Below are positions 1-64,000 of a stretch of 64,000 nt of DNA, piece after piece. Source of the stretch: Candidatus Latescibacterota bacterium (lineage in GTDB: Bacteria > Latescibacterota > CBDCVA01). The stretch is taken from assembly GCA_965222935.1 (NCBI GenBank), contig CBDCVA010000001.1, forward strand, positions 196,093-260,092. The letters are read 5' to 3'. Under the pieces are notes generated by a model that did no database searches, was not told the origin of the DNA, and saw only the letters and a list, made by a program, of their open reading frames with translations. How positions within the stretch are numbered: the first letter of the stretch is position 1; each line of letters begins with the position of its first letter. The translations under genes and the position numbers were made by a program.

Positions 1-468
1 GATGACGCGGACGATAGCGTTGGTCAGCGGCCAGACCGCGTGATGGATCGGCGCGAACACAAACGACAGTAGATGGAGGATGGGCAGCGCGACCCGGGTG
101 AAGACATACGGATAGCGATTGGCGATGGTCTTGGGCGTCACCTCGCCGAAAATCAAGAGCGCCAAGGTCATACCCAAAGTGGAGATCTGCGCGGCCTGCT
201 CCATGGTGAGCGACGCGAACGCGCGGATGCAGATGATCGTTGCCAGCGAAGCCCCGGCCACATTGGCGATGTTATTCCCGACGTTGATGGTCATAATCAC
301 GCGCTCGGGTTCGCGGTCCCACATCTGCGCGCCTCGGCTCGCACGGCCACCCTTACGGATCAGTTCGCGGATGCGGGCGCGCGATAGCTTGACCAACCCG
401 ATCTCCGAACCCGAGAAGAAGGCCGAAGCCACCAACATAAGCGCCAGAAGGATCAGTTCGTCCGTCAT
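1..468 (-). CDS. CNNM/DUF21-domain membrane protein (CorC/TlyC family), N-terminal part; gene continues beyond window start
   Basis: Reverse-strand translation from ATG (comp. 466-468) gives MTDELILLALMLVASAFFSGSEIGLV...RELIRKGGRASRGAQ..., a typical DUF21 transmembrane N-terminus. No stop before the window edge, so it is absent from the ORF track. Confidence 0.55.
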   Translation of the reverse strand, partial: MTDELILLALMLVASAFFSGSEIGLVKLSRARIRELIRKGGRASRGAQMWDREPERVIMTINVGNNIANVAGASLATIICIRAFASLTMEQAAQISTLGMTLALLIFGEVTPKTIANRYPYVFTRVALPILHLLSFVFAPIHHAVWPLTNAIVRVI

Positions 469-653
469 GTTGATCAAGATCAATTTAAGGCACCGCGTGC
501 GTGTGCGCCAGCGCCCCCTTGTATGGCCTTTGGGCGGCCGCTGTGACTATATTTGGATCATGGGACACGAAGAGAGAGTGCGCGAGTGTCATCGAGGCAA
601 ACGGGTCGAGATACGCGCCTGGCGCTACCGGCCTTTAACTTTTCGGGGAGAGC

Positions 654-1712
654 ATGCGCGACGAATCTTTCCGTTTTCTATCCGATCTGATCGACGCCCC
701 AAGCCCCTCCGGCTTTGAGGGCCCCGTCCGGGAGGTCTGGAGCAGCTACGTCGAGCAGTACGCCGACAGCGTCCGAACCGACCTGCACGGCAACGTCATC
801 GCGACCTTGAACGAGGGGGGCGCGCCGCGGATCATGTTCGCCGGTCACTGCGATGAACTGGGCTTCATGATCAAGTACATCGACGACGACGGGTACCTGT
901 CGTTCGCCACCATCGGCGGCTTCGATACGCAGATCATCCCCGGCAGGCGGGTCGTGGTTCACGCCGAGGGCGGGCCCATTCCGGGTGCGGTCGGCAAGAA
1001 GGCCCTGCATCTGATGTCGCCCGATGACCGCAAGAAAGTGCCGGATGTGCACGAGCTTTGGATCGACATCGGCGCGAAGGACCGGAAGGAGGCCGAGTCG
1101 CTGGTCAGCGTCGGCGATCCCGTGACCTACGATGTGCGCCTGGAGCGGCTGCGCGGGGACCTCGTCGTCTCCCGCGGGCTTGACAACAAGATGGGCGCCT
1201 TCGCCGTCGGCGAGGTGTCCCGCCTGCTCGCCGGGGCGAGCTTTGCCCCCGCTGTCTTCCTGGTCTCGACGGTCCAGGAGGAGATCGGCCTGCGCGGGGC
1301 GCGGACCGCGGCCTACGGCATCGACCCCACGGTCGGGATCGCCATCGACGTTACCCACGCTACCGATCACCCCGGTGTGGACAAGAAGTCAGCCGGTGAC
1401 GTCCGACTGGGCGGCGGCCCGGTGGTCACGCGCGGGGCGAACATCAATCCGGTGGTAGCGCGTTTTCTGATCGAGAGCGCGAAGGCCGAGGACATGCCCT
1501 TTCAGGTCGAGGGCTACCCCGGAGTCACGGGGACGGATGCAGGGGCGATCCAGGTCACCCGCGCGGGCGTGGCGACGGGCCTGGTCTCGGTCCCGTTGCG
1601 CTATATGCACACGCCGACGGAGGTCCTTTCGACCGTCGATCTGGAGAATTGCGCGAAGCTTCTAGCCGCGTTCGTCGAGGCGGTGGATGAGGAGACTGAC
1701 TTCACCCCGTGA
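654..1712 (+). CDS. M42 family aminopeptidase (FrvX/YsdC-like glutamyl aminopeptidase/endoglucanase fold)
   Basis: 352-aa ORF; M42 signature architecture (HCDELGFMI..., DNKMG, EEIGLRGA, metal-binding His/Asp/Glu pattern). Confidence 0.8.
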   Translation: MRDESFRFLSDLIDAPSPSGFEGPVREVWSSYVEQYADSVRTDLHGNVIATLNEGGAPRIMFAGHCDELGFMIKYIDDDGYLSFATIGGFDTQIIPGRRVVVHAEGGPIPGAVGKKALHLMSPDDRKKVPDVHELWIDIGAKDRKEAESLVSVGDPVTYDVRLERLRGDLVVSRGLDNKMGAFAVGEVSRLLAGASFAPAVFLVSTVQEEIGLRGARTAAYGIDPTVGIAIDVTHATDHPGVDKKSAGDVRLGGGPVVTRGANINPVVARFLIESAKAEDMPFQVEGYPGVTGTDAGAIQVTRAGVATGLVSVPLRYMHTPTEVLSTVDLENCAKLLAAFVEAVDEETDFTP

Positions 1713-1856
1713 TGCCCATACGGTTCGGCGCCGGTTGTGTCCTCTCTTATGGGGCACGGGCATCCTGACGGCCCCCGGCACCGAGTGCAGCCTGAGAATA
1801 GGAGAGACGTGACGTGCGCCGCCGCTAGTCGCCTTTGCCCCACACGAAGCCGTCCT

Positions 1857-1872
1857 CGCCCTATCGAGGGCG
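1857..1872 (+). terminator. Weak GC hairpin (cgccct-atcg-agggcg) followed by GTTT downstream of the peptidase gene
   Basis: Perfect 6-bp inverted repeat seen in sequence; short stem and weak T-tract. Confidence 0.2.
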
Positions 1873-1976
1873 GTTTCCCATAATAGCGTTCTTGCTCTGC
1901 GAGTGCTTCGATCCTGTGACCTGGAGATTTTAGGCGCGATCCAACTCCCGAAGCGTCCCTGGGAGAGTGCGCCTGC

Positions 1977-3338
1977 ATGGAGTGGAAGATGAGTGAACAG
2001 AACGAAGTACGGGGTGATTTCGACATGCGATCCGCCCGTGAGCGGGCCATCCTGATCGCAGTGCGCAGCCCCGGTGGAACCGACGGTACGGCGCTCGACG
2101 AGCGGCTCGAAGAACTGGTGCTCCTGTGCAATACTGCGGGGGTCAACGTCGTTGGAAGGGTGGTTCAGGCGCGAGAGCGGCTCGATGCAGCTACTTACAT
2201 CGGGCGGGGCAAGGTGGAGGCGCTCGCGGCGTTGGTGAAAGATCGTAAGGCGGATGTCGCGGTCTTCGAGGGAGCGCTCAGTCCCAGCCAGGCGACCAAC
2301 CTGGAGAAGGCCCTCGCGTGCAAGGTTCTCGACCGGAGCGCCGTCATCCTTGATATCTTCGCTCGAAGGGCGCGCACTCGTGAGGCGAAGGTCCAGGTCG
2401 AGTTGGCGCAGCTCGAATATCTTTACCCGAGGCTGACCCGCCTGTGGGGCCATCTCTCCCGACAGGAGGGGGGCATCGGCACGCGGGGGCCCGGCGAGCG
2501 GCAGCTCGAAGTCGACCGGCGCGCGGTCCGCAAACGGATCGAAGGCCTGCGGCGTGCGCTCAAGCGCGTGGAGGGCCGTCGTGAGATCGCGCGGCGCGGC
2601 CGCGAGGGCTGCTTCTGCGCTGCGCTGGTGGGTTACACGAACGCGGGCAAGTCTACGCTCTTGAGCGCTCTGGCTGACCGCAGCGACGTTTTCATCGAGG
2701 GCCGTCTGTTCGCCACTCTGGACGCGACCACCCGCATCGCCTGGGTGCCCGGCCAGCGGAAGGTCCTTCTGTCCGATACCGTGGGTTTCATCCGCGACTT
2801 GCCGCCCCATCTGGTCGCTTCCTTCCGCAGTACGCTCGAGGAGGTGCGAGAGGCGGACCTGTTACTTCACGTCGTGGACGCCAGCCACCCCGCCGCGTCG
2901 CAGCAGATGGCGACGACCGACGCCACGCTGGAAGACCTCGGCGTGGCGGAGCACCCGACCCTCACGGTCCTCAACAAGATCGACCGTCTAGCGCCGGACG
3001 CCCCGGTCCTGGATGACCTCGCCGAAGGCCGGAAGGCCGTGCCCGTCTCCGCGATCCAAGGCATGGAACTGGAGGCGCTGCGCTGGGCCATCGCTGGGGC
3101 GCTCGACGCCGAGTCGGTGGAACTGGACCTGCGTATCCCACAGCGCGAGGGGGCTCTCGTGGCGGCCCTACACGGGGCGGGCGATGTGCTCGCGGTCAAC
3201 TACGAGGCCCAGGACGTGCTCGTCACGGCTCGGCTTCAGCGAGGGCGCGCCGAGGCCCTCAGGCTTTCTCGATGGACCACGGACTCCCATACGGTCCGGG
3301 AGGGTGCAGTCACAAGCGGAGTGGGCGATGCGAACTAG
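1977..3338 (+). CDS. hflX: GTPase HflX
   Basis: 453 aa; HflX N-domain plus G-domain (GYTNAGKSTLL, DTVGF, NKID); alternative start possible at 2025. Confidence 0.9.
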   Translation: MEWKMSEQNEVRGDFDMRSARERAILIAVRSPGGTDGTALDERLEELVLLCNTAGVNVVGRVVQARERLDAATYIGRGKVEALAALVKDRKADVAVFEGALSPSQATNLEKALACKVLDRSAVILDIFARRARTREAKVQVELAQLEYLYPRLTRLWGHLSRQEGGIGTRGPGERQLEVDRRAVRKRIEGLRRALKRVEGRREIARRGREGCFCAALVGYTNAGKSTLLSALADRSDVFIEGRLFATLDATTRIAWVPGQRKVLLSDTVGFIRDLPPHLVASFRSTLEEVREADLLLHVVDASHPAASQQMATTDATLEDLGVAEHPTLTVLNKIDRLAPDAPVLDDLAEGRKAVPVSAIQGMELEALRWAIAGALDAESVELDLRIPQREGALVAALHGAGDVLAVNYEAQDVLVTARLQRGRAEALRLSRWTTDSHTVREGAVTSGVGDAN

Positions 3339-5028
3339 CGCGAGGTGGGGAGGACGTCCGGCGCTTGGCCTCCCACTGCTCGCGGTTCTGGCGCTCGGTC
3401 TTGTGGGGGTGCAGGCGGCCTCCGCGGGGGGGCAGGTAGCTGCCAAGTGCGGGACGCCGCACGTCCTGGACGCAATGCGGCGGCTGGGGCCGGCGGCATT
3501 CGCCAAACGAGCACAGACGCCGAAGCAACGCCAGTACGACTCGCCAGGCGGCTTTTTCCGCATCCAGTACGATATGGAGGGTCGCGACGCGGTCTCGCAT
3601 GAGGACAGCGATCAGGACGGGGTCCCCGACTACGTGGAGGCCGCCGCTGAGGCCTTCGACCGAGCGCTCCAATTGGAGGTTTTTGAGCTCGGCTACCGCT
3701 CGCCGTTTGTGGGCGAGGAACGTGGTGACGAGCGGTACGAGGTCTTCATCCGCGATCTCGGCGCGCCCGGCTACTACGGACTGACTCACCCGCAGACCGG
3801 GCCAGACCGTGCCTTCACCAGCTTCATCGAGGTGGACAACGACTTCCTCGACCCGATCTACCCCACGAGGGGGCTGGATGGACTGCGCGTCACCGCCGCC
3901 CACGAGTTCTTCCACGCCATTCACTTCGCCTACTATCTGAACACGCGCCTCGACGCACTCTGGTGGATGGAGATCACCGCGACGTGGATGGAAGATGTGG
4001 CCTGGGATTCGATCAACGACTACTACCATTATGTCAGGCCACGGCGTGTGTCGCCCTCCTCCTTTTCCGACGCGTTCTTCGACGTGCCGGGTGCTCCGCT
4101 GGACCATACGAATGGGTATTACGAATATGGCGCGTCCGTCTTCGGACATTTCTTGGCGGCGCTTCATGGGCGTGACATCATCCGGGCCTGCTGGGAGGCC
4201 ATCGGTGAAGCTCAGCGCGGCGACGTGACCGTGATTGACGGCGTCCTGCCTGGAGGGATGGCCGCTGCCGTCCCCGAGTTCGCGGTCTGGAATTACTTCA
4301 CAGGTCCGCGCGCGCGCCCCAGCCAGTTCTATCCCGAGGGCTCGGCCTACGCCGAGGTATGGATCCCGCCCGGTCGGATTCACCATGCGTATCCTGTCTC
4401 CGGAAGCGGCACCGTGGATCACCTCGGCTCTCACCACACGCGCTTCATCGCACCGGACGAGCCGGCCACGCTGGTCTTAGACCTTGAGTTGGATCCTCGA
4501 ACCTCCTGGATGGTCCAGGTCGTGCGCATCACCGAGGGTCGCCCCACTATCGCGCCTCTGGACCCATCGATGCCGTTCCGCTTGACGACGGGACTTCTCG
4601 ACGAGGAGATCGTCCTGATCTCGACGGCGGTCAATCTTTATGGCCACGATTTCACGTACGTGTACAGCGCGCACCTCGACCTCACTCCGGTGGATGTCGG
4701 GGAGCCGACGGTGCTCGTCTGGCCCGGCGACACCAACAACGATGGCATCGTGGGCATCCGAGATGTGCTGCCTATCGGCATCTTCTGGGGAGCTGAGGGG
4801 CCGCCGCGCACGGACGGTGACATCTCTTGGTCCGCCAAGGGAATCCGTCCCTGGGAGGAGAGCCAGGCCGCGTTCGCCGACGCCAACGGCGATGGGATGG
4901 TTGACGCCCGCGATGTCGAGGCCGTCAGAGCCAACTGGAGCAGGGTCCGGCCGCGTGAGGGTGATGCGGCTGTAGCTAAACTCGCCCCGAATGCGCAGCG
5001 AGCGGCTGGGTCACCCTTGGAGCGATGA
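3327..5028 (+). CDS. Secreted zinc metalloprotease-like protein (HEFFHAIH motif) with C-terminal dockerin-like tandem Ca-binding repeats
   Basis: ATG at 3327 overlaps the hflX stop; signal peptide (LPLLAVLALGLVGVQAASAGG); HEXXH motif HEFFHAIHF; C-terminus carries two D-x-N-x-D-G-x5-D segments (DTNNDGIVGIRD, DANGDGMVDARD), typical of dockerin modules. The track ORF 3013-5028 has a spurious 5' extension. Confidence 0.7.
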
Positions 5029-5576
5029 GGCTTACGATGGAAGAATGGAGTCCTGGCCGGTGGGTGGCGGCGCTGCTCGTTGCCCTAGCCGCGCTTGGGC
5101 TCGTCTCGTGCGGAGGGGATGGGGGACCGACCGGTCCCGCCATTGGCCCCACTCCGGAGGGGCTCGTGCTGCGTCTGACGCCGCCCTCTCAGACCGTGAC
5201 CAAGGGGACGACTTTCAGCGCATCGGTGCACCTGTTCAACGCGCAGAGCGTCTTTGGCAGCGCCTTCGAGATCGGGTTTGATCCCTCGAAGCTGGAAGCC
5301 GTCGGCGCCGAATCGGGTCCGTTTCTGCCCGATGACCCCATCTTCTTCAGCTTCTTCGAGCCCGGTACCGCCTCGATAGCTGTCGTCCGCAAGGCGCCAG
5401 AGAGGGCGATCTCAGGCTCGGGCGAGCTGGCTCGCCTTGAGCTGCGCGCGCTGGCGCAGGGCGACGTCGAGTTGAGGTTCCGTCCCCAGATGACCGCGAT
5501 CGAGGACCCGACGGGCGCGCCGATTCCAGGGCGGGTTGATCTACAACACGAGGGGGCGGTGGTGATCGTCCAATGA
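5025..5576 (+). CDS. Cohesin-domain lipoprotein
   Basis: ATGA start/stop overlap with the upstream gene; lipoprotein signal (ALAALGLVSCGG); single ~140-aa domain with a cohesin-like beta-sandwich pattern (TVTKGTTFSASVHLFNAQSVFGSAFEIGFDPSKLEAVG ... GSGELARLELRALAQGDVELRF). Confidence 0.6.
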   Translation: MRLTMEEWSPGRWVAALLVALAALGLVSCGGDGGPTGPAIGPTPEGLVLRLTPPSQTVTKGTTFSASVHLFNAQSVFGSAFEIGFDPSKLEAVGAESGPFLPDDPIFFSFFEPGTASIAVVRKAPERAISGSGELARLELRALAQGDVELRFRPQMTAIEDPTGAPIPGRVDLQHEGAVVIVQ

Positions 5577-8377
5577 TCGTGCCGAGGCGCGGCGGGGCTT
5601 TTGGGTGGGTGGCCTGTGCTCTGGCAGTCCTCGGAACCCAGGGCGCGGTTCGGCCCGCTTGCGCCCAATTCTTCTTCGGCAAGAACAAAGTCCAGTACCG
5701 GACGTTCGACTGGCACATTCAGCGGACCGAACACTTCGACATCTACTTTTACCCTGAGGAGGCGGAGCTAGCCTCGATAGGCGCCGCTTACGCCGAGGCC
5801 GCCTACCGCGATCTGGAGCGCAAGTTCTCCTACACCGCGCGTGAGCGCATCCCCGTTATCTTCTACAGTTCGCCGCTTCACTTCCAGGGCACCAACACCA
5901 TCCTGGCCTTTCTACCCGAGAGCGTCGGGGGTTTCACCGAATTCGCCAGGGGCCGCGTCGTCGTGCCCTTCAATGGCTCGCTTTCCCGCTTCGAGCGCAT
6001 CATCCGCCACGAGCTCGTCCACGCCTTCATGCATCAGAAGCTCCGGGCCGTGCTCCGCCGCCATCGCATCCGTCGCGGTGCCCGCGCTCCGCTGTGGTTC
6101 TCCGAGGGGCTGGCCGAGCACTGGTCCGGTTCCCAGAACGCCCAGGGCGAGATGATCCTGCGCGACGCCGTTCTCACCGGGCACCTGGATGGACTGGACT
6201 ATTTGGCGCGGGTTGCGGGCACGTTCCAGATGTACAAGGCGGGCGAATCGCTGGTCGGGTGGATGGGTCGCACGCTCGGCGACGAAGTGCTGCTCGCGAT
6301 TCTGGAGGACTGGTGGAAGGCGGACGACTTTAGCACAGTCGTCGCCGCTGCGACGGGCCGGCCCTTAGGCGAACTGGCAGAAGCGTGGTGCTACGGGCTG
6401 AAGAAACGCGTCCTGCCGCTATTGGCCGACCACGATGAAGCCAGCCACGCAGCCAGACGCCTCACGGCGGTGGGCCTGGCCACGGGGCCGGAGGTCGTGC
6501 CCTCCTCGGTGATGGGCGATTCCGACCAGTTCCTGTTCTTTTCCAACTACCGGGGCTTCCCCGGCATCTACGTGGGCGAGGTTGGAGATAAGGACCAGGT
6601 CGGCCATGTCCTCCTCGAAGGCGCCCGCAGCGGATCGATGGAATCGCTCCACCTGCTCCAGACGGGGCTCTCGATCAGCAGCGACGGGCGGCTGGCCTTC
6701 GTCGCGAAGTCGGGCCCGCGCGATGTCCTGACCCTCTTCGACCTTGGGAGCCGGCGGGTCACCGCGCGCCTGGGCTTCCCCTCACTGGTGACGCTCCGCT
6801 CTCCATCGTGGTCGCCCGACGGCGGGCGGCTTGTTTTCAGTGGTGAGGGCCTAGACGGCTTCACCGACCTCTACGTTGTCACTGTGGAGAATGGTGCGCT
6901 GGAGCGTCTGACCGAAGATCTCTACAGCGACAGGAATCCCGCTTGGTCGCCCGACGGCAAGCGGATCGCTTTCGACTCCGACCGGCTTTCTTCGGGCACA
7001 ACCCGCCACGTCTTTGTTCTCGACGTCGCCACGGGGAGCGCCGAGCCTCTCGTGGGTGGCGCCGCGAACTTCGTCACACCCGTCTGGTCTCCCGATGGCT
7101 CCCGACTCGCCGTCGCCTCTGACCGTGATGGCACGTTTAACCTCTACCTCCTGGACCTTGACGGCCGTCTGGCGCGCGTCACTCGCGTGCTTACCGCCGC
7201 GCGTGATCCAGCGTGGCTGGAGGGCGGTGACGGTCTTCTGTTCACGGGTTACGAGGAGGGCCGAATGGAGGTCTATGCGGCAAGGATCGATTCCCTCGAG
7301 TGGGAGGCCCCTCTCCCACCCCTTGCGGCCGATTCGGGCTGGGAGCCGCCTAGCCTTGCAGGACCGTCGGCGGCGACGGTGTTTGCCTATGTGCCGCGTT
7401 TCGATCTCGACATCGCGCAGACGCAGATTGCGCAGGACGCGCAGTTCGGGGCCGTCGGCGGCCTGAACATTGCCATAAGCGACATGCTCGGCGACGATCG
7501 CTACTACTTCACCCTCGCCAGCGGCTCAAGCCGCAGTGCCACCGGCAGAGGCGGGATGAATATAGGTGTAACGCATGTCTCCCTGGGGCGGCGCACGGAC
7601 ATGGCCTTCGGCATCTTTCACCTGCATGGCGAGTTTGATGCTCCGGTTGAGGGCCTGTTCAGGGAGCGCCGTTTTGGTGGCTTCGTGATGGCATCGCGTC
7701 CGCTCTCCCGTTTTCAGCGCCTGGAGTTCCAGGGAACCTTTCGCCAGTCCGATCGCCGCTGGAAGGACGGCTCGGGCAGGGTCCGGCGGGCGCTCTTGCA
7801 CACGACGGGTGCCGCCTTCGTGCGCGACACGAGCTTGTGGAGCGCGACGGGTCCCATTGATGGCGATGGTCTGCGTGCGTCGGTGGCTCATACGATTGCT
7901 CTGGAATCGGCGAAGGTGCACTACCTCTCGCTGGAGCTGGACGTACGCCGCTATTTTCGCTTCACGCGCCGGGCTGCCGTAGCGACGCGCGGGCTTCTGC
8001 GCACGAGCCTTGGCCGTGAGCCCGAGCGCTTCGCCATGGGTGGAAGCTGGACGCTGAGAGGCTACCCTTGGCGCTCCATCGAAGGACGCTACCTGGGCCT
8101 ATGGACCAACGAGCTGCGCTTCCCGCTCGTTGATACCCTTGCGCTTCGACTACCCTTCGGCGGGTTGCGGATCGACTCCATTCGCGGCGCTCTTTTCGTC
8201 GATGCCGGGAGCGCCTGGGAGCGTGACCGGCCTGAGGTCCTAGGCAGCTTTGGCGGCGGCTTTCGCATCCGTTTAGGTCCGTTCCTCGTGCTGCGCTACG
8301 ACATCGCCAAGCGCGTGACCTCCGATGGCGTCTCGGGGCGGACCTTCACAGACCTCTTCTTTGGCTGGGATTTCTGA
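5573..8377 (+). CDS. Outer-membrane multidomain protein: N-terminal HEXXH peptidase-MA-like domain, PD40/TolB-like beta-propeller, C-terminal Omp85 (surface antigen D15) beta-barrel
   Basis: ATGA overlap with the upstream gene; signal peptide; HELVHAF motif; repeated WSPDG(K/G/S)R PD40 units; C-terminal Omp85 hallmarks (LRGY..., FVDAGSAW, GGGFRIRLGPF, terminal ...FFGWDF aromatic residue). Confidence 0.7.
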   Translation: MIVPRRGGAFGWVACALAVLGTQGAVRPACAQFFFGKNKVQYRTFDWHIQRTEHFDIYFYPEEAELASIGAAYAEAAYRDLERKFSYTARERIPVIFYSSPLHFQGTNTILAFLPESVGGFTEFARGRVVVPFNGSLSRFERIIRHELVHAFMHQKLRAVLRRHRIRRGARAPLWFSEGLAEHWSGSQNAQGEMILRDAVLTGHLDGLDYLARVAGTFQMYKAGESLVGWMGRTLGDEVLLAILEDWWKADDFSTVVAAATGRPLGELAEAWCYGLKKRVLPLLADHDEASHAARRLTAVGLATGPEVVPSSVMGDSDQFLFFSNYRGFPGIYVGEVGDKDQVGHVLLEGARSGSMESLHLLQTGLSISSDGRLAFVAKSGPRDVLTLFDLGSRRVTARLGFPSLVTLRSPSWSPDGGRLVFSGEGLDGFTDLYVVTVENGALERLTEDLYSDRNPAWSPDGKRIAFDSDRLSSGTTRHVFVLDVATGSAEPLVGGAANFVTPVWSPDGSRLAVASDRDGTFNLYLLDLDGRLARVTRVLTAARDPAWLEGGDGLLFTGYEEGRMEVYAARIDSLEWEAPLPPLAADSGWEPPSLAGPSAATVFAYVPRFDLDIAQTQIAQDAQFGAVGGLNIAISDMLGDDRYYFTLASGSSRSATGRGGMNIGVTHVSLGRRTDMAFGIFHLHGEFDAPVEGLFRERRFGGFVMASRPLSRFQRLEFQGTFRQSDRRWKDGSGRVRRALLHTTGAAFVRDTSLWSATGPIDGDGLRASVAHTIALESAKVHYLSLELDVRRYFRFTRRAAVATRGLLRTSLGREPERFAMGGSWTLRGYPWRSIEGRYLGLWTNELRFPLVDTLALRLPFGGLRIDSIRGALFVDAGSAWERDRPEVLGSFGGGFRIRLGPFLVLRYDIAKRVTSDGVSGRTFTDLFFGWDF

Positions 8378-8400
8378 GCCATTGCCGCCTGCAATCGGTT

Positions 8401-9540
8401 GTGGCTGAAGTGCTCTGTCCCGAGCGTCGTTGGTCGAGGGGCGTACGGCTTACCCTAGTAGCCGCCGGATTTCTCGCTGGTTCCGGTTGTGCGCCTGCGG
8501 GATGGCGCTGCGCACCATCGGTGGGCGTGCCGGTCGGCTCCGCGTACGCCGTGGTGCCACCGCTGGTTCTGAAATGGCGCCAGGACGTGGGTATCAGCGT
8601 GACCGCGCCGCTTCGCCTCGCCGATGGCCTGCTTTTCGTCGGGACAGGCGATGGTAGGCTCAAGGTGTTGGATGCTGCAACGGGCCACAAGTGCGGAGAA
8701 CTGCTCGTTCGCGGCGCGGCGGCGCGTGCGGCGCCTGGGGTGGCAGCGGCGCACCTGATCGTCGTTTGGTCCAATGCCGGGGAGAGCGTACGCGGAGTGG
8801 ACCGGCGTACGGGCGTGCAGATGTGGAGCCACGACGTCGGCGACTGCTCCGCGACGCCGGTCGTCGCTCGTGGTTACGCGGTCGTTGTCGGGGAATCGGG
8901 TCAGGTTCTGGCCGTCGATCTGGCAACGGGTGAGCAGGTGTGGCGCGCAACCGTTGGGGGCCAGGTGCGGTCCGCTGTGGCCGGCGCCGAGGGCGTCGTG
9001 ATCGTCGGGGATAGAAGTGCGCTTCGCGCTTTCGCTCTGGAGGGCGGCGATCCAAAGTGGCGCATCGAACTGGGAGCAGCGGTGAGCTCTCGCATCGCCG
9101 TCCTGGGCGATGTCGCCTTTGTTGCGACGGCGGCCGGGGAGCTGTGGTCGGTGGAGATCGGGACGGGCGCGCGGCGCTGGGGCGTACGGGTCGCCGAGGC
9201 CGCCATCCGGTCGGGCCCCGTGGTGATCGGGTCGTCTGTCATCATTGGCGCCGACGACCGGCGGGTCGTGACGCTCGATGCGGCGACGGGGAACGTGGTG
9301 TGGGATGCCGGCACGGACGGGGTTGTGCGTGGGGCCCCGGTGGCTGATGGGGATGTCGTCTATGTCGCCGCCGGCGACGGAAGCCTTATAGCGTTGGCTC
9401 TGGATGATGGCCGCAGGCTCTGGGAGACGCGGCTCTCGGCACCGGCACTGACCGATCTGGCGCTGGGCCATGGCGGGCTTTTCGCAGGCGCGGACGACGG
9501 CAACGTCTACTGCTTCGATGTCGGGGCCGGGGTTCCTTGA
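8401..9540 (+). CDS. PQQ-repeat beta-propeller lipoprotein (BamB-like)
   Basis: GTG start; lipobox-like LAGSGC; multiple PQQ-type repeats (VWR..., WSHDVGD..., VVWDAG...). Confidence 0.65.
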   Translation: MAEVLCPERRWSRGVRLTLVAAGFLAGSGCAPAGWRCAPSVGVPVGSAYAVVPPLVLKWRQDVGISVTAPLRLADGLLFVGTGDGRLKVLDAATGHKCGELLVRGAAARAAPGVAAAHLIVVWSNAGESVRGVDRRTGVQMWSHDVGDCSATPVVARGYAVVVGESGQVLAVDLATGEQVWRATVGGQVRSAVAGAEGVVIVGDRSALRAFALEGGDPKWRIELGAAVSSRIAVLGDVAFVATAAGELWSVEIGTGARRWGVRVAEAAIRSGPVVIGSSVIIGADDRRVVTLDAATGNVVWDAGTDGVVRGAPVADGDVVYVAAGDGSLIALALDDGRRLWETRLSAPALTDLALGHGGLFAGADDGNVYCFDVGAGVP

Positions 9541-9623
9541 GCGATGGCTGAGCCGGGAAAAGCAGCGCCCGTGGGGCCAAAGCGCTTGACTTCGCTTGTC
9601 CTGCGTACCTACATTTGGGCTGA

Positions 9624-10454
9624 GTGATGATGGCGAATAGCCCGACAGATCCGGCGGTCGTCTGCGACGAAGAGGCCCATAAGGCTCGGGTGTTGGCGCG
9701 TGGCAATCTGCCGCGCCACGTGGCTATCATCATGGACGGCAACGGCCGCTGGGCTGAGCAGCGTGGGCTGCCGCGCACCGAAGGCCACAGCGCCAGCGTC
9801 GCGGTGGTCAAGGATGTGGTGCGGGCCGCGGCAGATCTGGAGCTAGAGGTCCTGACGCTATACACGTTCAGTGTCGAAAACTGGCGGCGCCCTCCCGGTG
9901 AGGTGTTCTTCTTGATGAGCCTGTTGCGCGACACGCTCAATGATGAACTACCGGAACTGCATGCGGAGAACGTCCGGTTCCGCACGATTGGGCGCGTCTC
10001 ACGGCTGTTCCCCGCCAGCCGCGCTGCGGTTCGTAACTCGATCGAGACCACCAAGGACAACACGGGCCTCGTCCTCAACCTGGCGCTGAGCTACGGGGGC
10101 AAACTTGAGATCGTGGACGCGGTCCGGGCCATCAGCCGGAAGATCGAGCGAGGCGAGCTCGCCTCGCACCAGATCAACGAACGGCTCATCGCCGCCCACC
10201 TCTACACCGCCGATCTGCCCGATCCCGACCTGCTCATTCGGACATCGGGCGAGATGCGCATCTCCAACTTCATGCTCTGGCAGTTGGCGTACACGGAGAT
10301 GTGGGTGACCGATGTCCTCTGGCCGGATTTTTCGCGCCACGATCTCTACGAGGCCATCGAGAGCTATCAGACCCGCGAGCGACGCTTCGGCCGCACCTCT
10401 GATCAACTCCGGAGAGGACGATCACAGGCCCCAGCGGTCTCGGTGGCCAGCTGA
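9624..10454 (+). CDS. uppS: Isoprenyl transferase / undecaprenyl-diphosphate synthase
   Basis: IIMDGNGRWA, cis-prenyltransferase fold motifs. Confidence 0.9.
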   Translation: MMMANSPTDPAVVCDEEAHKARVLARGNLPRHVAIIMDGNGRWAEQRGLPRTEGHSASVAVVKDVVRAAADLELEVLTLYTFSVENWRRPPGEVFFLMSLLRDTLNDELPELHAENVRFRTIGRVSRLFPASRAAVRNSIETTKDNTGLVLNLALSYGGKLEIVDAVRAISRKIERGELASHQINERLIAAHLYTADLPDPDLLIRTSGEMRISNFMLWQLAYTEMWVTDVLWPDFSRHDLYEAIESYQTRERRFGRTSDQLRRGRSQAPAVSVAS

Positions 10455-10492
10455 CGTCCGCTCGGGCACGACGACGTCCGGCTCGATCCAGC

Positions 10493-11326
10493 GTGCCCAT
10501 TCCTACGGTGCGGCAGCCCGACTCAGTGCTTCTACGGCGCGGCGTGGCAGGCGCTTTGCTCGTCGCAGTGGTCGCGTGGGCAGCCGTGCGGGGCGGGCTG
10601 TTTTTCCTGGTTCTGCTCGACCTCATCCTGGCTGGAGCGGCGCTCGAACTGATCGCCCTTACGGGGCTTCGCCCGGCCCTATGGCATCGCGTCGCGCTCG
10701 TCGCTCTGGCGCTCATGCCAGGGTGGCTTTGGGTGACCGGCACGGCGTTGGAGCTGGGACTGGGGTTGACGGTCCTCGGTGCTCTGGTCCTGGCTCTTGT
10801 CACCGCGCCGCACGATGGCCTCCGTTCGGCGGGCGCTCACCTGCTCGTCGTCGCCTACGTCGGCTGGCTGGGAGGGTTGTTGGTGGGTCTGCGGTGGGAA
10901 GACCCTGCGTCGCCGGGAGAGAACACCATCCTTTTTACCTTCGTGGTGCTCTGGACGAGCGACACGGTCGCTTATCTGGTCGGGAGCAAGTTTGGTAAAC
11001 ACAAGCTCACGCCCCGTCTCAGCCCTGGTAAATCGGTCGAGGGCCTCGTGAGTGGATTCGTGGGCGCTTGGCTTGTGGCGGGCCTCTGGTGTTTCGCCGT
11101 TCCGGGCGCCGCTACGCTCGCCTACTGGTGGGGGCTTGCTACGCTGCTTGCTGCTGCCGGGTTCGTGGGCGATCTGTTTGAATCGGGCCTCAAACGCGCT
11201 GCGGGGGTCAAGGACACCTCCAACGTGATCCCCGGCCATGGAGGCCTGCTCGATCGCTTCGACTCCGCGCTCTTCGCGGCGCCGGCCCTTGCGTGCTGGC
11301 GCGCCTGGCTTGGAGTGCCTGGATGA
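10493..11326 (+). CDS. cdsA: Phosphatidate cytidylyltransferase
   Basis: Polytopic membrane protein; C-terminal CdsA signature (SxxKRxxxVKDxSxxIPGHGGxLDRxDS). Confidence 0.85.
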   Translation: MPIPTVRQPDSVLLRRGVAGALLVAVVAWAAVRGGLFFLVLLDLILAGAALELIALTGLRPALWHRVALVALALMPGWLWVTGTALELGLGLTVLGALVLALVTAPHDGLRSAGAHLLVVAYVGWLGGLLVGLRWEDPASPGENTILFTFVVLWTSDTVAYLVGSKFGKHKLTPRLSPGKSVEGLVSGFVGAWLVAGLWCFAVPGAATLAYWWGLATLLAAAGFVGDLFESGLKRAAGVKDTSNVIPGHGGLLDRFDSALFAAPALACWRAWLGVPG

Positions 11327-12504
11327 AGCGCTTGGTGATTTTGGGGTCCACGGGCTCCATCGGCACGCAGACGCTGGAGGTGGTCCGGGCGCTGGCTCCT
11401 TCTTCGATATCCATCGTTGGGCTAGCCGCTAGGCGCAATGTGACGGCACTTGTTGCGCAGGCGCGCGAGTTTCGCCCCAAGGTGGTGGCGGTGGCGGACG
11501 AAGCCAGTGCCGCCGCTGCCGCCGCTGCACTTCGGCCGTTGGGTATCACCGTCTGTTCTGGTCCTGCGGGGGTTGAAGCCGCCGCAGCGGAGGCCGAGGC
11601 GGACCTCGTCGTCAACGCGCTGACGGGTTCTGACGGCCTCGCGCCTACGGTGGCCGCGATTGAGGCCGGGTGTGACGTGGCGCTGGCGAATAAGGAGACG
11701 GTCGTCATGGCCGGGCGGTATGTCCTCGGCCTCGCGCGGCGTCGGGGCGTGACGATCCTTCCCGTAGACAGCGAACACTCCTCCCTCTTTCAGCTCCTCG
11801 CTGGCCGCGACCCCGGTGAGGTGAGCCGGCTCATTCTGACGGCCTCCGGCGGTCCATTCGTGGATGTCGACGCGGATGCGCTTGCGCATGTGACCGTAGA
11901 GGCGGCGTTACAACACCCCGTCTGGGACATGGGCGACAGGATCACGATCGATTCCGCGACGCTCATGAACAAGGGGCTCGAAGTCATCGAAGCGCGCTGG
12001 CTCTTCGATATCCCAAGCGACCGTATTGACGTCGTGGTCCATCGCCAGTCGGTCGTTCATGGCATGGTCGGGTTGACTGACGGGACTTGCATGGCGCACC
12101 TGGGTGTTCCGGATATGCGCGCTCCGATCCAGTACGCGCTGACGTATCCCTTCCGCGAGCCGTCGCTAGCCGCTCGCCTGGACATGCACACTCAGCTTTC
12201 TCTGACTTTCGAACGGCCTGATCTTGCGCGTTTTCCGTGTCTCCGCCTGGCGTACGAGGCGTTGCGCGCCGGGGGTACAACGCCAGCCTGCCTCAACGCG
12301 GCCAACGAAGTGGCTGTGGGAGCTTTCCTGGTGGAGCGTTTGCCCTTTCTGGGAATCCCCGCCGTGGTCGAGCGCGTTCTGGAGGCGCACCAGCCGATGC
12401 CGGATGACGAGCTGGGGATCATCCGAATGGCCGACCGCTGGGCGCGCGAGCGTGCGCTCGAGGCCGTCGCGTCGAGCGCCAACGCCGCTGTGTCGGTGGG
12501 TTGA
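11323..12504 (+). CDS. dxr: 1-deoxy-D-xylulose 5-phosphate reductoisomerase
   Basis: Start MKRLVILGSTGSIGTQTLEVV (NADPH-binding); the track ORF begins 30 nt upstream at an in-frame Met. Confidence 0.9.
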   Translation: MKRLVILGSTGSIGTQTLEVVRALAPSSISIVGLAARRNVTALVAQAREFRPKVVAVADEASAAAAAAALRPLGITVCSGPAGVEAAAAEAEADLVVNALTGSDGLAPTVAAIEAGCDVALANKETVVMAGRYVLGLARRRGVTILPVDSEHSSLFQLLAGRDPGEVSRLILTASGGPFVDVDADALAHVTVEAALQHPVWDMGDRITIDSATLMNKGLEVIEARWLFDIPSDRIDVVVHRQSVVHGMVGLTDGTCMAHLGVPDMRAPIQYALTYPFREPSLAARLDMHTQLSLTFERPDLARFPCLRLAYEALRAGGTTPACLNAANEVAVGAFLVERLPFLGIPAVVERVLEAHQPMPDDELGIIRMADRWARERALEAVASSANAAVSVG

Positions 12505-13817
12505 ACGTGCTGGCGTCACTCCAGACCATCGCGGGCTTCGTTCTCATCCTGGGGCCTCTCATTTTCGTCCACGAGTTGGGCCATTTCCTGGCCGCGAAAT
12601 GGGCCGGCATTCGCGTCGAGCGCTTCTCTCTCGGCTATCCGCCCAAGATGTTCGGCATCACCATAGGCGTGACGGAGTACTGTATCTCCTGGATCCCCTT
12701 CGGCGGCTACATCAAGATGGCCGGCGGTTCCTTCGAAACAGGCATTGCCACGGGCGCTCCCGACGAGTTCGCTTCCAAACCCATCGCCGCTCGTCTCGCC
12801 GTTCTGGCGGCGGGTCCGTTGGCGAACATCTTCATCGCGTTTGCTCTTTTCTTTTTCATGGCCGTGGCGTTTGGTGCGCCGACTTATTCCACCACACGCC
12901 TCGGCACCGTGGAGCCCGGTTCGCCCGCCGAACGCGCGGGCCTACGGACTGGCGACCGGATCGTCGCGGTTGGGGGCGAGGCCGTTGTGGACTGGGAGGA
13001 ACTGGCTAAGGGGCTGATGATGGCCTATGCCGAGCCCGTGATGCTGCTGACTGAGCGGGAGGGAGAGCGGCTGGAGATGCTGATCCCGGCGGTTAGCGGC
13101 GACGAACCCTTCGGGATTGAGCCCTGGATTCCGGCGGAGATCGGACGCCTCGAACCCGGAGAGCCAGCGGAGGGGGCGGGCCTAAGGCCAGGTGACCTCA
13201 TCGTCGAGGTGGCGGGTGAACCCATTGCGCAGTGGCGCGACCTCTACGAGGCCGTGCGAGAGCGGCCGGAGTTTCCCACGTCCGTCGTGTGGCGGCGTGG
13301 CGATCAGCAGTTGAGCACGGAAATTGTGCCGCGGGCTTTCAAGGTACCCGGAGAAGCCGACGGAGAGGAAAGGGTAGTGGGCCGCCTGGGTGTCTACCCT
13401 ATGCTGGAGATTAAGCGCGTCGGTCCGATCTCGGGTCTGGTCGTGGCGGGACAGCAGACTTACCTGATATCGTCTCTGATCCTGGATTTCCTCCACCGCG
13501 CGCTCACGGGCAGGGCGTCGAAGGAGGAACTGAGCGGCCCGGTCATGATCATCCGCATGGCTGGCGAGAGCGTGCGCGGAGGGTTTACGTCGCTCTTGAG
13601 CTTCATCGCTTTGCTCGGCGTCAACCTCGGGCTGCTCAACCTCTTCCCGCTTCCCGTCCTGGACGGCGGCCAGATGGTCATCCTTGGCGCTGAAGCCGCC
13701 ATCCGGCGCCCATTTTCGCTGCGCGTGAGGCTGGTCATCCAGCAGGTCGGGCTTGCGTTTCTAGTCCTGCTCATGTTGCTCGTTACAGTCAACGACGTAG
13801 TGCGTCTGTTCAACTAG
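12501..13817 (+). CDS. rseP: RIP metalloprotease RseP (site-2 protease)
   Basis: HELGHFLAA HEXXH in TM1, PDZ domains, LDGG motif near the C-terminus; overlaps the dxr stop. Confidence 0.9.
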   Translation: MNVLASLQTIAGFVLILGPLIFVHELGHFLAAKWAGIRVERFSLGYPPKMFGITIGVTEYCISWIPFGGYIKMAGGSFETGIATGAPDEFASKPIAARLAVLAAGPLANIFIAFALFFFMAVAFGAPTYSTTRLGTVEPGSPAERAGLRTGDRIVAVGGEAVVDWEELAKGLMMAYAEPVMLLTEREGERLEMLIPAVSGDEPFGIEPWIPAEIGRLEPGEPAEGAGLRPGDLIVEVAGEPIAQWRDLYEAVRERPEFPTSVVWRRGDQQLSTEIVPRAFKVPGEADGEERVVGRLGVYPMLEIKRVGPISGLVVAGQQTYLISSLILDFLHRALTGRASKEELSGPVMIIRMAGESVRGGFTSLLSFIALLGVNLGLLNLFPLPVLDGGQMVILGAEAAIRRPFSLRVRLVIQQVGLAFLVLLMLLVTVNDVVRLFN

Positions 13818-13849
13818 CTCGAACCCCGACAGCGCAGAAGAAACGCCTC

Positions 13850-14278
13850 TCACGGCACCGGAGCCGCATGGGTCGGCTCCGGCCCCGGTATGGAGAACGA
13901 CCGCCGGGCGGCGGCCACGCGCAGCTCATCGCGCACCCTCGCTAGAATGTGCTCCCAGCGCTGGGGATCCTCCCCCACGTGCTCCAACGCGCGCCAGACC
14001 TCCGGCATTGAGCGGGCCACTTCGCCGAAGAGCCGCTCGTGCTCCGCCTTCATCTGACCGGGCACGGTCGCGTAGTCGGACGTGGCGAGCAGGGCTTTTG
14101 CCAATAGAAGTGCCAGCACCTCGTCGCTCATGGAGAAGGGCTCACAGCAGGCGATACAGGCCGCCATAAGGGGTCCCAGAAGCGCACTCATGCGCCACGA
14201 ACTGCTCACACGATAGGTGAATATAATGGCACTAACCCCATTAAAGAATACACTATACCTCAAAACTCCTCTTGACAA
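13850..14278 (-). CDS. Hypothetical protein
   Basis: 142-aa ORF convergent with rseP, no recognisable motif; its real start may be an internal Met. Confidence 0.3.
   Translation of the reverse strand: MSRGVLRYSVFFNGVSAIIFTYRVSSSWRMSALLGPLMAACIACCEPFSMSDEVLALLLAKALLATSDYATVPGQMKAEHERLFGEVARSMPEVWRALEHVGEDPQRWEHILARVRDELRVAAARRSFSIPGPEPTHAAPVP
13858..13882. terminator. Strong GC hairpin (ccggagccg-catgggt-cggctccgg) between convergent rseP and a minus-strand ORF
   Basis: Perfect 9-bp inverted repeat seen in sequence; no clear T-tract. Confidence 0.3.
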
Positions 14279-14301
14279 GGGGGGTATAGTGGTGTAAAAT
14301 G
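14273..14301 (+). promoter_or_regulatory. Near-consensus sigma70 promoter (TTGACA-17nt-TAAAAT) upstream of mraZ, followed by G-rich TGGG repeats
   Basis: TTGACA at 14273-14278, 17-nt spacer, TAAAAT at 14296-14301. The ~200-nt leader begins tgggggggtgtgggttgg (candidate MraZ-box-like repeats). Confidence 0.5.
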
Positions 14302-14505
14302 GGGGGGTGTGGGTTGGTTGCGTCGCGGGCGTCGCCCTTAAGCACTTTCTTCCAACGGCACCCGCGACTGTGCCGACCGGGATAACCTGGGGAGGTTACT
14401 CTTTTGGTCATGGCGACTTTCCAGAAGGGTGTGGGCAGTGGTTGCATTCTAGCCTTTGGGCGTGGGGACGGCGCATAGCGCCGACTGCTCCACGACGGCA
14501 CAGTT

Positions 14506-14943
14506 ATGTCGACCTTCTACGGCGAGTTCGAATATACAATAGATGAGAAAGGCCGGCTCAATGTTCCCACGGAACTGCGGCGCGGCCTGGAACCGGAAGC
14601 TGGGGAAAGCCTCGTTATCACGCGCGGTTACGACGGCCACTTGATCGCCTACGGCATCGACGACTGGAGCCACAAGCAGGAAGCGATCCGCAAACTGCCC
14701 ATGGGCGACCCCCGCGCGCGCAACATCAAACGTCTGTTCGGATCGCGCGCCACTGTCCAGCGATTGGACGGCCAGGGGCGCATTCGCATCTCACAGCAGT
14801 TGCTCGAATCTGTCGGCATTCAAGACCGGGTCAAGATCGTGGGCACGGTCGATTGCTTCGAGTTGTGGAACCCCCAGCACTATGACGATCAAATGTCCAA
14901 GGTCGACTTCGGGGGCCAGGACCTGAGCGATTTCATCCTGTAA
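14506..14943 (+). CDS. mraZ: Division/cell wall cluster transcriptional regulator MraZ
   Basis: Two MraZ/AbrB-like repeats (FYGEFEYTIDEKGRLNVP; GQGRIRISQQL). Confidence 0.9.
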   Translation: MSTFYGEFEYTIDEKGRLNVPTELRRGLEPEAGESLVITRGYDGHLIAYGIDDWSHKQEAIRKLPMGDPRARNIKRLFGSRATVQRLDGQGRIRISQQLLESVGIQDRVKIVGTVDCFELWNPQHYDDQMSKVDFGGQDLSDFIL

Positions 14944-14952
14944 CGGCACGCC

Positions 14953-15885
14953 ATGCCCACCATCTACCATATGCCTGTCCTGTGCGAGCGCGTCGTGACG
15001 ACGCTCGCGCGGTTTTCCGAGGGCGTCTACGTCGATGCGACCGTCGGCGGTGGTGGACATGCGGCGGCGCTCCTGGATGGGCTCGGCCCCGGAGCGCGGC
15101 TCGTCGCCATCGATCGCGATCCAGAGGCCATCGAAGCCGCCCACGAACGCCTGGCTCCGTACGGTGATCGGGTGCGCTTGTTCTGCACGACGTTTTCGAG
15201 ACTCGGAGAGGCAGTCGCCGAGACGGGCTTTGGTCCCGTCCACGGCGTGCTGTTCGATCTCGGCGTTTCCTGGTACCAGCTTGATGCCGCTGAGCGTGGT
15301 TTCAGTCACCGGCTCCCGGGGCCCCTGGATATGCGCATGGACCCTTCGCAGGCAGTGCCCGCGCAGGAGATAGTGGCTGGTGCGCCGGAGGATGAGCTTA
15401 CTGCGTTGCTCCGCGGTTACGGTGAGGTCCCACATGCACGACGCGTCGCCAGGCGGATCATTGCCGCCCGCCGGGAACGGCCCATCCGGACGACGCAGGA
15501 CCTCGCGGCCCTGATCGGACCGCTCGTCGCTCCAGCGGTGCAGGTCCGCTATCTCTCGCAGGTCTTTCAGGCGCTGCGCATCGCAGTCAACGACGAGCTC
15601 GGCGAGCTCGAGCGAGGCCTAGTCGCAGCGCTCGGTTGCCTGGCTCCAGGTGGGATTCTGGGAGTGATCGCGTACCATTCGCTTGAGGATCGCTTGGTTA
15701 AGCGTTTCTTCCGCGTTGAGGAGAGCGGCTGCATCTGTCCGCCCGATCTGCCGGTTTGCGCTTGTGGGCAGCGCCCGACGCTGCGCCTTGTGACGCGGCG
15801 GGTGATCCGGCCGTCGGAGGTGGAGGTGGCACATAACACGAGGGCTCGCAGCGCGTGTTTTCGGGCGGCGCAGCGGCGGGGTTGA
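14953..15885 (+). CDS. rsmH: 16S rRNA (cytosine1402-N4)-methyltransferase
   Basis: YVDATVGGGGHA SAM-binding motif and MraW family conservation. Confidence 0.9.
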   Translation: MPTIYHMPVLCERVVTTLARFSEGVYVDATVGGGGHAAALLDGLGPGARLVAIDRDPEAIEAAHERLAPYGDRVRLFCTTFSRLGEAVAETGFGPVHGVLFDLGVSWYQLDAAERGFSHRLPGPLDMRMDPSQAVPAQEIVAGAPEDELTALLRGYGEVPHARRVARRIIAARRERPIRTTQDLAALIGPLVAPAVQVRYLSQVFQALRIAVNDELGELERGLVAALGCLAPGGILGVIAYHSLEDRLVKRFFRVEESGCICPPDLPVCACGQRPTLRLVTRRVIRPSEVEVAHNTRARSACFRAAQRRG

Positions 15886-15960
15886 TGTGCGCAAGGGAAT
15901 CTCGGCTGAGAGGCGATTCCAGGTCGAAAGAGCGGCGGCGGCGCTCATAAGGGGGAGACA

Positions 15961-16242
15961 ATGTCCGCGCGGGTTGGTCTGATTCTGCTCTTCGTCAGTG
16001 TGGTGGCGATGCTTGCACACGTCTGGGGGCTGACCCGGTTGGTCGAGATGACCCAGCAGCGCGCGCGTTTAAGCGCTCGTGTGGATTCGCTGGAGAGCGC
16101 AAACAGCCACCTGCGGGCTGAAGTGGGGCAACTGGCCTCGGCCGACCGCGTTGAGCGCTTGGCCAAATCGCGCCTGGGCCTGGACTTTAAGAGCACGGAG
16201 ATCCGCGCAGTGCAAGTTTTGGTGCCCGCGGAGGAGCGGTAG
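15961..16242 (+). CDS. ftsL: Cell division protein FtsL-like
   Basis: 93 aa; N-terminal TM helix followed by coiled-coil; canonical position between rsmH and ftsI. Confidence 0.6.
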   Translation: MSARVGLILLFVSVVAMLAHVWGLTRLVEMTQQRARLSARVDSLESANSHLRAEVGQLASADRVERLAKSRLGLDFKSTEIRAVQVLVPAEER

Positions 16243-16267
16243 ACCCCTCGTCGCTGTGGGGAGGCAC

Positions 16268-18052
16268 ATGGAACCGGAGACGCTGAAGCTCGCCATCCGG
16301 GGGCGCCGACGCTTTCACGCTCTGATGGTTGGCTTTGTTGTCCTGTGGACTGGCCTTGCGCTGCGTCTATTCCTGCTTCAGGTCATGGATGGGCCACACT
16401 ACCGGGGGCTCGCGCAGAGACAACAGCAGAAGCGACAGAGGCTTCTTGCGCGTCGCGGCCGCATCCTGGACCGGCACTTGACTCCGCTGGTCGACAACGT
16501 TCTGGCGCGCCGCGTTGGAGCCGACCCTCGGAAGCTCAATGTACCCAAGGCTGTGCCGGTCATCACGGCCATCACGGGAGAGGACTCCGGGCTCCTACGC
16601 CAGCGGCTGGCGACACGATCGCCATTCGTCTGGTTAGCGCGTGGGGTGACGCCCGAGCAGGCGCGCGCACTGTCCGATGTTTCCGACTCGCCGATGCGCG
16701 TGGAGGTCGAGGTACAAAGGCATTATCCGCTGGGCGCTCTGGCGGGCTCGGTGATAGGGTTCACGGATGTGGATGGCGAGGGGATCGAAGGGATTGAGGC
16801 TGCCTTTGACGCCCAACTGGCCGGGCGCGACGCGTGGCGCGTAGTTCAACGGAACGGCGCCACCGGCGAGGTCTTCGCCTCAGTGGCGGACGGTGACGAA
16901 TCACCGCGCGATGGGGACGATATAGTCGTGACGCTTGATGCGCGCTACCAGGCCATCGTCGAAGCTGAGCTGGCTGCGACCGTGCGCGAGCACGACGCGC
17001 GGGGTGGAGTGGCGGTATTCCTGGCGCCGGCCACGGGCGAGATCCTCGCTATGGCGCAGGTGCCCAACGTGCATCCGTCCGCCTTTGAGCTTGCCTCATC
17101 CCGAGCGCGCCGCAACCGCTCGATCACCGATGGTTACGAACCGGGGTCGACCTTCAAGCTGGTAACGGCTGCGGCGGCTCTGGAGAGCGGCCGCTTCGGC
17201 CCTTCGACCCTCGTAGATTGCCACGGCGGACAACTGACCGTGGGTGGAGATGTCTTTCACGACCACCACCCTCTCTATGAACTCAGCTTTCAGGAGGTCT
17301 TCGCTCAGTCGAGCAACCTGGGCATGATCAGCGCCGCTCTCAAGGTCGGGGCACGTCCATTCTATCTGACGGCCCGCCAGTTCGGTTTTGGCCACGAGAC
17401 TGGCCTGGGTCTGCCCGGTGAGGCGAAGGGCATCCTGCGTGAGCCAACGGCCTGGTCAGCGCGCTCACTGCCCAGCCTGGCCATCGGGCAGGAGGTGCTG
17501 GTCACGCCACTACAGTTGGCTTGCGCATACGCCGTGGCTGCCAATGGGGGGAAGCTGGTTCCACCCAGGATCGTGCGCTACTTCCTGAGCTCGGACGGCG
17601 GGGTTCGTGACCCATTACCGTCGGCGGTGGGCAGGCGGGTCATCTCAGAGGCTACCGCACGTGAACTTCTGGCGTTCATGCGGACGTGCGTGGCGTCGGG
17701 TACGGGGCGCTCTGCGCAGGTGGAGGGGCTTGCCGTCGGTGGGAAGACCGGAACTGCCCAGAAAAGCGCCCCGGGCCGTAGGGGCTATCTTAAGAACGAA
17801 GTCGTGGTTTCATTCGTGGGAATTTGTCCGCTGGAGGCTCCTCGCATGGTGGGGCTGGTCGTCATCGACGAACCGCGGGGACGCGCATGGGGCGGCACGG
17901 TGGCGGCTCCGGCCTTTCGCCGCATGGTGCGACGGATGTTCGCACTCGATGGTGCTGTGCACGCGCGCGCGGTCGATAGCGTCTCCCCGGTCTCCGAGGG
18001 CGAGATCAGCCGGGATAGGCGCAGTGGGTGGTTGGCATCGAGTATGTTGTGA
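16268..18052 (+). CDS. ftsI: Peptidoglycan D,D-transpeptidase FtsI (class B PBP)
   Basis: Start MEPETLKL at ATG 16268; TM anchor; STFK, SSN and KTGT active-site motifs. The track ORF 16079 has a spurious 5' extension overlapping ftsL. Confidence 0.85.
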   Translation: MEPETLKLAIRGRRRFHALMVGFVVLWTGLALRLFLLQVMDGPHYRGLAQRQQQKRQRLLARRGRILDRHLTPLVDNVLARRVGADPRKLNVPKAVPVITAITGEDSGLLRQRLATRSPFVWLARGVTPEQARALSDVSDSPMRVEVEVQRHYPLGALAGSVIGFTDVDGEGIEGIEAAFDAQLAGRDAWRVVQRNGATGEVFASVADGDESPRDGDDIVVTLDARYQAIVEAELAATVREHDARGGVAVFLAPATGEILAMAQVPNVHPSAFELASSRARRNRSITDGYEPGSTFKLVTAAAALESGRFGPSTLVDCHGGQLTVGGDVFHDHHPLYELSFQEVFAQSSNLGMISAALKVGARPFYLTARQFGFGHETGLGLPGEAKGILREPTAWSARSLPSLAIGQEVLVTPLQLACAYAVAANGGKLVPPRIVRYFLSSDGGVRDPLPSAVGRRVISEATARELLAFMRTCVASGTGRSAQVEGLAVGGKTGTAQKSAPGRRGYLKNEVVVSFVGICPLEAPRMVGLVVIDEPRGRAWGGTVAAPAFRRMVRRMFALDGAVHARAVDSVSPVSEGEISRDRRSGWLASSML

Positions 18053-18418
18053 GGCGAAGAACTCTGAGGGAAAGATGCGTCTTGGTGAAGGTTCGTGCCC
18101 GGGATGTGCGCCGGACGCTGGCTACGGTGGCCAGCAGGTTTCTAGGGAATCCGATGCCACAGCACGGGTCATTCAGAGCCGGGGGGGCCGATGGTTGGGC
18201 GTCGGTCAGTCATATGGGCGCGCCTGTCCTAAAGGCGGGGGACGGCGCAACGTCCGGAGATTGACTGTGACGCATGATGGGTCTCCGCGCAGCCCGGTTC
18301 TACGACTCGTTCTCCCGAGGGTCACGAGCCTTCACCGGTTTCAGTTACCGCGCTCGGTGCGTTCGCTGCGCACACCCGGGCGCGGTAACGCATTTTTGAT
18401 GAGGTCCCGCAGCTAACG

Positions 18419-19882
18419 ATGGTTCCACTCTCGTTCGATCAGGTGCGTCGTTTCGTCGGCGGTCGTCTCGAATGGCGCGTCACCCCTGCGGGGTCCGCCC
18501 CATCCGTGCAGCGGGTCGTGACCGACTCGCGGGTTGCCACCGACGGCGACCTCTTCATCGCGCTCGGGGGTACCCAGCATGATGGCCACGCCTTCGTTGC
18601 CGATGCGTGTGAGCGGGGTGCGGTGGGGGCCATCGTTCGGGCGGATTGGGCAGAGGCTCGAGGGCTGAGGCCCGGTGCTCGGTTTGCTCTCGTTCGCGTG
18701 CCCGAAACGCTGCGTGCCTATGGCCAGCTCGCGGCGGGCTATCGCCGAACGCGCTCGATCCAGGTCGTGGCCGTGACGGGCTCGAACGGCAAAACGACGA
18801 CCAAGGCGTTCATCGCGTCCATCCTCGCCATGCGTTATCGTGTGCGCCAGAGTATCGCGAGCTACAACAATGAGGTGGGTGTCCCGGCAACGCTTCTCTC
18901 AGCCGACGCCGCCGATGAGGTCGTGGTCGTCGAGATGGGGGCCCGCCAACCGGGCGACCTGGCGTACGTCTGTGAGATCGCTCAACCCACGGCGGGTGTG
19001 ATCACCAACATCGGCAGGGCTCACCTGGAAACGCTCGGTTCGCTTGAAGGGGTCATGCGCGCCAAACGCGAGCTCGTCGAAGCGCTGGGTGCATCCGGGG
19101 TCGCCATCCTGCCCTGGGATGACCCGTATTACGCCTCCCTTCGCGCCGCAGCCCGCTGTCGCTCGGTGTCCTTCGGATTCGAGACCGGCGCCGAGATGCG
19201 CGGGCGTGAGCTGGCGTTAACGTCGGACGCCCGGCCCAGTTTCTCTCTTGGCGCGGAACGGCTGACGTTACGCACACCCGGTGCGCACAATGCTCGAAAT
19301 GCTCTCGGGGCTCTCGCTTTAGGCACGACGTTCGGCGTGTCGTTGATCGCCATGCGCACAGCTCTCGAAGCGGTGCGGCCGGAAGGGATGCGGCTGGAGG
19401 AGCGCGAAGTCGGCGGCCTACGCCTGCTCGTGGACTGCTACAACGCTAATCCCGATTCCGCTGCCGCTGCTTTGGATGTGCTTGCGGCGAGTAGCGTCGC
19501 TGATGGTGGGCGTCGGCTGGCCTTTCTGGGCGAGATGCACGAGGTGGGCACAGGAACGGAAGACTCGCACGAGGAACTGGGGCGGCGGGCGGCCGAGGCT
19601 GGCGTGGCGGAACTGGTCGGCGTCGGCGCCTGGGCGGAGGCGGTTGTGCGGGGCGCTGTGGCCGCCGGCTTGCCCATGTCGCGGGCTCACGTTTGCGCTT
19701 CCAACGCGGCGGCGGCGCTCGTAGAGACCCTGGCACGACCCGGCGATCTGGTCCTGATCAAAGGCTCGCGCGCCGCCCGCATGGAGGCGATCGTGAACGC
19801 ATTGGCGGGTGGCATGGGTGCTGCCCGAGCGCCCGAGTGTGGATCGTCACCCCTCCATGCCCGGGCGGATGCCGTCGTCTGA
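18419..19882 (+). CDS. murF: UDP-N-acetylmuramoyl-tripeptide--D-alanyl-D-alanine ligase
   Basis: GSNGKTTTK P-loop; the MurF-specific SYNNEVGVPATLL motif rules out MurE. Confidence 0.85.
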   Translation: MVPLSFDQVRRFVGGRLEWRVTPAGSAPSVQRVVTDSRVATDGDLFIALGGTQHDGHAFVADACERGAVGAIVRADWAEARGLRPGARFALVRVPETLRAYGQLAAGYRRTRSIQVVAVTGSNGKTTTKAFIASILAMRYRVRQSIASYNNEVGVPATLLSADAADEVVVVEMGARQPGDLAYVCEIAQPTAGVITNIGRAHLETLGSLEGVMRAKRELVEALGASGVAILPWDDPYYASLRAAARCRSVSFGFETGAEMRGRELALTSDARPSFSLGAERLTLRTPGAHNARNALGALALGTTFGVSLIAMRTALEAVRPEGMRLEEREVGGLRLLVDCYNANPDSAAAALDVLAASSVADGGRRLAFLGEMHEVGTGTEDSHEELGRRAAEAGVAELVGVGAWAEAVVRGAVAAGLPMSRAHVCASNAAAALVETLARPGDLVLIKGSRAARMEAIVNALAGGMGAARAPECGSSPLHARADAVV

Positions 19883-19913
19883 GCTCGTGTCTCCGGAGGC
19901 AGCGTAGAAAGCG

Positions 19914-20999
19914 ATGCTCTACCACTTGCTGTACCCTTTGCGCGATGTCTTTTCTGCTTTCAACATATTCCGGTACATTACTTTCCGAGCTACCTATGCC
20001 ACCATCACGGCGCTTCTGATCTGCTTTGTCGTTGGGCCCATGATCATCGCCTGGCTGCGTCGTTCCGCGGTGACCCAGGTCATCCGGGCTGACGGTCCCG
20101 AGTCCCACCAGGCCAAGGTGGGCACGCCCACCATGGGCGGGCTGATCATTCTGTTGGCGGTGGTCGTCTCCACGATCTTATGGGCTCCGCTGAACAATGG
20201 CTATGTGCTTCTGGCGCTTTTGGCGATGGTCTGGCTGGGTGCCCTGGGCTTCATCGACGATACCCTCAAGATACGCACCGCTGGCGGTAGGGGGTTGGCG
20301 CCGCGCTACAAGCTCGCCGCACAGGGCGCCTTGGGCGTTGTGATCGGGACGATCCTGTACGTTCACCCTCTGGCTCCTGAGTTCGGCACTCAAACCAGTG
20401 TGCCTTTTTTCAAGGACGTTCACATCCATTTCCACTGGTTTTACATCCCCGCCGTGGCGCTAGTCATCACCGGGGCATCCAATGCCGTCAACCTCACCGA
20501 TGGCCTTGACGGTCTGGCCATTGGCCTGGTCGGGATTGTCACCAGCGCTTTCGCCTTGATCTGCTACGTCACCGGCCGGTCTACCTCCAGCGAGTACCTG
20601 CGCATCGACTATCTACCTGGCTCGGGCGAGCTGACCATCTTCTGCATGGCGCTTTTGGGTGCCAGCTTGGGGTTTTTGTGGTTCAACGCCAGACCGGCGC
20701 AGGTCATGATGGGCGACACGGGCGCGCTCGCTCTAGGCGGCGCCATTGGTACCCTCGCCGTGCTCTCGAAGATGGAACTTGTGCTTGTGATCATCGGCGG
20801 TGTCTTCGTCATCGAAGCGCTATCGGTGATCGCTCAGGTCCTGTCCTTCCGTTACCGTCACAAGCGGGTCCTCCGCATGGCTCCCTTGCACCACCATTTC
20901 GAGCTCTGCGGCTGGCCCGAATCGAAGGTCGTCATACGGTTCTGGATTCTGGGCGTGCTCTTTGCGCTTCTAGGGCTTTCCACCTTCAAGATTCGATGA
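19914..20999 (+). CDS. mraY: Phospho-N-acetylmuramoyl-pentapeptide transferase
   Basis: 10-TM protein with MraY motifs (NAVNLTDGLDGLA, HHHFE). Confidence 0.9.
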   Translation: MLYHLLYPLRDVFSAFNIFRYITFRATYATITALLICFVVGPMIIAWLRRSAVTQVIRADGPESHQAKVGTPTMGGLIILLAVVVSTILWAPLNNGYVLLALLAMVWLGALGFIDDTLKIRTAGGRGLAPRYKLAAQGALGVVIGTILYVHPLAPEFGTQTSVPFFKDVHIHFHWFYIPAVALVITGASNAVNLTDGLDGLAIGLVGIVTSAFALICYVTGRSTSSEYLRIDYLPGSGELTIFCMALLGASLGFLWFNARPAQVMMGDTGALALGGAIGTLAVLSKMELVLVIIGGVFVIEALSVIAQVLSFRYRHKRVLRMAPLHHHFELCGWPESKVVIRFWILGVLFALLGLSTFKIR

Positions 21000-22174
21000 C
21001 CGCCCCGGGCGGCGACTCTGCGGATTCTGGGGCGCGTGTCGGGGGAGTGGACCGTGCCCTTCTGGCTATCGCCCTCATCCTGGTGGCCCTGGGAGTGGTC
21101 ATGGTTTTCAGTGCCAGTGCTTTAGTAGCGGCGGAGCGTTTCGGCAAAGCTACGTTCTTCGCCGAGCGGCACCTCGTGCGGGCCGTCATCGGAATCGCCT
21201 TGATGCTCACCCTGGCGCAGCTTCCCGCCGACGTTTTCGCCCGATTCGCCCGGCCGGCGATGCTCCTGACTTTGGGTCTCCTGCTCCTGCTGCTGTTGGG
21301 TGCGTGGATCGGCTGGCCTCCGACCATCAACGGTGTGCGGCGTTGGATCACGCTGGGACCGTTCACCTTCCAACCCTCAGAGCTCGCGAAGGTGGCGCTG
21401 GTGCTCTACCTGGCCGAGGCACTGCCGCGTAAAGGGCGTCGGGTGCGAAAGTTCTGGATGGGTCTTGCGGGTCCGCTCATAGTGGTCCTGTTCGTCGCGG
21501 CACTGGTGGCCGCCGAGCCAGACCTGAGCGGCGCCAGCGCCGTCGTGCTCATCGCCCTTGCGGTGTTCTGGCTGGGCGGCGTGCGGCTGAGCCACGTCGT
21601 TCTCCTCGGCGGCACGGCAATTGTGTGCTTTCTGGCTGTCGTGCTGGGAGTAGGGCACGGTATCGATCGGGTTGTCGGCGGCTTCCTCGACCGTTCGGCG
21701 CACGCGCATCAAGCGGGTTATCACCTCTCCCAGTCGTTGCTCGGTCTGGGCTCCGGCGGCCTCTGGGGACTGGGCTTGGGGGCTTCGCGCCAGAAAATGT
21801 TCTTCCTGCCGGAACCCCACACGGACTTTATCTTCTCTGTGATCGGCGAGGAACTGGGTTTCATCGGAGCGTTGTTGACGTGCGGGCTGTTCATCGCCTA
21901 TGCTTTCCGGGCGTGGGCCATCGCGCGGCGTGCGCCGACGCAGCAGGGTTTTCTGCTCGCCGCGGGGCTGGCAGGGACGCTGGGACTATCGGCCTGGCTG
22001 CACGTGGCCGTGGTGCTGGGCGTGGTGCCGCCCACCGGCTTGCCCTTGCCTTTCGTCAGTTACGGCGGCACGGCGCTCGTGATGGCGTTGGCCTCCACGG
22101 GTATCATCCTCAACATCTCGCGAACGTTGGAGCCTCAGCGACGGTGGCTGAAACCCGTCGGCATGGTGCCATGA
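20996..22174 (+). CDS. ftsW: Peptidoglycan glycosyltransferase FtsW (SEDS family)
   Basis: ATG at 20996 overlaps the mraY stop; SEDS features (QPSE motif, many TM helices). The long track ORF 20678 is an artefactual extension. Confidence 0.85.
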   Translation: MTAPGGDSADSGARVGGVDRALLAIALILVALGVVMVFSASALVAAERFGKATFFAERHLVRAVIGIALMLTLAQLPADVFARFARPAMLLTLGLLLLLLLGAWIGWPPTINGVRRWITLGPFTFQPSELAKVALVLYLAEALPRKGRRVRKFWMGLAGPLIVVLFVAALVAAEPDLSGASAVVLIALAVFWLGGVRLSHVVLLGGTAIVCFLAVVLGVGHGIDRVVGGFLDRSAHAHQAGYHLSQSLLGLGSGGLWGLGLGASRQKMFFLPEPHTDFIFSVIGEELGFIGALLTCGLFIAYAFRAWAIARRAPTQQGFLLAAGLAGTLGLSAWLHVAVVLGVVPPTGLPLPFVSYGGTALVMALASTGIILNISRTLEPQRRWLKPVGMVP

Positions 22175-23286
22175 GGCTGGTCTTCGCTGGCGGGGGAACG
22201 GGGGGCCACGTCTACCCCGCCCTGGCGGTGGCGGAAGAGGTGGCCCGACGTGCGCCAGGAAGCCAGATCCTCTTTCTGGGGACGGCGGGTGGGCTCGAAA
22301 GCCGCGCTATCCCCTCAGCCGGTTTCCCTCTCCGGTCCGTCTGGGCACGCCCTCTGGCCCGGCGGCTCTCATGGGCGCTGGCGTTCTGGCCGCTTCACCT
22401 TGCGCGTGGGGTCCTGAGCGCCTGCACGGCCCTGGCACGTTTCAAGCCGCATGTGGTTGTCGGTAGCGGTGGCTACGTCAGCGGTCCCGCGGGCATCGCC
22501 GCGCTTCTCTGCGGTGTGCCGTTGGTGCTCTTGGAACAGAATATTTTACCTGGATTAGTGACGCGGCTTCTGGCGCCGCTGGCCCGCCGCGTCTATGTGT
22601 CATCGGCTGATACGCTCCGGTTTCTGGACAGACATAGCAATGTCGCCGTCGCGGGCAATCCCCTTCGGCTCGGCTTCGGTCTCATGGGCCGCGCGGAAGC
22701 GCTTCGCCGCTTGAATCTCCCTCCCGATGAAGGCCGCCTCACGGTCTTGGTAACCGGTGGTAGCCAGGGCTCCGTGCCGATCAACGAGGCTGTCCTGATA
22801 GGGCTTTCCCTGTTGGGGACGGAAAAAGTGCGGTTTTTGTGGCAGACCGGCCCCTCGGATTTCGATCGACTCCAAAGGGCGTGTGCCGGGTTGCCCATCG
22901 AGGTACACCTTCGATCTTACATTGATGAGATGGCTGCGGCGTACGCCGTCTGCGATCTGGTCGTCGCACGTAGCGGTGCCATGACGGTTGCGGAGCTGAC
23001 CACCTGCGGCCTTCCGTCCGTTTTGATCCCACTCCCGCATGCTGCCGCCGGCCATCAGACTGCCAACGCTCGGCATCTGGAGCGTACGGGTGCCTGCATG
23101 GTGATCCCGCAGGCCGAGCTTGCGCCCCAGCGGCTGGCCTCGGCCATCGCTGAGTTGGCCGCCGATCCACGGCGTCTGAGGGAGATGGGTGAGCATGCAC
23201 GATCTCTAGCGCAAAGCGATGCAAGGAACCACATTGCGGAGGACTTGACGCGCAGATGGGAACAGCGCCTGAAAACGGACTGTTGA
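22171..23286 (+). CDS. murG: UDP-N-acetylglucosamine--N-acetylmuramyl-(pentapeptide) pyrophosphoryl-undecaprenol N-acetylglucosamine transferase
   Basis: ATGA overlap with ftsW; GGTGGHVYPALAVA N-terminus. Confidence 0.9.
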   Translation: MRLVFAGGGTGGHVYPALAVAEEVARRAPGSQILFLGTAGGLESRAIPSAGFPLRSVWARPLARRLSWALAFWPLHLARGVLSACTALARFKPHVVVGSGGYVSGPAGIAALLCGVPLVLLEQNILPGLVTRLLAPLARRVYVSSADTLRFLDRHSNVAVAGNPLRLGFGLMGRAEALRRLNLPPDEGRLTVLVTGGSQGSVPINEAVLIGLSLLGTEKVRFLWQTGPSDFDRLQRACAGLPIEVHLRSYIDEMAAAYAVCDLVVARSGAMTVAELTTCGLPSVLIPLPHAAAGHQTANARHLERTGACMVIPQAELAPQRLASAIAELAADPRRLREMGEHARSLAQSDARNHIAEDLTRRWEQRLKTDC

Positions 23287-24722
23287 AGGCACCTAGCGCC
23301 CTGGATGCGCCGAGCCAGGCCTATCGCCGGCTTCATCTAGTGGGTATCGGCGGTGCAGGGATGAGTGCTCTGGCGGAACTCCTCTTGCGCCGCGGCTTCG
23401 CCGTCTCGGGCTCGGACCTAGTGAGTTCGGGAATGACGCGGCGGCTGGCGCAAATGGGCGCCCGGGTCGCCATCGGTCACGCGGCTGAGCACACGCTGGG
23501 CGTTGATCTCGTCATCTATTCGGCCGCTGTGCCGCCAACCAATGTCGAGCTCGAAGCCGCGCGCGCGGCCCGCGTTCCTACGATCCGCCGCGCGGAGGCC
23601 CTCGGCGTCCTGGGTTGTGGAAAGGAAACGATCGCCGTCGGGGGAACGCACGGCAAGACGACGACCGCATCGCTCACATGTGCGGTTCTGACCGAGGCAG
23701 GGCTGGACCCCACCGCCCTTGTGGGCGGGCGGATACGGGTCCTCAATTCCGGGACGCGGCTGGGCGAGGGTCCGCATCTGGTCGTCGAGGCGGATGAGTT
23801 CGGTCGCTCCTTCCTGACGCTTCGTCCCGTGGTCACCGTCGTCACCAGCGTGGAAGGGGATCATCTGGATTGCTATCATGACCTGGCCGACCTAGAAGAG
23901 GCGTTCGTCCGGTTCGCCAGCTCCACCTCGCCCTCGGGGCGGACCATCTTCTGTGCGGATGACCCTGGCGCCCGGAGGTTGGTTTCTCGCGTGGACGTGC
24001 CCTCTCTGCTGTACGGGTTCGGGCCCGACGCGCACGTTCGCGCGGACGCGATGGAGCAGGTGGGGTGGTCGACGGCCTTTACATTACGGGTGGACGGGCG
24101 CACCGCCGGGCGTGCGACGCTTCGGGCTCCGGGCTGCCACAACGTCTCCAACGCCTTGGGGGCCGCCGCCGTGGGCGTGGCGCTGGGTGTGGAGCTGTCG
24201 GCGATCCTCAGGGGACTCGATGCGTGGCAGGGCGTACACCGCCGGTTCGAGATCAAAGGCACCGCGGGCAATACGGTGGTGGTGGACGATTATGCGCACC
24301 ACCCCACGGAGATCCGAGCCACGCTGGTTGCTGCGCGCGCCCTTCGATCCGGGCCAATCGTTGCTGTTTTTCAACCCCACCTGTACTCACGCACGCGGGA
24401 CTTTGCCGATGACTTCGGCGCCGCCTTAGCCGAAGCGGACGCCGTGGTCATCATGGACGTTTACCCTGCGCGCGAGGAGCCGTTGCCCGGGGTGAGTGGG
24501 GCGCTCGTGGCCGACGCCTGCCTGCGCGCTGGGTGCGCTGACGTGACATATGTGCCGGATCGTCAACGACTCATGGAAGTCGTCCGCCATCGGGCCGCCG
24601 AGGCCGCGATGGTGCTCACCTTGGGCGCGGGTGACATCGACGCCCTTGGCGAGGTCCTGGTGGACGAACTGCGCCTGGCGCACACCGTTGGGCCGGTTCG
24701 GCCCAGCGCCAAAGGGGGGTGA
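23256..24722 (+). CDS. murC: UDP-N-acetylmuramate--L-alanine ligase
   Basis: HLVGIGGAGMSALAELL, GTHGKTTT P-loop. Confidence 0.9.
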   Translation: MGTAPENGLLKAPSALDAPSQAYRRLHLVGIGGAGMSALAELLLRRGFAVSGSDLVSSGMTRRLAQMGARVAIGHAAEHTLGVDLVIYSAAVPPTNVELEAARAARVPTIRRAEALGVLGCGKETIAVGGTHGKTTTASLTCAVLTEAGLDPTALVGGRIRVLNSGTRLGEGPHLVVEADEFGRSFLTLRPVVTVVTSVEGDHLDCYHDLADLEEAFVRFASSTSPSGRTIFCADDPGARRLVSRVDVPSLLYGFGPDAHVRADAMEQVGWSTAFTLRVDGRTAGRATLRAPGCHNVSNALGAAAVGVALGVELSAILRGLDAWQGVHRRFEIKGTAGNTVVVDDYAHHPTEIRATLVAARALRSGPIVAVFQPHLYSRTRDFADDFGAALAEADAVVIMDVYPAREEPLPGVSGALVADACLRAGCADVTYVPDRQRLMEVVRHRAAEAAMVLTLGAGDIDALGEVLVDELRLAHTVGPVRPSAKGG

Positions 24723-24728
24723 GCCGAG

Positions 24729-25646
24729 GTGGCTAACGTGGGCGAGCGGCAGCGACTGGCGGGCAGCGACGATCTGGCCTCCGTGGGTACCGACGTCCGG
24801 CGGGACGAAAACCTGAGGGGCCTCACCACGCTCGGCGTCGGTGGCCCGGCCGCCGTGGTCGTCCGCGCGCGGGAGGAGGCCGACATCATCCGCGCGCTCG
24901 CCCTTGCGGAGCGGTCCGGGCGGCCCGTTCGCGTCATCGGTGCGGGTACAAATCTCCTGGCCAGCGATGCGGGTTTCGACGGAGTCATCATCAAGCTGGG
25001 GCGCGGCTTTCGGGGAGTACAGCGGGAGGGTCATTGCGTCGAAATCGGCGCCGCTGCGACGATGAGCCGGCTGGTGGATTTCTGTTTACGGGAGGGGCTC
25101 ACCGGCGTGGAATTCGCCGGTCAGATCCCTGGTACCGTCGGGGGAGCGATCGCGGGCAATGCTGGCGCCTATGACGGTGAGACCGCCGATCGGCTTGAGG
25201 CAGTGTGGGGGGTGGACATCCCCACGCGCCAGCCCGTCCGCCTTTCGCGCGAAGAGATCACTTTCGCCTACCGGAACTCCACATTGCGGAATCGGGTGGT
25301 GATTACGCGGGCCCGTTTCGCTCTGGAGCCCGGGGAAGATGCCGCCAGCCGCGAACGGGTCCGCGTGCTTAGGGGCCATCGCACGGCGACGCAGCCGATG
25401 GGTGTCCGGACGGCGGGTTGTGTGTTCAAGAATCCGCCCGGTCTTTCCGCCGGGGCGCTGTTGGACCGCGCCCAACTCAAAGGCCAAGCCGTGCGCGACG
25501 CCGCCATGAGCGAGACGCATGCGAATTTTCTGATCAACCTCGGCGCTGCGACGGAGGTCGATGTCCGTGAGCTCATCGCTCTTGCCCGGCGCGTGATCCT
25601 CCATAGCTACGGCATTCGCTTGGAATTGGAGCTTGTGGAGCTATGA
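24729..25646 (+). CDS. murB: UDP-N-acetylenolpyruvoylglucosamine reductase
   Basis: FAD-binding domain (LTTLGVGG...), MurB C-terminal domain. Confidence 0.85.
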   Translation: MANVGERQRLAGSDDLASVGTDVRRDENLRGLTTLGVGGPAAVVVRAREEADIIRALALAERSGRPVRVIGAGTNLLASDAGFDGVIIKLGRGFRGVQREGHCVEIGAAATMSRLVDFCLREGLTGVEFAGQIPGTVGGAIAGNAGAYDGETADRLEAVWGVDIPTRQPVRLSREEITFAYRNSTLRNRVVITRARFALEPGEDAASRERVRVLRGHRTATQPMGVRTAGCVFKNPPGLSAGALLDRAQLKGQAVRDAAMSETHANFLINLGAATEVDVRELIALARRVILHSYGIRLELELVEL

Positions 25647-26452
25647 ACCGCGCACTGCCCTATGCCGGGTCCAGAGGTCCACGTCCCATGGCTCGCCGGG
25701 CGAGGCGAGGGCGCCGGTTTGTACGCTACATCGTCGGAGCGGTCGGCGTGGGGGCCGCACTTGCGGCTCTGGCCTGGTCCGGACATGCTCTGCCTTCAAG
25801 CCTGGCTCAAATGCCATTGTTTTCGGTCGGGCGCGTTGAGGTCGTGGGCGCGGGCCTGCCTGAGGTCGGCGAGCTTGTCGCGGCTGCGGGGCTGGCAGCA
25901 CAGGAGCGCGTCGGACAGCTCGATCTTCAGGCCGCTGCGGAGCGCCTTCTCGCCCTGCCTCCCGTGCGAAAGGCCGATCTCACCTGGCTCCCTCCGGACC
26001 GCGTGCGCATACGCATCACCAAGCGGGAGCCCGTGGCGCTCCTCAGCCTCGACCAAACCTACGGCGTGGACCGCGATCTATGGTGCTTCACGATTCCTTC
26101 CGATGCTCTTCCCACGGGGCTTCCAATGGTCACGGGCGTGAGTCCGTCCGGTGTGGCCCCCAGTGGGCGTTTGACCAACCCAGCGGTGGGGGAGGCGATT
26201 CGCGTTGTCGATGCACTTGGGGCAACGGATCCGGCACTGGCGTCGCAAGTGGCCGAGGTCGCCATGACGCCGGAGGGCATTGATCTCGTGCTTCGGAACG
26301 GGCGTGTGCGCCTTGGGCGCGGTCGATACGAGGACAAGCTCCGGGTCGTATTGATGGTACTGGATGACCTGGCGAGCCGAAGTGAGACATATGCCGAGAT
26401 CGATGTGCGGTTCAGGGAGTTGGCCGTGGTTCGGGGTCCTCGAGGCGCGTAA
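25643..26452 (+). CDS. ftsQ: Cell division protein FtsQ (POTRA domain)
   Basis: Basic N-terminus, one TM segment, POTRA-like region; canonical position before ftsA. Confidence 0.7.
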   Translation: MNRALPYAGSRGPRPMARRARRGRRFVRYIVGAVGVGAALAALAWSGHALPSSLAQMPLFSVGRVEVVGAGLPEVGELVAAAGLAAQERVGQLDLQAAAERLLALPPVRKADLTWLPPDRVRIRITKREPVALLSLDQTYGVDRDLWCFTIPSDALPTGLPMVTGVSPSGVAPSGRLTNPAVGEAIRVVDALGATDPALASQVAEVAMTPEGIDLVLRNGRVRLGRGRYEDKLRVVLMVLDDLASRSETYAEIDVRFRELAVVRGPRGA

Positions 26453-26468
26453 TCTTTAACCGCGCAAG

Positions 26469-27716
26469 GTGTGGGAGAAAGCGAGCGGCGTGGCAAAGTC
26501 GGGCGATCTGATTGTCGGGCTGGACATCGGGACGACGAAGACGCTCTGCGTCGTGGCCGAGGCGGTCCCGGACGAGCTCCCCAGCGTCATTGGCATGGGT
26601 GTGTCATCCACAGCCGGGCTCTACAGTGGTTCCGTGGTGAACATGGAGGACACCGTGGGGGCCATCCGAGAGGCTGTGGCTAGCGCCGAACGGATGGTCG
26701 GTGTGCAGGTCGAACAGGTTTACGCCGGCATCATGGGCGAGCACGTTTACGGCCATAATGGCCGCGGCACCGTCGCGGTGTCAGGTCCGGGCAATGAGAT
26801 CACCTCTGGCGATGTCGACCGGGTCTTGGCGCAGGCCGAGGCCATCACTCTTCCCGATGGACGAGAGGTCCTTCACGTGCTCCCCCGGCAGTTCATCGTA
26901 GACGACCAGCAAGGCATCCGCGAGCCCTTGGGCATCACGGGCACCCGCTTGGAGGCCGATGTGCACGTGGTCACCGCTCAGAGCACCCCGATCTTGACTC
27001 TCGAGAGAGGCGTCGAGCGGGCGGGCTTCGCCGTGCGTGGGATGGTGCTTGAACCTTTGGCGTCGAGCTATGCCGTCCTCACACCGGACGAGAAGCAGCT
27101 AGGCTGCGTTCTGGTCGACATCGGCGGCGGCACGACCGACCTGGCCGTGTTCTTCCGCGGGAGCATCTGGCACACGGCCGTCGTGCCTCTGGGTGGCAAT
27201 AACGTGACCGAGGACATTGCTGTGGGTCTGGAGATGCCGGTCGCCTGCGCGGAGAAGCTGAAGTGCGAAAGGGGTAGTGCGCTGGCCGAAATGGTCGACG
27301 ATGACGAGCAGATCGAGATAGAAGCGTCGGGCGACGACGGAGCACGGTCGGTCTCCCGCACGTTTCTGGCTGAGATTATCGAAGCCCGGTTGGAGGAGAT
27401 TTTCCAGCTCACATGCAGGGAGCTCCGACGAGCCGAATGCATCGAACTGTTGGGGAGCGGTATGATCCTGACCGGAGGCGGCACCCTTCTGGATGGGGTG
27501 GTGGATGTGGCGCGGAAGATTTTTGGGCGCTCGGTGCGGGTTGGGACGCCTCGGGGCGTGCGCATGGCCCGCGATGACTTCGCGAGTCCCATGTACGCGA
27601 CCGGCGTCGGGCTCGTGGTCTATGGATTCGAAGCGCTCAGCGTCGAAGGCCGCCAGGGGCGTGTACGCAAGGGTTGGTCGGGGCGATTGGGCGCATGGCT
27701 TCGCGATTTCTTCTAG
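26469..27716 (+). CDS. ftsA: Cell division protein FtsA
   Basis: Actin-like ATPase (VGLDIGTTK, DIGGGTTD). Confidence 0.9.
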   Translation: MWEKASGVAKSGDLIVGLDIGTTKTLCVVAEAVPDELPSVIGMGVSSTAGLYSGSVVNMEDTVGAIREAVASAERMVGVQVEQVYAGIMGEHVYGHNGRGTVAVSGPGNEITSGDVDRVLAQAEAITLPDGREVLHVLPRQFIVDDQQGIREPLGITGTRLEADVHVVTAQSTPILTLERGVERAGFAVRGMVLEPLASSYAVLTPDEKQLGCVLVDIGGGTTDLAVFFRGSIWHTAVVPLGGNNVTEDIAVGLEMPVACAEKLKCERGSALAEMVDDDEQIEIEASGDDGARSVSRTFLAEIIEARLEEIFQLTCRELRRAECIELLGSGMILTGGGTLLDGVVDVARKIFGRSVRVGTPRGVRMARDDFASPMYATGVGLVVYGFEALSVEGRQGRVRKGWSGRLGAWLRDFF

Positions 27717-27775
27717 CGGCGCCACCGCGGCCTGCTGCGGTTGGCAAAGAGAGCTACGACGCGCGGGGGTGGACG

Positions 27776-28942
27776 ATGTCGGATGACGATAGCACGAGGA
27801 TCGAGATGGCCGAGCATCCTGGCAACGGTGCTCGCATGAAAGTGGTGGGGGTCGGTGGCGCTGGTGGGAACGCGGTGGATCGCATGATAGCGGCCCATCT
27901 TGCGGGCGTCGAGTTCATCGCGATCAATACGGACCTTCAGGCCCTCGGCCAGTCGCGGGCACCCACCAAGGTGCAGATCGGCACCAACCTCACCCGGGGG
28001 CTCGGCGCTGGCGGTGACCCCCAGGTGGGCCGCGAGGCTGCCCTCGAAGATCGCGAGACCGTTGTCGAGATCCTAGATGGATCGGACATGGTCTTCGTCG
28101 CCGCTGGGATGGGCGGCGGCACCGGCACAGGCGCTGCGCCCCTCGTCGCCGAGGTGGCGCGGGAACATGGGGCCTTGACCGTTGGGATCGTGACCAAGCC
28201 CTTCGTCTTCGAGGGAGCCAGGCGGCTCGACCAGGCCCAGGAGGGGATCGATGCCCTGAAGGCTCGCGTGGACACCTTGATCGTCATTCCCAATCAGCGC
28301 CTTATGTTGGTCACCGACGAGAACACGACGCTTCTGGACGCCTTCAAGCTGGCTGACGAAGTGCTGCTTCACGCCACACGCGGCATCTCCGATATCATTG
28401 CCATACCGGGCCTGATCAACCGCGATTTCAATGACGTCAAGGCGGTGATGCACGATATGGGCGATGCCCTCCTTGGGACTGGCACCGCTAGTGGGGAGAA
28501 ACGCGCGATCGATGCGGCCCAGCGGGCGGTCAAGAGCCCTCTCCTAGAGGAGATCTCGATCGAGGGTGCAAAGGCCGTTCTCCTCAACATCTCGGCGGGT
28601 CCCAACCTCAAGCTCGCCGAGGTGGATGCCGCTGCAACGGTTGTCAGCGAGGCAGCGGGTGCTGGGGCCGGCATTTTCATGGGCGCCGTCATCCGGGAAG
28701 ATATGGCCGAAGAGCTGACCGTCACCGTGATCGCCACTGGCTTCGGGGATGAGGAGGATGACCTTCCTGGGTCGCCCTCCTCTGAGGTGGTGCAGGAAGA
28801 GATCGGAGTACCGGCTATCGAGCGCAAACCGACTGCTAAGATCGAAAAGTTGCGGCGAAGCCGCTTGCAGGGATCGTCCACGAAAGAGGCGAAAGACCAG
28901 TTGGACGTCCCGGCCTTTATACGGAAGCGACTTCGCTCGTAG
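27776..28942 (+). CDS. ftsZ: Cell division GTPase FtsZ
   Basis: GVGGAGGNAV tubulin signature, T7 loop, conserved C-terminal tail DVPAFIRKR. Start chosen at ATG 27776; the track ORF 27674 has a 5' extension overlapping ftsA. Confidence 0.9.
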   Translation: MSDDDSTRIEMAEHPGNGARMKVVGVGGAGGNAVDRMIAAHLAGVEFIAINTDLQALGQSRAPTKVQIGTNLTRGLGAGGDPQVGREAALEDRETVVEILDGSDMVFVAAGMGGGTGTGAAPLVAEVAREHGALTVGIVTKPFVFEGARRLDQAQEGIDALKARVDTLIVIPNQRLMLVTDENTTLLDAFKLADEVLLHATRGISDIIAIPGLINRDFNDVKAVMHDMGDALLGTGTASGEKRAIDAAQRAVKSPLLEEISIEGAKAVLLNISAGPNLKLAEVDAAATVVSEAAGAGAGIFMGAVIREDMAEELTVTVIATGFGDEEDDLPGSPSSEVVQEEIGVPAIERKPTAKIEKLRRSRLQGSSTKEAKDQLDVPAFIRKRLRS

Positions 28943-28951
28943 GGGGGAGGC

Positions 28952-28965
28952 GCCCGCCGTCGGGC
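28952..28965. terminator. GC hairpin (gcccg-ccgt-cgggc) in the 24-nt gap between convergent ftsZ and rpmB
   Basis: Inverted repeat seen in sequence, followed by gtt; overlaps the rpmB 3' end, so tentative. Confidence 0.2.
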
Positions 28966-28966
28966 G

Positions 28967-29209
28967 TTACGCCTCGGCGGCGGCAACTTCGGGCACGAAC
29001 CCTTCTTCCCGCTCAGGCTTGCCGCGCTTGAGCACGAGCCCGCTGCGCAAGCAGCGCGTGCATACCTTCAGAATCACCGGGCTCTTACCTACCATCGCGC
29101 GCACGCGCTGAAGGTTGGGCCGGAAGACGCGCTTGGTCCTGCGCTTGGAGTGGCTGACGTTGTTGCCACTCATCGGCCCCTTGCCGCAGATGTCACACCT
29201 TCGTGCCAC
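28967..29209 (-). CDS. rpmB: 50S ribosomal protein L28
   Basis: 80 aa, [34 protein letters not shown]. Confidence 0.9.
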
Positions 29210-29296
29210 TGATCCGTCCGTTGTTAGGTGTTGGTGGAAAACTCGTAACCTCCAAGTATAAACATCAACTGAGTATCGCGCAACTCACCTCATGCA

Positions 29297-30064
29297 TCAC
29301 GGTTCCGCGACGGCCCACCGCCCGTTCTCCTGCGCGAGTTGTCCGATGGGCACCGCCGGGTCGTGGCTCCAGATGACGAGCGCTTTCCGCTCGTGTGCCT
29401 CGGCCAGAAGGCGCTTCTTTTGCGCCAGTGTCTCCCGAGGATGCGTGTCATAGGCCATGATGTAGGCGGGCTGCAGGTGATGGGTTGTCGGAGCCATCTC
29501 AGCGACAAATAGCGCCGTCTCTCCTTCGGACTCCACCCAGACCACCTGATGCCCTTCGGTGTGTCCGCCCGTGAGCTCGACGCGGACGCCGGGGACGATC
29601 TCGGCATCTCCGTCGACGAGGTTCAGAAGGCCCATCTCGCGGAGGGACTCGAAATTATCAGGGAGGTAAGTCCCGCGCGTGATCTCGTTGGGATGGGTCG
29701 CCAGCTCCCATTCGGTGCGCTGAAGGACGTGGCGTGCGCTCGGGTAGGTGGGCACTACGTTTCCCCCTGAATCGCGGCGCGTCAGCCCGCCTGCGTGGTC
29801 TATGTGAAGGTGGGTGGGGATGACCAGCGTGACCTCCTCGGGCGAGATCCCGAAGGCCCCCAAAGCAACCTCGAGTGGTGGCGAGCCATCGAGCCCGTAG
29901 ATGTCCACAAGCTTGGGTGAGAGCTTCCGTCCGAAGCCGCTATCCATTAGGATCAGGTGCTCATCCGATCGGATGAGGGCGCAGTTGAGCCCGAGCGTGA
30001 TCCGATTCCGATCGTCGGCGGGGCACGACCGGGACCAGATGGCCTTGGGGATGATTCCGAACAT
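29297..30064 (-). CDS. MBL-fold metallo-hydrolase
   Basis: HLHIDHAGG metallo-beta-lactamase motif. Confidence 0.7.
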   Translation of the reverse strand: MFGIIPKAIWSRSCPADDRNRITLGLNCALIRSDEHLILMDSGFGRKLSPKLVDIYGLDGSPPLEVALGAFGISPEEVTLVIPTHLHIDHAGGLTRRDSGGNVVPTYPSARHVLQRTEWELATHPNEITRGTYLPDNFESLREMGLLNLVDGDAEIVPGVRVELTGGHTEGHQVVWVESEGETALFVAEMAPTTHHLQPAYIMAYDTHPRETLAQKKRLLAEAHERKALVIWSHDPAVPIGQLAQENGRWAVAEP

Positions 30065-30174
30065 GGTCCCGCCGTCGAGGCGAAAGGTGCCGTCGGAGGG
30101 TACAGCTAGTTCGAACGCCCCGACCCGCCGCCAAGCGCGGACGGTGCTCGAGGAAGATGCAACCTGCGGCTCGG

Positions 30175-31068
30175 CTATGCCTTCGTCTCCTCGGCTAGCT
30201 CGCGCCTGCTTTTTCGGCCCAGGTAGATGCGCTCTGGGTCCACTTCCGCGCGCAGGGTCTTGAGTTCCTCGTAGGTGGGAGGCTCCAGTTCACGAGTGGC
30301 CGAGACATCCAAGTCCCAGCCCGTGTTCTCCTTGACCATCGCGGCGGCTGCGCCCGGGAAGATATAGTCCAGCCTCAACTCGGGATCGTCGGGCGGGTTG
30401 TTGCGCAGGATGCACAAATCCGAGATGACCACGAGTGCTCCGCCGCGCGTGAGGCCGTAGTCGGTCTTGCGCTCGCCTTTCGGTCCGCGCATCCCGGCGA
30501 TGGAGGTGATGTACTCCGCGCGCTCGGGGAAGCGCCTTTTTTCATGGACCATCATCACGAGCAAGAGATCGGACAGGGTTGCGATGTTGTTCGCGCCGCC
30601 CGAGCCCGCGAAGCGCACGGCCGGACCGCGTCCTGTCTCCGATACCCCCGCTGGCCAATAGCCGCCGATGGCCGTCGAGTTCAGGTTGCCGTAGCGGTCG
30701 CACTCAGCGCCCCCCAGGATGCCCACGGTGCAGTATCCTCGCTGCGCCGTGGTGCCGAAGGTGTCAGCCATGTTGCTCACCGTCGATGCCTTCAGGCACC
30801 CGCGGGGGTCCGAGACCGCAATGGGTAAGTGCTCGATCCTAGGGCCGACGATGCCCGCCTCCATGATGATAGTGCAGTGGGGCGCGGTGGTCTTCTGCGC
30901 CAGCATCGAGCCCAGAAGGGGCAGCCCCGTCCCCGCGAAGATGAAGCTGTGGTCGGGCGTCTCGCGCGAGGTCGCCACAGCGAGGAGCTCCATCGTCGTG
31001 AAATCCTCCGGCCCCAGGCCCTGTTTCTCAAGGTATTGCTCGTATTCCGCGTCGGTCATCTCGGGCAT
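30175..31068 (-). CDS. CoA-transferase family I subunit B (glutaconate/3-oxoacid CoA-transferase beta-like)
   Basis: 297 aa with the GctB-type fold pattern; paired with an A subunit immediately upstream. Confidence 0.65.
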   Translation of the reverse strand: MPEMTDAEYEQYLEKQGLGPEDFTTMELLAVATSRETPDHSFIFAGTGLPLLGSMLAQKTTAPHCTIIMEAGIVGPRIEHLPIAVSDPRGCLKASTVSNMADTFGTTAQRGYCTVGILGGAECDRYGNLNSTAIGGYWPAGVSETGRGPAVRFAGSGGANNIATLSDLLLVMMVHEKRRFPERAEYITSIAGMRGPKGERKTDYGLTRGGALVVISDLCILRNNPPDDPELRLDYIFPGAAAAMVKENTGWDLDVSATRELEPPTYEELKTLRAEVDPERIYLGRKSRRELAEETKA

Positions 31069-31083
31069 CTTGGTCTCTCCCCC

Positions 31084-32184
31084 TCACATCTGCCGCGCCA
31101 GATCGGGCCTGTAGCCGTAAGCTGTCTGCGCCCTCAGTTCGAACAAGCGCTTCATGCCCACCACGCTGCTCAAGTACTCCCAATCGTCCTCGGTCCTCTG
31201 CACGTGGTCGGCCCACCAGGCCCGGACCTCCTCCTTGGGTCGACGGTTGGTCCGCCCGTAGCTCACAAACCAGTCCCAGTCGTAATCGTAGTAATTGGGC
31301 ACCGCGGAAGGGTACCCGCCGAAGGGCTGCTCGACGATGGCGTCGGTGATATGCGCGGGGATGTGGTTGCGCTCCGGCGCCGCCCGCAGCTCCTCCTCCG
31401 GCACGACCTGCTCGCATTCGACGATCAGCCGCTTGCCAGCGATCGACTGCTCGATGTCCGGCCCGAAAATGCCCTCCAGGCGGACCGTTCCCTCCTCGCC
31501 GACGCGTTGCGCCCGCAAGAGGACCACTTCCGGCATCACCGGCGGCACCAGGACGATCTTGATCCCCGGGTTGCCCGTGTACTTGGTGGACGTGCGCGCG
31601 CCCTCCAGGTCGTTGGTCTGGTTGGCCGTCTTATCGCCATCTTCGAAGTCGTGGGGTCTCAAACCCCAGCCGTCGAAAGGATCGTCGACGACATGGTACT
31701 TCTTCGGCGGGATGCGCGGATCGATCCACGAGCCGTCGGGGTTCTTGCCTCGCAGACCCGCCTTGCCCAGCGTGTCGTAGGTCAGGATGTCGCTCCCGAG
31801 CTCACTGACCAATGGTGCGAACGGCCAGCCGTACTTGCCCGCCACCGTCCGCGTGGCATAGCCGTAGTTGGAGTAGTCCTCCACCAACTCGATCTCGCCT
31901 TCCTCGATCCCTCGGCGGACGCTATTCGCCACGGGTTGAATGCCTTCCAGCCCTAGGTACGTCGATTCGATCCGCTTCACCAGCCCACACCCAGCCAGGG
32001 CTTCCGTGCATGCCGTCCCACCGTTCATCGTCACGTACAGGTCACCGATCCCCTGCCGGATGATTTCCCGTATCAGGGTGAAGGGCCGCCGCGTGTAGCT
32101 GAACCCGCAGGGACACACCTGCGTCCCCGGTTTGATGTACTTTTGGACCGCCTCGTGGGCCGTCATCAGCTTTTCGCTGGCCAT
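31084..32184 (-). CDS. CoA-transferase family I subunit A (GctA-like)
   Basis: 366 aa; GctA-like N-terminus (MTAHEAVQKYIKPGTQV...). Confidence 0.65.
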   Translation of the reverse strand: MASEKLMTAHEAVQKYIKPGTQVCPCGFSYTRRPFTLIREIIRQGIGDLYVTMNGGTACTEALAGCGLVKRIESTYLGLEGIQPVANSVRRGIEEGEIELVEDYSNYGYATRTVAGKYGWPFAPLVSELGSDILTYDTLGKAGLRGKNPDGSWIDPRIPPKKYHVVDDPFDGWGLRPHDFEDGDKTANQTNDLEGARTSTKYTGNPGIKIVLVPPVMPEVVLLRAQRVGEEGTVRLEGIFGPDIEQSIAGKRLIVECEQVVPEEELRAAPERNHIPAHITDAIVEQPFGGYPSAVPNYYDYDWDWFVSYGRTNRRPKEEVRAWWADHVQRTEDDWEYLSSVVGMKRLFELRAQTAYGYRPDLARQM

Positions 32185-32210
32185 TGAGCGCTCGTCACCT
32201 CCTTGTCGTC

Positions 32211-33560
32211 TCAGTTCGCCGCTTTCTGGCGCCGGTCCTCTACCCGCGCGCTCGCCGTCTTGCCCTCGCCCGCCGTCACGCGGGGAAGCGCGTCCGGCTC
32301 CAGCAACGTCACCTCCTTGGGCGTGACACCCAGGGCGCTCTGGAGCGAGTCGGTGATCCTCGCTGTCAGACCCTGTACAGCCCTAGCGTCGCCAAGGAAT
32401 TGCGCGTCTTTGACCTCGATCTTGAGCGTCAACCGGTCCAGCCCCCGCTCGTCGGTATCGATGAACATCCGGAAGTTGGCGCCCACCTCGGGATACTGCA
32501 CCAGGACGCTCTCCACCTGGCTAGGGAAGACGATGAGCCCCCCCATGCTGATGGCATCGTCGCTCCGTCCCTTAATGGCGGCGATGCGCGGGTGCTGACG
32601 GCCGCAGGCGCATGGCTCCCAGGTCAGGGCTGAAAGATCGCGGCTGCGGTAGCGGATGAACGTTGTGCCCTCGAACCCGAGCGTCGTCCAGACGAGCTCG
32701 CCCTCCTTGCCGTCGTCCACCGGCTCGCCCGTCTGGGGGTCGATGCACTCACACAAAAACGCGTCGGCCCACGTGTGCATCCAGTTCCGCTCCTGACATT
32801 CGCAGCTCATCCCCGGACCCAGGAACTCGGTCATCCCGAATTCATCGTACGCCGTGATTCCGAAGAGATCTTCGATCCGTTCCCGCGTAGACCACGGCCA
32901 CGGCTCCGCGCCGAAAAGCCCAATGCGCAGACTCTTCTTCTCAGCGAAGTTGATGCCCTTCTCGACCGCCCGCTGGCCGACGTAGACGGCGAACGACGGC
33001 GTCATGCAGAACGCCGTCACGTTCAGGTCGTCCAAGAGCTCTATCTGCCGGTCGGTCTGGCCGCTGCCAGTGGGGATGGCCATGACACCCATCTTCGTCG
33101 CGCCGTAGTGGAATCCGAAGCCGCCCGTGGGCAGACCGTAGCCATAGGCGTTGAGTAGACTGTCGCCGGGACGCAGGCCCACCATCCACAGTTCGCGCGC
33201 GTTCAGTTCTCCCCAGAAGTCCAGGTCCTTCCGCGTCGCGAAGACGAGAACGGATTTCCCGGTCGTGCCCGACGTCCCGTGTACCTCGACCACCTCGTCG
33301 CGCGGACTCGTCACCATGCCAAAAGGATAGGCTGTCCGGACGGTCGCCTTCTCCAAAAAGGGAAGCTTCCGGATGTCTTCGATGCCCTTGATGTCGTACG
33401 GCTTGACGCCGTACGCGTCGTAGAGCTTGCGGTAGAAGGGCGATGTGTGGTAGACTTTGTTCACCACGGCCTTCAGCCGACCCACCTGGAGCGCTTTGAG
33501 ATCCTTGGTGCTCAGCGTCTCGACCGCTTCGTTGAAATACTGGCTGTCCCTTGCCATCAA
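32211..33560 (-). CDS. Phenylacetate-CoA ligase family protein (PaaK-like / coenzyme F390 synthetase-like adenylate-forming enzyme)
   Basis: 449 aa; PaaK family architecture (TSGTTGKSVLVF P-loop-like motif, YGMTE, C-terminal lid). Confidence 0.8.
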   Translation of the reverse strand: MMARDSQYFNEAVETLSTKDLKALQVGRLKAVVNKVYHTSPFYRKLYDAYGVKPYDIKGIEDIRKLPFLEKATVRTAYPFGMVTSPRDEVVEVHGTSGTTGKSVLVFATRKDLDFWGELNARELWMVGLRPGDSLLNAYGYGLPTGGFGFHYGATKMGVMAIPTGSGQTDRQIELLDDLNVTAFCMTPSFAVYVGQRAVEKGINFAEKKSLRIGLFGAEPWPWSTRERIEDLFGITAYDEFGMTEFLGPGMSCECQERNWMHTWADAFLCECIDPQTGEPVDDGKEGELVWTTLGFEGTTFIRYRSRDLSALTWEPCACGRQHPRIAAIKGRSDDAISMGGLIVFPSQVESVLVQYPEVGANFRMFIDTDERGLDRLTLKIEVKDAQFLGDARAVQGLTARITDSLQSALGVTPKEVTLLEPDALPRVTAGEGKTASARVEDRRQKAAN

Positions 33561-33590
33561 CGCTGCCCCCTCCAGGCTATAGGTTCGCGC

Positions 33591-33875
33591 TTACCGCTCC
33601 CCAACATACTTACCGACTACCCTGGCACCTAGCGCTCGCCCCAACGTCTCGACGCACGACACGACCGTGTCGAGGTATCGGTCCTTGGTCAACACCTCCA
33701 CGCTCGCGTCCGGGTTGAAGTACAGGGTCGGCCATTCTTCCTCGTGTGGAATCAGGCGCAGGCCCCGCTCTCCCAGGTCGAGGACCTGCCCGAACGGTGC
33801 AAGCGCCCGATGCAACTCCGCACGGCTGAGAGGGGTCTCGAAGTGGTACGTCAGAACCTCGAAATCGGTGTACAT
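33591..33875 (-). CDS. Small hypothetical protein (possible ACT-like domain partner of the PaaK-like ligase)
   Basis: 94-aa ORF directly upstream of the ligase on the same strand; ACT assignment is an inference from size and context only. Confidence 0.35.
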   Translation of the reverse strand: MYTDFEVLTYHFETPLSRAELHRALAPFGQVLDLGERGLRLIPHEEEWPTLYFNPDASVEVLTKDRYLDTVVSCVETLGRALGARVVGKYVGER

Positions 33876-33900
33876 GACGCTCCGTGAGCGGCCACGCCGC

Positions 33901-34257
33901 CTAGCGCGATGTGCGCTGCCGTGCTTCCCAGAGGGCCCTCAGCGCCTCCTCGATCGCTTCCAGGCTCCCTTCGAGCGTCCCCAGGTGCGCCTCCAACTCG
34001 ATCTGTGCGCGGCGCAACTCGTCTTCGATGACGTCCAGATCGGCCCAGTCGGGCAGCCCCTCCGCGACGCGGGCCATCGCCTGCTCCAGGGCCTCCGACA
34101 CACGGCCGCCCGGGCCCCTCGCTTCGTGAAGCGCCGTCCGAAAACTCTGGAGCGTCCAAGCTGCCTTTAGGACTTCCTCCCAGACGGCGCGCGCCGCCTC
34201 GGGGGACGATTCACCCACGGCCTCCTGGTGCGGTTTAGGTCGCGCTTGTGCACTCAT
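33901..34257 (-). CDS. Hypothetical coiled-coil protein
   Basis: 118-aa Glu/Ala/Leu-rich ORF. Confidence 0.35.
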   Translation of the reverse strand: MSAQARPKPHQEAVGESSPEAARAVWEEVLKAAWTLQSFRTALHEARGPGGRVSEALEQAMARVAEGLPDWADLDVIEDELRRAQIELEAHLGTLEGSLEAIEEALRALWEARQRTSR

Positions 34258-34280
34258 CGTTCGCCTCTCTTCAGATCTCT

Positions 34281-34357
34281 TGGTGGGCGATACCGGATTC
34301 GAACCAGTGACCTCCTGCTTGTAAGGCAGGCGCTCTCGCCATCTGAGCTAATCGCCC
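34281..34357 (-). tRNA. tRNA-Val (anticodon UAC), CCA encoded
   Basis: Hand-folded cloverleaf. Acceptor GGGCGAT/ATCGCCC, D-stem GCTC/GAGC, anticodon stem CCTGC/GCAGG with loop CUUACAA (U33, A37), T-stem ACTGG/CCGGT, T-loop TTCGAAT, discriminator A plus CCA. Confidence 0.85.
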
Positions 34358-34408
34358 CACCTCTGTTACCGCGTCGTCATCTTGAGATGTTCCACCCGCC
34401 GCCTCAAG

Positions 34409-35278
34409 TCATCCCTCGGCCTGTGCCGCGGGTCCCACGGAAATGCTAAGGCCGGCCACCGTCCACATGTTCTCCTGGTAGCTCGCCCCGCCCACGACGG
34501 TCGCGTAGGCGCCCTCGGACACCGAGCCCGGCGACGAATCGAAGAATCCGCTGATATCCACGATATCCATCACGATGCCGTCAAGCGTCCAGAAAAGCCT
34601 CCGGTCGTCGTCGATGACCCCGAGACCCCAGCGATGGCCCCAGGGGGTGCCATCGCCAAATGGATCATGGCGCCACGCCAGACAGGTCGCGGGCGGTGTC
34701 CTGACGGGACATCGCACGGTTATCGTCGATACCATCTTCGCCGCGTCCGCCTCCCCCTCCCAGAATCGAATCTTCTTTTGGTCTTCCTCCAGCATGTTGC
34801 GGTTGAGGACGAACCAGAGGCCCGCTTTGCTCCACCAGTCGCAATGAATCTGAACGACGCGATCGTGGACGCGGTCGTTTTCGCTTCCCACCAGCCCCCG
34901 AAAGCTCCCGATGGCCAGACAGAATCCCATGAGATAGACGCCCATATGCGGGTCCTCGTGTTTGGCGGGCGTTCCGTCGTTGGCCAAGTACTGGTTGAGG
35001 AAAACGCCATTGTGCGCGTAGTCCACGAAGGTCAACTCAAAGTGATTCCTGCCGGCCAGGTTCGGCTGGAAGACGCGGTTTTTGGAGGCGAAGCCATTGT
35101 AGGCCATCACCCCGGGTCCCGGTGACAGGGGTGAACTCGCTCTGATCCGAGCTGTCCCGTTTCCCGCGTCGGTCCGCACGATGTCGCCGCGAGACGGGCG
35201 TACAACAGGCGTCCACGTGGAGAGATCGAACTCACCCGTGAAGTCATCCGATAACTGGACCGCCAACTCTTGCGTCAC
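34409..35278 (-). CDS. Hypothetical protein (289 aa, Trp/His/Asp-rich; no recognised family)
   Basis: Long ORF with coding-like composition next to the tRNA; no family recognised, possibly ConA-like/glycoside-hydrolase-like. Confidence 0.45.
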   Translation of the reverse strand: MTQELAVQLSDDFTGEFDLSTWTPVVRPSRGDIVRTDAGNGTARIRASSPLSPGPGVMAYNGFASKNRVFQPNLAGRNHFELTFVDYAHNGVFLNQYLANDGTPAKHEDPHMGVYLMGFCLAIGSFRGLVGSENDRVHDRVVQIHCDWWSKAGLWFVLNRNMLEEDQKKIRFWEGEADAAKMVSTITVRCPVRTPPATCLAWRHDPFGDGTPWGHRWGLGVIDDDRRLFWTLDGIVMDIVDISGFFDSSPGSVSEGAYATVVGGASYQENMWTVAGLSISVGPAAQAEG

Positions 35279-35317
35279 GCGCTGGTTCTCGGTTCAGGTG
35301 GTGCAGTGGCAGCGGCA

Positions 35318-35578
35318 CTAAGGTTTCGGTTTCTTCCGGCCCCCTGGCTCCGCTTGCTCACGGCCGCTGCGTGAGAGGCGAGCCAGAAGCGCCACCGGGA
35401 TCAGCACACAATAGCCAAGCACCAAGAGGATCGGCCCGATAGTCAGCGATGAGAAGCTATCCGCCGGGCCGATGGATAGGAAGATGTAACCCAGGGCGAT
35501 AGCACCAAGCCCAGCAGCGAAGGTGAGCCAGTGCTTGGGCCCGTATGGCAATGAGGAGCGGTCGTCTCGTCTGGGCAT
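35318..35578 (-). CDS. Small two-TM membrane protein
   Basis: 86 aa, two hydrophobic helices, basic C-terminus. Confidence 0.35.
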   Translation of the reverse strand: MPRRDDRSSLPYGPKHWLTFAAGLGAIALGYIFLSIGPADSFSSLTIGPILLVLGYCVLIPVALLARLSRSGREQAEPGGRKKPKP

Positions 35579-35674
35579 TCGCCGGTATCCAATGGTTAGA
35601 GATTAGAAAAGTATTGCCCATGCGTCTTGGGTGTCAAGGCGTTCAACCTCCCGAAGCCATGCGCGGTTGCTCCT

Positions 35675-36442
35675 TCAGGAGGGTCTGGGCTCCTCGAGCG
35701 GTGGGCCCTCATCAGCCTTGCTCCGCCGGTACGCCTCGTACTCCTCGAGCACCTCGGGGCTGGGCGGGTAGACGCCGAGGAGCGAGACCTTGTCCTCAAT
35801 GAGCTTGCGGCACAGGAACGCTTCCTTCTCCTCGGTCGCGGCGGCCTCTTCAGCCACCGCCTCGGCCAGAGCGCGTGGCACTACGACCACCCCCACCGCA
35901 TCGCCGACCAGCACGTCGCCCGGCAGCACCGTCACGCCGCCGCAGTTGATCGGCACGTTGAGGTCGGCGCCGACCAGTCGCCGTTGCTGCCCGCCCGCAT
36001 GCGCGCCCTTGCAGTAGACCGGCAGGTCCATCCGGCGCAGCGCCGCAATATCGCGCATGGCGCCATCCACCACGAAACCCGCTCCGCCTCGCACCATGAG
36101 CCGGGTCAGCGTCACGTCGCCCGTCAACCCGGTCTCCAGCGTGCCGCCGCAATCGGAGACGAAGACGTCCCCCGGTTCGCACATCTCGACCACTTTCTGG
36201 TTGAAGCCTCCCCAGCCCTGGCTTTGCATCTCGGCGATGAGATCGGATCGCTTGGGCAGATGGCGTGTCGTGACCGCGACGCCCACCAGCGTGTGGTCCG
36301 GGTTGATGGGCGCGAGCCCCGTCATGAACTGATCGGGATAGCCGCGTCCCACCAGGGCACCCCACACCGCCTCGACGCTTGCCCGCCTGAAGAGCTCCCA
36401 GGTCTCCCGCGCCATGGGCGCCACGTTGCGCTCGTTGATCAT
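35675..36442 (-). CDS. RraA-family protein (RNase E regulator / 4-hydroxy-4-methyl-2-oxoglutarate aldolase-like)
   Basis: RraA/MenG-like fold pattern (GDVFV, GGAGFVVDGAMRD). Confidence 0.7.
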   Translation of the reverse strand: MINERNVAPMARETWELFRRASVEAVWGALVGRGYPDQFMTGLAPINPDHTLVGVAVTTRHLPKRSDLIAEMQSQGWGGFNQKVVEMCEPGDVFVSDCGGTLETGLTGDVTLTRLMVRGGAGFVVDGAMRDIAALRRMDLPVYCKGAHAGGQQRRLVGADLNVPINCGGVTVLPGDVLVGDAVGVVVVPRALAEAVAEEAAATEEKEAFLCRKLIEDKVSLLGVYPPSPEVLEEYEAYRRSKADEGPPLEEPRPS

Positions 36443-36629
36443 CGCTGGCCTCCTCTGCCCATCCCTGAGCGGCTCGACATCTCTCGTCGCGTTCGCGACC
36501 GCAACTCAGGGTACACTTCGCGCCCACCTATTGCAACGCCGGGCTCGGCCAGCAGGTTGACGGCCTCGCGCCCTCGTACCACATTGGTCTGCATCACAAA
36601 CGACGCACAATGAAAGCTAGGAGGGGGCG

Positions 36630-37697
36630 ATGACATCACGGATCGTACGTTTGCGCGCGGCCCTGGAAGAGAGGGACTTCGACGCTTTTCTGGCGACGGG
36701 CAAGCCCAACCAGGTCTACTTCGCGGAAAGCCTGGAGGCCAACGGTTACCTCCTGGTCACGGAGAACGAGCAGGCCCTCTTCCCGGGTCTCTGGTCGGCC
36801 TACGCATGCCGGGATTACGTCGAGACGTGCGAGGTCGTCCTCATCGAGTTGGGCGACCCCGATGAGACCGATCAGCTCATCGCGCGTCTGGGGACATTGG
36901 GCTTGAGGCGCGTGGCAGTGGACCACCTGGGCGCGGAACTGCGCGAGCGGTTGACGAAAGAAGTGGCGGGGACCGAGTTCGTCGAGGCGCCGAGATTGGG
37001 AGCCGAGATTCGCAGGAAGAAGGAGCCGCACGAGCTGCTTCTCATCCGCCAAGCAGCGGCGATCTCGGACGCAGGGATCGCGGCGGCCTTCGCGGCCATC
37101 CGCCCCGGCGTGAGTACGCGCGACGTGGATGCGGAAGGCACGGCCACCATGATGCGCCTGGGCTGCGAATCGGTCTCGATGGCGGTGACGATCGGGCAGG
37201 GGGCGAGCTACCTCGACGGCGGCAATGACCCGCGCCATGTCATCCAGGCGGGCGACATGGTCATCATCGATATGGGCATCTACTACCGGGGTTACATCGG
37301 CGACCAGACGCGCTCGGCCATCGTCGGCGAGGGCACACCCCTTCAGCGCGACATCCTGGCGACGATCCGCCGCTCCCAGGACGTATGCCGTGAGGCCATC
37401 GAGATCGGCGCGCGCGCGACCGATGTCTACCAGGCGGCGGTGGACATCGTCGCCGAGAAGGGCTGGCGCAAGTACTTCGTCCATCACCTCAGCCACGGTC
37501 TGGGTTTGGGCGACGACCTGCCTCAGATCACCGCCGAAAGCGAAGATGTCCTGGAGGCCGGCGACATGATGTCGTGCGAGCCCGGCGTCTACATCCCCCA
37601 GGTCGGCGGGGCCAGGATAGAGAACATGGTTCACCTCACCGAGAGGGGCCCCGAGAGCCTGACCCACTTCACGATGGACCCGACGATCGAGGCCTAA
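36630..37697 (+). CDS. M24 family metallopeptidase (Xaa-Pro aminopeptidase/creatinase-like)
   Basis: Pita-bread fold metal ligands (DMGIYYRGY...D, HGLGLG, E...E). Confidence 0.8.
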   Translation: MTSRIVRLRAALEERDFDAFLATGKPNQVYFAESLEANGYLLVTENEQALFPGLWSAYACRDYVETCEVVLIELGDPDETDQLIARLGTLGLRRVAVDHLGAELRERLTKEVAGTEFVEAPRLGAEIRRKKEPHELLLIRQAAAISDAGIAAAFAAIRPGVSTRDVDAEGTATMMRLGCESVSMAVTIGQGASYLDGGNDPRHVIQAGDMVIIDMGIYYRGYIGDQTRSAIVGEGTPLQRDILATIRRSQDVCREAIEIGARATDVYQAAVDIVAEKGWRKYFVHHLSHGLGLGDDLPQITAESEDVLEAGDMMSCEPGVYIPQVGGARIENMVHLTERGPESLTHFTMDPTIEA

Positions 37698-38653
37698 GCG
37701 AGGTAGCGCTTGGGGATCTCGGCGCCGACGGTGTAGCGCAGCCTGCCGACATCGGCCATCTGGTAAACGTTGATGCGGAAATCGGGGTTGACGGACGTCA
37801 TCAGGTACGCCTCGCGGGCTTCGAGGCCATAGTCGTCCACCATCCACGAGAGCAGGTTCTCGACCGCGCCCACGACAGCGTCCTCCAGGGGCCTCGCGCA
37901 AGAAAGGGCGACGACCGATTCCGGCTTCTCGATGCGCGGAAAGGGTATCCGCTTGCCTTTCACTACCTGGCACGAGCATGTTACCTCTGCCCGCGTCTCG
38001 TTCGCGGTGCCCGTGAACTCCGTGTCGCCCTGTGATGCGTGGACGTCGCCCAAGAAGAAGAGGCCTCCCGGATGGTAGCAGTTCAGGTAGACGACGTTCG
38101 GCGGTGCCATGTCTTGCACGTCCAGGTTGCCGCCCCACGGTCCCTGGCCTTCGCCCGTCGGTTCGACCAGCCATTCGGGCGCCGTCCCGATCGTGCCGAT
38201 CATCGGCCTCAAAGGCCACTGAAGCCGATCCGTAAAACGCACTGTACCATCAGCCAGCGTGCCGCTCGGCCCAATGTGGTGCGTGAAGATGAAGGTCTCG
38301 TGTTCGCCCAATTCGGACCATCGGGCCAGCCCCGCTAGGGCCCCGTGGCTGGGGGTCAGGACCGTGAAGCCCTGGGCTTGCACGGCGATCTTCTCGATCG
38401 TGACGGCCAGGAGGTCTCCGGGCTCGGCTCCTCGGACGAAGACGGGTCCTCCTATCGGGTTGACTTTGGGCGGCGTGGATCGGTGGGTGGGTCGGTTGTC
38501 CGGCGTCGGGAGAACGTCGGAGTTGCGCAGATAGCCGCTGGCGGCGTCTTCCGTCTCGATGGCGAAAGACTCGCCCGGATCGACCTCCAGCCTGGCGGGA
38601 AGGCCGGCGTCGAAGGCGTATTCGAGGGCTTCGGCTCTTACGATGCGCTTCAT
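37694..38653 (-). CDS. Acetamidase/formamidase family protein (FmdA/AmdA)
   Basis: 319 aa with FmdA_AmdA family conservation. Confidence 0.7.
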   Translation of the reverse strand: MKRIVRAEALEYAFDAGLPARLEVDPGESFAIETEDAASGYLRNSDVLPTPDNRPTHRSTPPKVNPIGGPVFVRGAEPGDLLAVTIEKIAVQAQGFTVLTPSHGALAGLARWSELGEHETFIFTHHIGPSGTLADGTVRFTDRLQWPLRPMIGTIGTAPEWLVEPTGEGQGPWGGNLDVQDMAPPNVVYLNCYHPGGLFFLGDVHASQGDTEFTGTANETRAEVTCSCQVVKGKRIPFPRIEKPESVVALSCARPLEDAVVGAVENLLSWMVDDYGLEAREAYLMTSVNPDFRINVYQMADVGRLRYTVGAEIPKRYLA

Positions 38654-38778
38654 GAAGAACCTCCTTCGGTCGGGTGAAAATGCGATCTTGTGGAGGGTAA
38701 TGGAACCCGGATGCTCTCACTAGTTGGTGTGTTGCTAGCCATTGAGGCTCAACAGGCTCAATGCGATGTCACATTTTT

Positions 38779-38806
38779 TTGCCCTTGGTAGGGGCCATGA
38801 TATATT
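38779..38806 (+). promoter_or_regulatory. Candidate promoter (TTGCCC-16nt-TATATT) in the divergent intergenic region upstream of the first OFOR operon
   Basis: The only AT-rich patch in the 280-nt divergent spacer. Confidence 0.25.
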
Positions 38807-38931
38807 AGCGAGCGGATGTTGAGTGTCATAGTTGCGCGCGGCTGCGAGCCGTGTAGCGCTGGCCTCCGCATGAGACATGGAAACATCCACCGTGTCCGGC
38901 GTCAATAACGCGGGAGACCAAGGTATATGAT

Positions 38932-40653
38932 ATGAGACAGTCCGACCTGCTTGTGCGGATCGGGGGCGAAGGCGGTGAAGGCGTCATCTCTTCGGGTGAG
39001 ATCCTCACCAAGGCGATGGCGCGGGCCGGCTGGAACGTGTTCACGTTTCGCACCTATCCCGCTGAGATTCGCGGGGGTGTGGCGATGTTTCAGTTGCGCG
39101 TGGCCTCGCAACCCATCTACTCGCAGGGCGGTAAAGCCGACCTGTTCATTGCCTTCAATGACGAGGCTCTGGAGCATTACCTTCCCGAACTGCGTCCCGG
39201 TGGTACGCTGTTGTTCGATCCTGAGCAGGCACACGCCCCTGAAGAGGGCGCCTACCACGTCCTTCCAGTGCCCCTCAACCGGCTGGCGCGCGAGGCCGGC
39301 AGTGTCCTGACCAAGAACATCGTCGCTGTCGGCGCGCTTTCCAAGGCGTTCGACGTGGACCCGGAGATCTTCCGTCAGCTCATCCGGGACCAGTGGCTGC
39401 GCAAGGGCGAGCGGGTCGTCGAGATGAACTACCGCGCGCTCGAAGTCGGTCGCCAGGCCGTCGTCGAGGCAGGGGGCGCCGAGGGAGTCGCTCTGGAAGC
39501 TGCCCCGCCCAACGGCGAGGAGCTCATGATCATCAGCGGCAACCAGGCGGTGGGCTTGGGCGCTATCGTTGCCGGCTGTCGCTTCTGCGCCGGATATCCC
39601 ATCACGCCTGCGACGCCGCTGTTTGAGTTTCTGATTGCAGAATTGCCGAAGTTCGGGGGAGGGACGTTCCAGGCCGAGGACGAGATGGCGGCACTGGGAG
39701 CGTGCCTGGGCGCCTCGTTCTCGGGCATCAAGGCGATGACTTGCACGTCGGGTCCTGGCATTTCACTGATGAGCGAACTCATCAACCACGCCTCGATGCT
39801 TGAGCTGCCCGTCGTCATCGTGGACGTCCAGCGCGCAGGACCCTCGACGGGCATGCCCACCAAGACTGAGCAGGGTGATCTGAAGTTCGCCATCTACGGC
39901 ACGACGGGGGAATCCCCCAGGATCGTGCTGGCTCCCACGTCGGTGGAGGACTGCATTTATCAGACGGTCCGCGCGTTCAACCTGAGCGAGCGTTATCAGA
40001 TGCCGGCCATCATCCTCAGCGACCAGGCGATGGCATATAGGACCCAGAACGTGAAGTTGCCCGACCTGTCTATGATCGATGTGGATGAGCGGATCCTGGC
40101 CGGCGATGGCGAGCTTAACGATTACAGGCGCTTCAGGCTTACCGAAACGGGCGTCTCGCCGATGACCGTTCCGGGGATGGAGGGCGGCGCCTATTTGGCG
40201 ACAGGTCTCGAGCACGACGAGACGGGCGCGCCCAAGTACACTCCTGAAGCTCACAAGACGATGACGGCCAAGCGGTTTCGAAAGCTGACTACACTCGCCG
40301 ACGAACTCGCCTCGGATCCCCAGCCGTACTACGGTTCAGATAAGGCTCGCATCGGCGTGATCGGCTGGGGCTCAACCGAAGGCGCGATCCGCGAGGCTCG
40401 ATACAGGGCGGAGGAGGCCGGCATTCCGATCAAGCACTTGCATCCGAGGGTGGTCTCTCCGCTGCCGGAGAAGCGCATCGCTGAGTTTCTCCGGGGACTA
40501 GAGACGATCATCATCCCCGAGGAGAACTTCACCGGGCAGTTCGCGCATTTCGTAAAGGCGAAGTTCGGGATCAGGCCCATAGAAGTTCACAAGGCGGAGG
40601 GGATCCCTCTCACACCCGAAGAAATCTTAGACGCGATTGAGGAGCATGCCTAA
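38932..40653 (+). CDS. 2-oxoacid:ferredoxin oxidoreductase subunit alpha with fused gamma domain (set 1)
   Basis: N-terminal gamma-type domain (GGEGGEGVISSGEIL); the alpha domain belongs to the pyruvate/2-oxoglutarate ferredoxin oxidoreductase family (KorA-like). Confidence 0.85.
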   Translation: MRQSDLLVRIGGEGGEGVISSGEILTKAMARAGWNVFTFRTYPAEIRGGVAMFQLRVASQPIYSQGGKADLFIAFNDEALEHYLPELRPGGTLLFDPEQAHAPEEGAYHVLPVPLNRLAREAGSVLTKNIVAVGALSKAFDVDPEIFRQLIRDQWLRKGERVVEMNYRALEVGRQAVVEAGGAEGVALEAAPPNGEELMIISGNQAVGLGAIVAGCRFCAGYPITPATPLFEFLIAELPKFGGGTFQAEDEMAALGACLGASFSGIKAMTCTSGPGISLMSELINHASMLELPVVIVDVQRAGPSTGMPTKTEQGDLKFAIYGTTGESPRIVLAPTSVEDCIYQTVRAFNLSERYQMPAIILSDQAMAYRTQNVKLPDLSMIDVDERILAGDGELNDYRRFRLTETGVSPMTVPGMEGGAYLATGLEHDETGAPKYTPEAHKTMTAKRFRKLTTLADELASDPQPYYGSDKARIGVIGWGSTEGAIREARYRAEEAGIPIKHLHPRVVSPLPEKRIAEFLRGLETIIIPEENFTGQFAHFVKAKFGIRPIEVHKAEGIPLTPEEILDAIEEHA

Positions 40654-40655
40654 CT

Positions 40656-41537
40656 ATGACCGCTCTCGTGGCAACACCGGCTCCGACCCGAAGTCCTGCC
40701 AGCTATAAAAGCGATCTCAAGCCCATCTGGTGCCGCGGTTGCGGCGATTTCGGGGCGCTCTCAGCCTTCTATAAGGCGCTCTCCACACAAAACGTCGATC
40801 CCAACGATCTCGTCTTCGTCAGCGGCATCGGCTGCTCCGGGCGTTTCCCCCACTTCGTTGAGACCTACAGCTTTCACTCGACCCACGGCAGAGCGCTTCC
40901 CGTGGCCACGGGGCTCAAGGTGGCGCGCCCGGAGCTTCCGGTGGCGGTGGTAGGCGGCGACGGCGACGGACTGGCCATCGGCATGGGGCACATCCCTCAC
41001 GCCGCACGGCGCAACGTTGACATCACTTACGTCCTTCTGGACAACGAGATCTATGGGCTGACCAAGGGACAAAGCTCGCCTACGACGCCCTTCGGCGCCC
41101 ATACCCCCGGGGGCATGGGGGCAACGAAGGATGGGCATTGGGAAGAGAGGCTGGACCCGTTGGCCATCTACATTGCCTCGGGGGCGACCTTCGTCGCCTG
41201 CGGCTTCACCGGCGTTCCAGCCCAACTGGCCGGCATCTTCTCGGCGGCGCTGGCCCACAAGGGCTTTTCCATCGTTCATACGTACAGCCCGTGCACGACC
41301 TTCAATCACTTTCTGACCTTCGACAGCATCAAGGAGCGCCTCGGCCAGATCCCCGAGGACCACGACCCCACCGACCGGCTGGCTGCGATGCGCTATGCCC
41401 TCGATCACGAACAGATCTGGACCGGCATATACTACCAGGTCGAGCGGCCGACGCTGGATGGCATTGTGGATGCCCAGCGGCGCGAGGTCGGGGATCGGCG
41501 GACCGCGCTCTTGGACCTCTTGAGGGGGTTTGAATAG
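40656..41537 (+). CDS. 2-oxoacid:ferredoxin oxidoreductase subunit beta, TPP-binding (set 1)
   Basis: CPGCGDFG motif and TPP-binding GDGD...N pattern (KorB-like). Confidence 0.85.
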   Translation: MTALVATPAPTRSPASYKSDLKPIWCRGCGDFGALSAFYKALSTQNVDPNDLVFVSGIGCSGRFPHFVETYSFHSTHGRALPVATGLKVARPELPVAVVGGDGDGLAIGMGHIPHAARRNVDITYVLLDNEIYGLTKGQSSPTTPFGAHTPGGMGATKDGHWEERLDPLAIYIASGATFVACGFTGVPAQLAGIFSAALAHKGFSIVHTYSPCTTFNHFLTFDSIKERLGQIPEDHDPTDRLAAMRYALDHEQIWTGIYYQVERPTLDGIVDAQRREVGDRRTALLDLLRGFE

Positions 41538-41645
41538 CCGAAGGAGCCGGGTGCGTGAGTTGTGCGGCATCGCGCCTGGCGGGTGCCTGGCATACGTAGT
41601 GGCGAATATACAAATCATGGCGAAACGATCCCGGAGTCGAGTCCT

Positions 41646-43409
41646 ATGCGAGAAGAACTAACGCTTGGAATTGGCGGCGCTGCAGGCGAAGGTATCGGAG
41701 CACCTGGCAATGCGGTAGGTCAGCTCTGCGCCCGCCTCGGGTTGCACGTGTACTCCTATAACGAGTACCAGTCCTTGGTCAAAGGCGGGCACATCTGGCT
41801 GCGCATTCGGATGTCCAAGACGAAGGTCGAAAACCATGGCGATCACCTCAACGTCGCGCTCGCCTTCAATCAAGACACCCTCAATCGGCATGCTCAAGAG
41901 GTAGAGCCGGGCGGGGCCGTCATCTTTAACGGGGGCAAGCTCAGCCTCGAGGGACTGCAACTTCAAGAGGACGTGACGCCTATCCCGCTCCCTATCACGG
42001 AGATTATGGAACCCTTTGGACGGCTACCGGCGATCATGCAGAACACGGTCATGATTGGCGCTGTCATGTGGGTCTTGGGCCTCGATTTCCCGGTCCTCAA
42101 GGAGTCCATCCGCGAAGAGTTCCTGGGACGCGGCAAGGGCGAGGAGGTGGCTAACACCAACGCCGATCTAGCTCAGGCGGGGTACGACTATGCCCGGTCT
42201 CAGTATCCGCACCTGGGCGATGACTGGGGGGAGTTCTCACGGGTGGGCAGGGCGGTCGTCACCGGCAATGAGATGTTCGGTTTCGGCGCCTTGGCCGCGG
42301 GATGCGCTTACTACACAGCTTATCCGATGACGCCAGCCTCGGGCATCCTTCATTTGCTGGCCAAGTACGGGCCGCGCCACGGGATGGTAGTGAAGCAGAT
42401 GGAGGACGAGATCGCTGTGCTCAACTCGGCCATCGGTGCTGGCTTCGCGGGAGTGAGAGCGATGTGCGGCACCTCCGGCGGCGGGTTCGCCTTGATGACG
42501 GAGGCCGTGGGCATGGCGGGGATGACAGAGACGCCAGTCGTGATCGTGGAATGCCAGCGCGGCGGCCCGTCCACGGGGCTACCTACCAAGACCGAGCAGG
42601 GCGACCTCAATCAGGCCTACGGGGCCTCTCAGGGTGATTACCCCCGTGTGATCTTTGCTCCCACCGACGCGATCGACTGCTTCAATGCGATCCCCGAAGC
42701 CTTCAACCTGGCCGAGCGCTGGCAGATCCCCGTGATCGTGTTGTCGGACCTCTATCTCTCCGAGCATAATGAGACGATCGACCCCGAGGCCGTGAACTTC
42801 GCGGTCGAGATTGATCGCGGCGAGATTGTCAGAGAGCTTCCGCCCGAGAACGGCTATCTACGTTTCCGCCATACCGCCTCGGGTGTGTCGCCGCGCGTGT
42901 TGCCCGGGACCCTGGGTGGCGTCCATACCACGGCCACGGACGAGCACGATCAGCGCGGCGCCCTCATAAGCGATGAGTACACCAATCCGCCCGAGCGCAT
43001 CAAGATGATGGACAAGAGGATGCGGAAGATGGAGGGTATTTTACGCGAGGTGCCTCCGCCCGTCTTGGAGGGCCCTGCAGAGGCGGATGTCACGCTGATC
43101 GGGTGGGGATCCACAACGGGGCTGATTCGAGAGGCCATCGGGCAACTCGCGGAGACCGGCGTGACCGCGAACCATGTGCAGTTCCGCTACCTCGTTCCCT
43201 TCCATACCGACGAGGCCCGGGTGATTCTGGAGCGGGCACGCTTCACCATCATGGTGGAGGTGAATTACAGCGGACAGTTCGAGCGTCATCTGCGCGCCGA
43301 GACGGGTTTGAGCGTGGACGCTCACGTGCGGAAGTACGATGGCGAGCCCATGGAACCGGCTTACCTAAAGGACCGAATACTGGAGGTGCTGAATGTCCCC
43401 GTCAGTTGA
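41646..43409 (+). CDS. 2-oxoacid:ferredoxin oxidoreductase subunit alpha with fused gamma domain (set 2)
   Basis: Paralogue of 38932-40653 (IGGAAGEGIGAPG... gamma domain, alpha domain); ATG at 41646. Confidence 0.85.
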   Translation: MREELTLGIGGAAGEGIGAPGNAVGQLCARLGLHVYSYNEYQSLVKGGHIWLRIRMSKTKVENHGDHLNVALAFNQDTLNRHAQEVEPGGAVIFNGGKLSLEGLQLQEDVTPIPLPITEIMEPFGRLPAIMQNTVMIGAVMWVLGLDFPVLKESIREEFLGRGKGEEVANTNADLAQAGYDYARSQYPHLGDDWGEFSRVGRAVVTGNEMFGFGALAAGCAYYTAYPMTPASGILHLLAKYGPRHGMVVKQMEDEIAVLNSAIGAGFAGVRAMCGTSGGGFALMTEAVGMAGMTETPVVIVECQRGGPSTGLPTKTEQGDLNQAYGASQGDYPRVIFAPTDAIDCFNAIPEAFNLAERWQIPVIVLSDLYLSEHNETIDPEAVNFAVEIDRGEIVRELPPENGYLRFRHTASGVSPRVLPGTLGGVHTTATDEHDQRGALISDEYTNPPERIKMMDKRMRKMEGILREVPPPVLEGPAEADVTLIGWGSTTGLIREAIGQLAETGVTANHVQFRYLVPFHTDEARVILERARFTIMVEVNYSGQFERHLRAETGLSVDAHVRKYDGEPMEPAYLKDRILEVLNVPVS

Positions 43410-44274
43410 AATCCTGCCTGTCAAGGATTATAAAGGACTGGTAGACCCCGACTGGTGCCCCGGCTGCGGCGACTTCGGGGTACTCCGGGCGCTGCAAACG
43501 GCCGCCAGCCAGTTGGCGATCCACCCTCATCGGCTCGTGGCCGTCTCCGGCATAGGCTGCTCTTCGAATCTGCCCGGGTTCATTCACGCGTACGGTTTTC
43601 ACAGCCTGCACGGTCGTGCGCTCCCCGTAGCAACGGGCATCAAGCTGGCCAACCCCGATCTCAACGTCGTTGTGGCCACGGGTGACGGGGATGGCTACGG
43701 GATCGGCGCGGGTCACTTCGTCCACATCCTGCGGCGGAACGTGGACATGACCATGATCGTGATGAACAACCAGATCTATGGGCTCACCACCGGCCAGGTG
43801 TCGCCCACGAGCGAGAAGGGAATGAAGAGCAAGTCCACCTTGGGCGGCACGTTGGAGGAAGCGTTCAATCCGCTGGCTCTTGCGCTTGCGGGCGGCGCCA
43901 CTTTCGTTTCCCGCTGCTTCTCGGGTGATGCCAAGCACATGGCCCAGGTGCTCAAGCGCGCTATCAGCCACAGGGGCTTTAGTCTGGTGGACGTGTTCAG
44001 TCCCTGCGTCACCTACAACAAGATCAACACTTACGCGTGGTTCAAGGAGCGCGTCTACAAGCTCGAAGAGGCCGACCACGATACCAGCGCCTTTCAAACA
44101 GCGATGCTCAAGGCCATGGAGTGGGGGCATGAGATCCCGCTCGGGGTCTTCTACGAGCGCGAAGCGCCCACCTACGAGGATGAGGAACCAGCCCTGGCGG
44201 ACGGTCCGCTGCCTGAACGCGAACTGGGCATGACCCAGGAGCAGGGCATGGCGGTGCTCAAGGACTTCATGTAG
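43393..44274 (+). CDS. 2-oxoacid:ferredoxin oxidoreductase subunit beta, TPP-binding (set 2)
   Basis: CPGCGDFG plus TPP motif; overlaps the preceding alpha gene. Confidence 0.85.
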   Translation: MSPSVEILPVKDYKGLVDPDWCPGCGDFGVLRALQTAASQLAIHPHRLVAVSGIGCSSNLPGFIHAYGFHSLHGRALPVATGIKLANPDLNVVVATGDGDGYGIGAGHFVHILRRNVDMTMIVMNNQIYGLTTGQVSPTSEKGMKSKSTLGGTLEEAFNPLALALAGGATFVSRCFSGDAKHMAQVLKRAISHRGFSLVDVFSPCVTYNKINTYAWFKERVYKLEEADHDTSAFQTAMLKAMEWGHEIPLGVFYEREAPTYEDEEPALADGPLPERELGMTQEQGMAVLKDFM

Positions 44275-44377
44275 GAGTACCGATTAGCACGGTAGCGCTT
44301 GAGGCCCACTGCCCGGCCACGGGGGTGGGTCTTCGCTTCTCAAGGTATCCGATTGTAGCAGTGGGGGGGGGCGTGCG

Positions 44378-45061
44378 ATGCTGACCATTCGTTTTCTGGG
44401 CCACGCGGCTTTCACCTTCTCCGACGGCTCCCACGAGGTGCTGGTTGACCCGTTCCTCACCGACAACCCGGTGGCGGCGGCTAAGCCCGACGACCTCTCG
44501 CCGGACGCGATCCTGCTGACGCACGGCCACAACGATCACCTCGGTGACGCCGTCCCGATCGCCAAGCGGGCGAATGCCACCATCGTCGCGCCCTTTGAAC
44601 TGGCTGTTTTCTGCGAGCGCCAGGGCTGCGTTACCCACCCCATGCACATCGGCGGCGCGCACGCGTTCGATTTCGGTCGCGTCAAGTTCGTGCCGGCATG
44701 GCACGGCTCCGCCTTCATCGGCGACGACATCGTCTACACGGGCAACCCCACCGGGATCATTCTGACGATGGGCGGCATCTCCGTCTATCATGCCGGCGAC
44801 ACGGGGCTCTTCGGGGATATGCGTCTGATCGGCGAACGGGAGACGCCGGATGTCGCGCTGCTGCCCATCGGCGACAACTTCACGATGGGCGTCGAGGACG
44901 CCGAACAGGCGGCGCGATGGGTGGGAGCGAGGCGCGTCATTCCTATGCATTACAATACATTTGACCTGATTAGTGCAGACCCGCAGGACCTCGCAAGGCG
45001 CCTGGAGGGCAGCGGGATCGAGGTTCTCCCCCTAGCACCGGGTGAATCGCTTCAGGTGTGA
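44378..45061 (+). CDS. UPF0173-type metal-dependent hydrolase (MBL fold)
   Basis: LTHGHNDH motif and UPF0173 family architecture; preceded by a G9 homopolymer. Confidence 0.7.
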   Translation: MLTIRFLGHAAFTFSDGSHEVLVDPFLTDNPVAAAKPDDLSPDAILLTHGHNDHLGDAVPIAKRANATIVAPFELAVFCERQGCVTHPMHIGGAHAFDFGRVKFVPAWHGSAFIGDDIVYTGNPTGIILTMGGISVYHAGDTGLFGDMRLIGERETPDVALLPIGDNFTMGVEDAEQAARWVGARRVIPMHYNTFDLISADPQDLARRLEGSGIEVLPLAPGESLQV

Positions 45062-45555
45062 GACGACTGCGCCTGACACCCGACCAGAAGCGCATCTTAT
45101 GCTTTCTACCACCGACGGGTGAGACGGAAGAGATCAACGATCTGATCGGCGAGATTGCCGAGCTTCCTCGCTCGCTTCTAGGCCAGTGGTTCGATGAGCG
45201 CCTGCTCGATCCCGAGCAACGGCGGGCGCACCATCAGGCGGAACGCTGTGTCCGCCGCGTCATCCGCCAGCTCTTCGAGCGAGGCCTCGTGGACGTGGGC
45301 AACGACGCGACTTACGGCGAAGGCGTTCGCCGGTTCCACAGGCGCATGTGGGAGGCTCAGCAGGACCCCGGCTACTGGAAGCAGAAAGAGGCGACCCCGT
45401 CCGCGGAGCAGCTTGAGCGCTCCATGGCGCTTCACCAGGAGCTAATGGAGACGCGAAAGTTCAACGTTGCCAGGGAGGCGCTGCGAGGTGACGTGCGGAC
45501 CGTGGGCTTGACTGCGGTGGGCTGTCAGTGGCGCGCCGCACAGGCAGCGGGTTAG
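45058..45555 (+). CDS. Hypothetical protein
   Basis: 165 aa; GTG start overlapping the hydrolase stop (GTGA); no recognisable domain. Confidence 0.4.
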   Translation: MRRLRLTPDQKRILCFLPPTGETEEINDLIGEIAELPRSLLGQWFDERLLDPEQRRAHHQAERCVRRVIRQLFERGLVDVGNDATYGEGVRRFHRRMWEAQQDPGYWKQKEATPSAEQLERSMALHQELMETRKFNVAREALRGDVRTVGLTAVGCQWRAAQAAG

Positions 45556-45570
45556 CGCCATCCGAAGCCT

Positions 45571-45630
45571 GATGAGAAGTACATCCTGAGCCCGTCGAGG
45601 GATGAGCGCCTCTTAGTTGCCGGGATCAAG
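45571..45630 (+). repeat. 60-bp direct repeat copy A (~87% identical to 52093-52152)
   Basis: gatgagaagtacatcctgagcccgtcgagggatgagcgcctcttagttgccgggatcaag versus gatgagacgtacatcctgggcccgtcgaaggataagtgcctcctagtcgccgagatcgg. Confidence 0.6.
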
Positions 45631-45635
45631 TCTGC

Positions 45636-45725
45636 GGTTCCCTCACCCGCGCGGGGATAACGCCATTACTGGGATTGGTGCCCCAATCAGCCACCCGGTT
45701 TCCCCGCCGGCGAGGGAAGCCGTGG
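45636..45725 (+). CRISPR. Degenerate type I-E-like CRISPR mini-array (2 repeats of 29 nt flanking one 32-nt spacer)
   Basis: R1 GGTTCCCTCACCCGCGCGGGGATAACGCC (45636-45664); spacer attactgggattggtgccccaatcagccaccc (32 nt); R2 GGTTTCCCCGCCGGCGAGGGAAGCCGTGG (45697-45725). The 61-nt period and palindromic CCCCGC..GCGGGG core match the E. coli-type I-E repeat family. Confidence 0.5.
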
Positions 45726-45773
45726 CGCTCAGAAACCACCATTGATTCCATGCCAAAGAGGGAAACCTGAAGG

Positions 45774-46826
45774 ATGATGAACCGACGCAGCTTTCTGAAG
45801 AAGGCAGGGGCGGCTAGCGCCGTGGGCGCGGCTGCGATTGCGGCCCCGGCGGTGCACGCGCAATCGAAGACAAAGATCAAGTGGCGCCTCCAGACCTATG
45901 CGGGGCCCGCCCTCGCCGAGCACGTCATCAAGCCGTCCATCGATTCGTTCAACAAGGTGGCGAACGGCGAGATGGAAGTCGGACTCTACTTCGCGGACCA
46001 GCTCGTGCCGACCGGCGAGCTTTTCCGGGCCATGCAGCAGGGCACCATCGACGCGGTGCAGTCGGACGACGACTCGATCGCAGCGCCGGTGGACATCTCC
46101 GTATTCGGCGGCTACTTCCCGTTCGCCACTCGGTACAGCCTCGACGTGCCAGCGCTCTTCCACCAATGGGGGCTGAACGAGATCTGGGCGGAAGCCTACG
46201 GTGAAATCGAAGGGGTCACGTGGCTCAGCGCCGGCGCCTGGGACCCGTGTCACTTCAATACCGTCAACCCCATTCGCAGCCTCGAGGGTCTCAAGGGCCT
46301 TCGCGTGTACACCTTCCCTACCGCCGGCCGCTTCCTGTCGCGCTTCGGGGTGGTGCCGGTGACTCTGCCCTGGGAGGACATAGAAGTCGCGGTGCAGACC
46401 GGGGAGTTGGACGGCATGGCTTGGTCCGGTATCACCGAGGACTACACGGCAGGCTGGGCCGACCTCACCAACTACTTCCTCACCAACAGCATCTCGGGCG
46501 CGTGGTGCGGGTCGTACTTCGCCAACTCTGAGAAGTGGGACGCCGTGCCCGCTCACCTTCAGGAGTTGTTCCGGCTCTGCATGGACAGCTCGCACTACTA
46601 CCGCCAGTACTGGTACTGGGGCGGCGAGGCGAAGCTCCGCGTCGACGGCACCAAGCTGGAGCTGACCTCGATCCCAGACGAGGAGTGGGCGAAGGTGGAG
46701 GCCGAGGCGGTCACGTTCTGGGACGAGATCGCGGCCGAGACCCCGCGCACCGCCAAAGTGGTGGGCATCCTGCGGGCCTACAACGAGGCCATGAGCAAGG
46801 CCGGCCGGCCCTACCGGTATTCCTGA
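45774..46826 (+). CDS. TRAP transporter substrate-binding protein (DctP family), Tat signal; no adjacent DctQM genes
   Basis: RRSFLKKAGAASAVGAAA twin-arginine signal; DctP-family pattern. Confidence 0.8.
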   Translation: MMNRRSFLKKAGAASAVGAAAIAAPAVHAQSKTKIKWRLQTYAGPALAEHVIKPSIDSFNKVANGEMEVGLYFADQLVPTGELFRAMQQGTIDAVQSDDDSIAAPVDISVFGGYFPFATRYSLDVPALFHQWGLNEIWAEAYGEIEGVTWLSAGAWDPCHFNTVNPIRSLEGLKGLRVYTFPTAGRFLSRFGVVPVTLPWEDIEVAVQTGELDGMAWSGITEDYTAGWADLTNYFLTNSISGAWCGSYFANSEKWDAVPAHLQELFRLCMDSSHYYRQYWYWGGEAKLRVDGTKLELTSIPDEEWAKVEAEAVTFWDEIAAETPRTAKVVGILRAYNEAMSKAGRPYRYS

Positions 46827-46897
46827 TAGGCCTGAACGGACGAAGCGCAAGCAACAGACCCACGCGCCCGCGGCGAGCCGATGCAGCGGATTATGGA

Positions 46898-47400
46898 ATG
46901 AGGCGCAGCGGTCGTCCCCTCGTTTTCGCCGTTCCGACGCGTACCGCCACCAGGCAGCTTCATGGTCGCGTCAATGAGGCGCTACGCCGGGTGCTCGGTG
47001 CGGATACGCCTGAAGCCGTGCTGGCCATTCCCGGGATGCTGCGCGCGAAGGAGTTAGGGGGCCAACGTCTGTCCCATTGGCGCGTAAAGTGGGACGACGA
47101 TGCAACATTGGTCCCGCAACGATGGGCCGCCGAGCACGCGACGCGATTTCTGGCGGTACCTGTTGGCGTCGGTACTGTGGATCAGACGATGCTTGCCGGA
47201 CTTGGGTGAAATATGCGCCTTTGCGGAGCAGCGCGCTCAATCACAGTCTTCTGGTGATCGACGAGGTTCATGTTTCCGACGCCTACATGGCCGAGATTCT
47301 GGCGCGACTCCTGGATGGGCACCTCGCCACCGGAGGATACGCGATGCTGATGTCTGCGACACTGGATTCGCGACCGGGGGATGCGCCGACGCCCGCTGAA
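46898..47400 (+). pseudogene. cas3: Internal fragment of a Cas3-like SF2 helicase (motifs Ia-II-III only), frameshifted near 47205; lacks the HD domain, Walker A and C-terminal domains
   Basis: Frame 1 (46898-47209) reads ...LVFAVPTRTATRQLHGRV...GTVDQTMLAGLG*; the +1 frame (47209-) reads KYAPLRSSALNHSLLVIDEVHVSDAYMAEILARLLDG...AMLMSATLD. DEVH followed by (A/V)xDAYM fits my recollection of the type I-E Cas3 motif II; SAT is motif III. Truncated at both ends by neighbouring genes. Confidence 0.45.
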
Positions 47401-47414
47401 ACACCGGCCATGCC

Positions 47415-48464
47415 TCACCCAGCAGCGTCCGGAGGCCGGTTCCCCGAGAATACGCTGATTATGCGGTCGACCGAGACCGCGCCGACCGCCGCCCCCGTTA
47501 CGTCCACCACCCGGACCTCCTTGCCCGGCGCTGATGTTGCCAGCGGTAAGGCGTCCTCCAGAGAGGTGCCGACCGGGCAATCCGGCCCGTCGAGTTCGGG
47601 CTTGACGGGCGCCATGATCGAATCGACGCGGATGACACGGCCCCGGTTGATGTTCTTGATGAACGCGGAGATGTAGGCATCGGCCGGCCGCAGGACGATG
47701 TCTTGGGAGTCGCCGTTCTGCACGATCTCGCCGTCGCGCAGAATCGCGATTCGGTCGCCGAGTTCGATTGCCTCTTCGAGATCGTGGGTGACGAACACTA
47801 TGGTCTTGTTCAGATCTCGTTGCAACTCCAGCAGCAACGCCTGCATGTCCGACCGGATCAGCGGATCGAGGGCGCTGAACGGTTCGTCCATCAACAGTAT
47901 CTCGGCGTCGGTCGCCAGCGCGCGGGCCAGTCCGACCCGCTGCTGCATGCCGCCCGAGAGGTGGTGGGGATAGGTTGCTTCGTAACCCGAAAGCTCGACC
48001 CGATCGATCCATTGCCCGGCGCGGCCGGCACGCTCGACGCCGGCGACGCCCTGCATTTCCAGACCGTAGCCGACGTTCTCCATCACGGTCCGGTGGGGCA
48101 GCAGCGCAAAACGCTGGAACACCATGCTGACCCGGTGCCGGCGGAGATGCTGGAGGGCGGCGCGGTCGAGTGCGAGCACGTCCTCGCCGCCGATCCGGAC
48201 CTCGCCCTCGGTCGGATCGATCAGACGGTTGACGTGGCGGATCAGCGTCGATTTGCCTGACCCGCTGAGACCCATGATCACCTGGACATGGCGCGGCGCG
48301 ATGCTCAGGTTGATGTCGCGCAGGCCCAGCACGTGGCCATGGGTTTCCAGCAAGTCCTTTTTGTCAACGCCCTCGTGGACGAGCGGCATCATGGCCGCGG
48401 GATCGGCGCCGAAGACCTTGTAAAGCCCGCGGATTTCGATTCTGTCGCCGGTCGTCATAGTCAT
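47415..48464 (-). CDS. proV: Glycine betaine/proline ABC transporter ATP-binding protein with C-terminal CBS pair (ProV/OpuAA)
   Basis: True start MTMTTGDRIEIRGLYKVFG at comp. 48464; Walker A GLSGSGKST, LSGGMQQRV signature, CBS domains. The 592-aa track ORF carries a ~240-aa artefactual N-terminal extension. Confidence 0.85.
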   Translation of the reverse strand: MTMTTGDRIEIRGLYKVFGADPAAMMPLVHEGVDKKDLLETHGHVLGLRDINLSIAPRHVQVIMGLSGSGKSTLIRHVNRLIDPTEGEVRIGGEDVLALDRAALQHLRRHRVSMVFQRFALLPHRTVMENVGYGLEMQGVAGVERAGRAGQWIDRVELSGYEATYPHHLSGGMQQRVGLARALATDAEILLMDEPFSALDPLIRSDMQALLLELQRDLNKTIVFVTHDLEEAIELGDRIAILRDGEIVQNGDSQDIVLRPADAYISAFIKNINRGRVIRVDSIMAPVKPELDGPDCPVGTSLEDALPLATSAPGKEVRVVDVTGAAVGAVSVDRIISVFSGNRPPDAAG

Positions 48465-49342
48465 GCTTGCCGCGCGGTCTGGATGCGCCGGCCGTAGCTC
48501 TGCGTGATCCTGTCGAACACGATCGCCAGCCCGACGACGGCAGCGCCGTTGAACAGGCCGAGCGCGAAATACTGGTTGGTGACCGCCTGGAGCACCGGTT
48601 GACCGAGGCCCTTGACGCCGATCATGGAGGCGATCACCACCATCGAGAGCGCCATCATGATGGTCTGGTTCACCCCGGCCATGATGTTGGGAAGCGCGAG
48701 CGGCAACTGGACGCCGAAGAGCCGCCGCCACGTGTCGGCGCCGAACGCGTCGGCGGCTTCCAGCACTTCCTTGTCGACCAGCCGGATGCCCAGATTGGTG
48801 AGCCGGATGACCGGCGGCACGGCATAGATCACCACTGCGATCAGCCCCGGTATCTTGCCGAGGCCGAACAGCATGACCACCGGGATTAGATAGACGAAGA
48901 TCGGCATCGTCTGCATGATGTCGAGGATCGGCGTCATGATCGCCTGCACCCGGTCCGAACGCGACATCGCGATCCCGAGCGGGATGCCGATCATGATGGC
49001 AAAGAGCGTGGAGACCAAGATGATGACGAGGGTCCGCATCATATTGTCCCACATGCCGAGAAAGCCAATCGCGAAGAAGGCGATGCCGACGCCGGCGGTC
49101 AGCCGCCTGCTCCGGCTGGCGAAGAAGCACAGCCCCGCGATGGAGGCGATAACCAGCCACCAGGGCGTACCGAGCAGAAACCGCTCGAACCACACCAGAG
49201 TGTAGAGCAGCGGATCGAAAAAGCTCTCGATGGTGTCGCCGTAGGACCTAGAGAAGGCGCGGTACGCCGCGTCGAACGACTTGTGGATAGCCCGCAACGA
49301 GCCTTGCTCGAGGGTCGGGAATTCCACAATCCATTCGATCAC
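48461..49342 (-). CDS. proW: Glycine betaine/proline ABC transporter permease (ProW/OpuAB)
   Basis: 293-aa polytopic permease with an EAA-like loop; stop overlaps the proV start. Confidence 0.85.
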   Translation of the reverse strand: MIEWIVEFPTLEQGSLRAIHKSFDAAYRAFSRSYGDTIESFFDPLLYTLVWFERFLLGTPWWLVIASIAGLCFFASRSRRLTAGVGIAFFAIGFLGMWDNMMRTLVIILVSTLFAIMIGIPLGIAMSRSDRVQAIMTPILDIMQTMPIFVYLIPVVMLFGLGKIPGLIAVVIYAVPPVIRLTNLGIRLVDKEVLEAADAFGADTWRRLFGVQLPLALPNIMAGVNQTIMMALSMVVIASMIGVKGLGQPVLQAVTNQYFALGLFNGAAVVGLAIVFDRITQSYGRRIQTARQA

Positions 49343-49451
49343 GATTCAGTCTCCCCGATAAATCTCGGCTTGCACGAATTCCACATACCCCGCCGCTGGC
49401 GCCCGCGAAGGGGCCGAGGCTGGATGGGTCCGCGCCGGCCGTCGGACGGGC

Positions 49452-50444
49452 TTAGAGACCCGCTTTCACCTTCGCAGTGACATCCGCGGGCACCCAGGCG
49501 CTCCAGACCGCCTCGTGGTTTTTGAGAAAGTACTCGGCGGTCTCCCGAGGAGTCGCCTGATTCTCGTCTTTCCAAGCCAGCAGGCCCTTCAGGAACGCGT
49601 TCGACCAGGAGACGTTAGAGACGAACTCGTACGCGTCGGGCACCCGGTTCGCGAAGCTGGACGTGACTACCGACATCACCATCGATTTCGGATACATGTT
49701 CGGCTTCGGGTCGGCGCAATCCTTGTCTACGACGCACGGCCAAGTCGCGGGATCGTACGTCATCCCACCAAGCTTGACCATCGGGTACTTGCTGAGCAGG
49801 GTCGTCGGCGCCCAATAGTAGGCGAAGATCGACTGCTTGCGCTCATAGGCATGGGCAATCGCGCCCGCCAGCCCCTCGCCGGACCCGGGGTCGAACAGGG
49901 TGAACCCGGCCTCTTTCATGCGGTAGGCCTTGTAAAGGTTGCCGTTGATGATCTGGCAGGCCCAGCCCGACGGGCAGTCATAGAACCGGCCCATGCCCGG
50001 CTCCTCCTTGTCGGGAAACAGGTCGGGCCGCTCGAGGACCGCCTGCAGGGTGGTCAACTCCGGGTTGTCCTTCACCACATAGTCCGGAACCCACCAGCCC
50101 TCTTCGCCGCCATCCGACAGGATCTCGCCGGCAATCTTGAGACGGCCTTCGGCGACCGCCTTCTCGACGACCTCGCGCACCGAATTGATCCAGATCTCGG
50201 GCGCGATATCGGGCTCGTTCTTTTCCGTCATGGAGGTGACCGTCGGCACGGTATCACCGGGCACGAGCTCCGATTCGCAACCGTAACCCTTGGCCAGGAT
50301 GATATCCTCGACGTGGGCCGCGACCGCGGCTGAGGCCCAAGTCATCTCGGCAATCGTCACCTTGCCGCAGGCCACATCGGCACCCCATGCAAGGCCAGGA
50401 GCCATCAAAGCCGCCACGAGTAGTAATCCTGATCTCTTCACCAT
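49452..50444 (-). CDS. proX: Glycine betaine ABC transporter substrate-binding protein (ProX/OpuAC)
   Basis: Start MVKRSGLLLVAALMAPGLAWGAD (signal peptide) at comp. 50444; ProX-family pattern. The 60 N-terminal residues of the track ORF are a TTG-initiated artefact. Confidence 0.8.
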   Translation of the reverse strand: MVKRSGLLLVAALMAPGLAWGADVACGKVTIAEMTWASAAVAAHVEDIILAKGYGCESELVPGDTVPTVTSMTEKNEPDIAPEIWINSVREVVEKAVAEGRLKIAGEILSDGGEEGWWVPDYVVKDNPELTTLQAVLERPDLFPDKEEPGMGRFYDCPSGWACQIINGNLYKAYRMKEAGFTLFDPGSGEGLAGAIAHAYERKQSIFAYYWAPTTLLSKYPMVKLGGMTYDPATWPCVVDKDCADPKPNMYPKSMVMSVVTSSFANRVPDAYEFVSNVSWSNAFLKGLLAWKDENQATPRETAEYFLKNHEAVWSAWVPADVTAKVKAGL

Positions 50445-50518
50445 CGAACTTACCTCCCTTGGTTTAAGACACCGCTGCGTGGATCCACCGGCACGGCGAA
50501 CCCCGTTCCTCTCCCATC

Positions 50519-50541
50519 TATAATATACCGCAATATACCGC
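50519..50541 (-). promoter_or_regulatory. Candidate promoter/operator upstream of proXWV: TATAAT-like box plus tandem ATATACCGC x2 (10-bp period)
   Basis: ctataatATACCGCaatATACCGCgag sits 75-100 nt upstream of the proX start; the tandem repeat is seen in sequence. Confidence 0.3.
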
Positions 50542-50578
50542 GAGCCTCCCAATGGCAATCCTGGGTTCGCGCCCTGTC

Positions 50579-50607
50579 GGTTCCCCCGCCCGCGCGGGGA
50601 TAGCCCC
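50579..50607 (+). repeat. Solitary type I-E-like CRISPR repeat (GGTTCCCCCGCCCGCGCGGGGATAGCCCC)
   Basis: Best-preserved copy of the repeat family at 45636 and 52057, with the same palindromic core. No neighbouring repeat at a 61-nt period. Confidence 0.5.
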
Positions 50608-50650
50608 AGGATGGGTGTCCACAAGGGACGCCCCTACAGGACAGGAGATG

Positions 50651-51475
50651 CTACGGCTTGCGTCCTATCGCCTCTCCCCAGGCGAGGGCGGCGAATGCAC
50701 CGGGGGTATCCTTCCACTGATCGAGCATACGGCGCCAGTCATCGAACTGCTCTTGACTTGCCAGCCCGTGTTTCGTGGCCGCTTCCACGGTATCGGGAGA
50801 GAAGAACCAGCCGATGACGAAACCGTGAAGAAAGTCGATGTCCCCGGTCGTGCTGTAGGATTCAAATGAAGTGCTCGCGTGGATGTCCGAGAACCCGGCT
50901 TCGAGAAACGTACGCTTCAGTTCCTTCCCCATCTGGGGGTGGCCCCCGTTGGCCTCGAGAAGGTTCGAGAACGTCGTCCACGCACCGCGGAGATCGTCGA
51001 GTTCGGGTTCGAAAAACGACGAGGCGCTAATCAGTTCCCGGCTGGAGAGGATACCCCCGGGCTTCAACACCCGCTTCACCTCGGCCAGGGCAGCCTGCGT
51101 GTCCGGAACGTGCATGAGCAGGGCGTGGCAGTGGGCGACATCGAACGAGCCGTCTTCATAGGGAAGATCGGTCACATCGCCTGTCTGGAATACCGCGTTG
51201 TCGTGCCCGCCGGCCGACGCGGCGGCCCGGGCCATCTCGATCTGCGACGCTTCCATCTCGATGCCGTGCAACTCTCCGGGTTCCACCGCTTTTGCGAGCC
51301 CCACCGAAATCGTTCCGGGACCGCAACCGAAGTCGAGAACGCGGAGACCGGGCTCGAGGTACGGGAGCAGATGCGCGGCATTGGTCGTTGCGCTCCGGCG
51401 GCTGAGCAGTTTCTGAAACTCGTCACTGTAACCCATGGTGTAGGTGGGCGTATCCGGGGTCCTGTTGTCAGTCAT
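50651..51475 (-). CDS. Class I SAM-dependent methyltransferase
   Basis: Motif I VLDFGCGPGTIS and post-I/II motifs; 274 aa. Confidence 0.75.
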   Translation of the reverse strand: MTDNRTPDTPTYTMGYSDEFQKLLSRRSATTNAAHLLPYLEPGLRVLDFGCGPGTISVGLAKAVEPGELHGIEMEASQIEMARAAASAGGHDNAVFQTGDVTDLPYEDGSFDVAHCHALLMHVPDTQAALAEVKRVLKPGGILSSRELISASSFFEPELDDLRGAWTTFSNLLEANGGHPQMGKELKRTFLEAGFSDIHASTSFESYSTTGDIDFLHGFVIGWFFSPDTVEAATKHGLASQEQFDDWRRMLDQWKDTPGAFAALAWGEAIGRKP

Positions 51476-51502
51476 GGGTCGCTCCTTATGCGTGCTGCCG
51501 GC

Positions 51503-51703
51503 TCATGATCGTCGGGGCGCCCGCACCTCGACGATGCCGCACGCCTGCGTACCCTGCTCACGGAAGGCGCGGTTCACGCGCACCGGTGTCAGCGCGATCC
51601 GGCCGTTCTCTGCGGTGACGTCGAAATACTCGGTTCTCTTCACGGCCGGGATCAACGCCTTCGGCAGGGTCAACGGGTTCTTGGAGGTCGGTTTGGGGAG
51701 CAT
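51503..51703 (-). CDS. Small SpoVT/AbrB-like (VapB/MazE-type antitoxin-like) DNA-binding protein, orphan
   Basis: 66 aa; MLPKPTSKNPLTLPKALIPAV...GRIALTPV fits the swapped-hairpin K.TSKGQ.T.PK... pattern. The rest of the 233-aa track ORF is noise. Confidence 0.35.
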   Translation of the reverse strand: MLPKPTSKNPLTLPKALIPAVKRTEYFDVTAENGRIALTPVRVNRAFREQGTQACGIVEVRAPRRS

Positions 51704-52056
51704 GGCAAGCGCTCCGATTGAGAATATAAGCGAACCATAGGTCCTTACAAATTCCACGACAGGAATGGCGTCGATAGCCGCCTCCGCGTACGAGCGCCGC
51801 GCCGTGGGCGCTCGTACTGCGGCACTGCGTCGGGCCGCTTCTTGGCGCCCTCGCCAATGATCGCCTGACGACATCGTCCTCTCCGATGCGAGCTCGACGG
51901 CATACGATGGCTGTCGGTCGGTTTGCTCGGCGGAGTTCATATCCTTCTGACCGTCCGAGGCGCCCTGTCGGCGATGTGTGCTTCCTCGGCGAACTGGGCA
52001 TAAGGCGACTGGTTCGGGTTGATGGAGATCAGGCGCAGTCGGTGCGGGCCTGTCAT

Positions 52057-52085
52057 GGTTTCCCCGCCCGCACGGAGATAGACCC
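52057..52085 (+). repeat. Degenerate type I-E-like CRISPR repeat (GGTTTCCCCGCCCGCACGGAGATAGACCC)
   Basis: 24/29 identical to the repeat at 50579; directly followed by copy B of the 60-bp direct repeat. Confidence 0.4.
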
Positions 52086-52092
52086 TGACCGT

Positions 52093-52152
52093 GATGAGAC
52101 GTACATCCTGGGCCCGTCGAAGGATAAGTGCCTCCTAGTCGCCGAGATCGGA
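52093..52152 (+). repeat. 60-bp direct repeat copy B
   Basis: See copy A at 45571-45630. Confidence 0.6.
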
Positions 52153-52227
52153 GATGTGTCCTTGCGTGGGGTGGTTGAGGCGCGTATTTTTCGGAGCGTG
52201 ACAAGCGTGTGTGCTCGATGGCGGCGA

Positions 52228-52815
52228 ATGGGCTGCTTCGGCAGGTGGTGGGTTACGCTGGTTACCTCCATTGGGGTTTTGGCGATGGCGTGTGCATCTG
52301 AGCGTGAGCGGGCCGAGATCGGTGACGCCGGTGAGGTGGCAATCCTTGAGACGTCGGCGGGGCGGATCGTCTTGCAGTTCCACGAGGAAGATGCCCCGCG
52401 CCACGTCGGAAACTTCAAGAAGCTCGCCCGGTCGGGTTTTTATGACGGCACGTACTTTCACAGGGTTATCCCGGGTTTTATGGTCCAGGGGGGCGACCCC
52501 AACACTAAGGATGACGACCGTACAAACGATGGGCAGGGCGGCCCCGGATACGCGATTGAGGCGGAGTTCAACGCCCGCAAGCATGTGCGTGGCACCCTTT
52601 CGATGGCGCGCTCGCGCGGCATTCACACGGCCGGATCACAGTTCTTCATCTGCGTGGCGAATGCGCCCCATCTCGACGGTCAGTACACGGCGTTCGGGCA
52701 CGTGCAGGAGGGCATGGAGACCGTGGACGAGATCGTCAGCGTGCCGCGCGACCGTCGGGATAATCCTCTGGAGCCGATTTACCTAGAGCGGGTCACCGTT
52801 ACGAGCTCGCCTTAA
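52228..52815 (+). CDS. Peptidyl-prolyl cis-trans isomerase, cyclophilin type (secreted/lipoprotein)
   Basis: Start at MGCFGRWWVTLVTSIGVLAMACAS (signal/lipobox-like); cyclophilin motifs (FHRVIPGFMVQGGD, SMAR, GSQFFI). The upstream 114 codons of the track ORF overlap the repeat region and are not coding. Confidence 0.8.
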   Translation: MGCFGRWWVTLVTSIGVLAMACASERERAEIGDAGEVAILETSAGRIVLQFHEEDAPRHVGNFKKLARSGFYDGTYFHRVIPGFMVQGGDPNTKDDDRTNDGQGGPGYAIEAEFNARKHVRGTLSMARSRGIHTAGSQFFICVANAPHLDGQYTAFGHVQEGMETVDEIVSVPRDRRDNPLEPIYLERVTVTSSP

Positions 52816-52822
52816 AGCGCAG

Positions 52823-53650
52823 ATGGCAGCGGCGATGAGCTATTATTACGGGCGGTCGGGTATGACCTTCGGCGGCGGAGCACTGACCCCAGTGGTCAAG
52901 CTCCTTTTGATCGCCAATGCCGCGATCTTCCTCTTGGAGTGGGTGTTCGATTACGGCCTTATCGTCCACTATTTTGGCGTCACACCGGCTCTGGTTCTTG
53001 GCCGCGGCATGCTCTGGCAGGTCGTCACCTACATGTTCCTACATGGTGGCGTGTGGCACCTGGCCTTCAACATGCTGTGGCTGTGGATGTTCGGCTGTCG
53101 CATCGAGCGCGCCTGGGGTTCGCGCGATTTCCTGAAGTATTACGCCGTCACCGGCATCGGTGCGGGCCTTGCGACGGTCATCCTCTCGCCTGGTTCGGTC
53201 GCGCCCACCATCGGCGCCTCGGGAGCGGTCTTCGGCATCCTGATGGCCTATGCGTTGATGTTCCCCGAGGACCTGGTCTGGATCTTCGGCATCATTCCCC
53301 TTAAGGCCAAGCACTTGGTGCTGATCATCGGCGGCATTGAGCTCCTTCAGACCGTCCAGTACTCGCAATCGGACGGCATCGGACGTTTCGCGCACCTCGG
53401 CGGCATGGCCGTCGGCTACGTGTACCTGAAGAAGTTCTGGCGGTTGACCGTCTTCTTCGAACGCTGGCGCCACAGGCGCGCCCGGCATCACCTACGGGTC
53501 ATCCGGCGGCAGGAGGTCGAGGGTGAGAACGTGCGCGAGGTCGTGGACGCGATCTTGGACAAGATCGCACGCGAAGGGGCGAGCAGTCTGACCGAGCGCG
53601 AGCGCCGCATCCTCGACGACGCCAGCACCTTCTATCGCGAGTCCGGGTGA
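52823..53650 (+). CDS. Rhomboid family intramembrane serine protease
   Basis: GASGAVFG catalytic Ser motif, conserved His in a distal TM helix, cytoplasmic C-terminal extension. Confidence 0.75.
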   Translation: MAAAMSYYYGRSGMTFGGGALTPVVKLLLIANAAIFLLEWVFDYGLIVHYFGVTPALVLGRGMLWQVVTYMFLHGGVWHLAFNMLWLWMFGCRIERAWGSRDFLKYYAVTGIGAGLATVILSPGSVAPTIGASGAVFGILMAYALMFPEDLVWIFGIIPLKAKHLVLIIGGIELLQTVQYSQSDGIGRFAHLGGMAVGYVYLKKFWRLTVFFERWRHRRARHHLRVIRRQEVEGENVREVVDAILDKIAREGASSLTERERRILDDASTFYRESG

Positions 53651-53680
53651 AACAACTCCTTCGGATGAGACCTTGCTGAG

Positions 53681-54604
53681 TTGGCCCCGGCCGCCTTGCC
53701 CGGCCCGCATCTCCACAGCGAAGTTGGTCGTCCGGATCCGGTGGCTGTTCCCCTTATGAACGCGGCCGACCACGGGCGACGTTTTCCGCTCTACGGCTGG
53801 GCCGGTCTCGTGGCCATCATCCTGGCCGAGGTGTTGCTAGCCATGGGGGTCCGGTTCATCGGGCTCTGGATGACGCCGATCTGCTGGTACGGTTACATCC
53901 TCCTCGCCGATGGGCTCGTCGAGAAGCTGCGCGGCGGCTCAATGATCACCTCGTGGCGACGGCCATTTCTGTGGATGTTCCCGATTTCCGCCGGTCTTTG
54001 GGTCATCTTCGAGTTCTACAACCTTTTCCTTGACAACTGGCACTACGTTGGTCTTTACGAGTCGCGCTTGTTGCGCTACACGGCCTATGCCCTGGCGTTT
54101 GCCACCATCACCCCCGGCATCATGGAGACGCGCGACCTCGTTACCGCCCTCACCGGTTGGGACCGCTGGCGAACGCGCCCGTGGGTCGTTTCCGACGACG
54201 CCATCCGCGTTTTCATCGTGATGGGCCTGGCCATGGTGATTCTGCCCTTGGCCTATCCCTCTCGCTATGTGTTCGCGCCCGTCTGGGGGGGGTTCGTCCT
54301 TTTGTGCGACCCCCTGAACTATCTTTTGCGCCGACCCTCCTTACTGGGCGATCTCGCCGAGGGCAAACCGGGGCGGATAGTTGCGCTTTTGGTCGCGGGC
54401 GGCGTATGCGGCTTTCTGTGGGAGTTCTGGAACTATTGGGCGGTCACCAAATGGATCTACACCGTGCCCTTCACGGAGAACATCAAGATCTTCGAGATGC
54501 CGCTTCTGGGCTTCGTCGGCTTTTTCCCATTCGCCTGGGAGTGCTTCTGCATGTATCACCTGGTCGCTGGCGCTCGGGATTTCACCCTTCCTCAGGTGAG
54601 ATGA
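53681..54604 (+). CDS. Hypothetical polytopic membrane protein
   Basis: Multiple hydrophobic helices rich in Trp/Phe; real start probably internal (MNAADHG, ~53756). Confidence 0.4.
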   Translation: MAPAALPGPHLHSEVGRPDPVAVPLMNAADHGRRFPLYGWAGLVAIILAEVLLAMGVRFIGLWMTPICWYGYILLADGLVEKLRGGSMITSWRRPFLWMFPISAGLWVIFEFYNLFLDNWHYVGLYESRLLRYTAYALAFATITPGIMETRDLVTALTGWDRWRTRPWVVSDDAIRVFIVMGLAMVILPLAYPSRYVFAPVWGGFVLLCDPLNYLLRRPSLLGDLAEGKPGRIVALLVAGGVCGFLWEFWNYWAVTKWIYTVPFTENIKIFEMPLLGFVGFFPFAWECFCMYHLVAGARDFTLPQVR

Positions 54605-54688
54605 CTCGATTGGTCGTCGACCGCGAATGCAGCGGGGCATAGCGCCGCTTAGGGCTTCGCCAGAACCCATTTCGCTCCCTTCCCGTCG

Positions 54689-57061
54689 TTGATCGGATCA
54701 ACCGCCGCTGTACTGAGGCGTCTAGTAGGTGGGATGATTCGGCTCACCTCTGTGGCCCGCCGTGCGGCTCGGGTCATGTGCACGATAGTGCTTCTGCCCG
54801 CTCTGGCGAGCGCGGCATCCCTACCTCCCGATTCGCTGACCTATTCGGCCGAGCGCATCGAGTACAGCCCCACGACTCAGGAGATCGTCCTGACTGGCGA
54901 CGCCAAGGCTGCGTTCGGACAGAGGGAGCTCGAGGCGGAGATCATTCGCTATGACGCCGGGACCAACGTCCTCTACGCGGCGGGTGTGCCCGATACCTCC
55001 GCCCCCGGGGGTCTGGCAGGAACGCCCATTTTCCGCGACGGTGAAGAGGTGCTCTACGGTGAGACCATGACCTACAACCTGACCACCCGGCGAGGCCAGG
55101 TGCGCAGGGCGCGTACCACGTTCCAGGATGGCTTCTACCGCGGCGACCACATCGAGAGAGAGGCTGAGGACGTTCTCAACGTCGCCCGGGGTCGTTACAC
55201 CACCTGCGATCTCGAAACCGCGCCCCACTATCATTTCGACACGGACGCGATGAAGGTCATCAAGGAGCGAATTGCCGTCGCGCGATCGGTGACTATGTAC
55301 ATCAGAAAGGTGCCCATTCTGTGGCTGCCGTTTTTCGTCTTCTCTATCGAGCCGGGCCGGCATTCGGGCCTACTCGTTCCCCGCATAGGTTCCAGTTCGC
55401 GCGACGGACGCTACGCCCAGAACCTCGGTTACTATTTCGCGCCCAGCGACCGCTGGGACCTCCTGGTACGCGGGCGCCTCCGCGAGCGCGCGGGCTTTCT
55501 CTTCGAGGGGGATTTCCGCTATGCCCTGCGCTACAGAATGGGCGGCGCCATCGGCGGCTCCTTCGAACGCGAGTCCAGGGCCGGCGCTGCCCGGCGCAGT
55601 CGCTGGGATTTCAACTGGCGTCACCATCAAGAGCTCGGGCAGCGCACCACGCTGAAGGCCAACGCCAATTTCGTCAGCGACAGGCGATTCTTCCGGGACA
55701 ACTCGGACGACCTCACCGTCCGCGCATCGCAGCAGATCCGGTCCGACCTCGCATTGGACCACCGGTGGCAGGACGGCGCGAGCCTGGAGGTGCGCCTGTC
55801 TCGCACCGAGCGCCTGGACCAGGACGACGTGAGCGAGATGCTGCCGTCAGTCGGTTTCCGTCTACCAGAGCGGACCCTACGTCGCGGTGCGGCAGCCGGG
55901 CGGATCGGTCGTGCTAGCCGCCCTGAAGGGCACGGTGGTTTTCTGGCCACGACCTATGTCCGCTACAATGCGCGCCTCGTCCACCAGAACGCGTTGCGGG
56001 CCGGTAGGCCTAACGAGCGTCGTGTCGCCCTCGACCACGTCGCGTTGCTGCGAAGTCCGCAGCGGCTCGGCGGCTGGCTTGACGTCTCCCCACGGGTCGA
56101 CCTGCGCGAGACCTGGTTCGACGAGGACCTGTCGAACCGGTGGCTGGTGCGGCGGGGCACTTTCGGCACCTCGCTCGGCTTGAGCACGACACTCTACGGC
56201 TTGTTCCGGGCGCAGCTTGGTCCCGTAAGCGCGTTGCGCCATGTCGTCCGCCCCTCGCTCTCCGTACGCTTCCGTCCCGGCTTCGGCAATCTTGATCGTT
56301 TCCCGACGGTGGGGAGCGTTGGAAGAGAGAGCGGCGCGCGCCAGTTTGCGCTCACGAGCCGGTTGGGCAACACGTTCCAGATCAAGCTGGGTGAGGGCAA
56401 GGCGGCGCGCAAGCTGGACCTGATAGAGATGGATTTCTCGCTGGGCTACGACTTCGAGAAAGCGCGCCGACGCCTCTCCAATCTGGGCGTCTCAGCGGCA
56501 GTCAAACCCTCGAGGGCTTTCGATATTCGCCTCCGGTCGTCTCACGATTTCTACCGCGATGAGACCACCGAGGCGCTGGGCTTTCCTCGGTTGACGAGCG
56601 TGACGATGACCACCTCGCTGACGGTCGGCGGGTCGGTGGGCAGCGGGTCGGCGCCATCCGCTTTCGGTGCGGGGCCGCGCGGGCTGAGCGAGGATCGGTC
56701 GTTGGGAGGGGGGCAGACCCGCGGCTCAAGACTCGCTTTGCGTCACCACTTGGGGATCAGGCGTAGGACCGACGGCTCGGAGCGCAGGCAATGGCTCGAA
56801 CCGGAGATCGCCTTGAGTCCGAGCACGAAATGGTGGTTCAGCTACCGAATGCACCTGACGCTGTCGGACCCGCGGAGCGATGGAATCGAGGTCAGCAACC
56901 CTGCGTTGAGCGCCCGCCGCGACCTGCATTGCTGGGAAGCGCGCTTCCGCTGGCGCCCAAGTGGCCCGCGGGAAGGTTACTACTTCGTGATCAATATTAA
57001 AGCGTTGCCGGACGTGAAGTTCGAGCACAAGCGTGGCATTGGGAGCGTCGGCCGTTTCTAG
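54689..57061 (+). CDS. lptD: LPS-assembly protein LptD (OstA-like N-domain plus beta-barrel)
   Basis: Signal peptide; N-terminal OstA-like domain (TYSAERIEYSPTTQEIVLTGDAKA...); long C-terminal barrel rich in aromatic/Gly beta-strand signature. Confidence 0.7.
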   Translation: MIGSTAAVLRRLVGGMIRLTSVARRAARVMCTIVLLPALASAASLPPDSLTYSAERIEYSPTTQEIVLTGDAKAAFGQRELEAEIIRYDAGTNVLYAAGVPDTSAPGGLAGTPIFRDGEEVLYGETMTYNLTTRRGQVRRARTTFQDGFYRGDHIEREAEDVLNVARGRYTTCDLETAPHYHFDTDAMKVIKERIAVARSVTMYIRKVPILWLPFFVFSIEPGRHSGLLVPRIGSSSRDGRYAQNLGYYFAPSDRWDLLVRGRLRERAGFLFEGDFRYALRYRMGGAIGGSFERESRAGAARRSRWDFNWRHHQELGQRTTLKANANFVSDRRFFRDNSDDLTVRASQQIRSDLALDHRWQDGASLEVRLSRTERLDQDDVSEMLPSVGFRLPERTLRRGAAAGRIGRASRPEGHGGFLATTYVRYNARLVHQNALRAGRPNERRVALDHVALLRSPQRLGGWLDVSPRVDLRETWFDEDLSNRWLVRRGTFGTSLGLSTTLYGLFRAQLGPVSALRHVVRPSLSVRFRPGFGNLDRFPTVGSVGRESGARQFALTSRLGNTFQIKLGEGKAARKLDLIEMDFSLGYDFEKARRRLSNLGVSAAVKPSRAFDIRLRSSHDFYRDETTEALGFPRLTSVTMTTSLTVGGSVGSGSAPSAFGAGPRGLSEDRSLGGGQTRGSRLALRHHLGIRRRTDGSERRQWLEPEIALSPSTKWWFSYRMHLTLSDPRSDGIEVSNPALSARRDLHCWEARFRWRPSGPREGYYFVINIKALPDVKFEHKRGIGSVGRF

Positions 57062-57100
57062 CGTGGCGTCAGAAAATCTCACGCTAAGCCCCAAAAGGTG

Positions 57101-57130
57101 TTGACAAGACGGCGCCGCATGGCTTTTAAT
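57101..57130 (+). promoter_or_regulatory. Candidate promoter for hup (TTGACA-18nt-TTTAAT) with strong SD AAAGGAGAGGAGAG
   Basis: Seen in sequence upstream of the HU start. Confidence 0.35.
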
Positions 57131-57173
57131 AGTGGGAAGTGCATATAGTTCACTCCGGGAAAGGAGAGGAGAG

Positions 57174-57446
57174 ATGACGAGAGACGACGTCATCGCCCAC
57201 GCTGCTGAAGATGCTGGGATTCCCAAGACACAGGCTGCCGCCGTTCTTAGCTCGGTCCTCGACAGCATCAGCGATGCGCTGAAGGAGGGCGACAAGGTAA
57301 CCTTCGTGGGTTTTGGTGCCTTCTCGGTGAGCCAGCGTGCGGCGCGAATGGGCCGTAATCCGCAGAGCGGGGCTTCGATCCAGATTCCCGCATCCCGTGT
57401 GCCGAGGTTCAAGGCGGGGAAGAGGCTCAAGTCGGCTGTGCAATGA
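57174..57446 (+). CDS. hup: DNA-binding protein HU
   Basis: 90 aa from MTRDDVIAHAAEDAGIPKTQAAAVL..., with the HU/IHF arm motif GRNPQSGASIQIPA; the track ORF has a 14-aa extension. Confidence 0.85.
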   Translation: MTRDDVIAHAAEDAGIPKTQAAAVLSSVLDSISDALKEGDKVTFVGFGAFSVSQRAARMGRNPQSGASIQIPASRVPRFKAGKRLKSAVQ

Positions 57447-57526
57447 GTGAAGCCTTTGGCGTCGACGCTGAACCTCAAAGGGTCACACCAGCAACGACGT
57501 CACGGGTCACGCATTCAGTTGAAGTA

Positions 57527-57562
57527 CAGGGCAGGGGGCGTCCGCTCCCTGCCCCGCATTTT
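57527..57562 (+). terminator. Rho-independent terminator after hup
   Basis: Stem gggcaggg/ccctgccc with a 10-nt loop, followed by cgcatttt. Confidence 0.55.
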
Positions 57563-57582
57563 GGCCCGCACCGGCGGGTTGG

Positions 57583-58044
57583 GTGGCGAGCGCCATCGTT
57601 GTCCTGTTGCAGCGCGTGAGCCACGCCGCCGTCGGTGGCGCAGAGTTGCCGAGGCGGGCAATCGGTCCCGGCTTGGTACTGCTCGCTGGAGTAGAGCAGG
57701 GTGACGATGCTCGAGAGGCGGAGCAGGTCGCGCGAAAATGTCTGGCGCTGCGGGTCTTCGATGACGACGATGGTAAGATGAACCTGTCGGTTGTTGACGT
57801 CCGTGGGGCGATGCTGGCTGTGGCCCAGTTCACCCTCTGCGCTGACACGACCCGCGGGCGTCGCCCCTCGTTCACGCGCGCTGCGCCGCCGAACAATGCT
57901 CGGGCGTGCTTCAATGCTTTCGTCGGGAGGTTGCGGGCTTCGGGACTTGATGTCCTTACGGGCTTCTTTGGCGAGCGGCAACTCGTTGAGATCGCCAACG
58001 ACGGTCCGGTGACGCTTCTCGTGCATAGCGGTGAGCGAACGTAG
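57583..58044 (+). CDS. dtd: D-aminoacyl-tRNA deacylase
   Basis: Dtd family conservation (LLQRV, GPGLVLLAGV, SQFTL, NDGPVTL). The antisense 183-aa track ORF is rejected. Confidence 0.8.
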   Translation: MASAIVVLLQRVSHAAVGGAELPRRAIGPGLVLLAGVEQGDDAREAEQVARKCLALRVFDDDDGKMNLSVVDVRGAMLAVAQFTLCADTTRGRRPSFTRAAPPNNARACFNAFVGRLRASGLDVLTGFFGERQLVEIANDGPVTLLVHSGERT

Positions 58045-58727
58045 ACGCGTCGTAAGACGCCGTCCTGAGTCCGTCGAAGGCCGCTGCCCTCGATTGATCC
58101 TCGCCTCGAGCTCTCCCAGGCGCTCGGCTCTCCTCGCTCAGTTGGGCTTAGTCTTCGATGTGATCTCTCCCTCGGTCGTTGAACCCGATCTGAGGGGCGC
58201 GGATCCCGTGGAGTTGGCGCGCGCGAGCGCGTGTGAAGCTGGCCTCGGTAGCGCCGCTTGCAGGGGAGGGGCTGCTTGTCAGCGCTGACACCATCGTGGT
58301 CCTTGGGGATGACGTGCTGGGCAAGCCAGACGGACCCGAGGACGCACGCGTCATGCTGCGCCGGCTTGCGGGAGGGACACACGACGTGCTGACCGCCGTC
58401 GCGGTCTGTGACACGGTTCGCGCGCGTGGTTTGCGTGGTTTGGTGGAGGTCGAGCGGACCCGCGTCACCTTACGTGCGATGAACGATGTGGAGATCGCCT
58501 GGTATGTCAACACCGGCGAGCCGATGGACAAAGCGGGGGCGTACGCGGCCCAGGGCCTCGGCGCGCTCTTCATCACCGAGTTTCAAGGCTGCTTTTACAA
58601 TGTGGTCGGGCTACCCCTCGTACGGCTGGCTTCGATGACCGCCAGGCTCGGTCAGCCCCTTCTGAGTTTCTGCCCTCCGGGCTATAGGGTTCGTGAACCC
58701 TCCGGTTCCTCGCTTGATTCGAGTTGA
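58031..58727 (+). pseudogene. maf: Maf-like nucleoside triphosphate pyrophosphatase with apparent frameshift near 58265
   Basis: N-terminal half in one frame (LILASSSPRRSALLAQLGL...ELARASACEAGLGSAA), C-terminal half in the +1 frame (PLAGEGLLVSADTIVVLGDD...GEPMDKAGAYAAQGLGALFI...VVGLPL). Either a real disruption or a sequencing indel. Confidence 0.55.
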
Positions 58728-61182
58728 CCGCCCCGAGGTCGGGACGACGAAGGCTCTGGTGGCCGTCGCGGTGGCGGGTCCGGTGCCTGAGCCCCTGACC
58801 TACCGCGTCCCCGCTTCCCTCCAGCCCGCGCCGCAACCGGGCTCGCGTATACTGGTGCCGCTAGGCCCGAGGACCGTCACGGGCTTCGTCGTCGATTGCC
58901 CCCAGACCCCGCCGCCGGGGGAACTTCGAGATGTGGTGCGGGTCCTCGACCCATCGCCTCTCTTGGGTCCCGAGCTTCTGCAGCTCACCCGTTGGGTGGC
59001 GGGTTACTACGGGTGCGCCTGGGGCGAAGTCCTTGCGGCCGCCACGCCCGGCGGCTTCACGCCCGCGAGCGTGCGCCGGCTTCGCCTGGTTGTCCCGTTG
59101 AATGACGCTGCCCGCAAAGCATTGCGAAACCGCGCGCCGGTCCAGGCGGCGCTCGTCGAGGCGCTCGTCGAGGGCCGTGCCGTGAGCTTGAGCCATCTTA
59201 GGCGCCGCTTGCGCCGGCGTCGCCTCGATGGCGCGATCCGGTCTCTCCTCGCCGCTGGCGTGATCGAGGAGGTCGGCGAGCAGCCTCCGGTTGGTCCCCT
59301 GGACCACGGTGTACGGGTGGCGACGCTTGTGGCTGCCGCTGGGTCGCGCGGCCAGATGCGTGGGCCAAAGCAGCGCGCACTGCTCGATGCGCTAGAAGAG
59401 GCTGGCGGCGAGGTGGCCGTTACCGTGCTGCTCGAGGCGACCAATAGCTCCGAGGCGCCGCTTCGGGCGCTTGTGAAGCGGGGTGCGGTCCGGTTGATGA
59501 GGGTGCCGGAGCCGCCCAGGATGGAGCGCTACACCGTTCCTGGCTCCGCTGCGCCTCAAGAGCTCACGCTGGCGCAAGAGATCGCCTCAGGGCGCATCCG
59601 CCAGGTCTTGGACCAACGGACGTTCAGCACCATCTTGCTCCACGGTGTGACCGGCAGCGGCAAGACGGCCGTCTACCTTCGGGCGATCGGCGTCGTGCTG
59701 GCTCAGGGACGAAGCGCGATCTTCCTGGCGCCGGAGATTGCGCTCACGTCGCAGCTCGCCGGAGCGGTGCGGGCACGCTTCGGAGAAGTCGTGACGCTTC
59801 TGCACAGCGGGATGGCCTCCGCTGAGCGGGCGGCGGCCTGGCGCGCTTTGGGGGGCGGGGGTCCAGCCGTGGTGGTCGGTCCTAGGTCGGCCGTCTTCGC
59901 CCCTGTGGGTGCGCTGGGGCTGATCGTCGTGGACGAGGAGCAGGACGGCTCGTACAAACAGGAGGCGCCGGACCCCAAGTACAATGCCCGCGATGTCGCG
60001 GCCGTCCGCGCCCGCGATGCTGGAGCGGTGCTGCTTCTCGGCTCGGCCACGCCCGGTCTGGAGACTTTCTGGCGCAGCCAGGAGGGGCGCGTCGAGCGGC
60101 TGGAGTTGCCCGAGCGGGTGGACGGGCGCTCACTACCGGAGGTGGTCGTCGTGGATATGCGAGCCGAGCGGCGGCGCGGTAATCGTGGTCTTCTGTCCGA
60201 ACGCCTACGGACGGCGCTCGTCGAGCACTTGGGCCGCGGCGAGCAGGCGATCGTGCTCCAGAACCGCCGGGGCTACTGTCCCGCGCTGACCTGCATCGAC
60301 TGCGGGTGGGCCCAGAACTGCGCGCACTGCCAGGTACGGCTCGTCTACCATCGGAGCCTCCTGCAGCTCATCTGCCACTACTGCGGTTACACCCAGCGCC
60401 CACCGGCGGTCTGCCCGCTCTGCCAGGGTCGGGAACTGGTCCTCAGGGGTGCTGGAACCGAGCGCGTCATGGAGGCCCTGCGCGAGGTGGTTCCCGAAGC
60501 GCGCGTGGTGCGGATGGATGTGGATACGACGCGCCGCACAGGCGCCCACGCCCGCATTCTCAGGGCTTTCGCGGCGGGAGAGTACGACATTCTCTTGGGA
60601 ACGCAGATGGTGGCCAAAGGTCTAGATTTCCCCGAGGTGACCCTCGTGGGCGTCGTTGAGGCGGATGTGGGCCTGCACCTGCCCGATTTCCGCGCGGGCG
60701 AGCGTACCTTTCAGCTTCTCACACAAGTGGCGGGCCGCGCGGGCCGGGGTGAGGTTCCCGGGGCGGTGATCGTCCAGACCTACCAGCCCGAGCACCCTTC
60801 GATCGTCGCGGCCCGAACACATGACTATCTGGGCTTCGCTAAGGCCGAGTTGGCCTTCCGCCGCGAGCTGAGCTACCCGCCCTTTGGGCGTCTGGTAACG
60901 CTGCTCCTACGCGGGCGGGACGAGGCGGCGGTCGAGCGTGCCGCCATGGGTGTCGTCCGGGCATTGGAACCGGCGCTCGGGGGGATCGGCGATGTCCTGG
61001 GGCCTTCGCGAGCGGCCATCGCCAAGATCCGCGACCGCTATCGCTGGCGCGTGCTGCTCAAGGGCTCTAGCACGGTCCGTCTGGTGAACGCGTGGCGGGC
61101 GGTCTGGCCGCAGATCCGCTCTGCAGTGACGGGGGATGGAGTCGATGTTGACGTGGATGTGGATCCGTTTTCGTTGCTTTGA
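58693..61182 (+). CDS. priA: Primosomal protein N' (replication restart helicase PriA)
   Basis: Walker A VTGSGKT, DEEQ box, Cys4 zinc-binding insert (CIDCGWAQNCAHC...CHYCGY...CPLCQG), C-terminal domain. Confidence 0.85.
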   Translation: MNPPVPRLIRVDRPEVGTTKALVAVAVAGPVPEPLTYRVPASLQPAPQPGSRILVPLGPRTVTGFVVDCPQTPPPGELRDVVRVLDPSPLLGPELLQLTRWVAGYYGCAWGEVLAAATPGGFTPASVRRLRLVVPLNDAARKALRNRAPVQAALVEALVEGRAVSLSHLRRRLRRRRLDGAIRSLLAAGVIEEVGEQPPVGPLDHGVRVATLVAAAGSRGQMRGPKQRALLDALEEAGGEVAVTVLLEATNSSEAPLRALVKRGAVRLMRVPEPPRMERYTVPGSAAPQELTLAQEIASGRIRQVLDQRTFSTILLHGVTGSGKTAVYLRAIGVVLAQGRSAIFLAPEIALTSQLAGAVRARFGEVVTLLHSGMASAERAAAWRALGGGGPAVVVGPRSAVFAPVGALGLIVVDEEQDGSYKQEAPDPKYNARDVAAVRARDAGAVLLLGSATPGLETFWRSQEGRVERLELPERVDGRSLPEVVVVDMRAERRRGNRGLLSERLRTALVEHLGRGEQAIVLQNRRGYCPALTCIDCGWAQNCAHCQVRLVYHRSLLQLICHYCGYTQRPPAVCPLCQGRELVLRGAGTERVMEALREVVPEARVVRMDVDTTRRTGAHARILRAFAAGEYDILLGTQMVAKGLDFPEVTLVGVVEADVGLHLPDFRAGERTFQLLTQVAGRAGRGEVPGAVIVQTYQPEHPSIVAARTHDYLGFAKAELAFRRELSYPPFGRLVTLLLRGRDEAAVERAAMGVVRALEPALGGIGDVLGPSRAAIAKIRDRYRWRVLLKGSSTVRLVNAWRAVWPQIRSAVTGDGVDVDVDVDPFSLL

Positions 61183-62099
61183 TGGATGGGCTTGCACCGC
61201 CTTCGGAGGCTTGCCAGGCCATGACTACCGAAATGAACGCCGTGCCGACCCGGTACGAGCACGCTGAACGCAGCTTCGTCGCGAAGCTGGCGGCTGCCGT
61301 CAACGGACGCCGTTCCTGGCTCTGCGTGGGCCTCGACCTCGACCCCGCGAGACTGCCGCCGGACTTTTCCGCCGATGCCGCTGGGGTCCAGGCGTGCGCT
61401 AGGGCGATCATCGAGGCGACGGGCGATCTGGCTTGCTCCTACAAACCGAACGCCGCGTTCTACGAGGCGATGGGCATAAGGGGCCTCGAAGCGCTTATGG
61501 CGATCATTGAAACGGTGCCGGACGACGTGCCGGTCATCCTCGATGCCAAGCGCGGCGACATCGCCGAGACATCGGAGCGCTATGCCCGGGCGTGCTTCGA
61601 CTGGCTGGGGGCCGACGCCGTCACGGTCAGCCCCTACCTCGGTGGAGGGGCCATAGCGCCCTTTTTCGCATGGCCTGATAAAGCGGCCTTCGTCCTGTGC
61701 GCTACGTCTAACCCGGGGGCGGTTGATTTCCAGACGCATGCGACTGATGGCGGGCCGCTCTACCTTGCGGTGGCCAGACGCGCCTGCACCTGGGCCCCCC
61801 CGGAGCGCTGCGGCCTGATCGTGGGCGCACGTGATCCCCGGATCATTGCAGACGTGCGGGCCGTAGCTCCCGACCGGACCTTCCTCGTCCCCGGCGTTGG
61901 GGCGCAAGGCGGCGATCTGTCAGCCGCAGTCGGTGCGGCATGGAGCCAAGCGGCCGCCGTGCCCTTGATCGTCAACGTGGGCCGCGGCATCACTCACCAC
62001 GATGGGTGCGGTGATTACACCGAGGGCGTCCGTAGGCGCGCGGAGGTTTTTCTTGAACGAATTCGAGCGGCCGTGGAGGTCCGCCGCGATCCGTCCTAG
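61179..62099 (+). CDS. pyrF: Orotidine 5'-phosphate decarboxylase (type 2)
   Basis: Type-2 OMPdecase pattern (LCVGLDLDP, ILDAKRGDI); the real start may be an internal Met (MTTEMN). Confidence 0.75.
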   Translation: MMDGLAPPSEACQAMTTEMNAVPTRYEHAERSFVAKLAAAVNGRRSWLCVGLDLDPARLPPDFSADAAGVQACARAIIEATGDLACSYKPNAAFYEAMGIRGLEALMAIIETVPDDVPVILDAKRGDIAETSERYARACFDWLGADAVTVSPYLGGGAIAPFFAWPDKAAFVLCATSNPGAVDFQTHATDGGPLYLAVARRACTWAPPERCGLIVGARDPRIIADVRAVAPDRTFLVPGVGAQGGDLSAAVGAAWSQAAAVPLIVNVGRGITHHDGCGDYTEGVRRRAEVFLERIRAAVEVRRDPS

Positions 62100-62124
62100 T
62101 CCCTCGTCTGGGGGAAAGCTCCCG

Positions 62125-62913
62125 ATGCGTGTATGCATCCTCGGCAGCGGCAGCTCAGGAAACGCGATCTACGTCAGCTCAGGCGCCACCCAGGTCCTGG
62201 TGGATGCCGGCTTCTCCGCGCGCGAGTTGACGCGCCGGCTGACGCTCGTGGGGGTTGATCCCCACGCCATCGAGGCCATCCTGGTCACACATGAGCACCA
62301 GGATCACGTGCGGGGTCTCGGGCCTTTCGCCAGGCGGGTCGGCGCGAGCGTCTTTCTCACGGCGGGCACCCTCGGCGCGTTGGCTCAATCCAGGGCGTCG
62401 CTTGACGGCGTCGCGAACATCGTGACCATCGAGCGCAGCGCCGCCTTTCGCGTGGGGGATCTCGCGATCGAGGCCTTTCCCGTCCCGCACGACGTCGCCG
62501 ACCCCGTCCAGTACGTCTTGGGAGATGGGGGATCGACCGTTGCCATCGCCCTGGATCTGGGCTATCCCTCCCAACTGGTACGCGAGCGGCTCCGAGGCGC
62601 CCACTTGGTGGTCCTCGAAGCGAACTATGACGAGGTGCTCCTGCTCGGCGGCCACTATCCCCCCGAGGTCAAGCAGCGGGTTCGTAGCCGTACCGGCCAC
62701 CTCTCGAACCGCGACGCCGCCGAGCTGGTGGCCGATCTGGCCGCCGACGGCGTACGCCGGGTCGTTCTGGGGCATTTGAGCGCCGATAACAACGCGCCCT
62801 TGCTTGCCGTAGGGGCGTGCATAGCAGCCCTCAAAGCCCGGGGCGTCACGGGCGTGGATGTCGTCTCCGCCATGCAAAATCGCCCCACGGCGATGTTCGT
62901 CCTCGAAACGTAG
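62125..62913 (+). CDS. MBL-fold metallo-hydrolase (YycJ/PhnP-like)
   Basis: Start MRVCILGSGSSGN at 62125; HEHQDH motif. Confidence 0.7.
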   Translation: MRVCILGSGSSGNAIYVSSGATQVLVDAGFSARELTRRLTLVGVDPHAIEAILVTHEHQDHVRGLGPFARRVGASVFLTAGTLGALAQSRASLDGVANIVTIERSAAFRVGDLAIEAFPVPHDVADPVQYVLGDGGSTVAIALDLGYPSQLVRERLRGAHLVVLEANYDEVLLLGGHYPPEVKQRVRSRTGHLSNRDAAELVADLAADGVRRVVLGHLSADNNAPLLAVGACIAALKARGVTGVDVVSAMQNRPTAMFVLET

Positions 62914-62979
62914 CCCAGTCCGTGAATTCCACCTCTGACCGATCCGAGTGCTGGATCCAGGCGAATCCCTGGAGGTTCG

Positions 62980-63684
62980 ATGCTTGAAGACATCGTGGTG
63001 GTCGGTACCCTCATTGTCCTGGAGGGGTTGCTATCCGCCGACAACGCCCTCGTGCTGGCCGTTCTGGTCGGCCGTCTGCCTAAACATCAGCAGCAGAAAG
63101 CTCTGCTCTACGGCATCGCGGGGGCCTTCGTCTTTCGGTTTGCGGCGCTCGCCACGGTTAAGTTTCTCCTCCAATCCTGGTACTTACGAGCCGCTGGAGG
63201 CGGCTATTTGGCGTACCTGGCCGTCGCCCATTTTGTGCGGAAGCACAAGGCTTCGCGTAAGGCGGAGAGCGTTGAGGGCAACGTCGGCTTCTGGAGAACG
63301 GTCTTCGTCGTCGAGATGACGGATATAGCCTTCGCCGTGGATTCCATCCTGGCCGCCGTCGGTGTGTCCAACAAGCTCTGGGTCATCTACACGGGGGGCA
63401 TTCTGGGCGTCATCACGATGCGCTTTGTGGCGGGTTTCTTCATCCGTCTGCTCGAAAAGCTGCCCAAGCTGGAGGCGACGGCTTACCTGCTCATCGGGTG
63501 GATCGCGGTGAAGCTCCTGCTCGAAGCCTACGAGGTTGGTTTCCTCGTTCACGAGGGCCCCTCGGAACCGGAGCACCTCTTGCCGCACTGGTTGTTCTGG
63601 ACGGTGCTGTTCGCCATCTCCGCGGGGGGTGTCTTGCTCTCGTACAGGGCCAAGAATGACCGCGGCGACGTTCGTGGGCCTTAG
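62980..63684 (+). CDS. TerC family integral membrane protein
   Basis: TerC/YkoY-like pattern (LSADNALVLAVL ... DIAFAVDSI). Confidence 0.8.
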   Translation: MLEDIVVVGTLIVLEGLLSADNALVLAVLVGRLPKHQQQKALLYGIAGAFVFRFAALATVKFLLQSWYLRAAGGGYLAYLAVAHFVRKHKASRKAESVEGNVGFWRTVFVVEMTDIAFAVDSILAAVGVSNKLWVIYTGGILGVITMRFVAGFFIRLLEKLPKLEATAYLLIGWIAVKLLLEAYEVGFLVHEGPSEPEHLLPHWLFWTVLFAISAGGVLLSYRAKNDRGDVRGP

Positions 63685-63861
63685 CCGGATGATGTCTGTC
63701 GCCGGTCCCGGTGAACGGAGGGCTTCGGCCCTAGCTGTTCCACGGAGGGCAAAGGGGTTGACACTCTTAGGGCTAGAGACGTAGATTCATTGATCTAGGA
63801 GCCGATCAGATTGATCGTTGATGCCCCTCCGGTGGGAGGCGCATGCCGTGGAGGCGAACCC

Positions 63862-64000
63862 GTGTTCAAGGTCAGTTGCGCGGTGAAGATACTTGCGACT
63901 GTACTGCTTGTCGCGGCCACCGCGATGGTCGCGCAAGCTCAGACAGTGCGCGATCTGCTCGAACGAGAGACGCAGCAGAAGGCTAAAGCCTCTGGACCCC
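63862..64000 (+). CDS. Putative secreted protein, N-terminal fragment; gene continues beyond window end
   Basis: GTG-initiated VFKVSCAVKILATVLLVAATAMVAQAQ signal peptide; weak promoter-like TTGACA at ~63758 upstream. Confidence 0.3.
   Translation, partial: MFKVSCAVKILATVLLVAATAMVAQAQTVRDLLERETQQKAKASGP

Follow-up and report, generated by a model that had tools for sequence, protein, structure and literature searches.

Among the described systems close to the locus reported here is cohesin-dockerin anchoring, as in the single-cohesin anchors OlpA and OlpC of Clostridium thermocellum. The T9SS offers a second point of reference, since its proteins with a type B C-terminal domain (CTD) have cargo-specific neighbouring PorP/SprF-like partner genes. 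In Cloacimonadota, a phylum of the FCB group, a cellulosome-like complex has been proposed, and peptidase cargos as well as scaffoldins with T9SS CTDs have already been inferred there (PMC8542988). As for outer-membrane barrels, Heinz and Lithgow (2014; PMC4104836) described the WD40-Omp85 subfamily of the Omp85/TpsB superfamily, in a text from which the word 'peptidase' is absent and which mentions no peptidase for this subfamily, and for PlpD the periplasmic orientation of Omp85 N-terminal domains has been demonstrated by experiment (PMC11116518).

Here we analyse four consecutive genes, A to D, of one bacterial contig, with reference to the window, that is, the whole 64-kb stretch of DNA studied. 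A preliminary description had joined them in a single module that may tether a secreted metalloprotease to an outer-membrane protein. Our analysis makes it rather probable that A-B and C-D are two independent modules, co-linear by chance, with the dockerin of A bound by the cohesin of B and thereby held at the outer membrane.

The four genes and their products

On what the genes encode, the preliminary description holds: it had claimed a secreted HExxH protein with two dockerin-type Ca-binding segments, a single-cohesin lipoprotein, a 934-aa protein with HExxH domain, PD40 propeller and Omp85 barrel, and a following BamB-like PQQ lipoprotein, and the cohesin, dockerin, PD40 and Omp85 profiles all match. 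All features given below lie on the plus strand.

Gene A (3328-5028; 566 aa), defined by its ORF, an NCBIfam match and a public gene call with the same start, encodes a secreted metalloprotease of the MXAN_6640/DUF6055 family with a C-terminal dockerin. Its catalytic domain (residues 79-373; 3562-4446) is delimited by the NCBIfam match and a 16-sequence alignment; the protein matches MXAN_6640_HExxH (NF045524) with 210.2 bits, where the cut-off is 140 bits, over model positions 1-289 of 290. Four residues are invariant among the 16 homologues aligned, namely H192, E193 and H196 of the HEFFH motif (3901-3915) and E215, the probable third zinc ligand, and A is probably an active metalloprotease of the gluzincin type. 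The dockerin module (residues ~460-545; 4705-4962) is assigned from Pfam Dockerin_1 (PF00404; 26.3 bits, gathering score 22.9), loop spacing and tblastn. It contains two loops of the form DxNxDGxxxxxD, loop 1 being DTNNDGIVGIRD (residues 468-479; 4729-4764) and loop 2 DANGDGMVDARD (residues 518-529; 4879-4914). Because these are spaced by 50 residues, and not by the ~33 of the canonical compact form, while paralogues in the family have 33 or 27, we assign the module to a variant, long-linker subtype. Beyond it ~20 residues remain, without a helical spacer. Pfam gives no Por_Secre_tail or FlgD_ig-like match to a T9SS CTD in A, and a purpose-built CTD profile finds nothing in the window while detecting the A orthologues of two other loci, L094 and L095, with E = 2e-17. 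Both helical spacer and T9SS CTD are present in these orthologues and in 10/10 scanned analogues.

Gene B (5025-5576; 183 aa) encodes a small cohesin lipoprotein, as identified from Pfam Cohesin, the lipobox and a structure model. The lipobox LVSC is located at 5100-5111 and ends in Cys29, a cysteine common to 10/10 small B homologues. The cohesin beta-sandwich (~5157-5573) matches Pfam Cohesin (PF00963) with 31.2 bits (gathering score 24.1, E = 2.8e-7). In the AlphaFold (AF2) model, with pLDDT 85 overall and ~95 within the domain, B has the nine-stranded jelly-roll beta-sandwich of solved cohesins, and the top 50 Foldseek matches in the PDB are all cohesins, with E down to 2.5e-10 and TM 0.77-0.81 when normalised to the target. 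An exhaustive HMMER search returns 970 relatives, many of them with repeated cohesins; among them are proteins that combine several cohesins with a T9SS CTD, and adaptors that carry both a cohesin and a dockerin.

Gene C (5573-8377; 934 aa) encodes an outer-membrane protein of the WD40-Omp85 type, according to Pfam, NCBIfam and a structure model. It consists of an HExxH domain (~5702-6472, with HELVH at 6008-6022) recognised by its invariant residues, a TolB-like propeller (~6479-7285) found by PD40 and TolB profiles, and an Omp85 barrel (~7367-8368) with the L6 motif LRGY, found by Pfam Omp85 and the model. The matches are to PD40 with E = 4e-21, to TolB with 111 bits (TIGR02800) and 2e-25 (PDB profile), and to Omp85 with 34.7 bits (threshold 24); no match to a POTRA domain is detected in C. 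The model has ~16 barrel strands and is matched by Foldseek to TolB, BamA and TamA. More than 4000 full-length homologues exist. HELxH is invariant across 20 homologues, the invariant residues of C being H146, E147, H150, R829 and G830. Because of Omp85 topology, the soluble domains of C should be periplasmic. C as a BamA equivalog was rejected (TIGR03303, 22 bits against a cut-off of 297). The suggestion that the gene set is undescribed does not extend to C, whose architecture was catalogued in 2014 as the WD40-Omp85 subfamily.

Gene D (8401-9540, with an uncertain start that the public call places at ~8521) encodes a BamB-like PQQ-repeat beta-propeller, a probable lipoprotein, matching PQQ_2 with 134.6 bits. 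Its lipobox is non-canonical in the window (LAGSGC) and clear in 35/61 homologues. D as a BamB equivalog was likewise rejected (TIGR03300, 132.7 bits against 285). In 62 of 80 genomes from FCB-group phyla, the gene immediately downstream of C is D, and the two would form an ancient pair of this group, in which C places HExxH domain and TolB-like propeller on an Omp85 barrel and D is the BamB-like lipoprotein. Their role may be envelope protein quality control; a possible functional analogy for C is the periplasmic metalloprotease BepA.

The genes are closely packed. A begins with the ATG at 3328, and not at 3327 as first given, and shares its first 11 nt with the end of hflX (stop at 3336-3338); the ATGA overlaps claimed at 5025-5028 (A/B) and 5573-5576 (B/C) are present. 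The former is contingent on the B start that is chosen: an alternative ATG at 5037, with GAGG upstream at 5027-5030, is the public gene call (179 aa) and leaves a gap of 8 nt. No terminator-like sites are found between A, B, C and D. Overlaps of 4 nt are usual in compact operons and are unremarkable alone; the four genes may be co-transcribed and may have some lineage-specific functional link. The diderm context, argued earlier from LptD, is confirmed by an LptD_2 protein encoded at 54689-57061 of the window.

Recurrence of the dockerin-cohesin pair

When five independent small cohesin lipoproteins, picked by size alone, were looked up, a dockerin-bearing protein was found to adjoin each directly (5/5). 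For the reverse test we took 80 metagenome loci found by the long-linker dockerin alone, 8 of which are not evaluable. In the remaining 72, a cohesin ORF is directly adjacent in 28, mostly as a small lipoprotein, and the cohesin is within the dockerin protein itself in 17, giving 45/72 with a cohesin either fused to the dockerin or encoded directly beside it; 3 more have it elsewhere in the locus, and in 24/72 no cohesin is nearby. The adjacency is thus frequent, not obligatory.

The dockerins concerned are alike whereas their cargos are not. Six independent dockerins encoded next to small cohesins have the spacing of 50 residues, and this spacing together with flanking WPGD...NW motifs is common to the dockerins of the window and of loci L086, L088, L089, L091 and L092. 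By tblastn, the A dockerin has 39-46% identity to dockerins beside other small cohesins (E = 1e-16 to 1e-18), while outside the dockerin these proteins are unrelated to A. The cargos vary widely, including gingipain-like C25, M30 and MXAN_6640 peptidases, CotH kinases and arylsulfotransferases, and usually carry a T9SS CTD, mostly of type A, which A does not. Locus L108 is a second case of an HExxH/DUF6055 cargo paired with a cohesin lipoprotein; no cohesin was found near A-family homologues with canonical dockerins of 27- or 33-residue spacing. Judged from sequence, A-B exemplifies a recurrent two-gene module widespread in environmental bacteria, and the association with cohesin is specific to the long-linker dockerin subtype.

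On indirect yet strong evidence, B is probably the cognate cohesin anchor that tethers the A dockerin at the outer membrane, since the long-linker dockerin adjoins small cohesin lipoproteins across independent lineages, irrespective of which catalytic domain the cargo has. A would be exported via the Sec pathway, its C-terminal dockerin would bind the single cohesin domain of B, presumably in a Ca-dependent way, and B, lipid-anchored through Cys29, would hold A non-covalently at the outer membrane. In many small cohesins the Cys is followed by a run of acidic residues (CEDDE, CEEE, CDGDDK), resembling the export signal of Bacteroidota surface lipoproteins. These residues, together with the T9SS CTD of the cargo, suggest that anchoring is at the cell surface in most other instances; A would be a cargo that has lost its CTD, and for lack of it the tether may instead sit on the periplasmic face.

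Relation between the two gene pairs and other readings

It is very unlikely that A, B, C and D together make up a single outer-membrane machine, in which B would tether A to or beside C and D and which would serve surface display or proteostasis. The close packing, with its ATGA overlaps and without terminator-like sites, agrees with such a machine, as do the envelope nature of all four products and the need of A, being without a T9SS CTD, for another partner or route; the arrangement is also retained in a relative of 94% identity. However, this is the only relative that has the four genes together, and co-conservation limited to the near-species level is uninformative. The lineage is thinly sampled, only one relative being closer than ~45% identity, a caveat on the two-module reading. 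Against a single machine, C-D stands apart from A and B in each of the 80 genomes examined, with no A/B homologue or any cohesin within 10 kb and with unrelated housekeeping genes upstream of C, and a C-like gene is present in 0/80 loci carrying the dockerin module. In addition, the A orthologues in L094 and L095, which keep the hflX synteny, are accompanied by neither B nor C, on short contigs where no cohesin is found. The trio is therefore not co-conserved, and the functional joining of A-B to C and D in the preliminary description is not supported by gene neighbourhood. With the four-gene set confined to one relative, a four-gene machine is unsupported, though B probably anchors A: of the claim that the cohesin lipoprotein anchors the dockerin protease, the part backed by the recurrent pairing is kept as probable, and the tie to C and D is dropped.

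Within the A-B pair, one may ask where B acts and whether it binds at all. Diderm lipoproteins face the periplasm by default, and B could be a periplasmic chaperone, inhibitor or holding factor for its dockerin cargo, before export or permanently, rather than a surface anchor. A has a Sec signal only, with no recognisable signal that would take it across the outer membrane, B has Gly at +2 and just one acidic residue after the Cys, and one dedicated partner gene per cargo recalls secretion chaperones. Yet most cargos, as T9SS substrates, reach the cell exterior, many small cohesins do have acidic runs after the Cys, and related cohesins are found in proteins with T9SS CTDs of their own; moreover, it is the dockerin and not the catalytic domain that defines the partner of B-like proteins, which counts against a protease inhibitor. 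On this balance we regard a periplasmic factor as doubtful. Quite improbable is the reading in which the two domains do not interact, their adjacency being incidental and the dockerin a generic Ca-binding stabilising or carbohydrate-associated module. Dockerin-like modules often stand without any nearby cohesin, as do 24 of the 72 long-linker loci, and the Pfam scores of A and B are just a few bits over threshold; but chance adjacency fits poorly with the 45 of 72 loci at which cohesin and dockerin share a protein or lie in adjacent genes, with a dockerin neighbour beside all five small cohesins, and with an association confined to one dockerin subtype.

Two independent modules thus remain our preferred reading. 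A broader version of it, which we offer tentatively, is that A-B is a CTD-less offshoot of a widespread and apparently undescribed anchoring system of the FCB group, in which varied T9SS cargos bear a long-linker dockerin immediately ahead of their sorting domain and each, once secreted, is held at the surface by its own small next-gene cohesin lipoprotein, as a non-covalent alternative or addition to A-LPS attachment, with C-D being an Omp85-borne periplasmic protease and its BamB-like partner.

Significance and comparison with known systems

If A and B bind as predicted, cohesin-dockerin recognition would be more than a scaffold for polysaccharide degradation: it would also serve as a one-to-one address label by which diverse secreted enzymes are fixed to the diderm outer membrane via lipoproteins. 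The link to T9SS cargos would then be a new retention step in that secretion pathway, and the short, matched, adjacent pairs would amount to a natural library from which orthogonal cohesin-dockerin parts for surface display could be drawn. C-D, with thousands of members over the FCB-group phyla, belongs to an Omp85 family that is large and uncharacterised and has an evident enzymatic domain with an invariant HExxH, and is a concrete target for research on outer-membrane biogenesis and quality control. The window also teaches that close gene packing here is not a sign of a single system.

C resembles the WD40-Omp85 subfamily, by its published description, in having an Omp85 barrel preceded not by POTRA domains but by a TolB-like propeller, and differs from it as described in having an invariant HELxH...E domain ahead of the propeller. 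As in the BamA-BamB pair, C has a BamB-like lipoprotein as its conserved neighbour, with scores far below the equivalog cut-offs. A matches the full model of the MXAN_6640 family (NF045524; DUF6055, PF19527) and retains HExxH...E; most members end in a T9SS-type CTD (FlgD_ig / Por_Secre_tail) and a Gemmatimonadota-like subset in canonical dockerins, whereas A ends in a long-linker dockerin only. No characterised member of the family was found in the searchable literature.

A cellulosome was rejected as the explanation of the locus, in line with the earlier argument against a cellulosome-like role: B is a single cohesin with a metalloprotease cargo, the 64-kb window has no further cohesin or dockerin besides B and A and no multi-cohesin scaffoldin, and unlike in cellulosomal systems CBMs and glycoside hydrolases are absent, the latter from all window proteins scanned. 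Instead of a multi-cohesin scaffoldin there is one cohesin per cargo, encoded beside it. The dockerin differs from known ones in its loop spacing (~50 rather than ~33), followed in most relatives by a helical spacer and a T9SS CTD. A T9SS type B cargo likewise has a dedicated envelope partner as the next gene, but that partner is a PorP-like barrel, while here it is a small cohesin lipoprotein and A is without any CTD. The B model superposes on solved cohesins, best on the non-cellulosomal 2xdh of Archaeoglobus fulgidus, and the OlpA/OlpC complexes 3ul4 and 4dh2 are among the matches. Like OlpA and OlpC, B is an envelope-anchored single cohesin facing an enzyme with a two-loop dockerin, with the binding predicted here from the genes, and it differs from known cohesin anchors in being a diderm lipoprotein, not an SLH or sortase anchor.

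Layout of the locus and domains of the four proteins

On the forward strand of the window, hflX spans 1977-3338 and is followed by gene A at 3328-5028, gene B at 5025-5576, gene C at 5573-8377 and gene D at 8401-9540, with uppS, cdsA, dxr and rseP after D. Gene A overlaps the end of hflX and its ATG lies at 3328, one base after the start at 3327 given in the preliminary description, while the ATGA overlaps claimed there at 5025-5028 and 5573-5576 are both present in the sequence. A further possible start of gene B, the ATG at 5037, has GAGG in front of it at a distance of 6 nt, and the public gene call starts B at this codon, so the A/B overlap hinges on the choice of annotation. Neither a promoter scan nor a terminator scan exceeds chance, and between A, B, C and D there are accordingly no terminator-like sites above that level. 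On the whole, the window has a G+C content of 62-68% within a metagenome contig of 1.42 Mb, and the nearest named homologues of its proteins belong to Gemmatimonadota and Latescibacterota, with just 39-45% identity.

The domain checks confirm the overall observation of a dockerin protease, a cohesin lipoprotein, an Omp85 protein and a BamB-like protein in a diderm organism. Protein A covers the whole NCBIfam model MXAN_6640_HExxH with 210 bits (cut-off 140), and its residues H192, E193, H196 and E215 do not vary among 16 homologues. Its C-terminus, as had been proposed, is a dockerin (Pfam Dockerin_1, 26.3 bits against a threshold of 22.9), whose two DxNxDGxxxxxD loops, residues 468-479 and 518-529, lie 50 residues apart, an unusually long spacing. 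Protein B has the lipobox LVSC with Cys29 and matches Pfam Cohesin with 31.2 bits (threshold 24.1). Its AlphaFold model has a pLDDT of 85 (about 95 in the domain), and the top 50 PDB matches are all cohesins, the best being the non-cellulosomal cohesin 2xdh of Archaeoglobus fulgidus, in accordance with its description as a lipoprotein with one cohesin-like beta-sandwich. Protein C was described as a HEXXH, PD40 and Omp85 barrel protein; profiles and model agree on this, the profiles matching PD40/TolB-like repeats, an Omp85 barrel and, weakly, Peptidase_MA_2. The model has three parts, namely a helical/beta HExxH domain (residues 44-300), a propeller matching TolB (303-571) and a barrel matching TamA and BamA (599-932); HELxH, E178/E182 and the RG of the L6 loop are invariant in 20 homologues. 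Protein D is a PQQ-repeat propeller and BamB-like as claimed, though its score is far below the BamB equivalog cut-off. The diderm context is confirmed by an LptD_2 protein at 54689-57061.

Downstream, uppS-cdsA-dxr-rseP (9624-14000 and onward) is followed by mraZ/rsmH and a cell-division cluster. In many proteobacteria bamA lies downstream of rseP; here the sole Omp85-type gene near these clusters is C, upstream of uppS, an arrangement not kept in the other 80 genomes. In addition, 2-oxoacid:ferredoxin oxidoreductase genes occur as two sets in succession at 38932-44274, with POR/POR_N matches at 38932-40653 and 41562-43409.

Conservation of C-D and the question of a four-gene machine

The homologue search with protein C gives more than 4000 full-length relatives with 36-45% identity. 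From these, 80 loci were fetched, representing Ignavibacteria, Bacteroidota, Latescibacterota, Zixibacteria, KSB1, Calditrichota, Gemmatimonadota and others. In 62 of them, across FCB-group phyla, C is directly followed by a D homologue, usually after a gap of a few nucleotides, and a lipobox is present in 35 of 61 D homologues. By tblastn, none of the 80 loci has a homologue of A or B less than 10 kb from C, nor does a cohesin profile made from 347 domain instances find a cohesin in them. The genes upstream of C elsewhere are unrelated housekeeping genes, such as phosphoglucose isomerase, radical SAM, SprT-like, DapF, TatC and RelA. This distribution, with D frequent and A, B and cohesins missing, marks C-D as an old, self-contained pair, of which A-B is a lineage-specific neighbour.

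The possibility that A, B, C and D form a single machine is suggested by the tight packing of the genes and by the conservation of hflX-A-B-C-D-uppS in a near-identical genome. However, this order is kept in that one relative only, where the proteins are 94-96% identical, and nothing beyond these two points speaks for the four-gene machine, which is not supported. The preliminary description would take a lack of co-conservation of A, B and C in related genomes as refutation, and this lack is what is observed: besides the 80 loci of C without A or B, 80 metagenome loci found by their dockerin alone have no C-like gene (0/80). Of the proposal that B anchors A at the outer membrane beside C, the pairing of A with B stands as the best-supported reading and the tether to C fails.

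In one chromosome from Gemmatimonadota, canonical dockerins form the C-termini of two proteins encoded 3-7 kb downstream of C-D (locus L057, 15538-19931, minus strand); no cohesin is found in this locus, and the proximity is probably a coincidence.

Long-linker dockerins and cohesin lipoproteins

We report here the relatives of A and B. The C-termini of the MXAN_6640/DUF6055 family are mostly T9SS-type sorting domains (FlgD_ig, Por_Secre_tail), with dockerins in a subset. The closest non-self homologues of A, P0123 and P0124, have 37-38% identity and the same 50-residue spacing, followed by a T9SS C-terminal sorting domain (CTD), and their genes come after hflX, like A. Their contigs, 3.8 kb long, contain neither a cohesin nor a C-like gene. 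In the window (1977-5028), the stop of hflX overlaps the start of the gene for the MXAN_6640 protease with its dockerin. This order and overlap are also seen in two marine-sediment contigs, L094 (2-2748) and L095 (106-3332), where they are kept at merely 37-48% protein identity and the protease retains the CTD.

Other A homologues have canonical dockerins with loops 33 or 27 residues apart, and no cohesin is found near them. The genes for these HExxH-dockerin proteins lie in a conserved cluster, in L082 (7292-13663) and L083/L084 (7310-13744), together with those for a DtxR-like repressor, an M24 peptidase, an Ig_CycH-domain protein, a product of about 400 aa matching no family and a FadL/Toluene_X-like barrel. 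The cluster adjoins feoAB and a heavy-metal ATPase, and the sample that gave the window also gave the copy in L083. The small Ig_CycH proteins were considered as divergent cohesins and ruled out by Pfam and the cohesin profile.

For B, an exhaustive HMMER search gives 970 relatives, while a word-indexed search gives one, the 94%-identical relative. Among the 970 are proteins with several cohesins and a T9SS CTD and others that combine a cohesin with a dockerin, and the lipoprotein Cys is common to all 10 small homologues (128-200 aa). Five small homologues, selected by size alone, were taken for neighbourhood look-up, and in all five the gene directly beside the cohesin encodes a secreted dockerin protein: a beta-helix protein (L088), a 1980-aa NHL/PD40 protein (L089), a 629-aa protein (L091), a T9SS protein (L092) and a PKD/Big_9 protein (L093). 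The dockerins of L088, L089, L091 and L092 resemble that of A, with the 50-residue spacing, the pattern WPGD...PxG..W...W...ADxNGDG...NW and 39-46% identity to it in tblastn, the remainder of each protein being unrelated. B-like proteins follow the dockerin instead of the catalytic domain, and a role of B as protease inhibitor is thus rejected. In L088, the genes on either side of a single small cohesin lipoprotein (1-186 and 1479-5318) each contain or end in a long-linker dockerin, so that one anchor may serve two cargos.

In the reverse direction, a scan of metagenome contigs, for which the alignment covered just the long-linker dockerin, yielded the 80 dockerin loci. A cohesin ORF is directly adjacent in 28, in the same polypeptide in 17 and elsewhere in the locus in three; 24 have no cohesin, and in eight the contig is too short to judge. 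Almost every adjacent cohesin ORF is the next one downstream in the same orientation. Most of the adjacent cohesins are small with clear lipoboxes, many having acidic residues right after the Cys (CEDDE, CEEE, CDGDDK). All 10 scanned cargos have the layout variable domain, dockerin, spacer and Por_Secre_tail, the variable domains being arylsulfotransferase, WD40 propeller, DUF6055/MXAN_6640 protease (L108), CotH (three times), peptidase M30, LVIVD, gingipain-like C25 and Laminin_G. Of the 86 dockerin ORFs whose C-terminus is complete, 56 carry a CTD according to a purpose-built profile, and few of the CTD-less ORFs stop soon after the dockerin as A does. Most of the approximately 30 proteins without a T9SS-type CTD carry another kind of C-terminal region, about 245-270 residues long. 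A polypeptide with both domains, seen in 17 of the 72 evaluable loci, could permit self-association or chain formation.

We infer that A and B are best read as a cognate pair, in which the dockerin cargo A would be held by the cohesin lipoprotein B, and as one case of a recurrent module whose defining feature is the subtype of the dockerin, whatever the enzyme. Cargos of this type may be tethered at the cell surface, as suggested by the prevalence of T9SS CTDs on analogous cargos, the CTDs of related scaffoldin-like cohesin proteins and the acidic post-Cys residues in many of the lipoproteins. A itself has neither the spacer nor the CTD, and no CTD protein is found in the 64-kb window, which makes a tether at the periplasmic face a real alternative at this locus.

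Comparison with known systems

Cohesin-dockerin pairing outside cellulosomes is already known, and cellulosome-like systems with peptidases have been proposed in Cloacimonadota (PMC8542988). In a literature search with most subscription-journal papers outside its reach, we find no description of a module of one cargo and one lipoprotein with a long-linker dockerin upstream of a T9SS CTD, and no paper on cohesin lipoproteins with T9SS cargo, on MXAN_6640, or on Omp85 combined with PD40 and a metalloprotease. Overall, the exceptional-looking claim, the tether to the Omp85 protein, fails, while the general cargo-lipoprotein module and the uncharacterised C-D family both merit follow-up. From Omp85 topology and the precedent of PlpD, whose N-terminal domain is periplasmic by experiment (PMC11116518), the N-terminal domains of C should be periplasmic, and a putative role of C-D in envelope proteolysis or quality control is plausible. 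The family of C was already catalogued in 2014: its architecture corresponds to the WD40-Omp85 subfamily defined by Heinz and Lithgow, who compared it to a BamA-BamB fusion (PMC4104836). The word 'peptidase' is absent from their text, so the HExxH domain, invariant in the homologues of C, seems not to have been remarked in that description of the WD40-Omp85 proteins.

Follow-up and report, generated by a model that had tools for sequence, protein, structure and literature searches.

The gene at positions 5573-8377 of the window, the 64,000-nucleotide stretch of DNA analysed here, encodes a zinc peptidase-like domain, a TolB-like β-propeller and an Omp85-type β-barrel in a single polypeptide. 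It is one more member of an already catalogued protein family, and together with the gene for a BamB-like propeller lipoprotein it makes up a tight two-gene unit that is found across several phyla. With a probability of about 0.5, we propose that the protein is an accessory Omp85 paralogue distinct from BamA, and that it would be a functional zinc endopeptidase, anchored in the outer membrane with its catalytic part facing the periplasm, that acts in concert with this lipoprotein. The gene and the elements of its product are as follows:

5573-8377, + strand: whole gene with ATG start, encoding the 934-residue peptidase-propeller-Omp85 protein (WD40-like Omp85 subfamily); open reading frame list and translation
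5573-5665, + strand: predicted Sec-type signal peptide, residues 1-31 (RR n-region, hydrophobic core and AxA site, read from the sequence)
5666-5713, + strand: highly conserved mature N-terminus Q-FFFGKNKVQY...W, residues 32-47
5714-6457, + strand: gluzincin (clan MA) metallopeptidase catalytic domain, residues 48-295
6008-6022, + strand: HELVH zinc-binding/catalytic motif (H146, E147, H150), invariant in 57 aligned homologues
6095-6124, + strand: WFSEGLAEHW helix with the putative third zinc ligand E178, from the alignment
6470-7288, + strand: six-bladed TolB-like PD40 β-propeller, residues 300-572
7289-7375, + strand: linker from propeller to barrel, residues 573-601, poorly conserved, without secondary structure and without POTRA (conservation, AlphaFold2 model, Pfam)
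7376-8374, + strand: Omp85-type β-barrel, residues 602-934 (16 strands counted on the model, the first-strand region being of low confidence)
8039-8065, + strand: loop-6 motif GGSWTLRGY, residues 823-831, with LRGY at 828-831 as the Omp85 (V/I)RG(Y/F) signature
8195-8209, + strand: FVDAG, residues 875-879, the Omp85 FxDxG motif of strand 13
8357-8374, + strand: C-terminal FFGWDF with terminal aromatic residue, β-signal-like

Full-length homologues at 38-45% identity in several phyla indicate that this open reading frame did not arise by chance, and in public assemblies the exact protein (P0122) and a 99%-identical one (P0001) were found. The AlphaFold2 model of the 934 residues has a pLDDT of 85.4 and a pTM of 0.85. 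The architecture put forward in the original prediction, a HEXXH domain and a PD40 propeller in front of an Omp85 barrel that lacks POTRA domains, was borne out by Pfam, NCBIfam and the model. No Pfam POTRA family matched the window protein at E ≤ 1, and a scan of 52 family members at E ≤ 0.01 was equally negative. Signal peptide cleavage is predicted after ACA and before Q32, with AxA-Q as the family consensus. The mature N-terminus that follows is the best-conserved segment of all (mean top-residue frequency of 0.80), and residues 25-37 are modelled with pLDDT below 50. Among the large domains the peptidase is the most conserved (0.68), followed by the barrel (0.64) and the propeller (0.58).

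The HELVHAF sequence is located at residues 146-152 in a true gluzincin domain with a thermolysin-like catalytic fold, and the putative third zinc ligand, Glu-178, is present and invariant throughout the family. HExxH is kept in 218 of 218 full-length members, and H146, E147, H150 and E178 are all invariant in the 57 homologues, which share ~42% identity, as are W175, G179, A181 and E182 of the WFSEGLAEHW helix. A composite-motif scan of the 218 full-length members was fitted by 200, 167 of which place E178 exactly 28 residues after H150. This region aligns to HEFTH...WFEEGSAEF of the collagenase ColT. The Pfam model Peptidase_MA_2 (PF13485) scores below threshold in the window protein itself (13.4 bits, cut-off of 32.4, E of 0.069), and matches 51 of 52 relatives at E ≤ 0.01 (best 1.3e-13). 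By structure the domain is closest to M30 lugdulysin and M9 collagenases, all of which are secreted, although sequence identity to the catalytic domains of M9 collagenase and M30 hyicolysin/lugdulysin is only 12-14%, their activator, PKD and collagen-binding modules are missing from the window protein, and Pfam Peptidase_M9 gives weak matches in just 9 of 52 family members. Since the zinc site is invariant, the members of this family are very probably active proteases.

The propeller, also correctly anticipated, is matched by Pfam PD40 (E of 3.8e-21, three scoring stretches) and by the NCBIfam TolB-propeller model, which aligns to residues 373-573, and about six blades are discernible over residues 303-571 of the AlphaFold model. 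TolB, likewise a six-bladed PD40 propeller, ranks near the top of the structural matches and is the best sequence match, but the alignment covers the propeller only and the N-terminal domain of TolB is missing. The TolB equivalog (TIGR02800) was ruled out at 111 bits (cut-off of 343), and no tol-pal genes adjoin the window gene or are linked to its locus. Neither helix nor strand is modelled between propeller and barrel (approximately residues 572-601), where mean conservation falls to 0.29 and W590 is the sole invariant residue.

BamA/TamA hallmarks had been read in the C-terminal part of the protein, and they are real. With 34.7 bits where the curated threshold is 24, Pfam Omp85 (PF01103) matches residues 765-915; it also matches 45 of 52 family members, and the barrel fold resembles those of BamA, TamA and Sam50. 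In loop 6, GGSWTLRGY aligns to GGSSTVRGF of Escherichia coli BamA and GGDRSIRGY of TamA; G823, G824, S825, W826 and R829 do not vary, and conservation of G830 reaches at least 90%. The aligned counterparts of FVDAG are FWDMG in BamA and FVDSG in TamA, with D877 invariant and F875 and G879 at least 90% conserved, while in the terminal FFGWDF, F930 and G931 are invariant and F929 and W932 at least 90% conserved, an aromatic C-terminal residue being found in 214 of 218 members. Judged by the near-equal conservation of the two domains and the intact loop-6 and strand-13 motifs, the barrel is about as constrained as the enzyme. It groups with BamA, TamA and Sam50 before TpsB transporters, with no porin among the matches listed. 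Assignment to a known transporter or insertase class was rejected in each case tried: the BamA equivalog model (TIGR03303) reaches 22 of the required 297 bits, with the barrel alone aligning; TamA (NF047950) gives 9.3 bits against 625, and the downstream gene encodes a propeller lipoprotein, not tamB; and for a TpsB/ShlB-type transporter (PF03865) the combination of a barrel match over threshold, POTRA_2 and an adjacent TpsA gene was not found. The lack of POTRA domains and the BamA and TamA scores far under their cut-offs make an accessory role the most likely one on sequence grounds.

The novelty implied by the original prediction did not survive, as the same architecture is widespread and was catalogued, by bioinformatics alone, as the WD40-like Omp85 subfamily by Heinz & Lithgow 2014 (Front Microbiol 5:370; PMC4104836). 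Membership of a widespread, known family was among the grounds for refutation that the prediction itself had named. The window protein shares every defining trait, namely a PD40 propeller (PF07676) preceding a POTRA-less Omp85 barrel (PF01103), TolB as best template and, N-terminal to the propeller, a region resembling aminopeptidases or collagenases; no structural difference was seen, although identity to other members is only 38-45%. In Table S3 of that study TolB is the best propeller template, and the "best aminopeptidase hit" is an M1 aminopeptidase, collagenase or tricorn structure in members from Caldithrix, Rhodothermus, Chloroherpeton, Sorangium, Echinicola and others (PMC4104836). 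The study contains no gene-neighbourhood analysis, and its main text no active-site analysis (PMC4104836). The subfamily was still called uncharacterised, and was named as a study target, in 2024 papers (PMC11116518). Relatives are labelled "BamA/TamA family outer membrane protein" by NCBI and are spread over no fewer than 573 species-representative genomes; 80 inspected loci belong for the most part to FCB-group lineages, and some genomes have two family paralogues.

The genes downstream of the peptidase-Omp85 gene are arranged as follows:

8401-9540, + strand: BamB-like propeller lipoprotein, predicted eight-bladed (PQQ_2-type), conserved operon partner; Pfam, NCBIfam, synteny
9624-10454: uppS
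10493-11326: cdsA
11293-12504: dxr, between cdsA and rseP
12501-13817: rseP

The first of these products matches Pfam PQQ_2 ("BamB") with an E of 5.7e-39 and 134.6 bits (cut-off of 27.6), and scores 132.7 bits with NCBIfam BamB TIGR03300, under the cut-off of 285.2, and is therefore no BamB equivalog. Its likely lipobox cysteine is residue 30 of the open reading frame, and the true start is possibly a GTG at 8443. A homologue lies directly 3' and on the same strand in 75 of the 77 loci of other organisms for which the sequence extends 1 kb or more downstream, separated from the peptidase-Omp85 gene by a median of -1 nt, such that stop and start codons often overlap. The pairing spans Latescibacterota, Zixibacteria, KSB1, Ignavibacteria/Bacteroidota, Calditrichota, Gemmatimonadaceae and Kryptonia, and no report of it was found in the literature searched. 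At least 65 of the 75 lipoprotein homologues, like the product of 8401-9540, have a lipobox cysteine. The residues that follow are basic or hydrophobic, with Asp or Glu at +2 to +5 in just 3 of 65, unlike the acidic surface-export signal typical of Bacteroidota lipoproteins. In 47 of 82 loci the lipoprotein gene is followed by one for a PEGA-domain envelope protein.

The wider surroundings had been taken as a bamA-like neighbourhood. The uppS-cdsA-rseP genes do lie downstream, but not immediately, as the lipoprotein gene precedes uppS and dxr is inserted into the trio. The E. coli order dxr-ispU-cdsA-rseP-bamA-skp was verified, and places bamA after rseP, whereas the window gene stands before uppS. 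The argument fails on comparison, since uppS, cdsA, dxr and rseP flank the gene only in one near-identical genome (L001) and are absent from the 82 loci of other organisms; the linkage is thus lineage-specific and probably coincidental. The gene is translationally coupled, through an ATGA overlap, to that of a cohesin protein, and an HExxH protease with a dockerin is encoded just upstream. Open reading frames of at least 600 residues in the window encode a dockerin protein, the peptidase-Omp85 protein, FtsI, a 2-oxoacid:ferredoxin oxidoreductase subunit, LptD and PriA. The statement that the window holds no canonical BamA was upheld, E. coli BamA giving no tblastn match in the 64 kb.

Once the protein has been exported by Sec and has lost its predicted signal peptide, its C-terminal third forms the barrel, counted as 16 strands, with an intact loop-6 RGY/FxDxG lock. 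Under the preferred reading, the lumen-proximal orientation is that of Omp85 proteins. The peptidase and propeller would be held on the periplasmic side, tethered below the barrel, a placement suggested by Omp85 topology and by the precedent of PlpD. This patatin-like Omp85 protein also joins a hydrolytic N-terminal enzyme to the barrel and is an instance of the Omp85 scaffold being reused for non-assembly functions, with the enzyme domain exclusively periplasmic, although it has one POTRA, carries a lipase and not a peptidase, lacks a propeller and is a homodimer (PMC11116518). The lipoprotein may be a physical partner, serving as scaffold or adaptor as BamB does for BamA; E. coli BamB binds the POTRA domains of BamA (review PMC13067283), which in the window protein are replaced by peptidase and PD40 propeller (compare E. 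coli b0177). Envelope polypeptides in an unfolded or extended state would be cut by the endopeptidase where the outer membrane faces the periplasm, with the propeller acting as a binding or gating module. Degradation of misassembled outer membrane proteins (OMPs) or processing of surface proteins, as originally suggested, is a reasonable hypothesis. The most specific part of the proposal, and its least certain, is a role in quality control or processing of OMPs or lipoproteins by possible functional analogy with BepA, a periplasmic M48 zinc protease that degrades stalled OMPs at BAM (PMC13067283). BepA differs in being a separate soluble protein without barrel fusion and in its M48 catalytic domain, as against an M9/M30/M1-like gluzincin here.

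Several other readings were weighed against the accessory periplasmic peptidase. That the barrel exports its own peptidase and propeller to the cell surface, for nutrition or surface-protein processing, is unlikely. PlpD was reportedly first proposed as a case of such type Vd self-secretion, and the N-terminal fusion of an enzyme to an Omp85 barrel, the unstructured linker of ~30 residues ahead of the barrel and the secreted relatives of the peptidase all argue for export. The PlpD precedent has since been overturned (PMC11116518). Moreover, export would entail the passage of ~540 residues, a folded six-bladed propeller among them, through a lumen with a conserved loop-6 plug motif, and the partner lipoprotein is devoid of an acidic surface-export signal. 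The co-directional, overlapping run with the cohesin protein and the dockerin-bearing protease also favours the surface, this context being more typical of cell-surface assemblies and counting against a periplasmic location, but both neighbours are missing from 82 of 82 loci of other organisms. Less likely again is a non-proteolytic, BamA-like insertase in which propeller and BamB-like lipoprotein replace POTRA and the HExxH domain has only a binding or chaperone function, an assembly role already suggested in print (PMC4104836). The conserved barrel signatures, the β-signal-like C-terminus and the conserved partner would suit such a factor, whereas the absence of POTRA does not, and a pseudoenzyme would not be expected to keep its three zinc ligands and catalytic Glu without exception across phyla, or to rank first in conservation among the large domains.

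It is also doubtful that the protein is a periplasmic peptidase outside OMP biogenesis, in which the barrel serves as anchor, the propeller docks a Pal/OmpA-type or peptidoglycan-associated partner and the enzyme trims envelope lipoproteins, cell-wall-linked proteins or imported peptides. Similarity to TolB, the propeller of which binds Pal, and the frequent PEGA-domain gene argue for it, as does the propeller-plus-peptidase arrangement that gates oligopeptide access in S9 and tricorn enzymes. However, a mere anchor needs neither conserved Omp85 motifs nor a strongly conserved pre-barrel/first-strand segment (0.68), and Tol-Pal genes are not linked to the locus. Very improbable is the identity of the protein with the main, essential BamA of the organism, its POTRA domains swapped for other periplasmic modules. 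The lack of a canonical BamA in the window and the adjoining uppS-cdsA-dxr-rseP genes would fit, but the 64 kb of the window are only a minor fraction of the genome, with the same protein encoded on assembled contigs 0.75 to 4.2 Mb long, and this synteny is not kept in the 82 loci of other organisms. The TIGR03303 score, the paralogue pairs and the occurrence of the family in Bacteroidota, for which a canonical Flavobacterium johnsoniae BamA structure is among the PDB matches, all speak against it, and a POTRA-containing TIGR03303-type BamA is expected elsewhere in the same genome.

As a member of the WD40-like subfamily, the protein belongs to one of the remaining uncharacterised Omp85 branches. 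To our knowledge, all Omp85 proteins studied so far insert or translocate proteins. An extension of the preferred reading, speculative and improbable as it stands, is a "degradative BAM", in which a BamA-like lateral gate would catch the β-signal strands of unassembled or stalled OMPs and, aided by the lipoprotein, feed them through the propeller to its own protease; if true, it would remove failed barrels in FCB-group bacteria and represent a new functional Omp85 class as well as a two-component module so far unreported. The invariant zinc site, the barrel constrained like the enzyme and the near-constant BamB-like lipoprotein partner are points not found in the literature searched, and together define a concrete two-protein module with cultivable carriers in Rhodothermus, Caldithrix, Chloroherpeton, Echinicola and myxobacteria. 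If this module is an OMP quality-control device, it would fill a BepA-like niche across a large part of the bacterial tree.

The open reading frame at 5573-8377 (+) encodes a protein of 934 residues; inspection of its sequence shows a Sec signal peptide at the N-terminus. Public assemblies contain the identical protein (P0122) and another with 99% identity (P0001) on contigs of 0.75 to 4.2 Mb; the gene is genuine and complete. G+C content is even over the region (0.63-0.68), thus giving no sign of a foreign island, and a promoter and terminator scan returned nothing above chance. Profile searches revealed PD40 repeats (Pfam, E 3.8e-21), a TolB-propeller match at residues 373-573 (NCBIfam), an Omp85 barrel at residues 765-915 (Pfam, 34.7 bits against a cut-off of 24), a flagellinolysin-type HExxH match at residues 139-263 (NCBIfam) and a Peptidase_MA_2 match at residues 93-273 that falls below the Pfam threshold. 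Matches to the NCBIfam BamA (22 bits, cut-off 297) and TamA (9 bits, cut-off 625) models were weak and restricted to the barrel, and no POTRA family matched. The structure of the protein was modelled with AlphaFold2 from 57 sequences (mean pLDDT 85.4, pTM 0.85), and the model comprises the following elements:

residues 48-295, mixed alpha/beta domain
residues 303-571, propeller of about six blades
between propeller and barrel, a stretch of 30 residues lacking secondary structure
residues ~602-610 to 932, barrel

Profile searches, model and conserved motifs together confirm the peptidase-propeller-Omp85 protein that had been described from the DNA alone.

By our count of the model the barrel has 16 strands, strand 1 lying in a low-confidence stretch; as in BamA, the long loop 6 comes after strand 11 and before strand 12. 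The loop-6/strand-13 lock is present and the C-terminus is β-signal-like. In fold comparisons with the whole model, TpsB transporters scored slightly below BamA, TamA and Sam50 (FhaC 19.7; CdiB 18.1-18.6). In agreement, both Foldseek and a search of PDB sequences with the family profile recovered BamA and TamA and no TpsB protein. Alignment with hhalign placed residues 616-930 on E. coli BamA 441-804, with GGSWTLRGY over GGSSTVRGF and FVDAG over FWDMG of BamA, while over the last third of the protein TamA aligned as well as BamA. Fold comparisons and motif alignments thus identify a genuine Omp85 barrel of the BamA/TamA/Sam50 type, assignable to neither the BamA nor the TamA clade.

Searching the PDB with the sequence of the peptidase domain gave ColT as sole, marginal match (E 0.5), with HELVH...WFSEGLAEHW over HEFTH...WFEEGSAEF, so that fold comparison was needed; its closest structural relatives are endopeptidases of families M30 and M9. 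In the 57-sequence alignment (~42% identity to the query) residues H146, E147, L148, H150, W175, E178, G179, A181 and E182 are invariant. Among 218 full-length relatives, with peptidase-domain identity down to 33%, HExxH is present in all 218, and the composite motif is matched in 200, with 28 residues separating the second His from the Glu in 167. Neither the third zinc ligand, E178, nor a conserved fold is therefore missing from the proposed HEXXH domain, whose gluzincin site is intact. Conservation of the family, expressed as the mean frequency of the top residue in each segment, is distributed as follows:

mature N-terminus (QxYYFGKNKVQY), 0.80
peptidase, 0.68
pre-barrel segment, residues 602-640, including the first strand, 0.68
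barrel, 0.64
propeller, 0.58
linker, 0.29

Of the large domains, the peptidase is the best conserved. The mature N-terminus (window 5666-5713, residues 32-47; consensus Q-YYFGKNKVQYxxFxW) combines the highest conservation with low model confidence; this 16-residue segment might serve as pro-segment, plug or partner-binding strand.

Over 4,000 matches were obtained with a word-indexed search. The best 120 of these are all full length and 39-45% identical, save P0001 (99%), and the named ones among them are annotated as "BamA/TamA family outer membrane protein" or "PD40 domain-containing protein", from Bacteroidota or Gemmatimonadota. When one genome per species was scanned, at least 573 genomes contained a relative; the best 80 belong to Latescibacterota, Zixibacteria, KSB1, Ignavibacteria/Bacteroidota, Calditrichota, Gemmatimonadaceae and Kryptonia. 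Searched on its own, the peptidase domain matched 375 clusters (50% identity level) with E ≤ 1e-30; relaxing the threshold to E ≤ 1e-10 raised the number to 1,344. Among the matches listed, the domain nearly always starts just past the signal peptide and about two thirds of the proteins have 895-1,321 residues, most shorter ones resembling fragments, which indicates that the domain is found mainly in this architecture. Pfam detected PD40 in 52 of 52 family members, Peptidase_MA_2 in 51, Omp85 in 45, ShlB in 12 and POTRA in none. One related locus, L039, carries at 69-1643 (+) a second, locus-truncated paralogue (PD40 repeat and Omp85-like C-terminus) 8 kb upstream of the main copy, echoing the two copies from Rhodothermus marinus in Table S3 of Heinz & Lithgow 2014 (PMC4104836). 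The window's MraY shares no more than 66% identity with any other, its named best matches coming from Latescibacteria, Zixibacteria, KSB1 and Calditrichaeota (60-66%); such identities place the host, only roughly, in a deep FCB-group lineage that lacks close sequenced relatives.

Heinz & Lithgow 2014 (PMC4104836) recognised ten subfamilies within the Omp85/TpsB superfamily; one of them, termed "WD40-like" (PF07676 + PF01103), was likened to a BamA-BamB fusion. In their Table S3 the best propeller template is TolB for every member tested, and the "best aminopeptidase hit" is an M1 aminopeptidase, collagenase or tricorn structure; gene context was not analysed. Hanson et al. 2024 describe the metalloprotease, WD40-like and patatin-like subfamilies as not well characterised, another 2024 paper mentions "divergent WD40 and peptidase domains", and literature searches under several wordings found no functional study of the WD40-like subfamily. 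The architecture is thus already known.

The genes surrounding the protein in the window are:

654-1712, M42 peptidase
1977-3338, HflX
3328-5028 (+), putative MXAN_6640-type HExxH protease with dockerin, 566 residues (NCBIfam 210 bits, cut-off 140; Pfam Dockerin_1 match)
5025-5576 (+), cohesin protein, 183 residues, its stop overlapping the next start (ATGA)
5573-8377 (+), peptidase-propeller-Omp85 protein
8401-9540 (+), BamB-like PQQ_2 propeller
9624-10454, uppS
10493-11326, cdsA
11293-12504, dxr
12501-13817, rseP
from 14506, mraZ, mraW and the division and cell-wall cluster

The original prediction read this arrangement as a bamA-like neighbourhood. The E. coli order dxr-ispU-cdsA-rseP-bamA-skp was confirmed, and no canonical BamA was present in the 64-kb window, either among the large open reading frames or by tblastn with E. 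coli BamA, as had been claimed. All neighbours were searched by tblastn against 84 related loci, 82 of them from other organisms. uppS, cdsA, dxr, rseP, the cohesin, the dockerin protease and the M42 peptidase were found only in L001, a locus of the window's own species, and HflX once elsewhere. The bamA-like neighbourhood is therefore lineage-specific, and uppS-cdsA-dxr-rseP synteny was rejected as a family feature. Several envelope-biogenesis genes are clustered in this organism, which may explain a chance adjacency: a complete mraZ-mraW-ftsI-mur-ftsA/Z division and cell-wall cluster occupies 14506-29000, and an envelope-related run at 51886-57061 comprises a cyclophilin (51886-52815), a rhomboid-like protease (52823-53650) and LptD (54689-57061). 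The cohesin and dockerin genes, absent from the 82 loci of other organisms, are likewise lineage-specific and were discarded as family partners; they represent a possible protease assembly in a Gram-negative candidate-phylum organism.

The BamB-like gene lies directly downstream of the homologue, on the same strand, in 75 of the 77 other loci whose downstream DNA spans 1 kb or more; the only exceptions, L062 and L077, extend more than 4 kb downstream with no BamB-like gene detectable at E ≤ 1e-5. The median distance between the two genes is -1 nt, meaning that stop and start codons frequently overlap. With the BamB equivalog model, the window's copy of this downstream protein reaches 132.7 bits, below the cut-off of 285, and is thus BamB-like rather than a BamB orthologue. 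A lipoprotein signal peptide was identified in at least 65 of the 75 homologues, where the consensus following the Cys is [SAG][GS][LI][RK][LIV] and acidic residues occupy positions +2 to +5 in 3 of 65. An acidic motif at this position is the surface-export signal of Bacteroidota lipoproteins, so a partner lacking it fits the periplasmic side. The public gene call (339 residues; L001 12949-13968) begins past the signal peptide and lipobox Cys of the longer reading frame 8401-9540 (VRLTLVAAGFLAGSGC), and the database start is probably too short. A two-PEGA-domain protein of ~263 residues with a hydrophobic C-terminus follows the BamB-like gene in 47 of 82 related loci, for example:

L003, 11986-12786, two-PEGA-domain protein
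L080, 13937-14728, two-PEGA-domain protein

The window lacks a homologue of this PEGA protein, which is a possible third member of the module.

The propellers of S9 and tricorn peptidases limit access to unfolded chains, and together with the M30 and M9 relatives this leads us to expect endopeptidase activity towards extended polypeptides. Omp85 barrels begin, at their N-terminus, on the periplasmic side, so peptidase and propeller would most probably hang in the periplasm beneath the barrel. The enzyme domain of PlpD was shown to be periplasmic (PMC11116518). The barrel and its first-strand region are conserved like the enzyme, suggesting that the barrel does more than anchor it. The most attractive specific reading, by analogy with BepA at BAM (PMC13067283), is that the protein would capture and degrade or process unassembled outer-membrane proteins or lipoproteins. 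Against a purely periplasmic reading counts the ATGA overlap with the cohesin stop, together with the upstream dockerin protease, a context that hints at a surface assembly in the window's lineage. From the original interpretation, the built-in protease joined to a BamA-type barrel stands, while the neighbourhood logic falls and so does the novelty, the subfamily having been catalogued in 2014. The protein is a new, divergent member of the known but unstudied WD40-like Omp85 subfamily, to which the present analysis adds an invariant zinc site and a BamB-like lipoprotein partner that is nearly universal.

Follow-up and report, generated by a model that had tools for sequence, protein, structure and literature searches.

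The 64-kb window, the whole stretch of DNA analysed here, carries a dcw cluster that we consider likely to be a functional and otherwise ordinary operon for cell division and the cell wall, from which murE and murD have been lost secondarily, with a relic of murE in the ftsI–murF gap that has apparently been kept as a folded RNA. The loss of murE appears to have been caught with its remains in situ, the gene having been destroyed in place instead of being primarily absent, and it would offer a concrete case of an essential gene leaving a conserved operon. The relic implies that the native murE had become dispensable through a second copy; it is conserved above the neutral rate with its base pairs kept, which suggests that pseudogene sequence has been reused as an RNA element. 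As variants of the cluster occur often and the organism has not been cultured, we judge the practical importance to be modest, and the locus itself to be a variant, of modest interest, of a cluster that is well known.

Gene order and assembly integrity

Identification with NCBIfam and Pfam gives the order mraZ-rsmH-ftsL-ftsI-[366 nt]-murF-mraY-ftsW-murG-murC-murB-ftsQ-ftsA-ftsZ (Table 1), bearing out the initial annotation from mraZ to ftsZ, murB included; the length that it gave for the ftsI–murF gap is exact, and the mraY–ftsW overlap that it reported is a clean 4-nt ATGA. As expected of a dcw cluster, the genes from mraZ/rsmH to ftsA/ftsZ are co-directional and conserved in relative order, all 13 standing in the canonical sequence. 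Of a full in-cluster ligase set (murC, murD, murE and murF plus ddl), the only intact members are murF and murC; reduced clusters are still accepted as dcw (PMC8871954). The murF call is MurF-specific, with a score above the curated cut-off and other ligase models at 98 bits (murE, TIGR01085), 73 bits (murC) and 69 bits (murD). Along with murF, the genes murB, murC, mraY, murG, ftsW and ftsI are intact and show coding constraint. In FtsI, the match to relatives stops at residue 558 (nt 17941) and is followed by a poorly conserved 36-aa tail, within which the stop codon falls earlier in the related contig L083; the protein has no C-terminal PASTA-domain extension of the kind present in FtsI of the more distant relative L087.

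Table 1. Features of the dcw cluster and of the ftsI–murF spacer (window coordinates)
Feature	Position	Strand	Evidence or remark
Sigma-70-like promoter candidate, 5′ of mraZ	14272..14300	+	TTGACA-17-TAAAAT, 11/12 matches; consensus match only
mraZ	14506..14943	+	TIGR00242, 100 bits; PF02381
rsmH (mraW)	14953..15885	+	TIGR00006, 307 bits
ftsL	15961..16242	+	TIGR02209, 41.8 bits, slightly below cut-off 42.45; PF04977 DivIC; canonical position
ftsI (class B PBP)	16268..18052	+	NCBIfam, Pfam
ftsI–murF spacer, 366 nt, no intact gene	18053..18418	+	No codon periodicity against L085
Degraded murE relic	18037..18243	+	MurE HMM, 15.6 bits; MurE profile positions ~36–104 of 456
Predicted conserved branched-hairpin RNA	18084..18337	+	Closing helix 18084–18100 with 18320–18336
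Terminator-like hairpin	18344..18398	+	Stem arms 18344–18357 and 18376–18389, then GCAUUUUUG
murF	18419..19882	+	TIGR01143, 373.5 bits, cut-off 288.6
mraY	19914..20999	+	TIGR00445, 397 bits
ftsW	20996..22174	+	TIGR02614, 326 bits
murG	22171..23286	+	TIGR01133, 308 bits
murC, 488 aa, without ddl fusion, not mpl	23256..24722	+	TIGR01082, 460 bits, against 156 bits for mpl
murB	24729..25646	+	NF010480, 281 bits
ftsQ	25688..26452	+	PF08478, PF03799
ftsA	26490..27716	+	TIGR01174, 400 bits
ftsZ	27806..28942	+	TIGR00065, 400 bits

The contig is metagenome-assembled and such assemblies can hold misjoins, so the ftsI–murF and mraY–ftsW junctions might be chimeric joins or collapsed regions, with murE and murD really there. 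The same junctions nevertheless recur in L082, an independent short-read assembly of ERR13605531 from Logan, and in three relatives: two have a MurF 94% identical, on contigs of 4.2 Mb and 1.4 Mb, and the third a MurF 76% identical, the three long-read contigs coming from other samples at 27x, 8x and 2x coverage. GC content does not shift along the region, and the clean ATGA also argues against an artefact. With one short-read and three long-read assemblies independently giving the same junctions, the chimera raised as a worry in the initial annotation is excluded, and an artefact of assembly retains hardly any probability at all.

A murE relic between ftsI and murF

The spacer had been described as plain non-coding sequence, with a degraded murE named as the content that would tell against this. 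The description is wrong in detail: although no intact gene is present, the spacer holds such a fragment, which scores 15.6 bits against a MurE HMM (E 2.5e-7 at Z=1), whereas the null maxima are 7.5 bits in 6000 shuffles and 8.8 bits in 1524 chunks from the rest of the window. The similarity is paralogue-specific, the MurF, MurD and MurC HMMs scoring -3.5 to -4.6, and it is syntenic: on the correct strand and at the exact canonical position of murE, it covers the characteristic MurE stretch from ‘A..F.G.P’ to the P-loop. BLASTP against MurE of the relative L088 aligns 59 aa at 34% identity (35.4 bits), and two MurE models are the only families listed in an NCBIfam search, at library-wide E-values of 0.15–0.18. 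The fragment overlaps the 3′ end of ftsI by 16 nt, in a different frame. Its signal is seen again in L083 and, weakly, in L085. A MurE gene would encode a full-length, three-domain ligase with an intact P-loop; here the score against TIGR01085 is 10.7 bits, for a curated cut-off of 257, and decay has turned the P-loop GxTGTNGKT into AGGADGWAS (K to W). Judged from its sequence, the fragment is a pseudogene relic of murE and not a gene, and because it lies in situ, murE formerly sat between ftsI and murF.

A chance resemblance would leave room for a different history, in which murE and murD were never part of the lineage’s cluster and the spacer is intergenic or regulatory sequence of an ordinary kind. 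The low bit score and the library-wide E-values of the curated models would fit this, as would the existence of genomes in which ftsI and murF adjoin with no relic between them: L029 (an ‘uncultured Cytophagia’ MAG), L047 (a Binatia MAG) and L076 (Faecalibacterium, with murE after murG). The gaps of all three, examined as negative controls for the relic, contain none and do not match the spacer RNA model described below; those of L029 and L047 are short. Such a history is nonetheless quite unlikely, given the distance from both null maxima, the specificity, strand, position and extent of the MurE match, its recurrence in L083 and L085, and the presence of murE and murD in place in the nearest relatives. 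Under the favoured reading of loss in place, murE would have been destroyed by deletions that spared ~200 nt from its 5′ third; the same deletion probably also took the C-terminal PASTA extension of FtsI, and murD would have been lost by a clean removal that left mraY and ftsW overlapping.

Conservation and predicted folding of the spacer

Several observations suggest that the relic-bearing spacer has not freely decayed. First, spacer identity is 74%, against ~60% at fourfold-degenerate sites (p ~2e-5; 0.55–0.63 in eight genes, with murC left out). Second, substitutions relative to L085 show no codon periodicity in the spacer, whereas those in the cluster genes are strongly biased to the third position; the L085 spacer has stops in all frames, and a 1-nt indel separates the spacers of the window and L083. 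Purifying selection thus appears to act on the spacer, probably because it forms a structured RNA.

These comparisons also bear on whether the conserved product could be a small protein, such as a remnant MurE N-domain peptide put to a new use, encoded by a 78-codon ORF at 18028–18264. Its sequence is conserved, no stop interrupts its frame in the window or along the aligned relic in L083, and a gene caller annotated it as a ‘hypothetical protein’ in a JGI contig (P0271). The substitutions against L085, however, are distributed 28/16/24 over codon positions 1/2/3, where real genes place ~60% at position 3, and L085 has two in-frame stops. Further, the ORF begins within ftsI at a GTG start with no evident ribosome-binding site, and what the substitutions preserve is RNA pairing. 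On periodicity and stops we rejected the ORF as a small protein, a reading that we consider very improbable. A dispersed repeat or MITE was likewise rejected because the spacer has no second copy in the window.

Third, the folding energy of the spacer is lower than expected on the operon strand (MFE z -3.7, against -2.1 on the minus strand), and the L085 spacer, folded alone, adopts the same predicted architecture with the same z of -3.7. The predicted fold is a branched hairpin of ~255 nt. Its consensus has 95 pairs, 6 of them with compensatory double changes, and 97.5% of consensus cells are paired, against 32–49% when the partners are slid. When the substitutions were re-placed in 5000 trials, the null maximum was 82 pairs kept, against 84 observed (p<0.0002). 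The RNA evidence comes from effectively two independent sequences, one of which, L085, has only 2x coverage and contains sequencing errors.

The element has been found only in this lineage. Rfam 15 gave no match at gathering thresholds and, at E up to 10, only irrelevant eukaryotic models with 16–17 bits; a trimmed covariance model (R1) run over 1.6 Mb of loci recovered only the lineage’s own copies, and two DNA-pattern scans of metagenomes returned 0 matches. Nor does it show the strongly conserved unpaired core, or the recurrence before related genes of many genomes, expected of a riboswitch or cis-regulatory leader: its unpaired sites are 31% substituted and its paired sites 23.5%. Non-coding RNAs from dcw transcripts have precedents in the E. 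coli sRNA FtsO, inside ftsI, and the antisense StfZ, at ftsA/ftsZ; the spacer RNA has no sequence or structure similarity to either and, unlike them, sits in an intergenic pseudogene relic.

In the closest genomes the putative RNA is followed, just 5′ of murF, by a strong hairpin and U-run. This terminator-like hairpin (dG -34.1 kcal/mol, z -5.3) ends 20 nt 5′ of the murF ATG and is identical in L083; it is missing in L085, a 2x-coverage contig that has a 37-nt deletion. Its U-run is only 5 nt long and is preceded by ‘GCA’. A predicted terminator so close before an essential gene, with no intervening promoter, is hard to explain without considerable read-through. We infer that the spacer, retained as a stable branched hairpin on the operon strand, would most likely act as a processing, stability or partial-termination element in the polycistronic transcript, setting expression of murF–ftsZ relative to mraZ–ftsI. 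The full proposal, in which the dead murE fragment was exapted as a maintained ~255-nt RNA that controls processing, termination or stability between these two halves, is possible, although we lean slightly against it.

The missing ligases and the probable ancestral order

That the cluster lacks murE, murD and ddl, as first reported, held across the whole 64 kb, where neither tblastn with MurE, MurD and DdlB of E. coli and of relatives nor six-frame profile scans found any of these genes. The E. coli queries matched only murF and murC and missed the murE relic, which is detectable only with MurE of the nearest relatives and with a MurE profile; no MurD or Ddl relic was found in the window. There is no room for murD because ftsW begins within the last 4 nt of mraY, and none for ddl because ftsQ starts 41 nt after murB. 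The 10 kb past the 3′ end of the window, which consist of polysaccharide genes, contain none of the three, and a protein search with the relic peptide for a paralogous functional murE yielded nothing but the relic ORF itself, as the identical 78-aa ‘hypothetical protein’ from JGI.

The product of MurC and the substrates of MurF require MurD, MurE and Ddl activities. Because the pathway genes murB, murC, murF, mraY and murG are intact, working murE, murD and ddl genes would have to lie elsewhere in the genome, of which the DNA examined is only ~2% of ~4 Mb. Relocated duplicates or acquired copies could have made the native murE, murD and ddl dispensable. The opposing view, that all three enzymes are truly gone and the stem peptide is built or salvaged by a non-canonical route, could draw on the failure to find any of the genes in the 64 kb, in the flanking 10 kb or with the relic peptide, and on how isolated the lineage is, MurF identity across 5.8 billion proteins dropping from 76% to ≤44% with nothing between. 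We give it only a very slim chance, since MurC (not Mpl), MurF, MurB, MraY, MurG, FtsW and FtsI are intact and coding-constrained, the pathway itself needs the missing activities, and so little of the genome is covered.

The source of the DNA is probably a rare, deep-branching diderm lineage. A GTDB scan with MurF, saturated by widely conserved peptide words, matched only distant phyla at ≤43% identity. The named best matches to MraY belong to FCB-group phyla (Latescibacteria, Zixibacteria, KSB1 and Calditrichaeota), names that suggest a position near that group; the lineage is strikingly isolated and may interest taxonomy. Its nearest detectable relatives, L087 (SRR26701722) and L088 (SRR11308170), have MraY proteins 66% identical to that of the window and retain the full ftsI-murE-murF-mraY-murD-ftsW order. 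Like the window, they have murC-murB-ftsQ without ddl and a PD40/Omp85-type gene upstream in the neighbourhood; unlike it, they keep murE, murD and the PASTA extension of FtsI and carry an AIRS-family gene between murG and murC.

Because these relatives keep both genes in place, the loss of murE and murD appears to be lineage-specific and secondary. The suggestion in the initial annotation of secondary relocation or loss therefore stands for murE, through the in-situ relic, and for murD by parsimony, from mraY-murD-ftsW in the two relatives; the synteny comparison that it proposed does not extend this to ddl, and a single special event for all three ligases is not supported, L087 and L088 lacking ddl as well. 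Individual dcw genes are often lost lineage by lineage, the inferred ancestral cluster includes murB and ddlB, and both are described as lost from the cluster in the FCB superphylum (PMC8871954), a pattern from which the window departs by retaining murB. The absence of ddl is a background shared with the nearest relatives, and murB in the cluster is the inferred ancestral state and no later gain. The ancestor of the operon would have had the usual ftsI-murE-murF-mraY-murD-ftsW, with murB and without ddl.

Compared with the E. coli cluster (mraZ-rsmH-ftsL-ftsI-murE-murF-mraY-murD-ftsW-murG-murC-ddlB-ftsQ-ftsA-ftsZ), the window agrees in its single strand, in the relative order of the 13 genes common to both, in junctions that are tight or overlap and in a promoter-like site close to mraZ, and differs in lacking murE, murD and ddl, in having murB and in the relic-bearing 366-nt gap at the place of murE. 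Many Clostridia, like the window, have no murD between mraY and ftsW; together with L029, L047 and L076, they show that independent departures of murE or murD from the cluster can occur in several lineages.

Gene content and integrity of the dcw cluster

NCBIfam and Pfam scans place all dcw genes of the window co-directionally in one block, an intact and compact operon without murE, murD and ddl. tblastn with E. coli MurE, MurD and DdlB (from NC_000913) returned nothing in the window beyond cross-matches to murF and murC, and profile scans of each 500-nt chunk in six frames gave no murD or ddl signal in the 64 kb. The gene calls and searches agree with the gene order and gap sizes that the initial annotation had read from the sequence alone.

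Positions of the dcw genes and of the ftsI–murF gap in the window
Feature	Coordinates	Remarks
mraZ	14506-14943	
rsmH	14953-15885	
ftsL	15961-16242	
ftsI	16268-18052	
ftsI–murF gap (spacer)	18053-18418	366 nt
murF	18419-19882	TIGR01143 373 bits; top MurE model just 98 bits
mraY	19914-20999	
ftsW	20996-22174	ATGA overlap with mraY
murG	22171-23286	
murC	23256-24722	TIGR01082 460 bits; not Mpl; no Ddl fusion
murB	24729-25646	
ftsQ	25688-26452	starts 41 nt past murB
ftsA	26490-27716	
ftsZ	27806-28942	

Several lines of evidence support the junctions as genuine. First, short reads of ERR13605531, assembled independently by Logan, give the same arrangement and an identical spacer sequence. Second, the arrangement recurs in two relatives with 94% identical MurF (L083 and L084), whose long-read contigs measure 4.2 Mb and 1.4 Mb, and in a third, more distant one with 76% identical MurF (L085), on a 34.5-kb contig. 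Third, base composition is even throughout the dcw region. Together these rule out an assembly artefact, including the chimaera that the initial annotation had considered.

The background state of the cluster

The window is part of a 752,750-bp MAG contig. A comparison of its MurF with 5.8 billion clustered proteins gave close matches in just two clusters, at 94% and 76%, and at most 44% beyond them; MraY, the most conserved protein here, has at most 66% identity outside the lineage, its named matches coming from Latescibacteria, Zixibacteria, KSB1 and Calditrichaeota, all FCB-group phyla. The lineage is thus extremely isolated, and may represent a high-rank taxon not yet described, recovered from soil by long-read metagenomics. 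Omp85, BamB-like and LptD genes in the window indicate a diderm organism.

In the nearest detectable relatives, L087 (SRR26701722) and L088 (SRR11308170), the order is mraZ-rsmH-ftsL-ftsI-murE-murF-mraY-murD-ftsW-murG-(AIRS gene)-murC-murB-ftsQ-ftsA-ftsZ, so that the background state has murE, murD and murB present and ddl absent, and it is in having lost murE and murD that the window's lineage departs from it. The window also lacks the AIRS/AIRS_C-family gene found between murG and murC (L087 15063-16196, L088 15517-16611) and a small phosphoribosyltransferase-like gene that L088 carries between ftsW and murG.

Particular dcw genes are missing from many lineages (PMC8871954; see also PMC10214165). 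The ancestral cluster has been inferred at 16–17 genes, murB and ddlB among them; murA and murB are absent from the E. coli cluster, and murB and ddlB were lost from the cluster in the FCB superphylum (PMC8871954). On this basis, the murB inside the window's cluster is ancestral and ordinary, and the absence of ddl is a known pattern.

Among 80 loci from GTDB species representatives, retrieved by MurF, murE sits between ftsI and murF in nearly all loci with ftsI upstream of murF. The exceptions are a MAG labelled 'uncultured Cytophagia bacterium' (L029), a Binatia MAG (L047) and Faecalibacterium (L076), which differs in having murE after murG; many Clostridia lack murD between mraY and ftsW. 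The Cytophagia-labelled cluster (L029 7665-18300; mraZ-rsmH-ftsI-murF-mraY-ftsW-murG-ftsQ-ftsA-ftsZ) is more reduced than the window's, without murE, murD, murC, murB and ddl, and its ftsI–murF gap is 41 nt.

A murE relic between ftsI and murF

The spacer very probably contains a genuine relic of murE. First, tblastn with MurE from L087 and from L088 finds window positions 18067-18237 (34% identity, 59 residues; E 2.5e-4 for a search of the whole window). Second, a profile made from 64 MurE sequences out of the fetched loci scores 15.6 bits (E 2.5e-7 at Z=1) on 18037-18243 in frame 1, where positions 36-104 of its 456 align. The matched peptide, IEYVVRRRTLRERCVLVKVRARDVRRTLATVASRFLGNPMPQHGSFRAGGADGWASVSHMGAPVLKAGD, spans the MurE-characteristic segment 'V.V.D.R.ALA.lA..FyG.P' as far as the P-loop, which has decayed from GxTGTNGKT to AGGADGWAS. 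The same profile scores 13.5 bits on the L083 spacer and 4.3 bits, with two in-frame stops, on that of L085, and identically constructed MurF, MurD and MurC profiles give −3.5 to −4.6 on the same spacer sequences. As controls, the best MurE-profile score outside murF and murC was 8.8 bits (1524 six-frame window chunks), and the maximum among 6000 translations of shuffled spacer was 7.5 bits. Third, the 78-codon ORF scores 35.4 bits against L088 MurE by BLASTP, and its scan against the full set of 18,950 NCBIfam models lists just two families, both MurE, aligned over this same stretch (E 0.15 and 0.18). The ftsI–murF gaps of the three exceptional loci gave no relic signal.

We therefore take it as real that murE formerly stood in this gap and was destroyed by deletion. 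The spacer is thus not simply non-coding, as the initial annotation had it; a degraded murE there had been named as evidence against its reading, yet the relic favours that annotation's own alternative, a secondary event. For murE and murD this alternative holds, given the relic and the presence of both genes in L087 and L088; it does not extend to the missing ddl and the present murB, which are background. In a JGI metagenome annotation (P0271, 3778-nt contig), the 78-aa relic ORF, identical to window 18028-18264, is labelled 'hypothetical protein', probably a pseudogene fragment miscalled as a gene.

The end of ftsI may record the same event. Homology of FtsI to its relatives ends at residue 558, and L087 FtsI (L087 4984-6963) runs about 100 residues further, in an extension with a PASTA domain that the window's FtsI lacks; one deletion may accordingly account for the loss of both the ftsI 3′ end and the first ~35 murE codons. 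The last 36 FtsI residues (window 17942-18052) are poorly conserved (61% nucleotide identity to L085), and in L083 and L084 a TGG-to-TGA change makes FtsI 7 codons shorter (L083 9594-9614).

The products and substrates of the pathway bear on where the missing genes lie: the MurC product and the MurF substrates need MurD, MurE and Ddl. Because coding constraint acts on MurC, MurF, MurB, MraY and MurG, all of them intact, working murE, murD and ddl would lie elsewhere in the genome. None was present in the 10 kb walked beyond the window, and a protein search with the relic peptide returned the relic ORF alone and no functional murE. Decay of murE in place implies a second copy, duplicate or acquired, which would have made the native gene dispensable.

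Constraint and predicted RNA structure in the spacer

The spacer core is 74% identical to that of L085 over 251 sites, compared with 55–63% at 4-fold degenerate sites in the neighbouring genes and 64% in the rseP–mraZ intergenic region (binomial p about 2e-5). Substitutions fall 24/28/16 over the three phases, without codon periodicity (95/258/105 in ftsI), and the window and L083 spacers differ by a 1-nt indel; the constraint is thus not a coding one, and a small protein encoded by the spacer is very unlikely.

The plus strand of the spacer folds at −182.7 kcal/mol (z −3.7; minus strand, −146.4 kcal/mol, z −2.1) into a predicted structure closed by a 17–19-bp helix, with a long arm and a three-way junction that bears two small hairpins; the L085 spacer alone gives the same architecture (z −3.7). 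RNAalifold on the window, L083 and L085, effectively two independent sequences of which one comes from a 2x-coverage contig, yields 95 pairs; 6 double changes are compensatory and about 25 single ones compatible with pairing, and 97.5% of cells are paired, against 32–49% with slid partners. L085 keeps 84 of the 100 pairs in the window's own MFE structure, and re-placing the 68 substitutions randomly 5000 times keeps 72.8 on average and never more than 82. As judged by sequence comparison, the spacer is conserved and has evolved in a structure-preserving manner. A further hairpin (18344-18389; −34.1 kcal/mol, z −5.3) is identical in L083 and missing from L085; GCAUUUUUG comes after it, and 20 nt then remain to the murF start.

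Positions 18084-18398 are thus a candidate conserved structured RNA, comprising a ~255-nt branched hairpin made partly of the murE relic and then the −34 kcal/mol hairpin and U-run. It matched no Rfam family, its covariance model, run over 1.6 Mb of loci, hit none but the lineage's own copies, metagenome pattern scans returned nothing, and the element is not repeated elsewhere in the window. It would probably act as a processing, stability or partial-termination element in the polycistronic transcript, ahead of murF. This variant of a very well known cluster, in an unusually isolated lineage, stands out on two counts: murE has left remains in place, and these seem to have been reused as a structured RNA.

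Upstream of the cluster lie uppS-cdsA-dxr-rseP. The rseP–mraZ interval (13818-14505, 688 nt) holds a minus-strand ORF that matches no family (13850-14278; called at 93–123 aa in relatives and in the Logan assembly) and, about 200 nt ahead of mraZ, a sequence that closely resembles the sigma-70 promoter consensus (14272-14300). About 6–11 kb upstream of the cluster, a dockerin-domain protein, a cohesin-domain protein and a 934-aa PD40/Omp85 protein are encoded consecutively (3013-8377); large PD40/Tricorn/Omp85 proteins also lie directly upstream of mraZ in L087 (1-2774) and L088 (1-1815). The sole RNA gene found in the window by Rfam and ARAGORN is tRNA-Val(TAC) (34281-34357, minus strand). 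Other genes, like those upstream unrelated in function, encode CoA transferases, 2-oxoacid:ferredoxin oxidoreductases, transporters, LptD and PriA; the oxidoreductase alpha-gamma and beta pairs stand two in tandem at 38932-44274 (POR/POR_N then TPP_enzyme_C/PFO_beta_C, twice).
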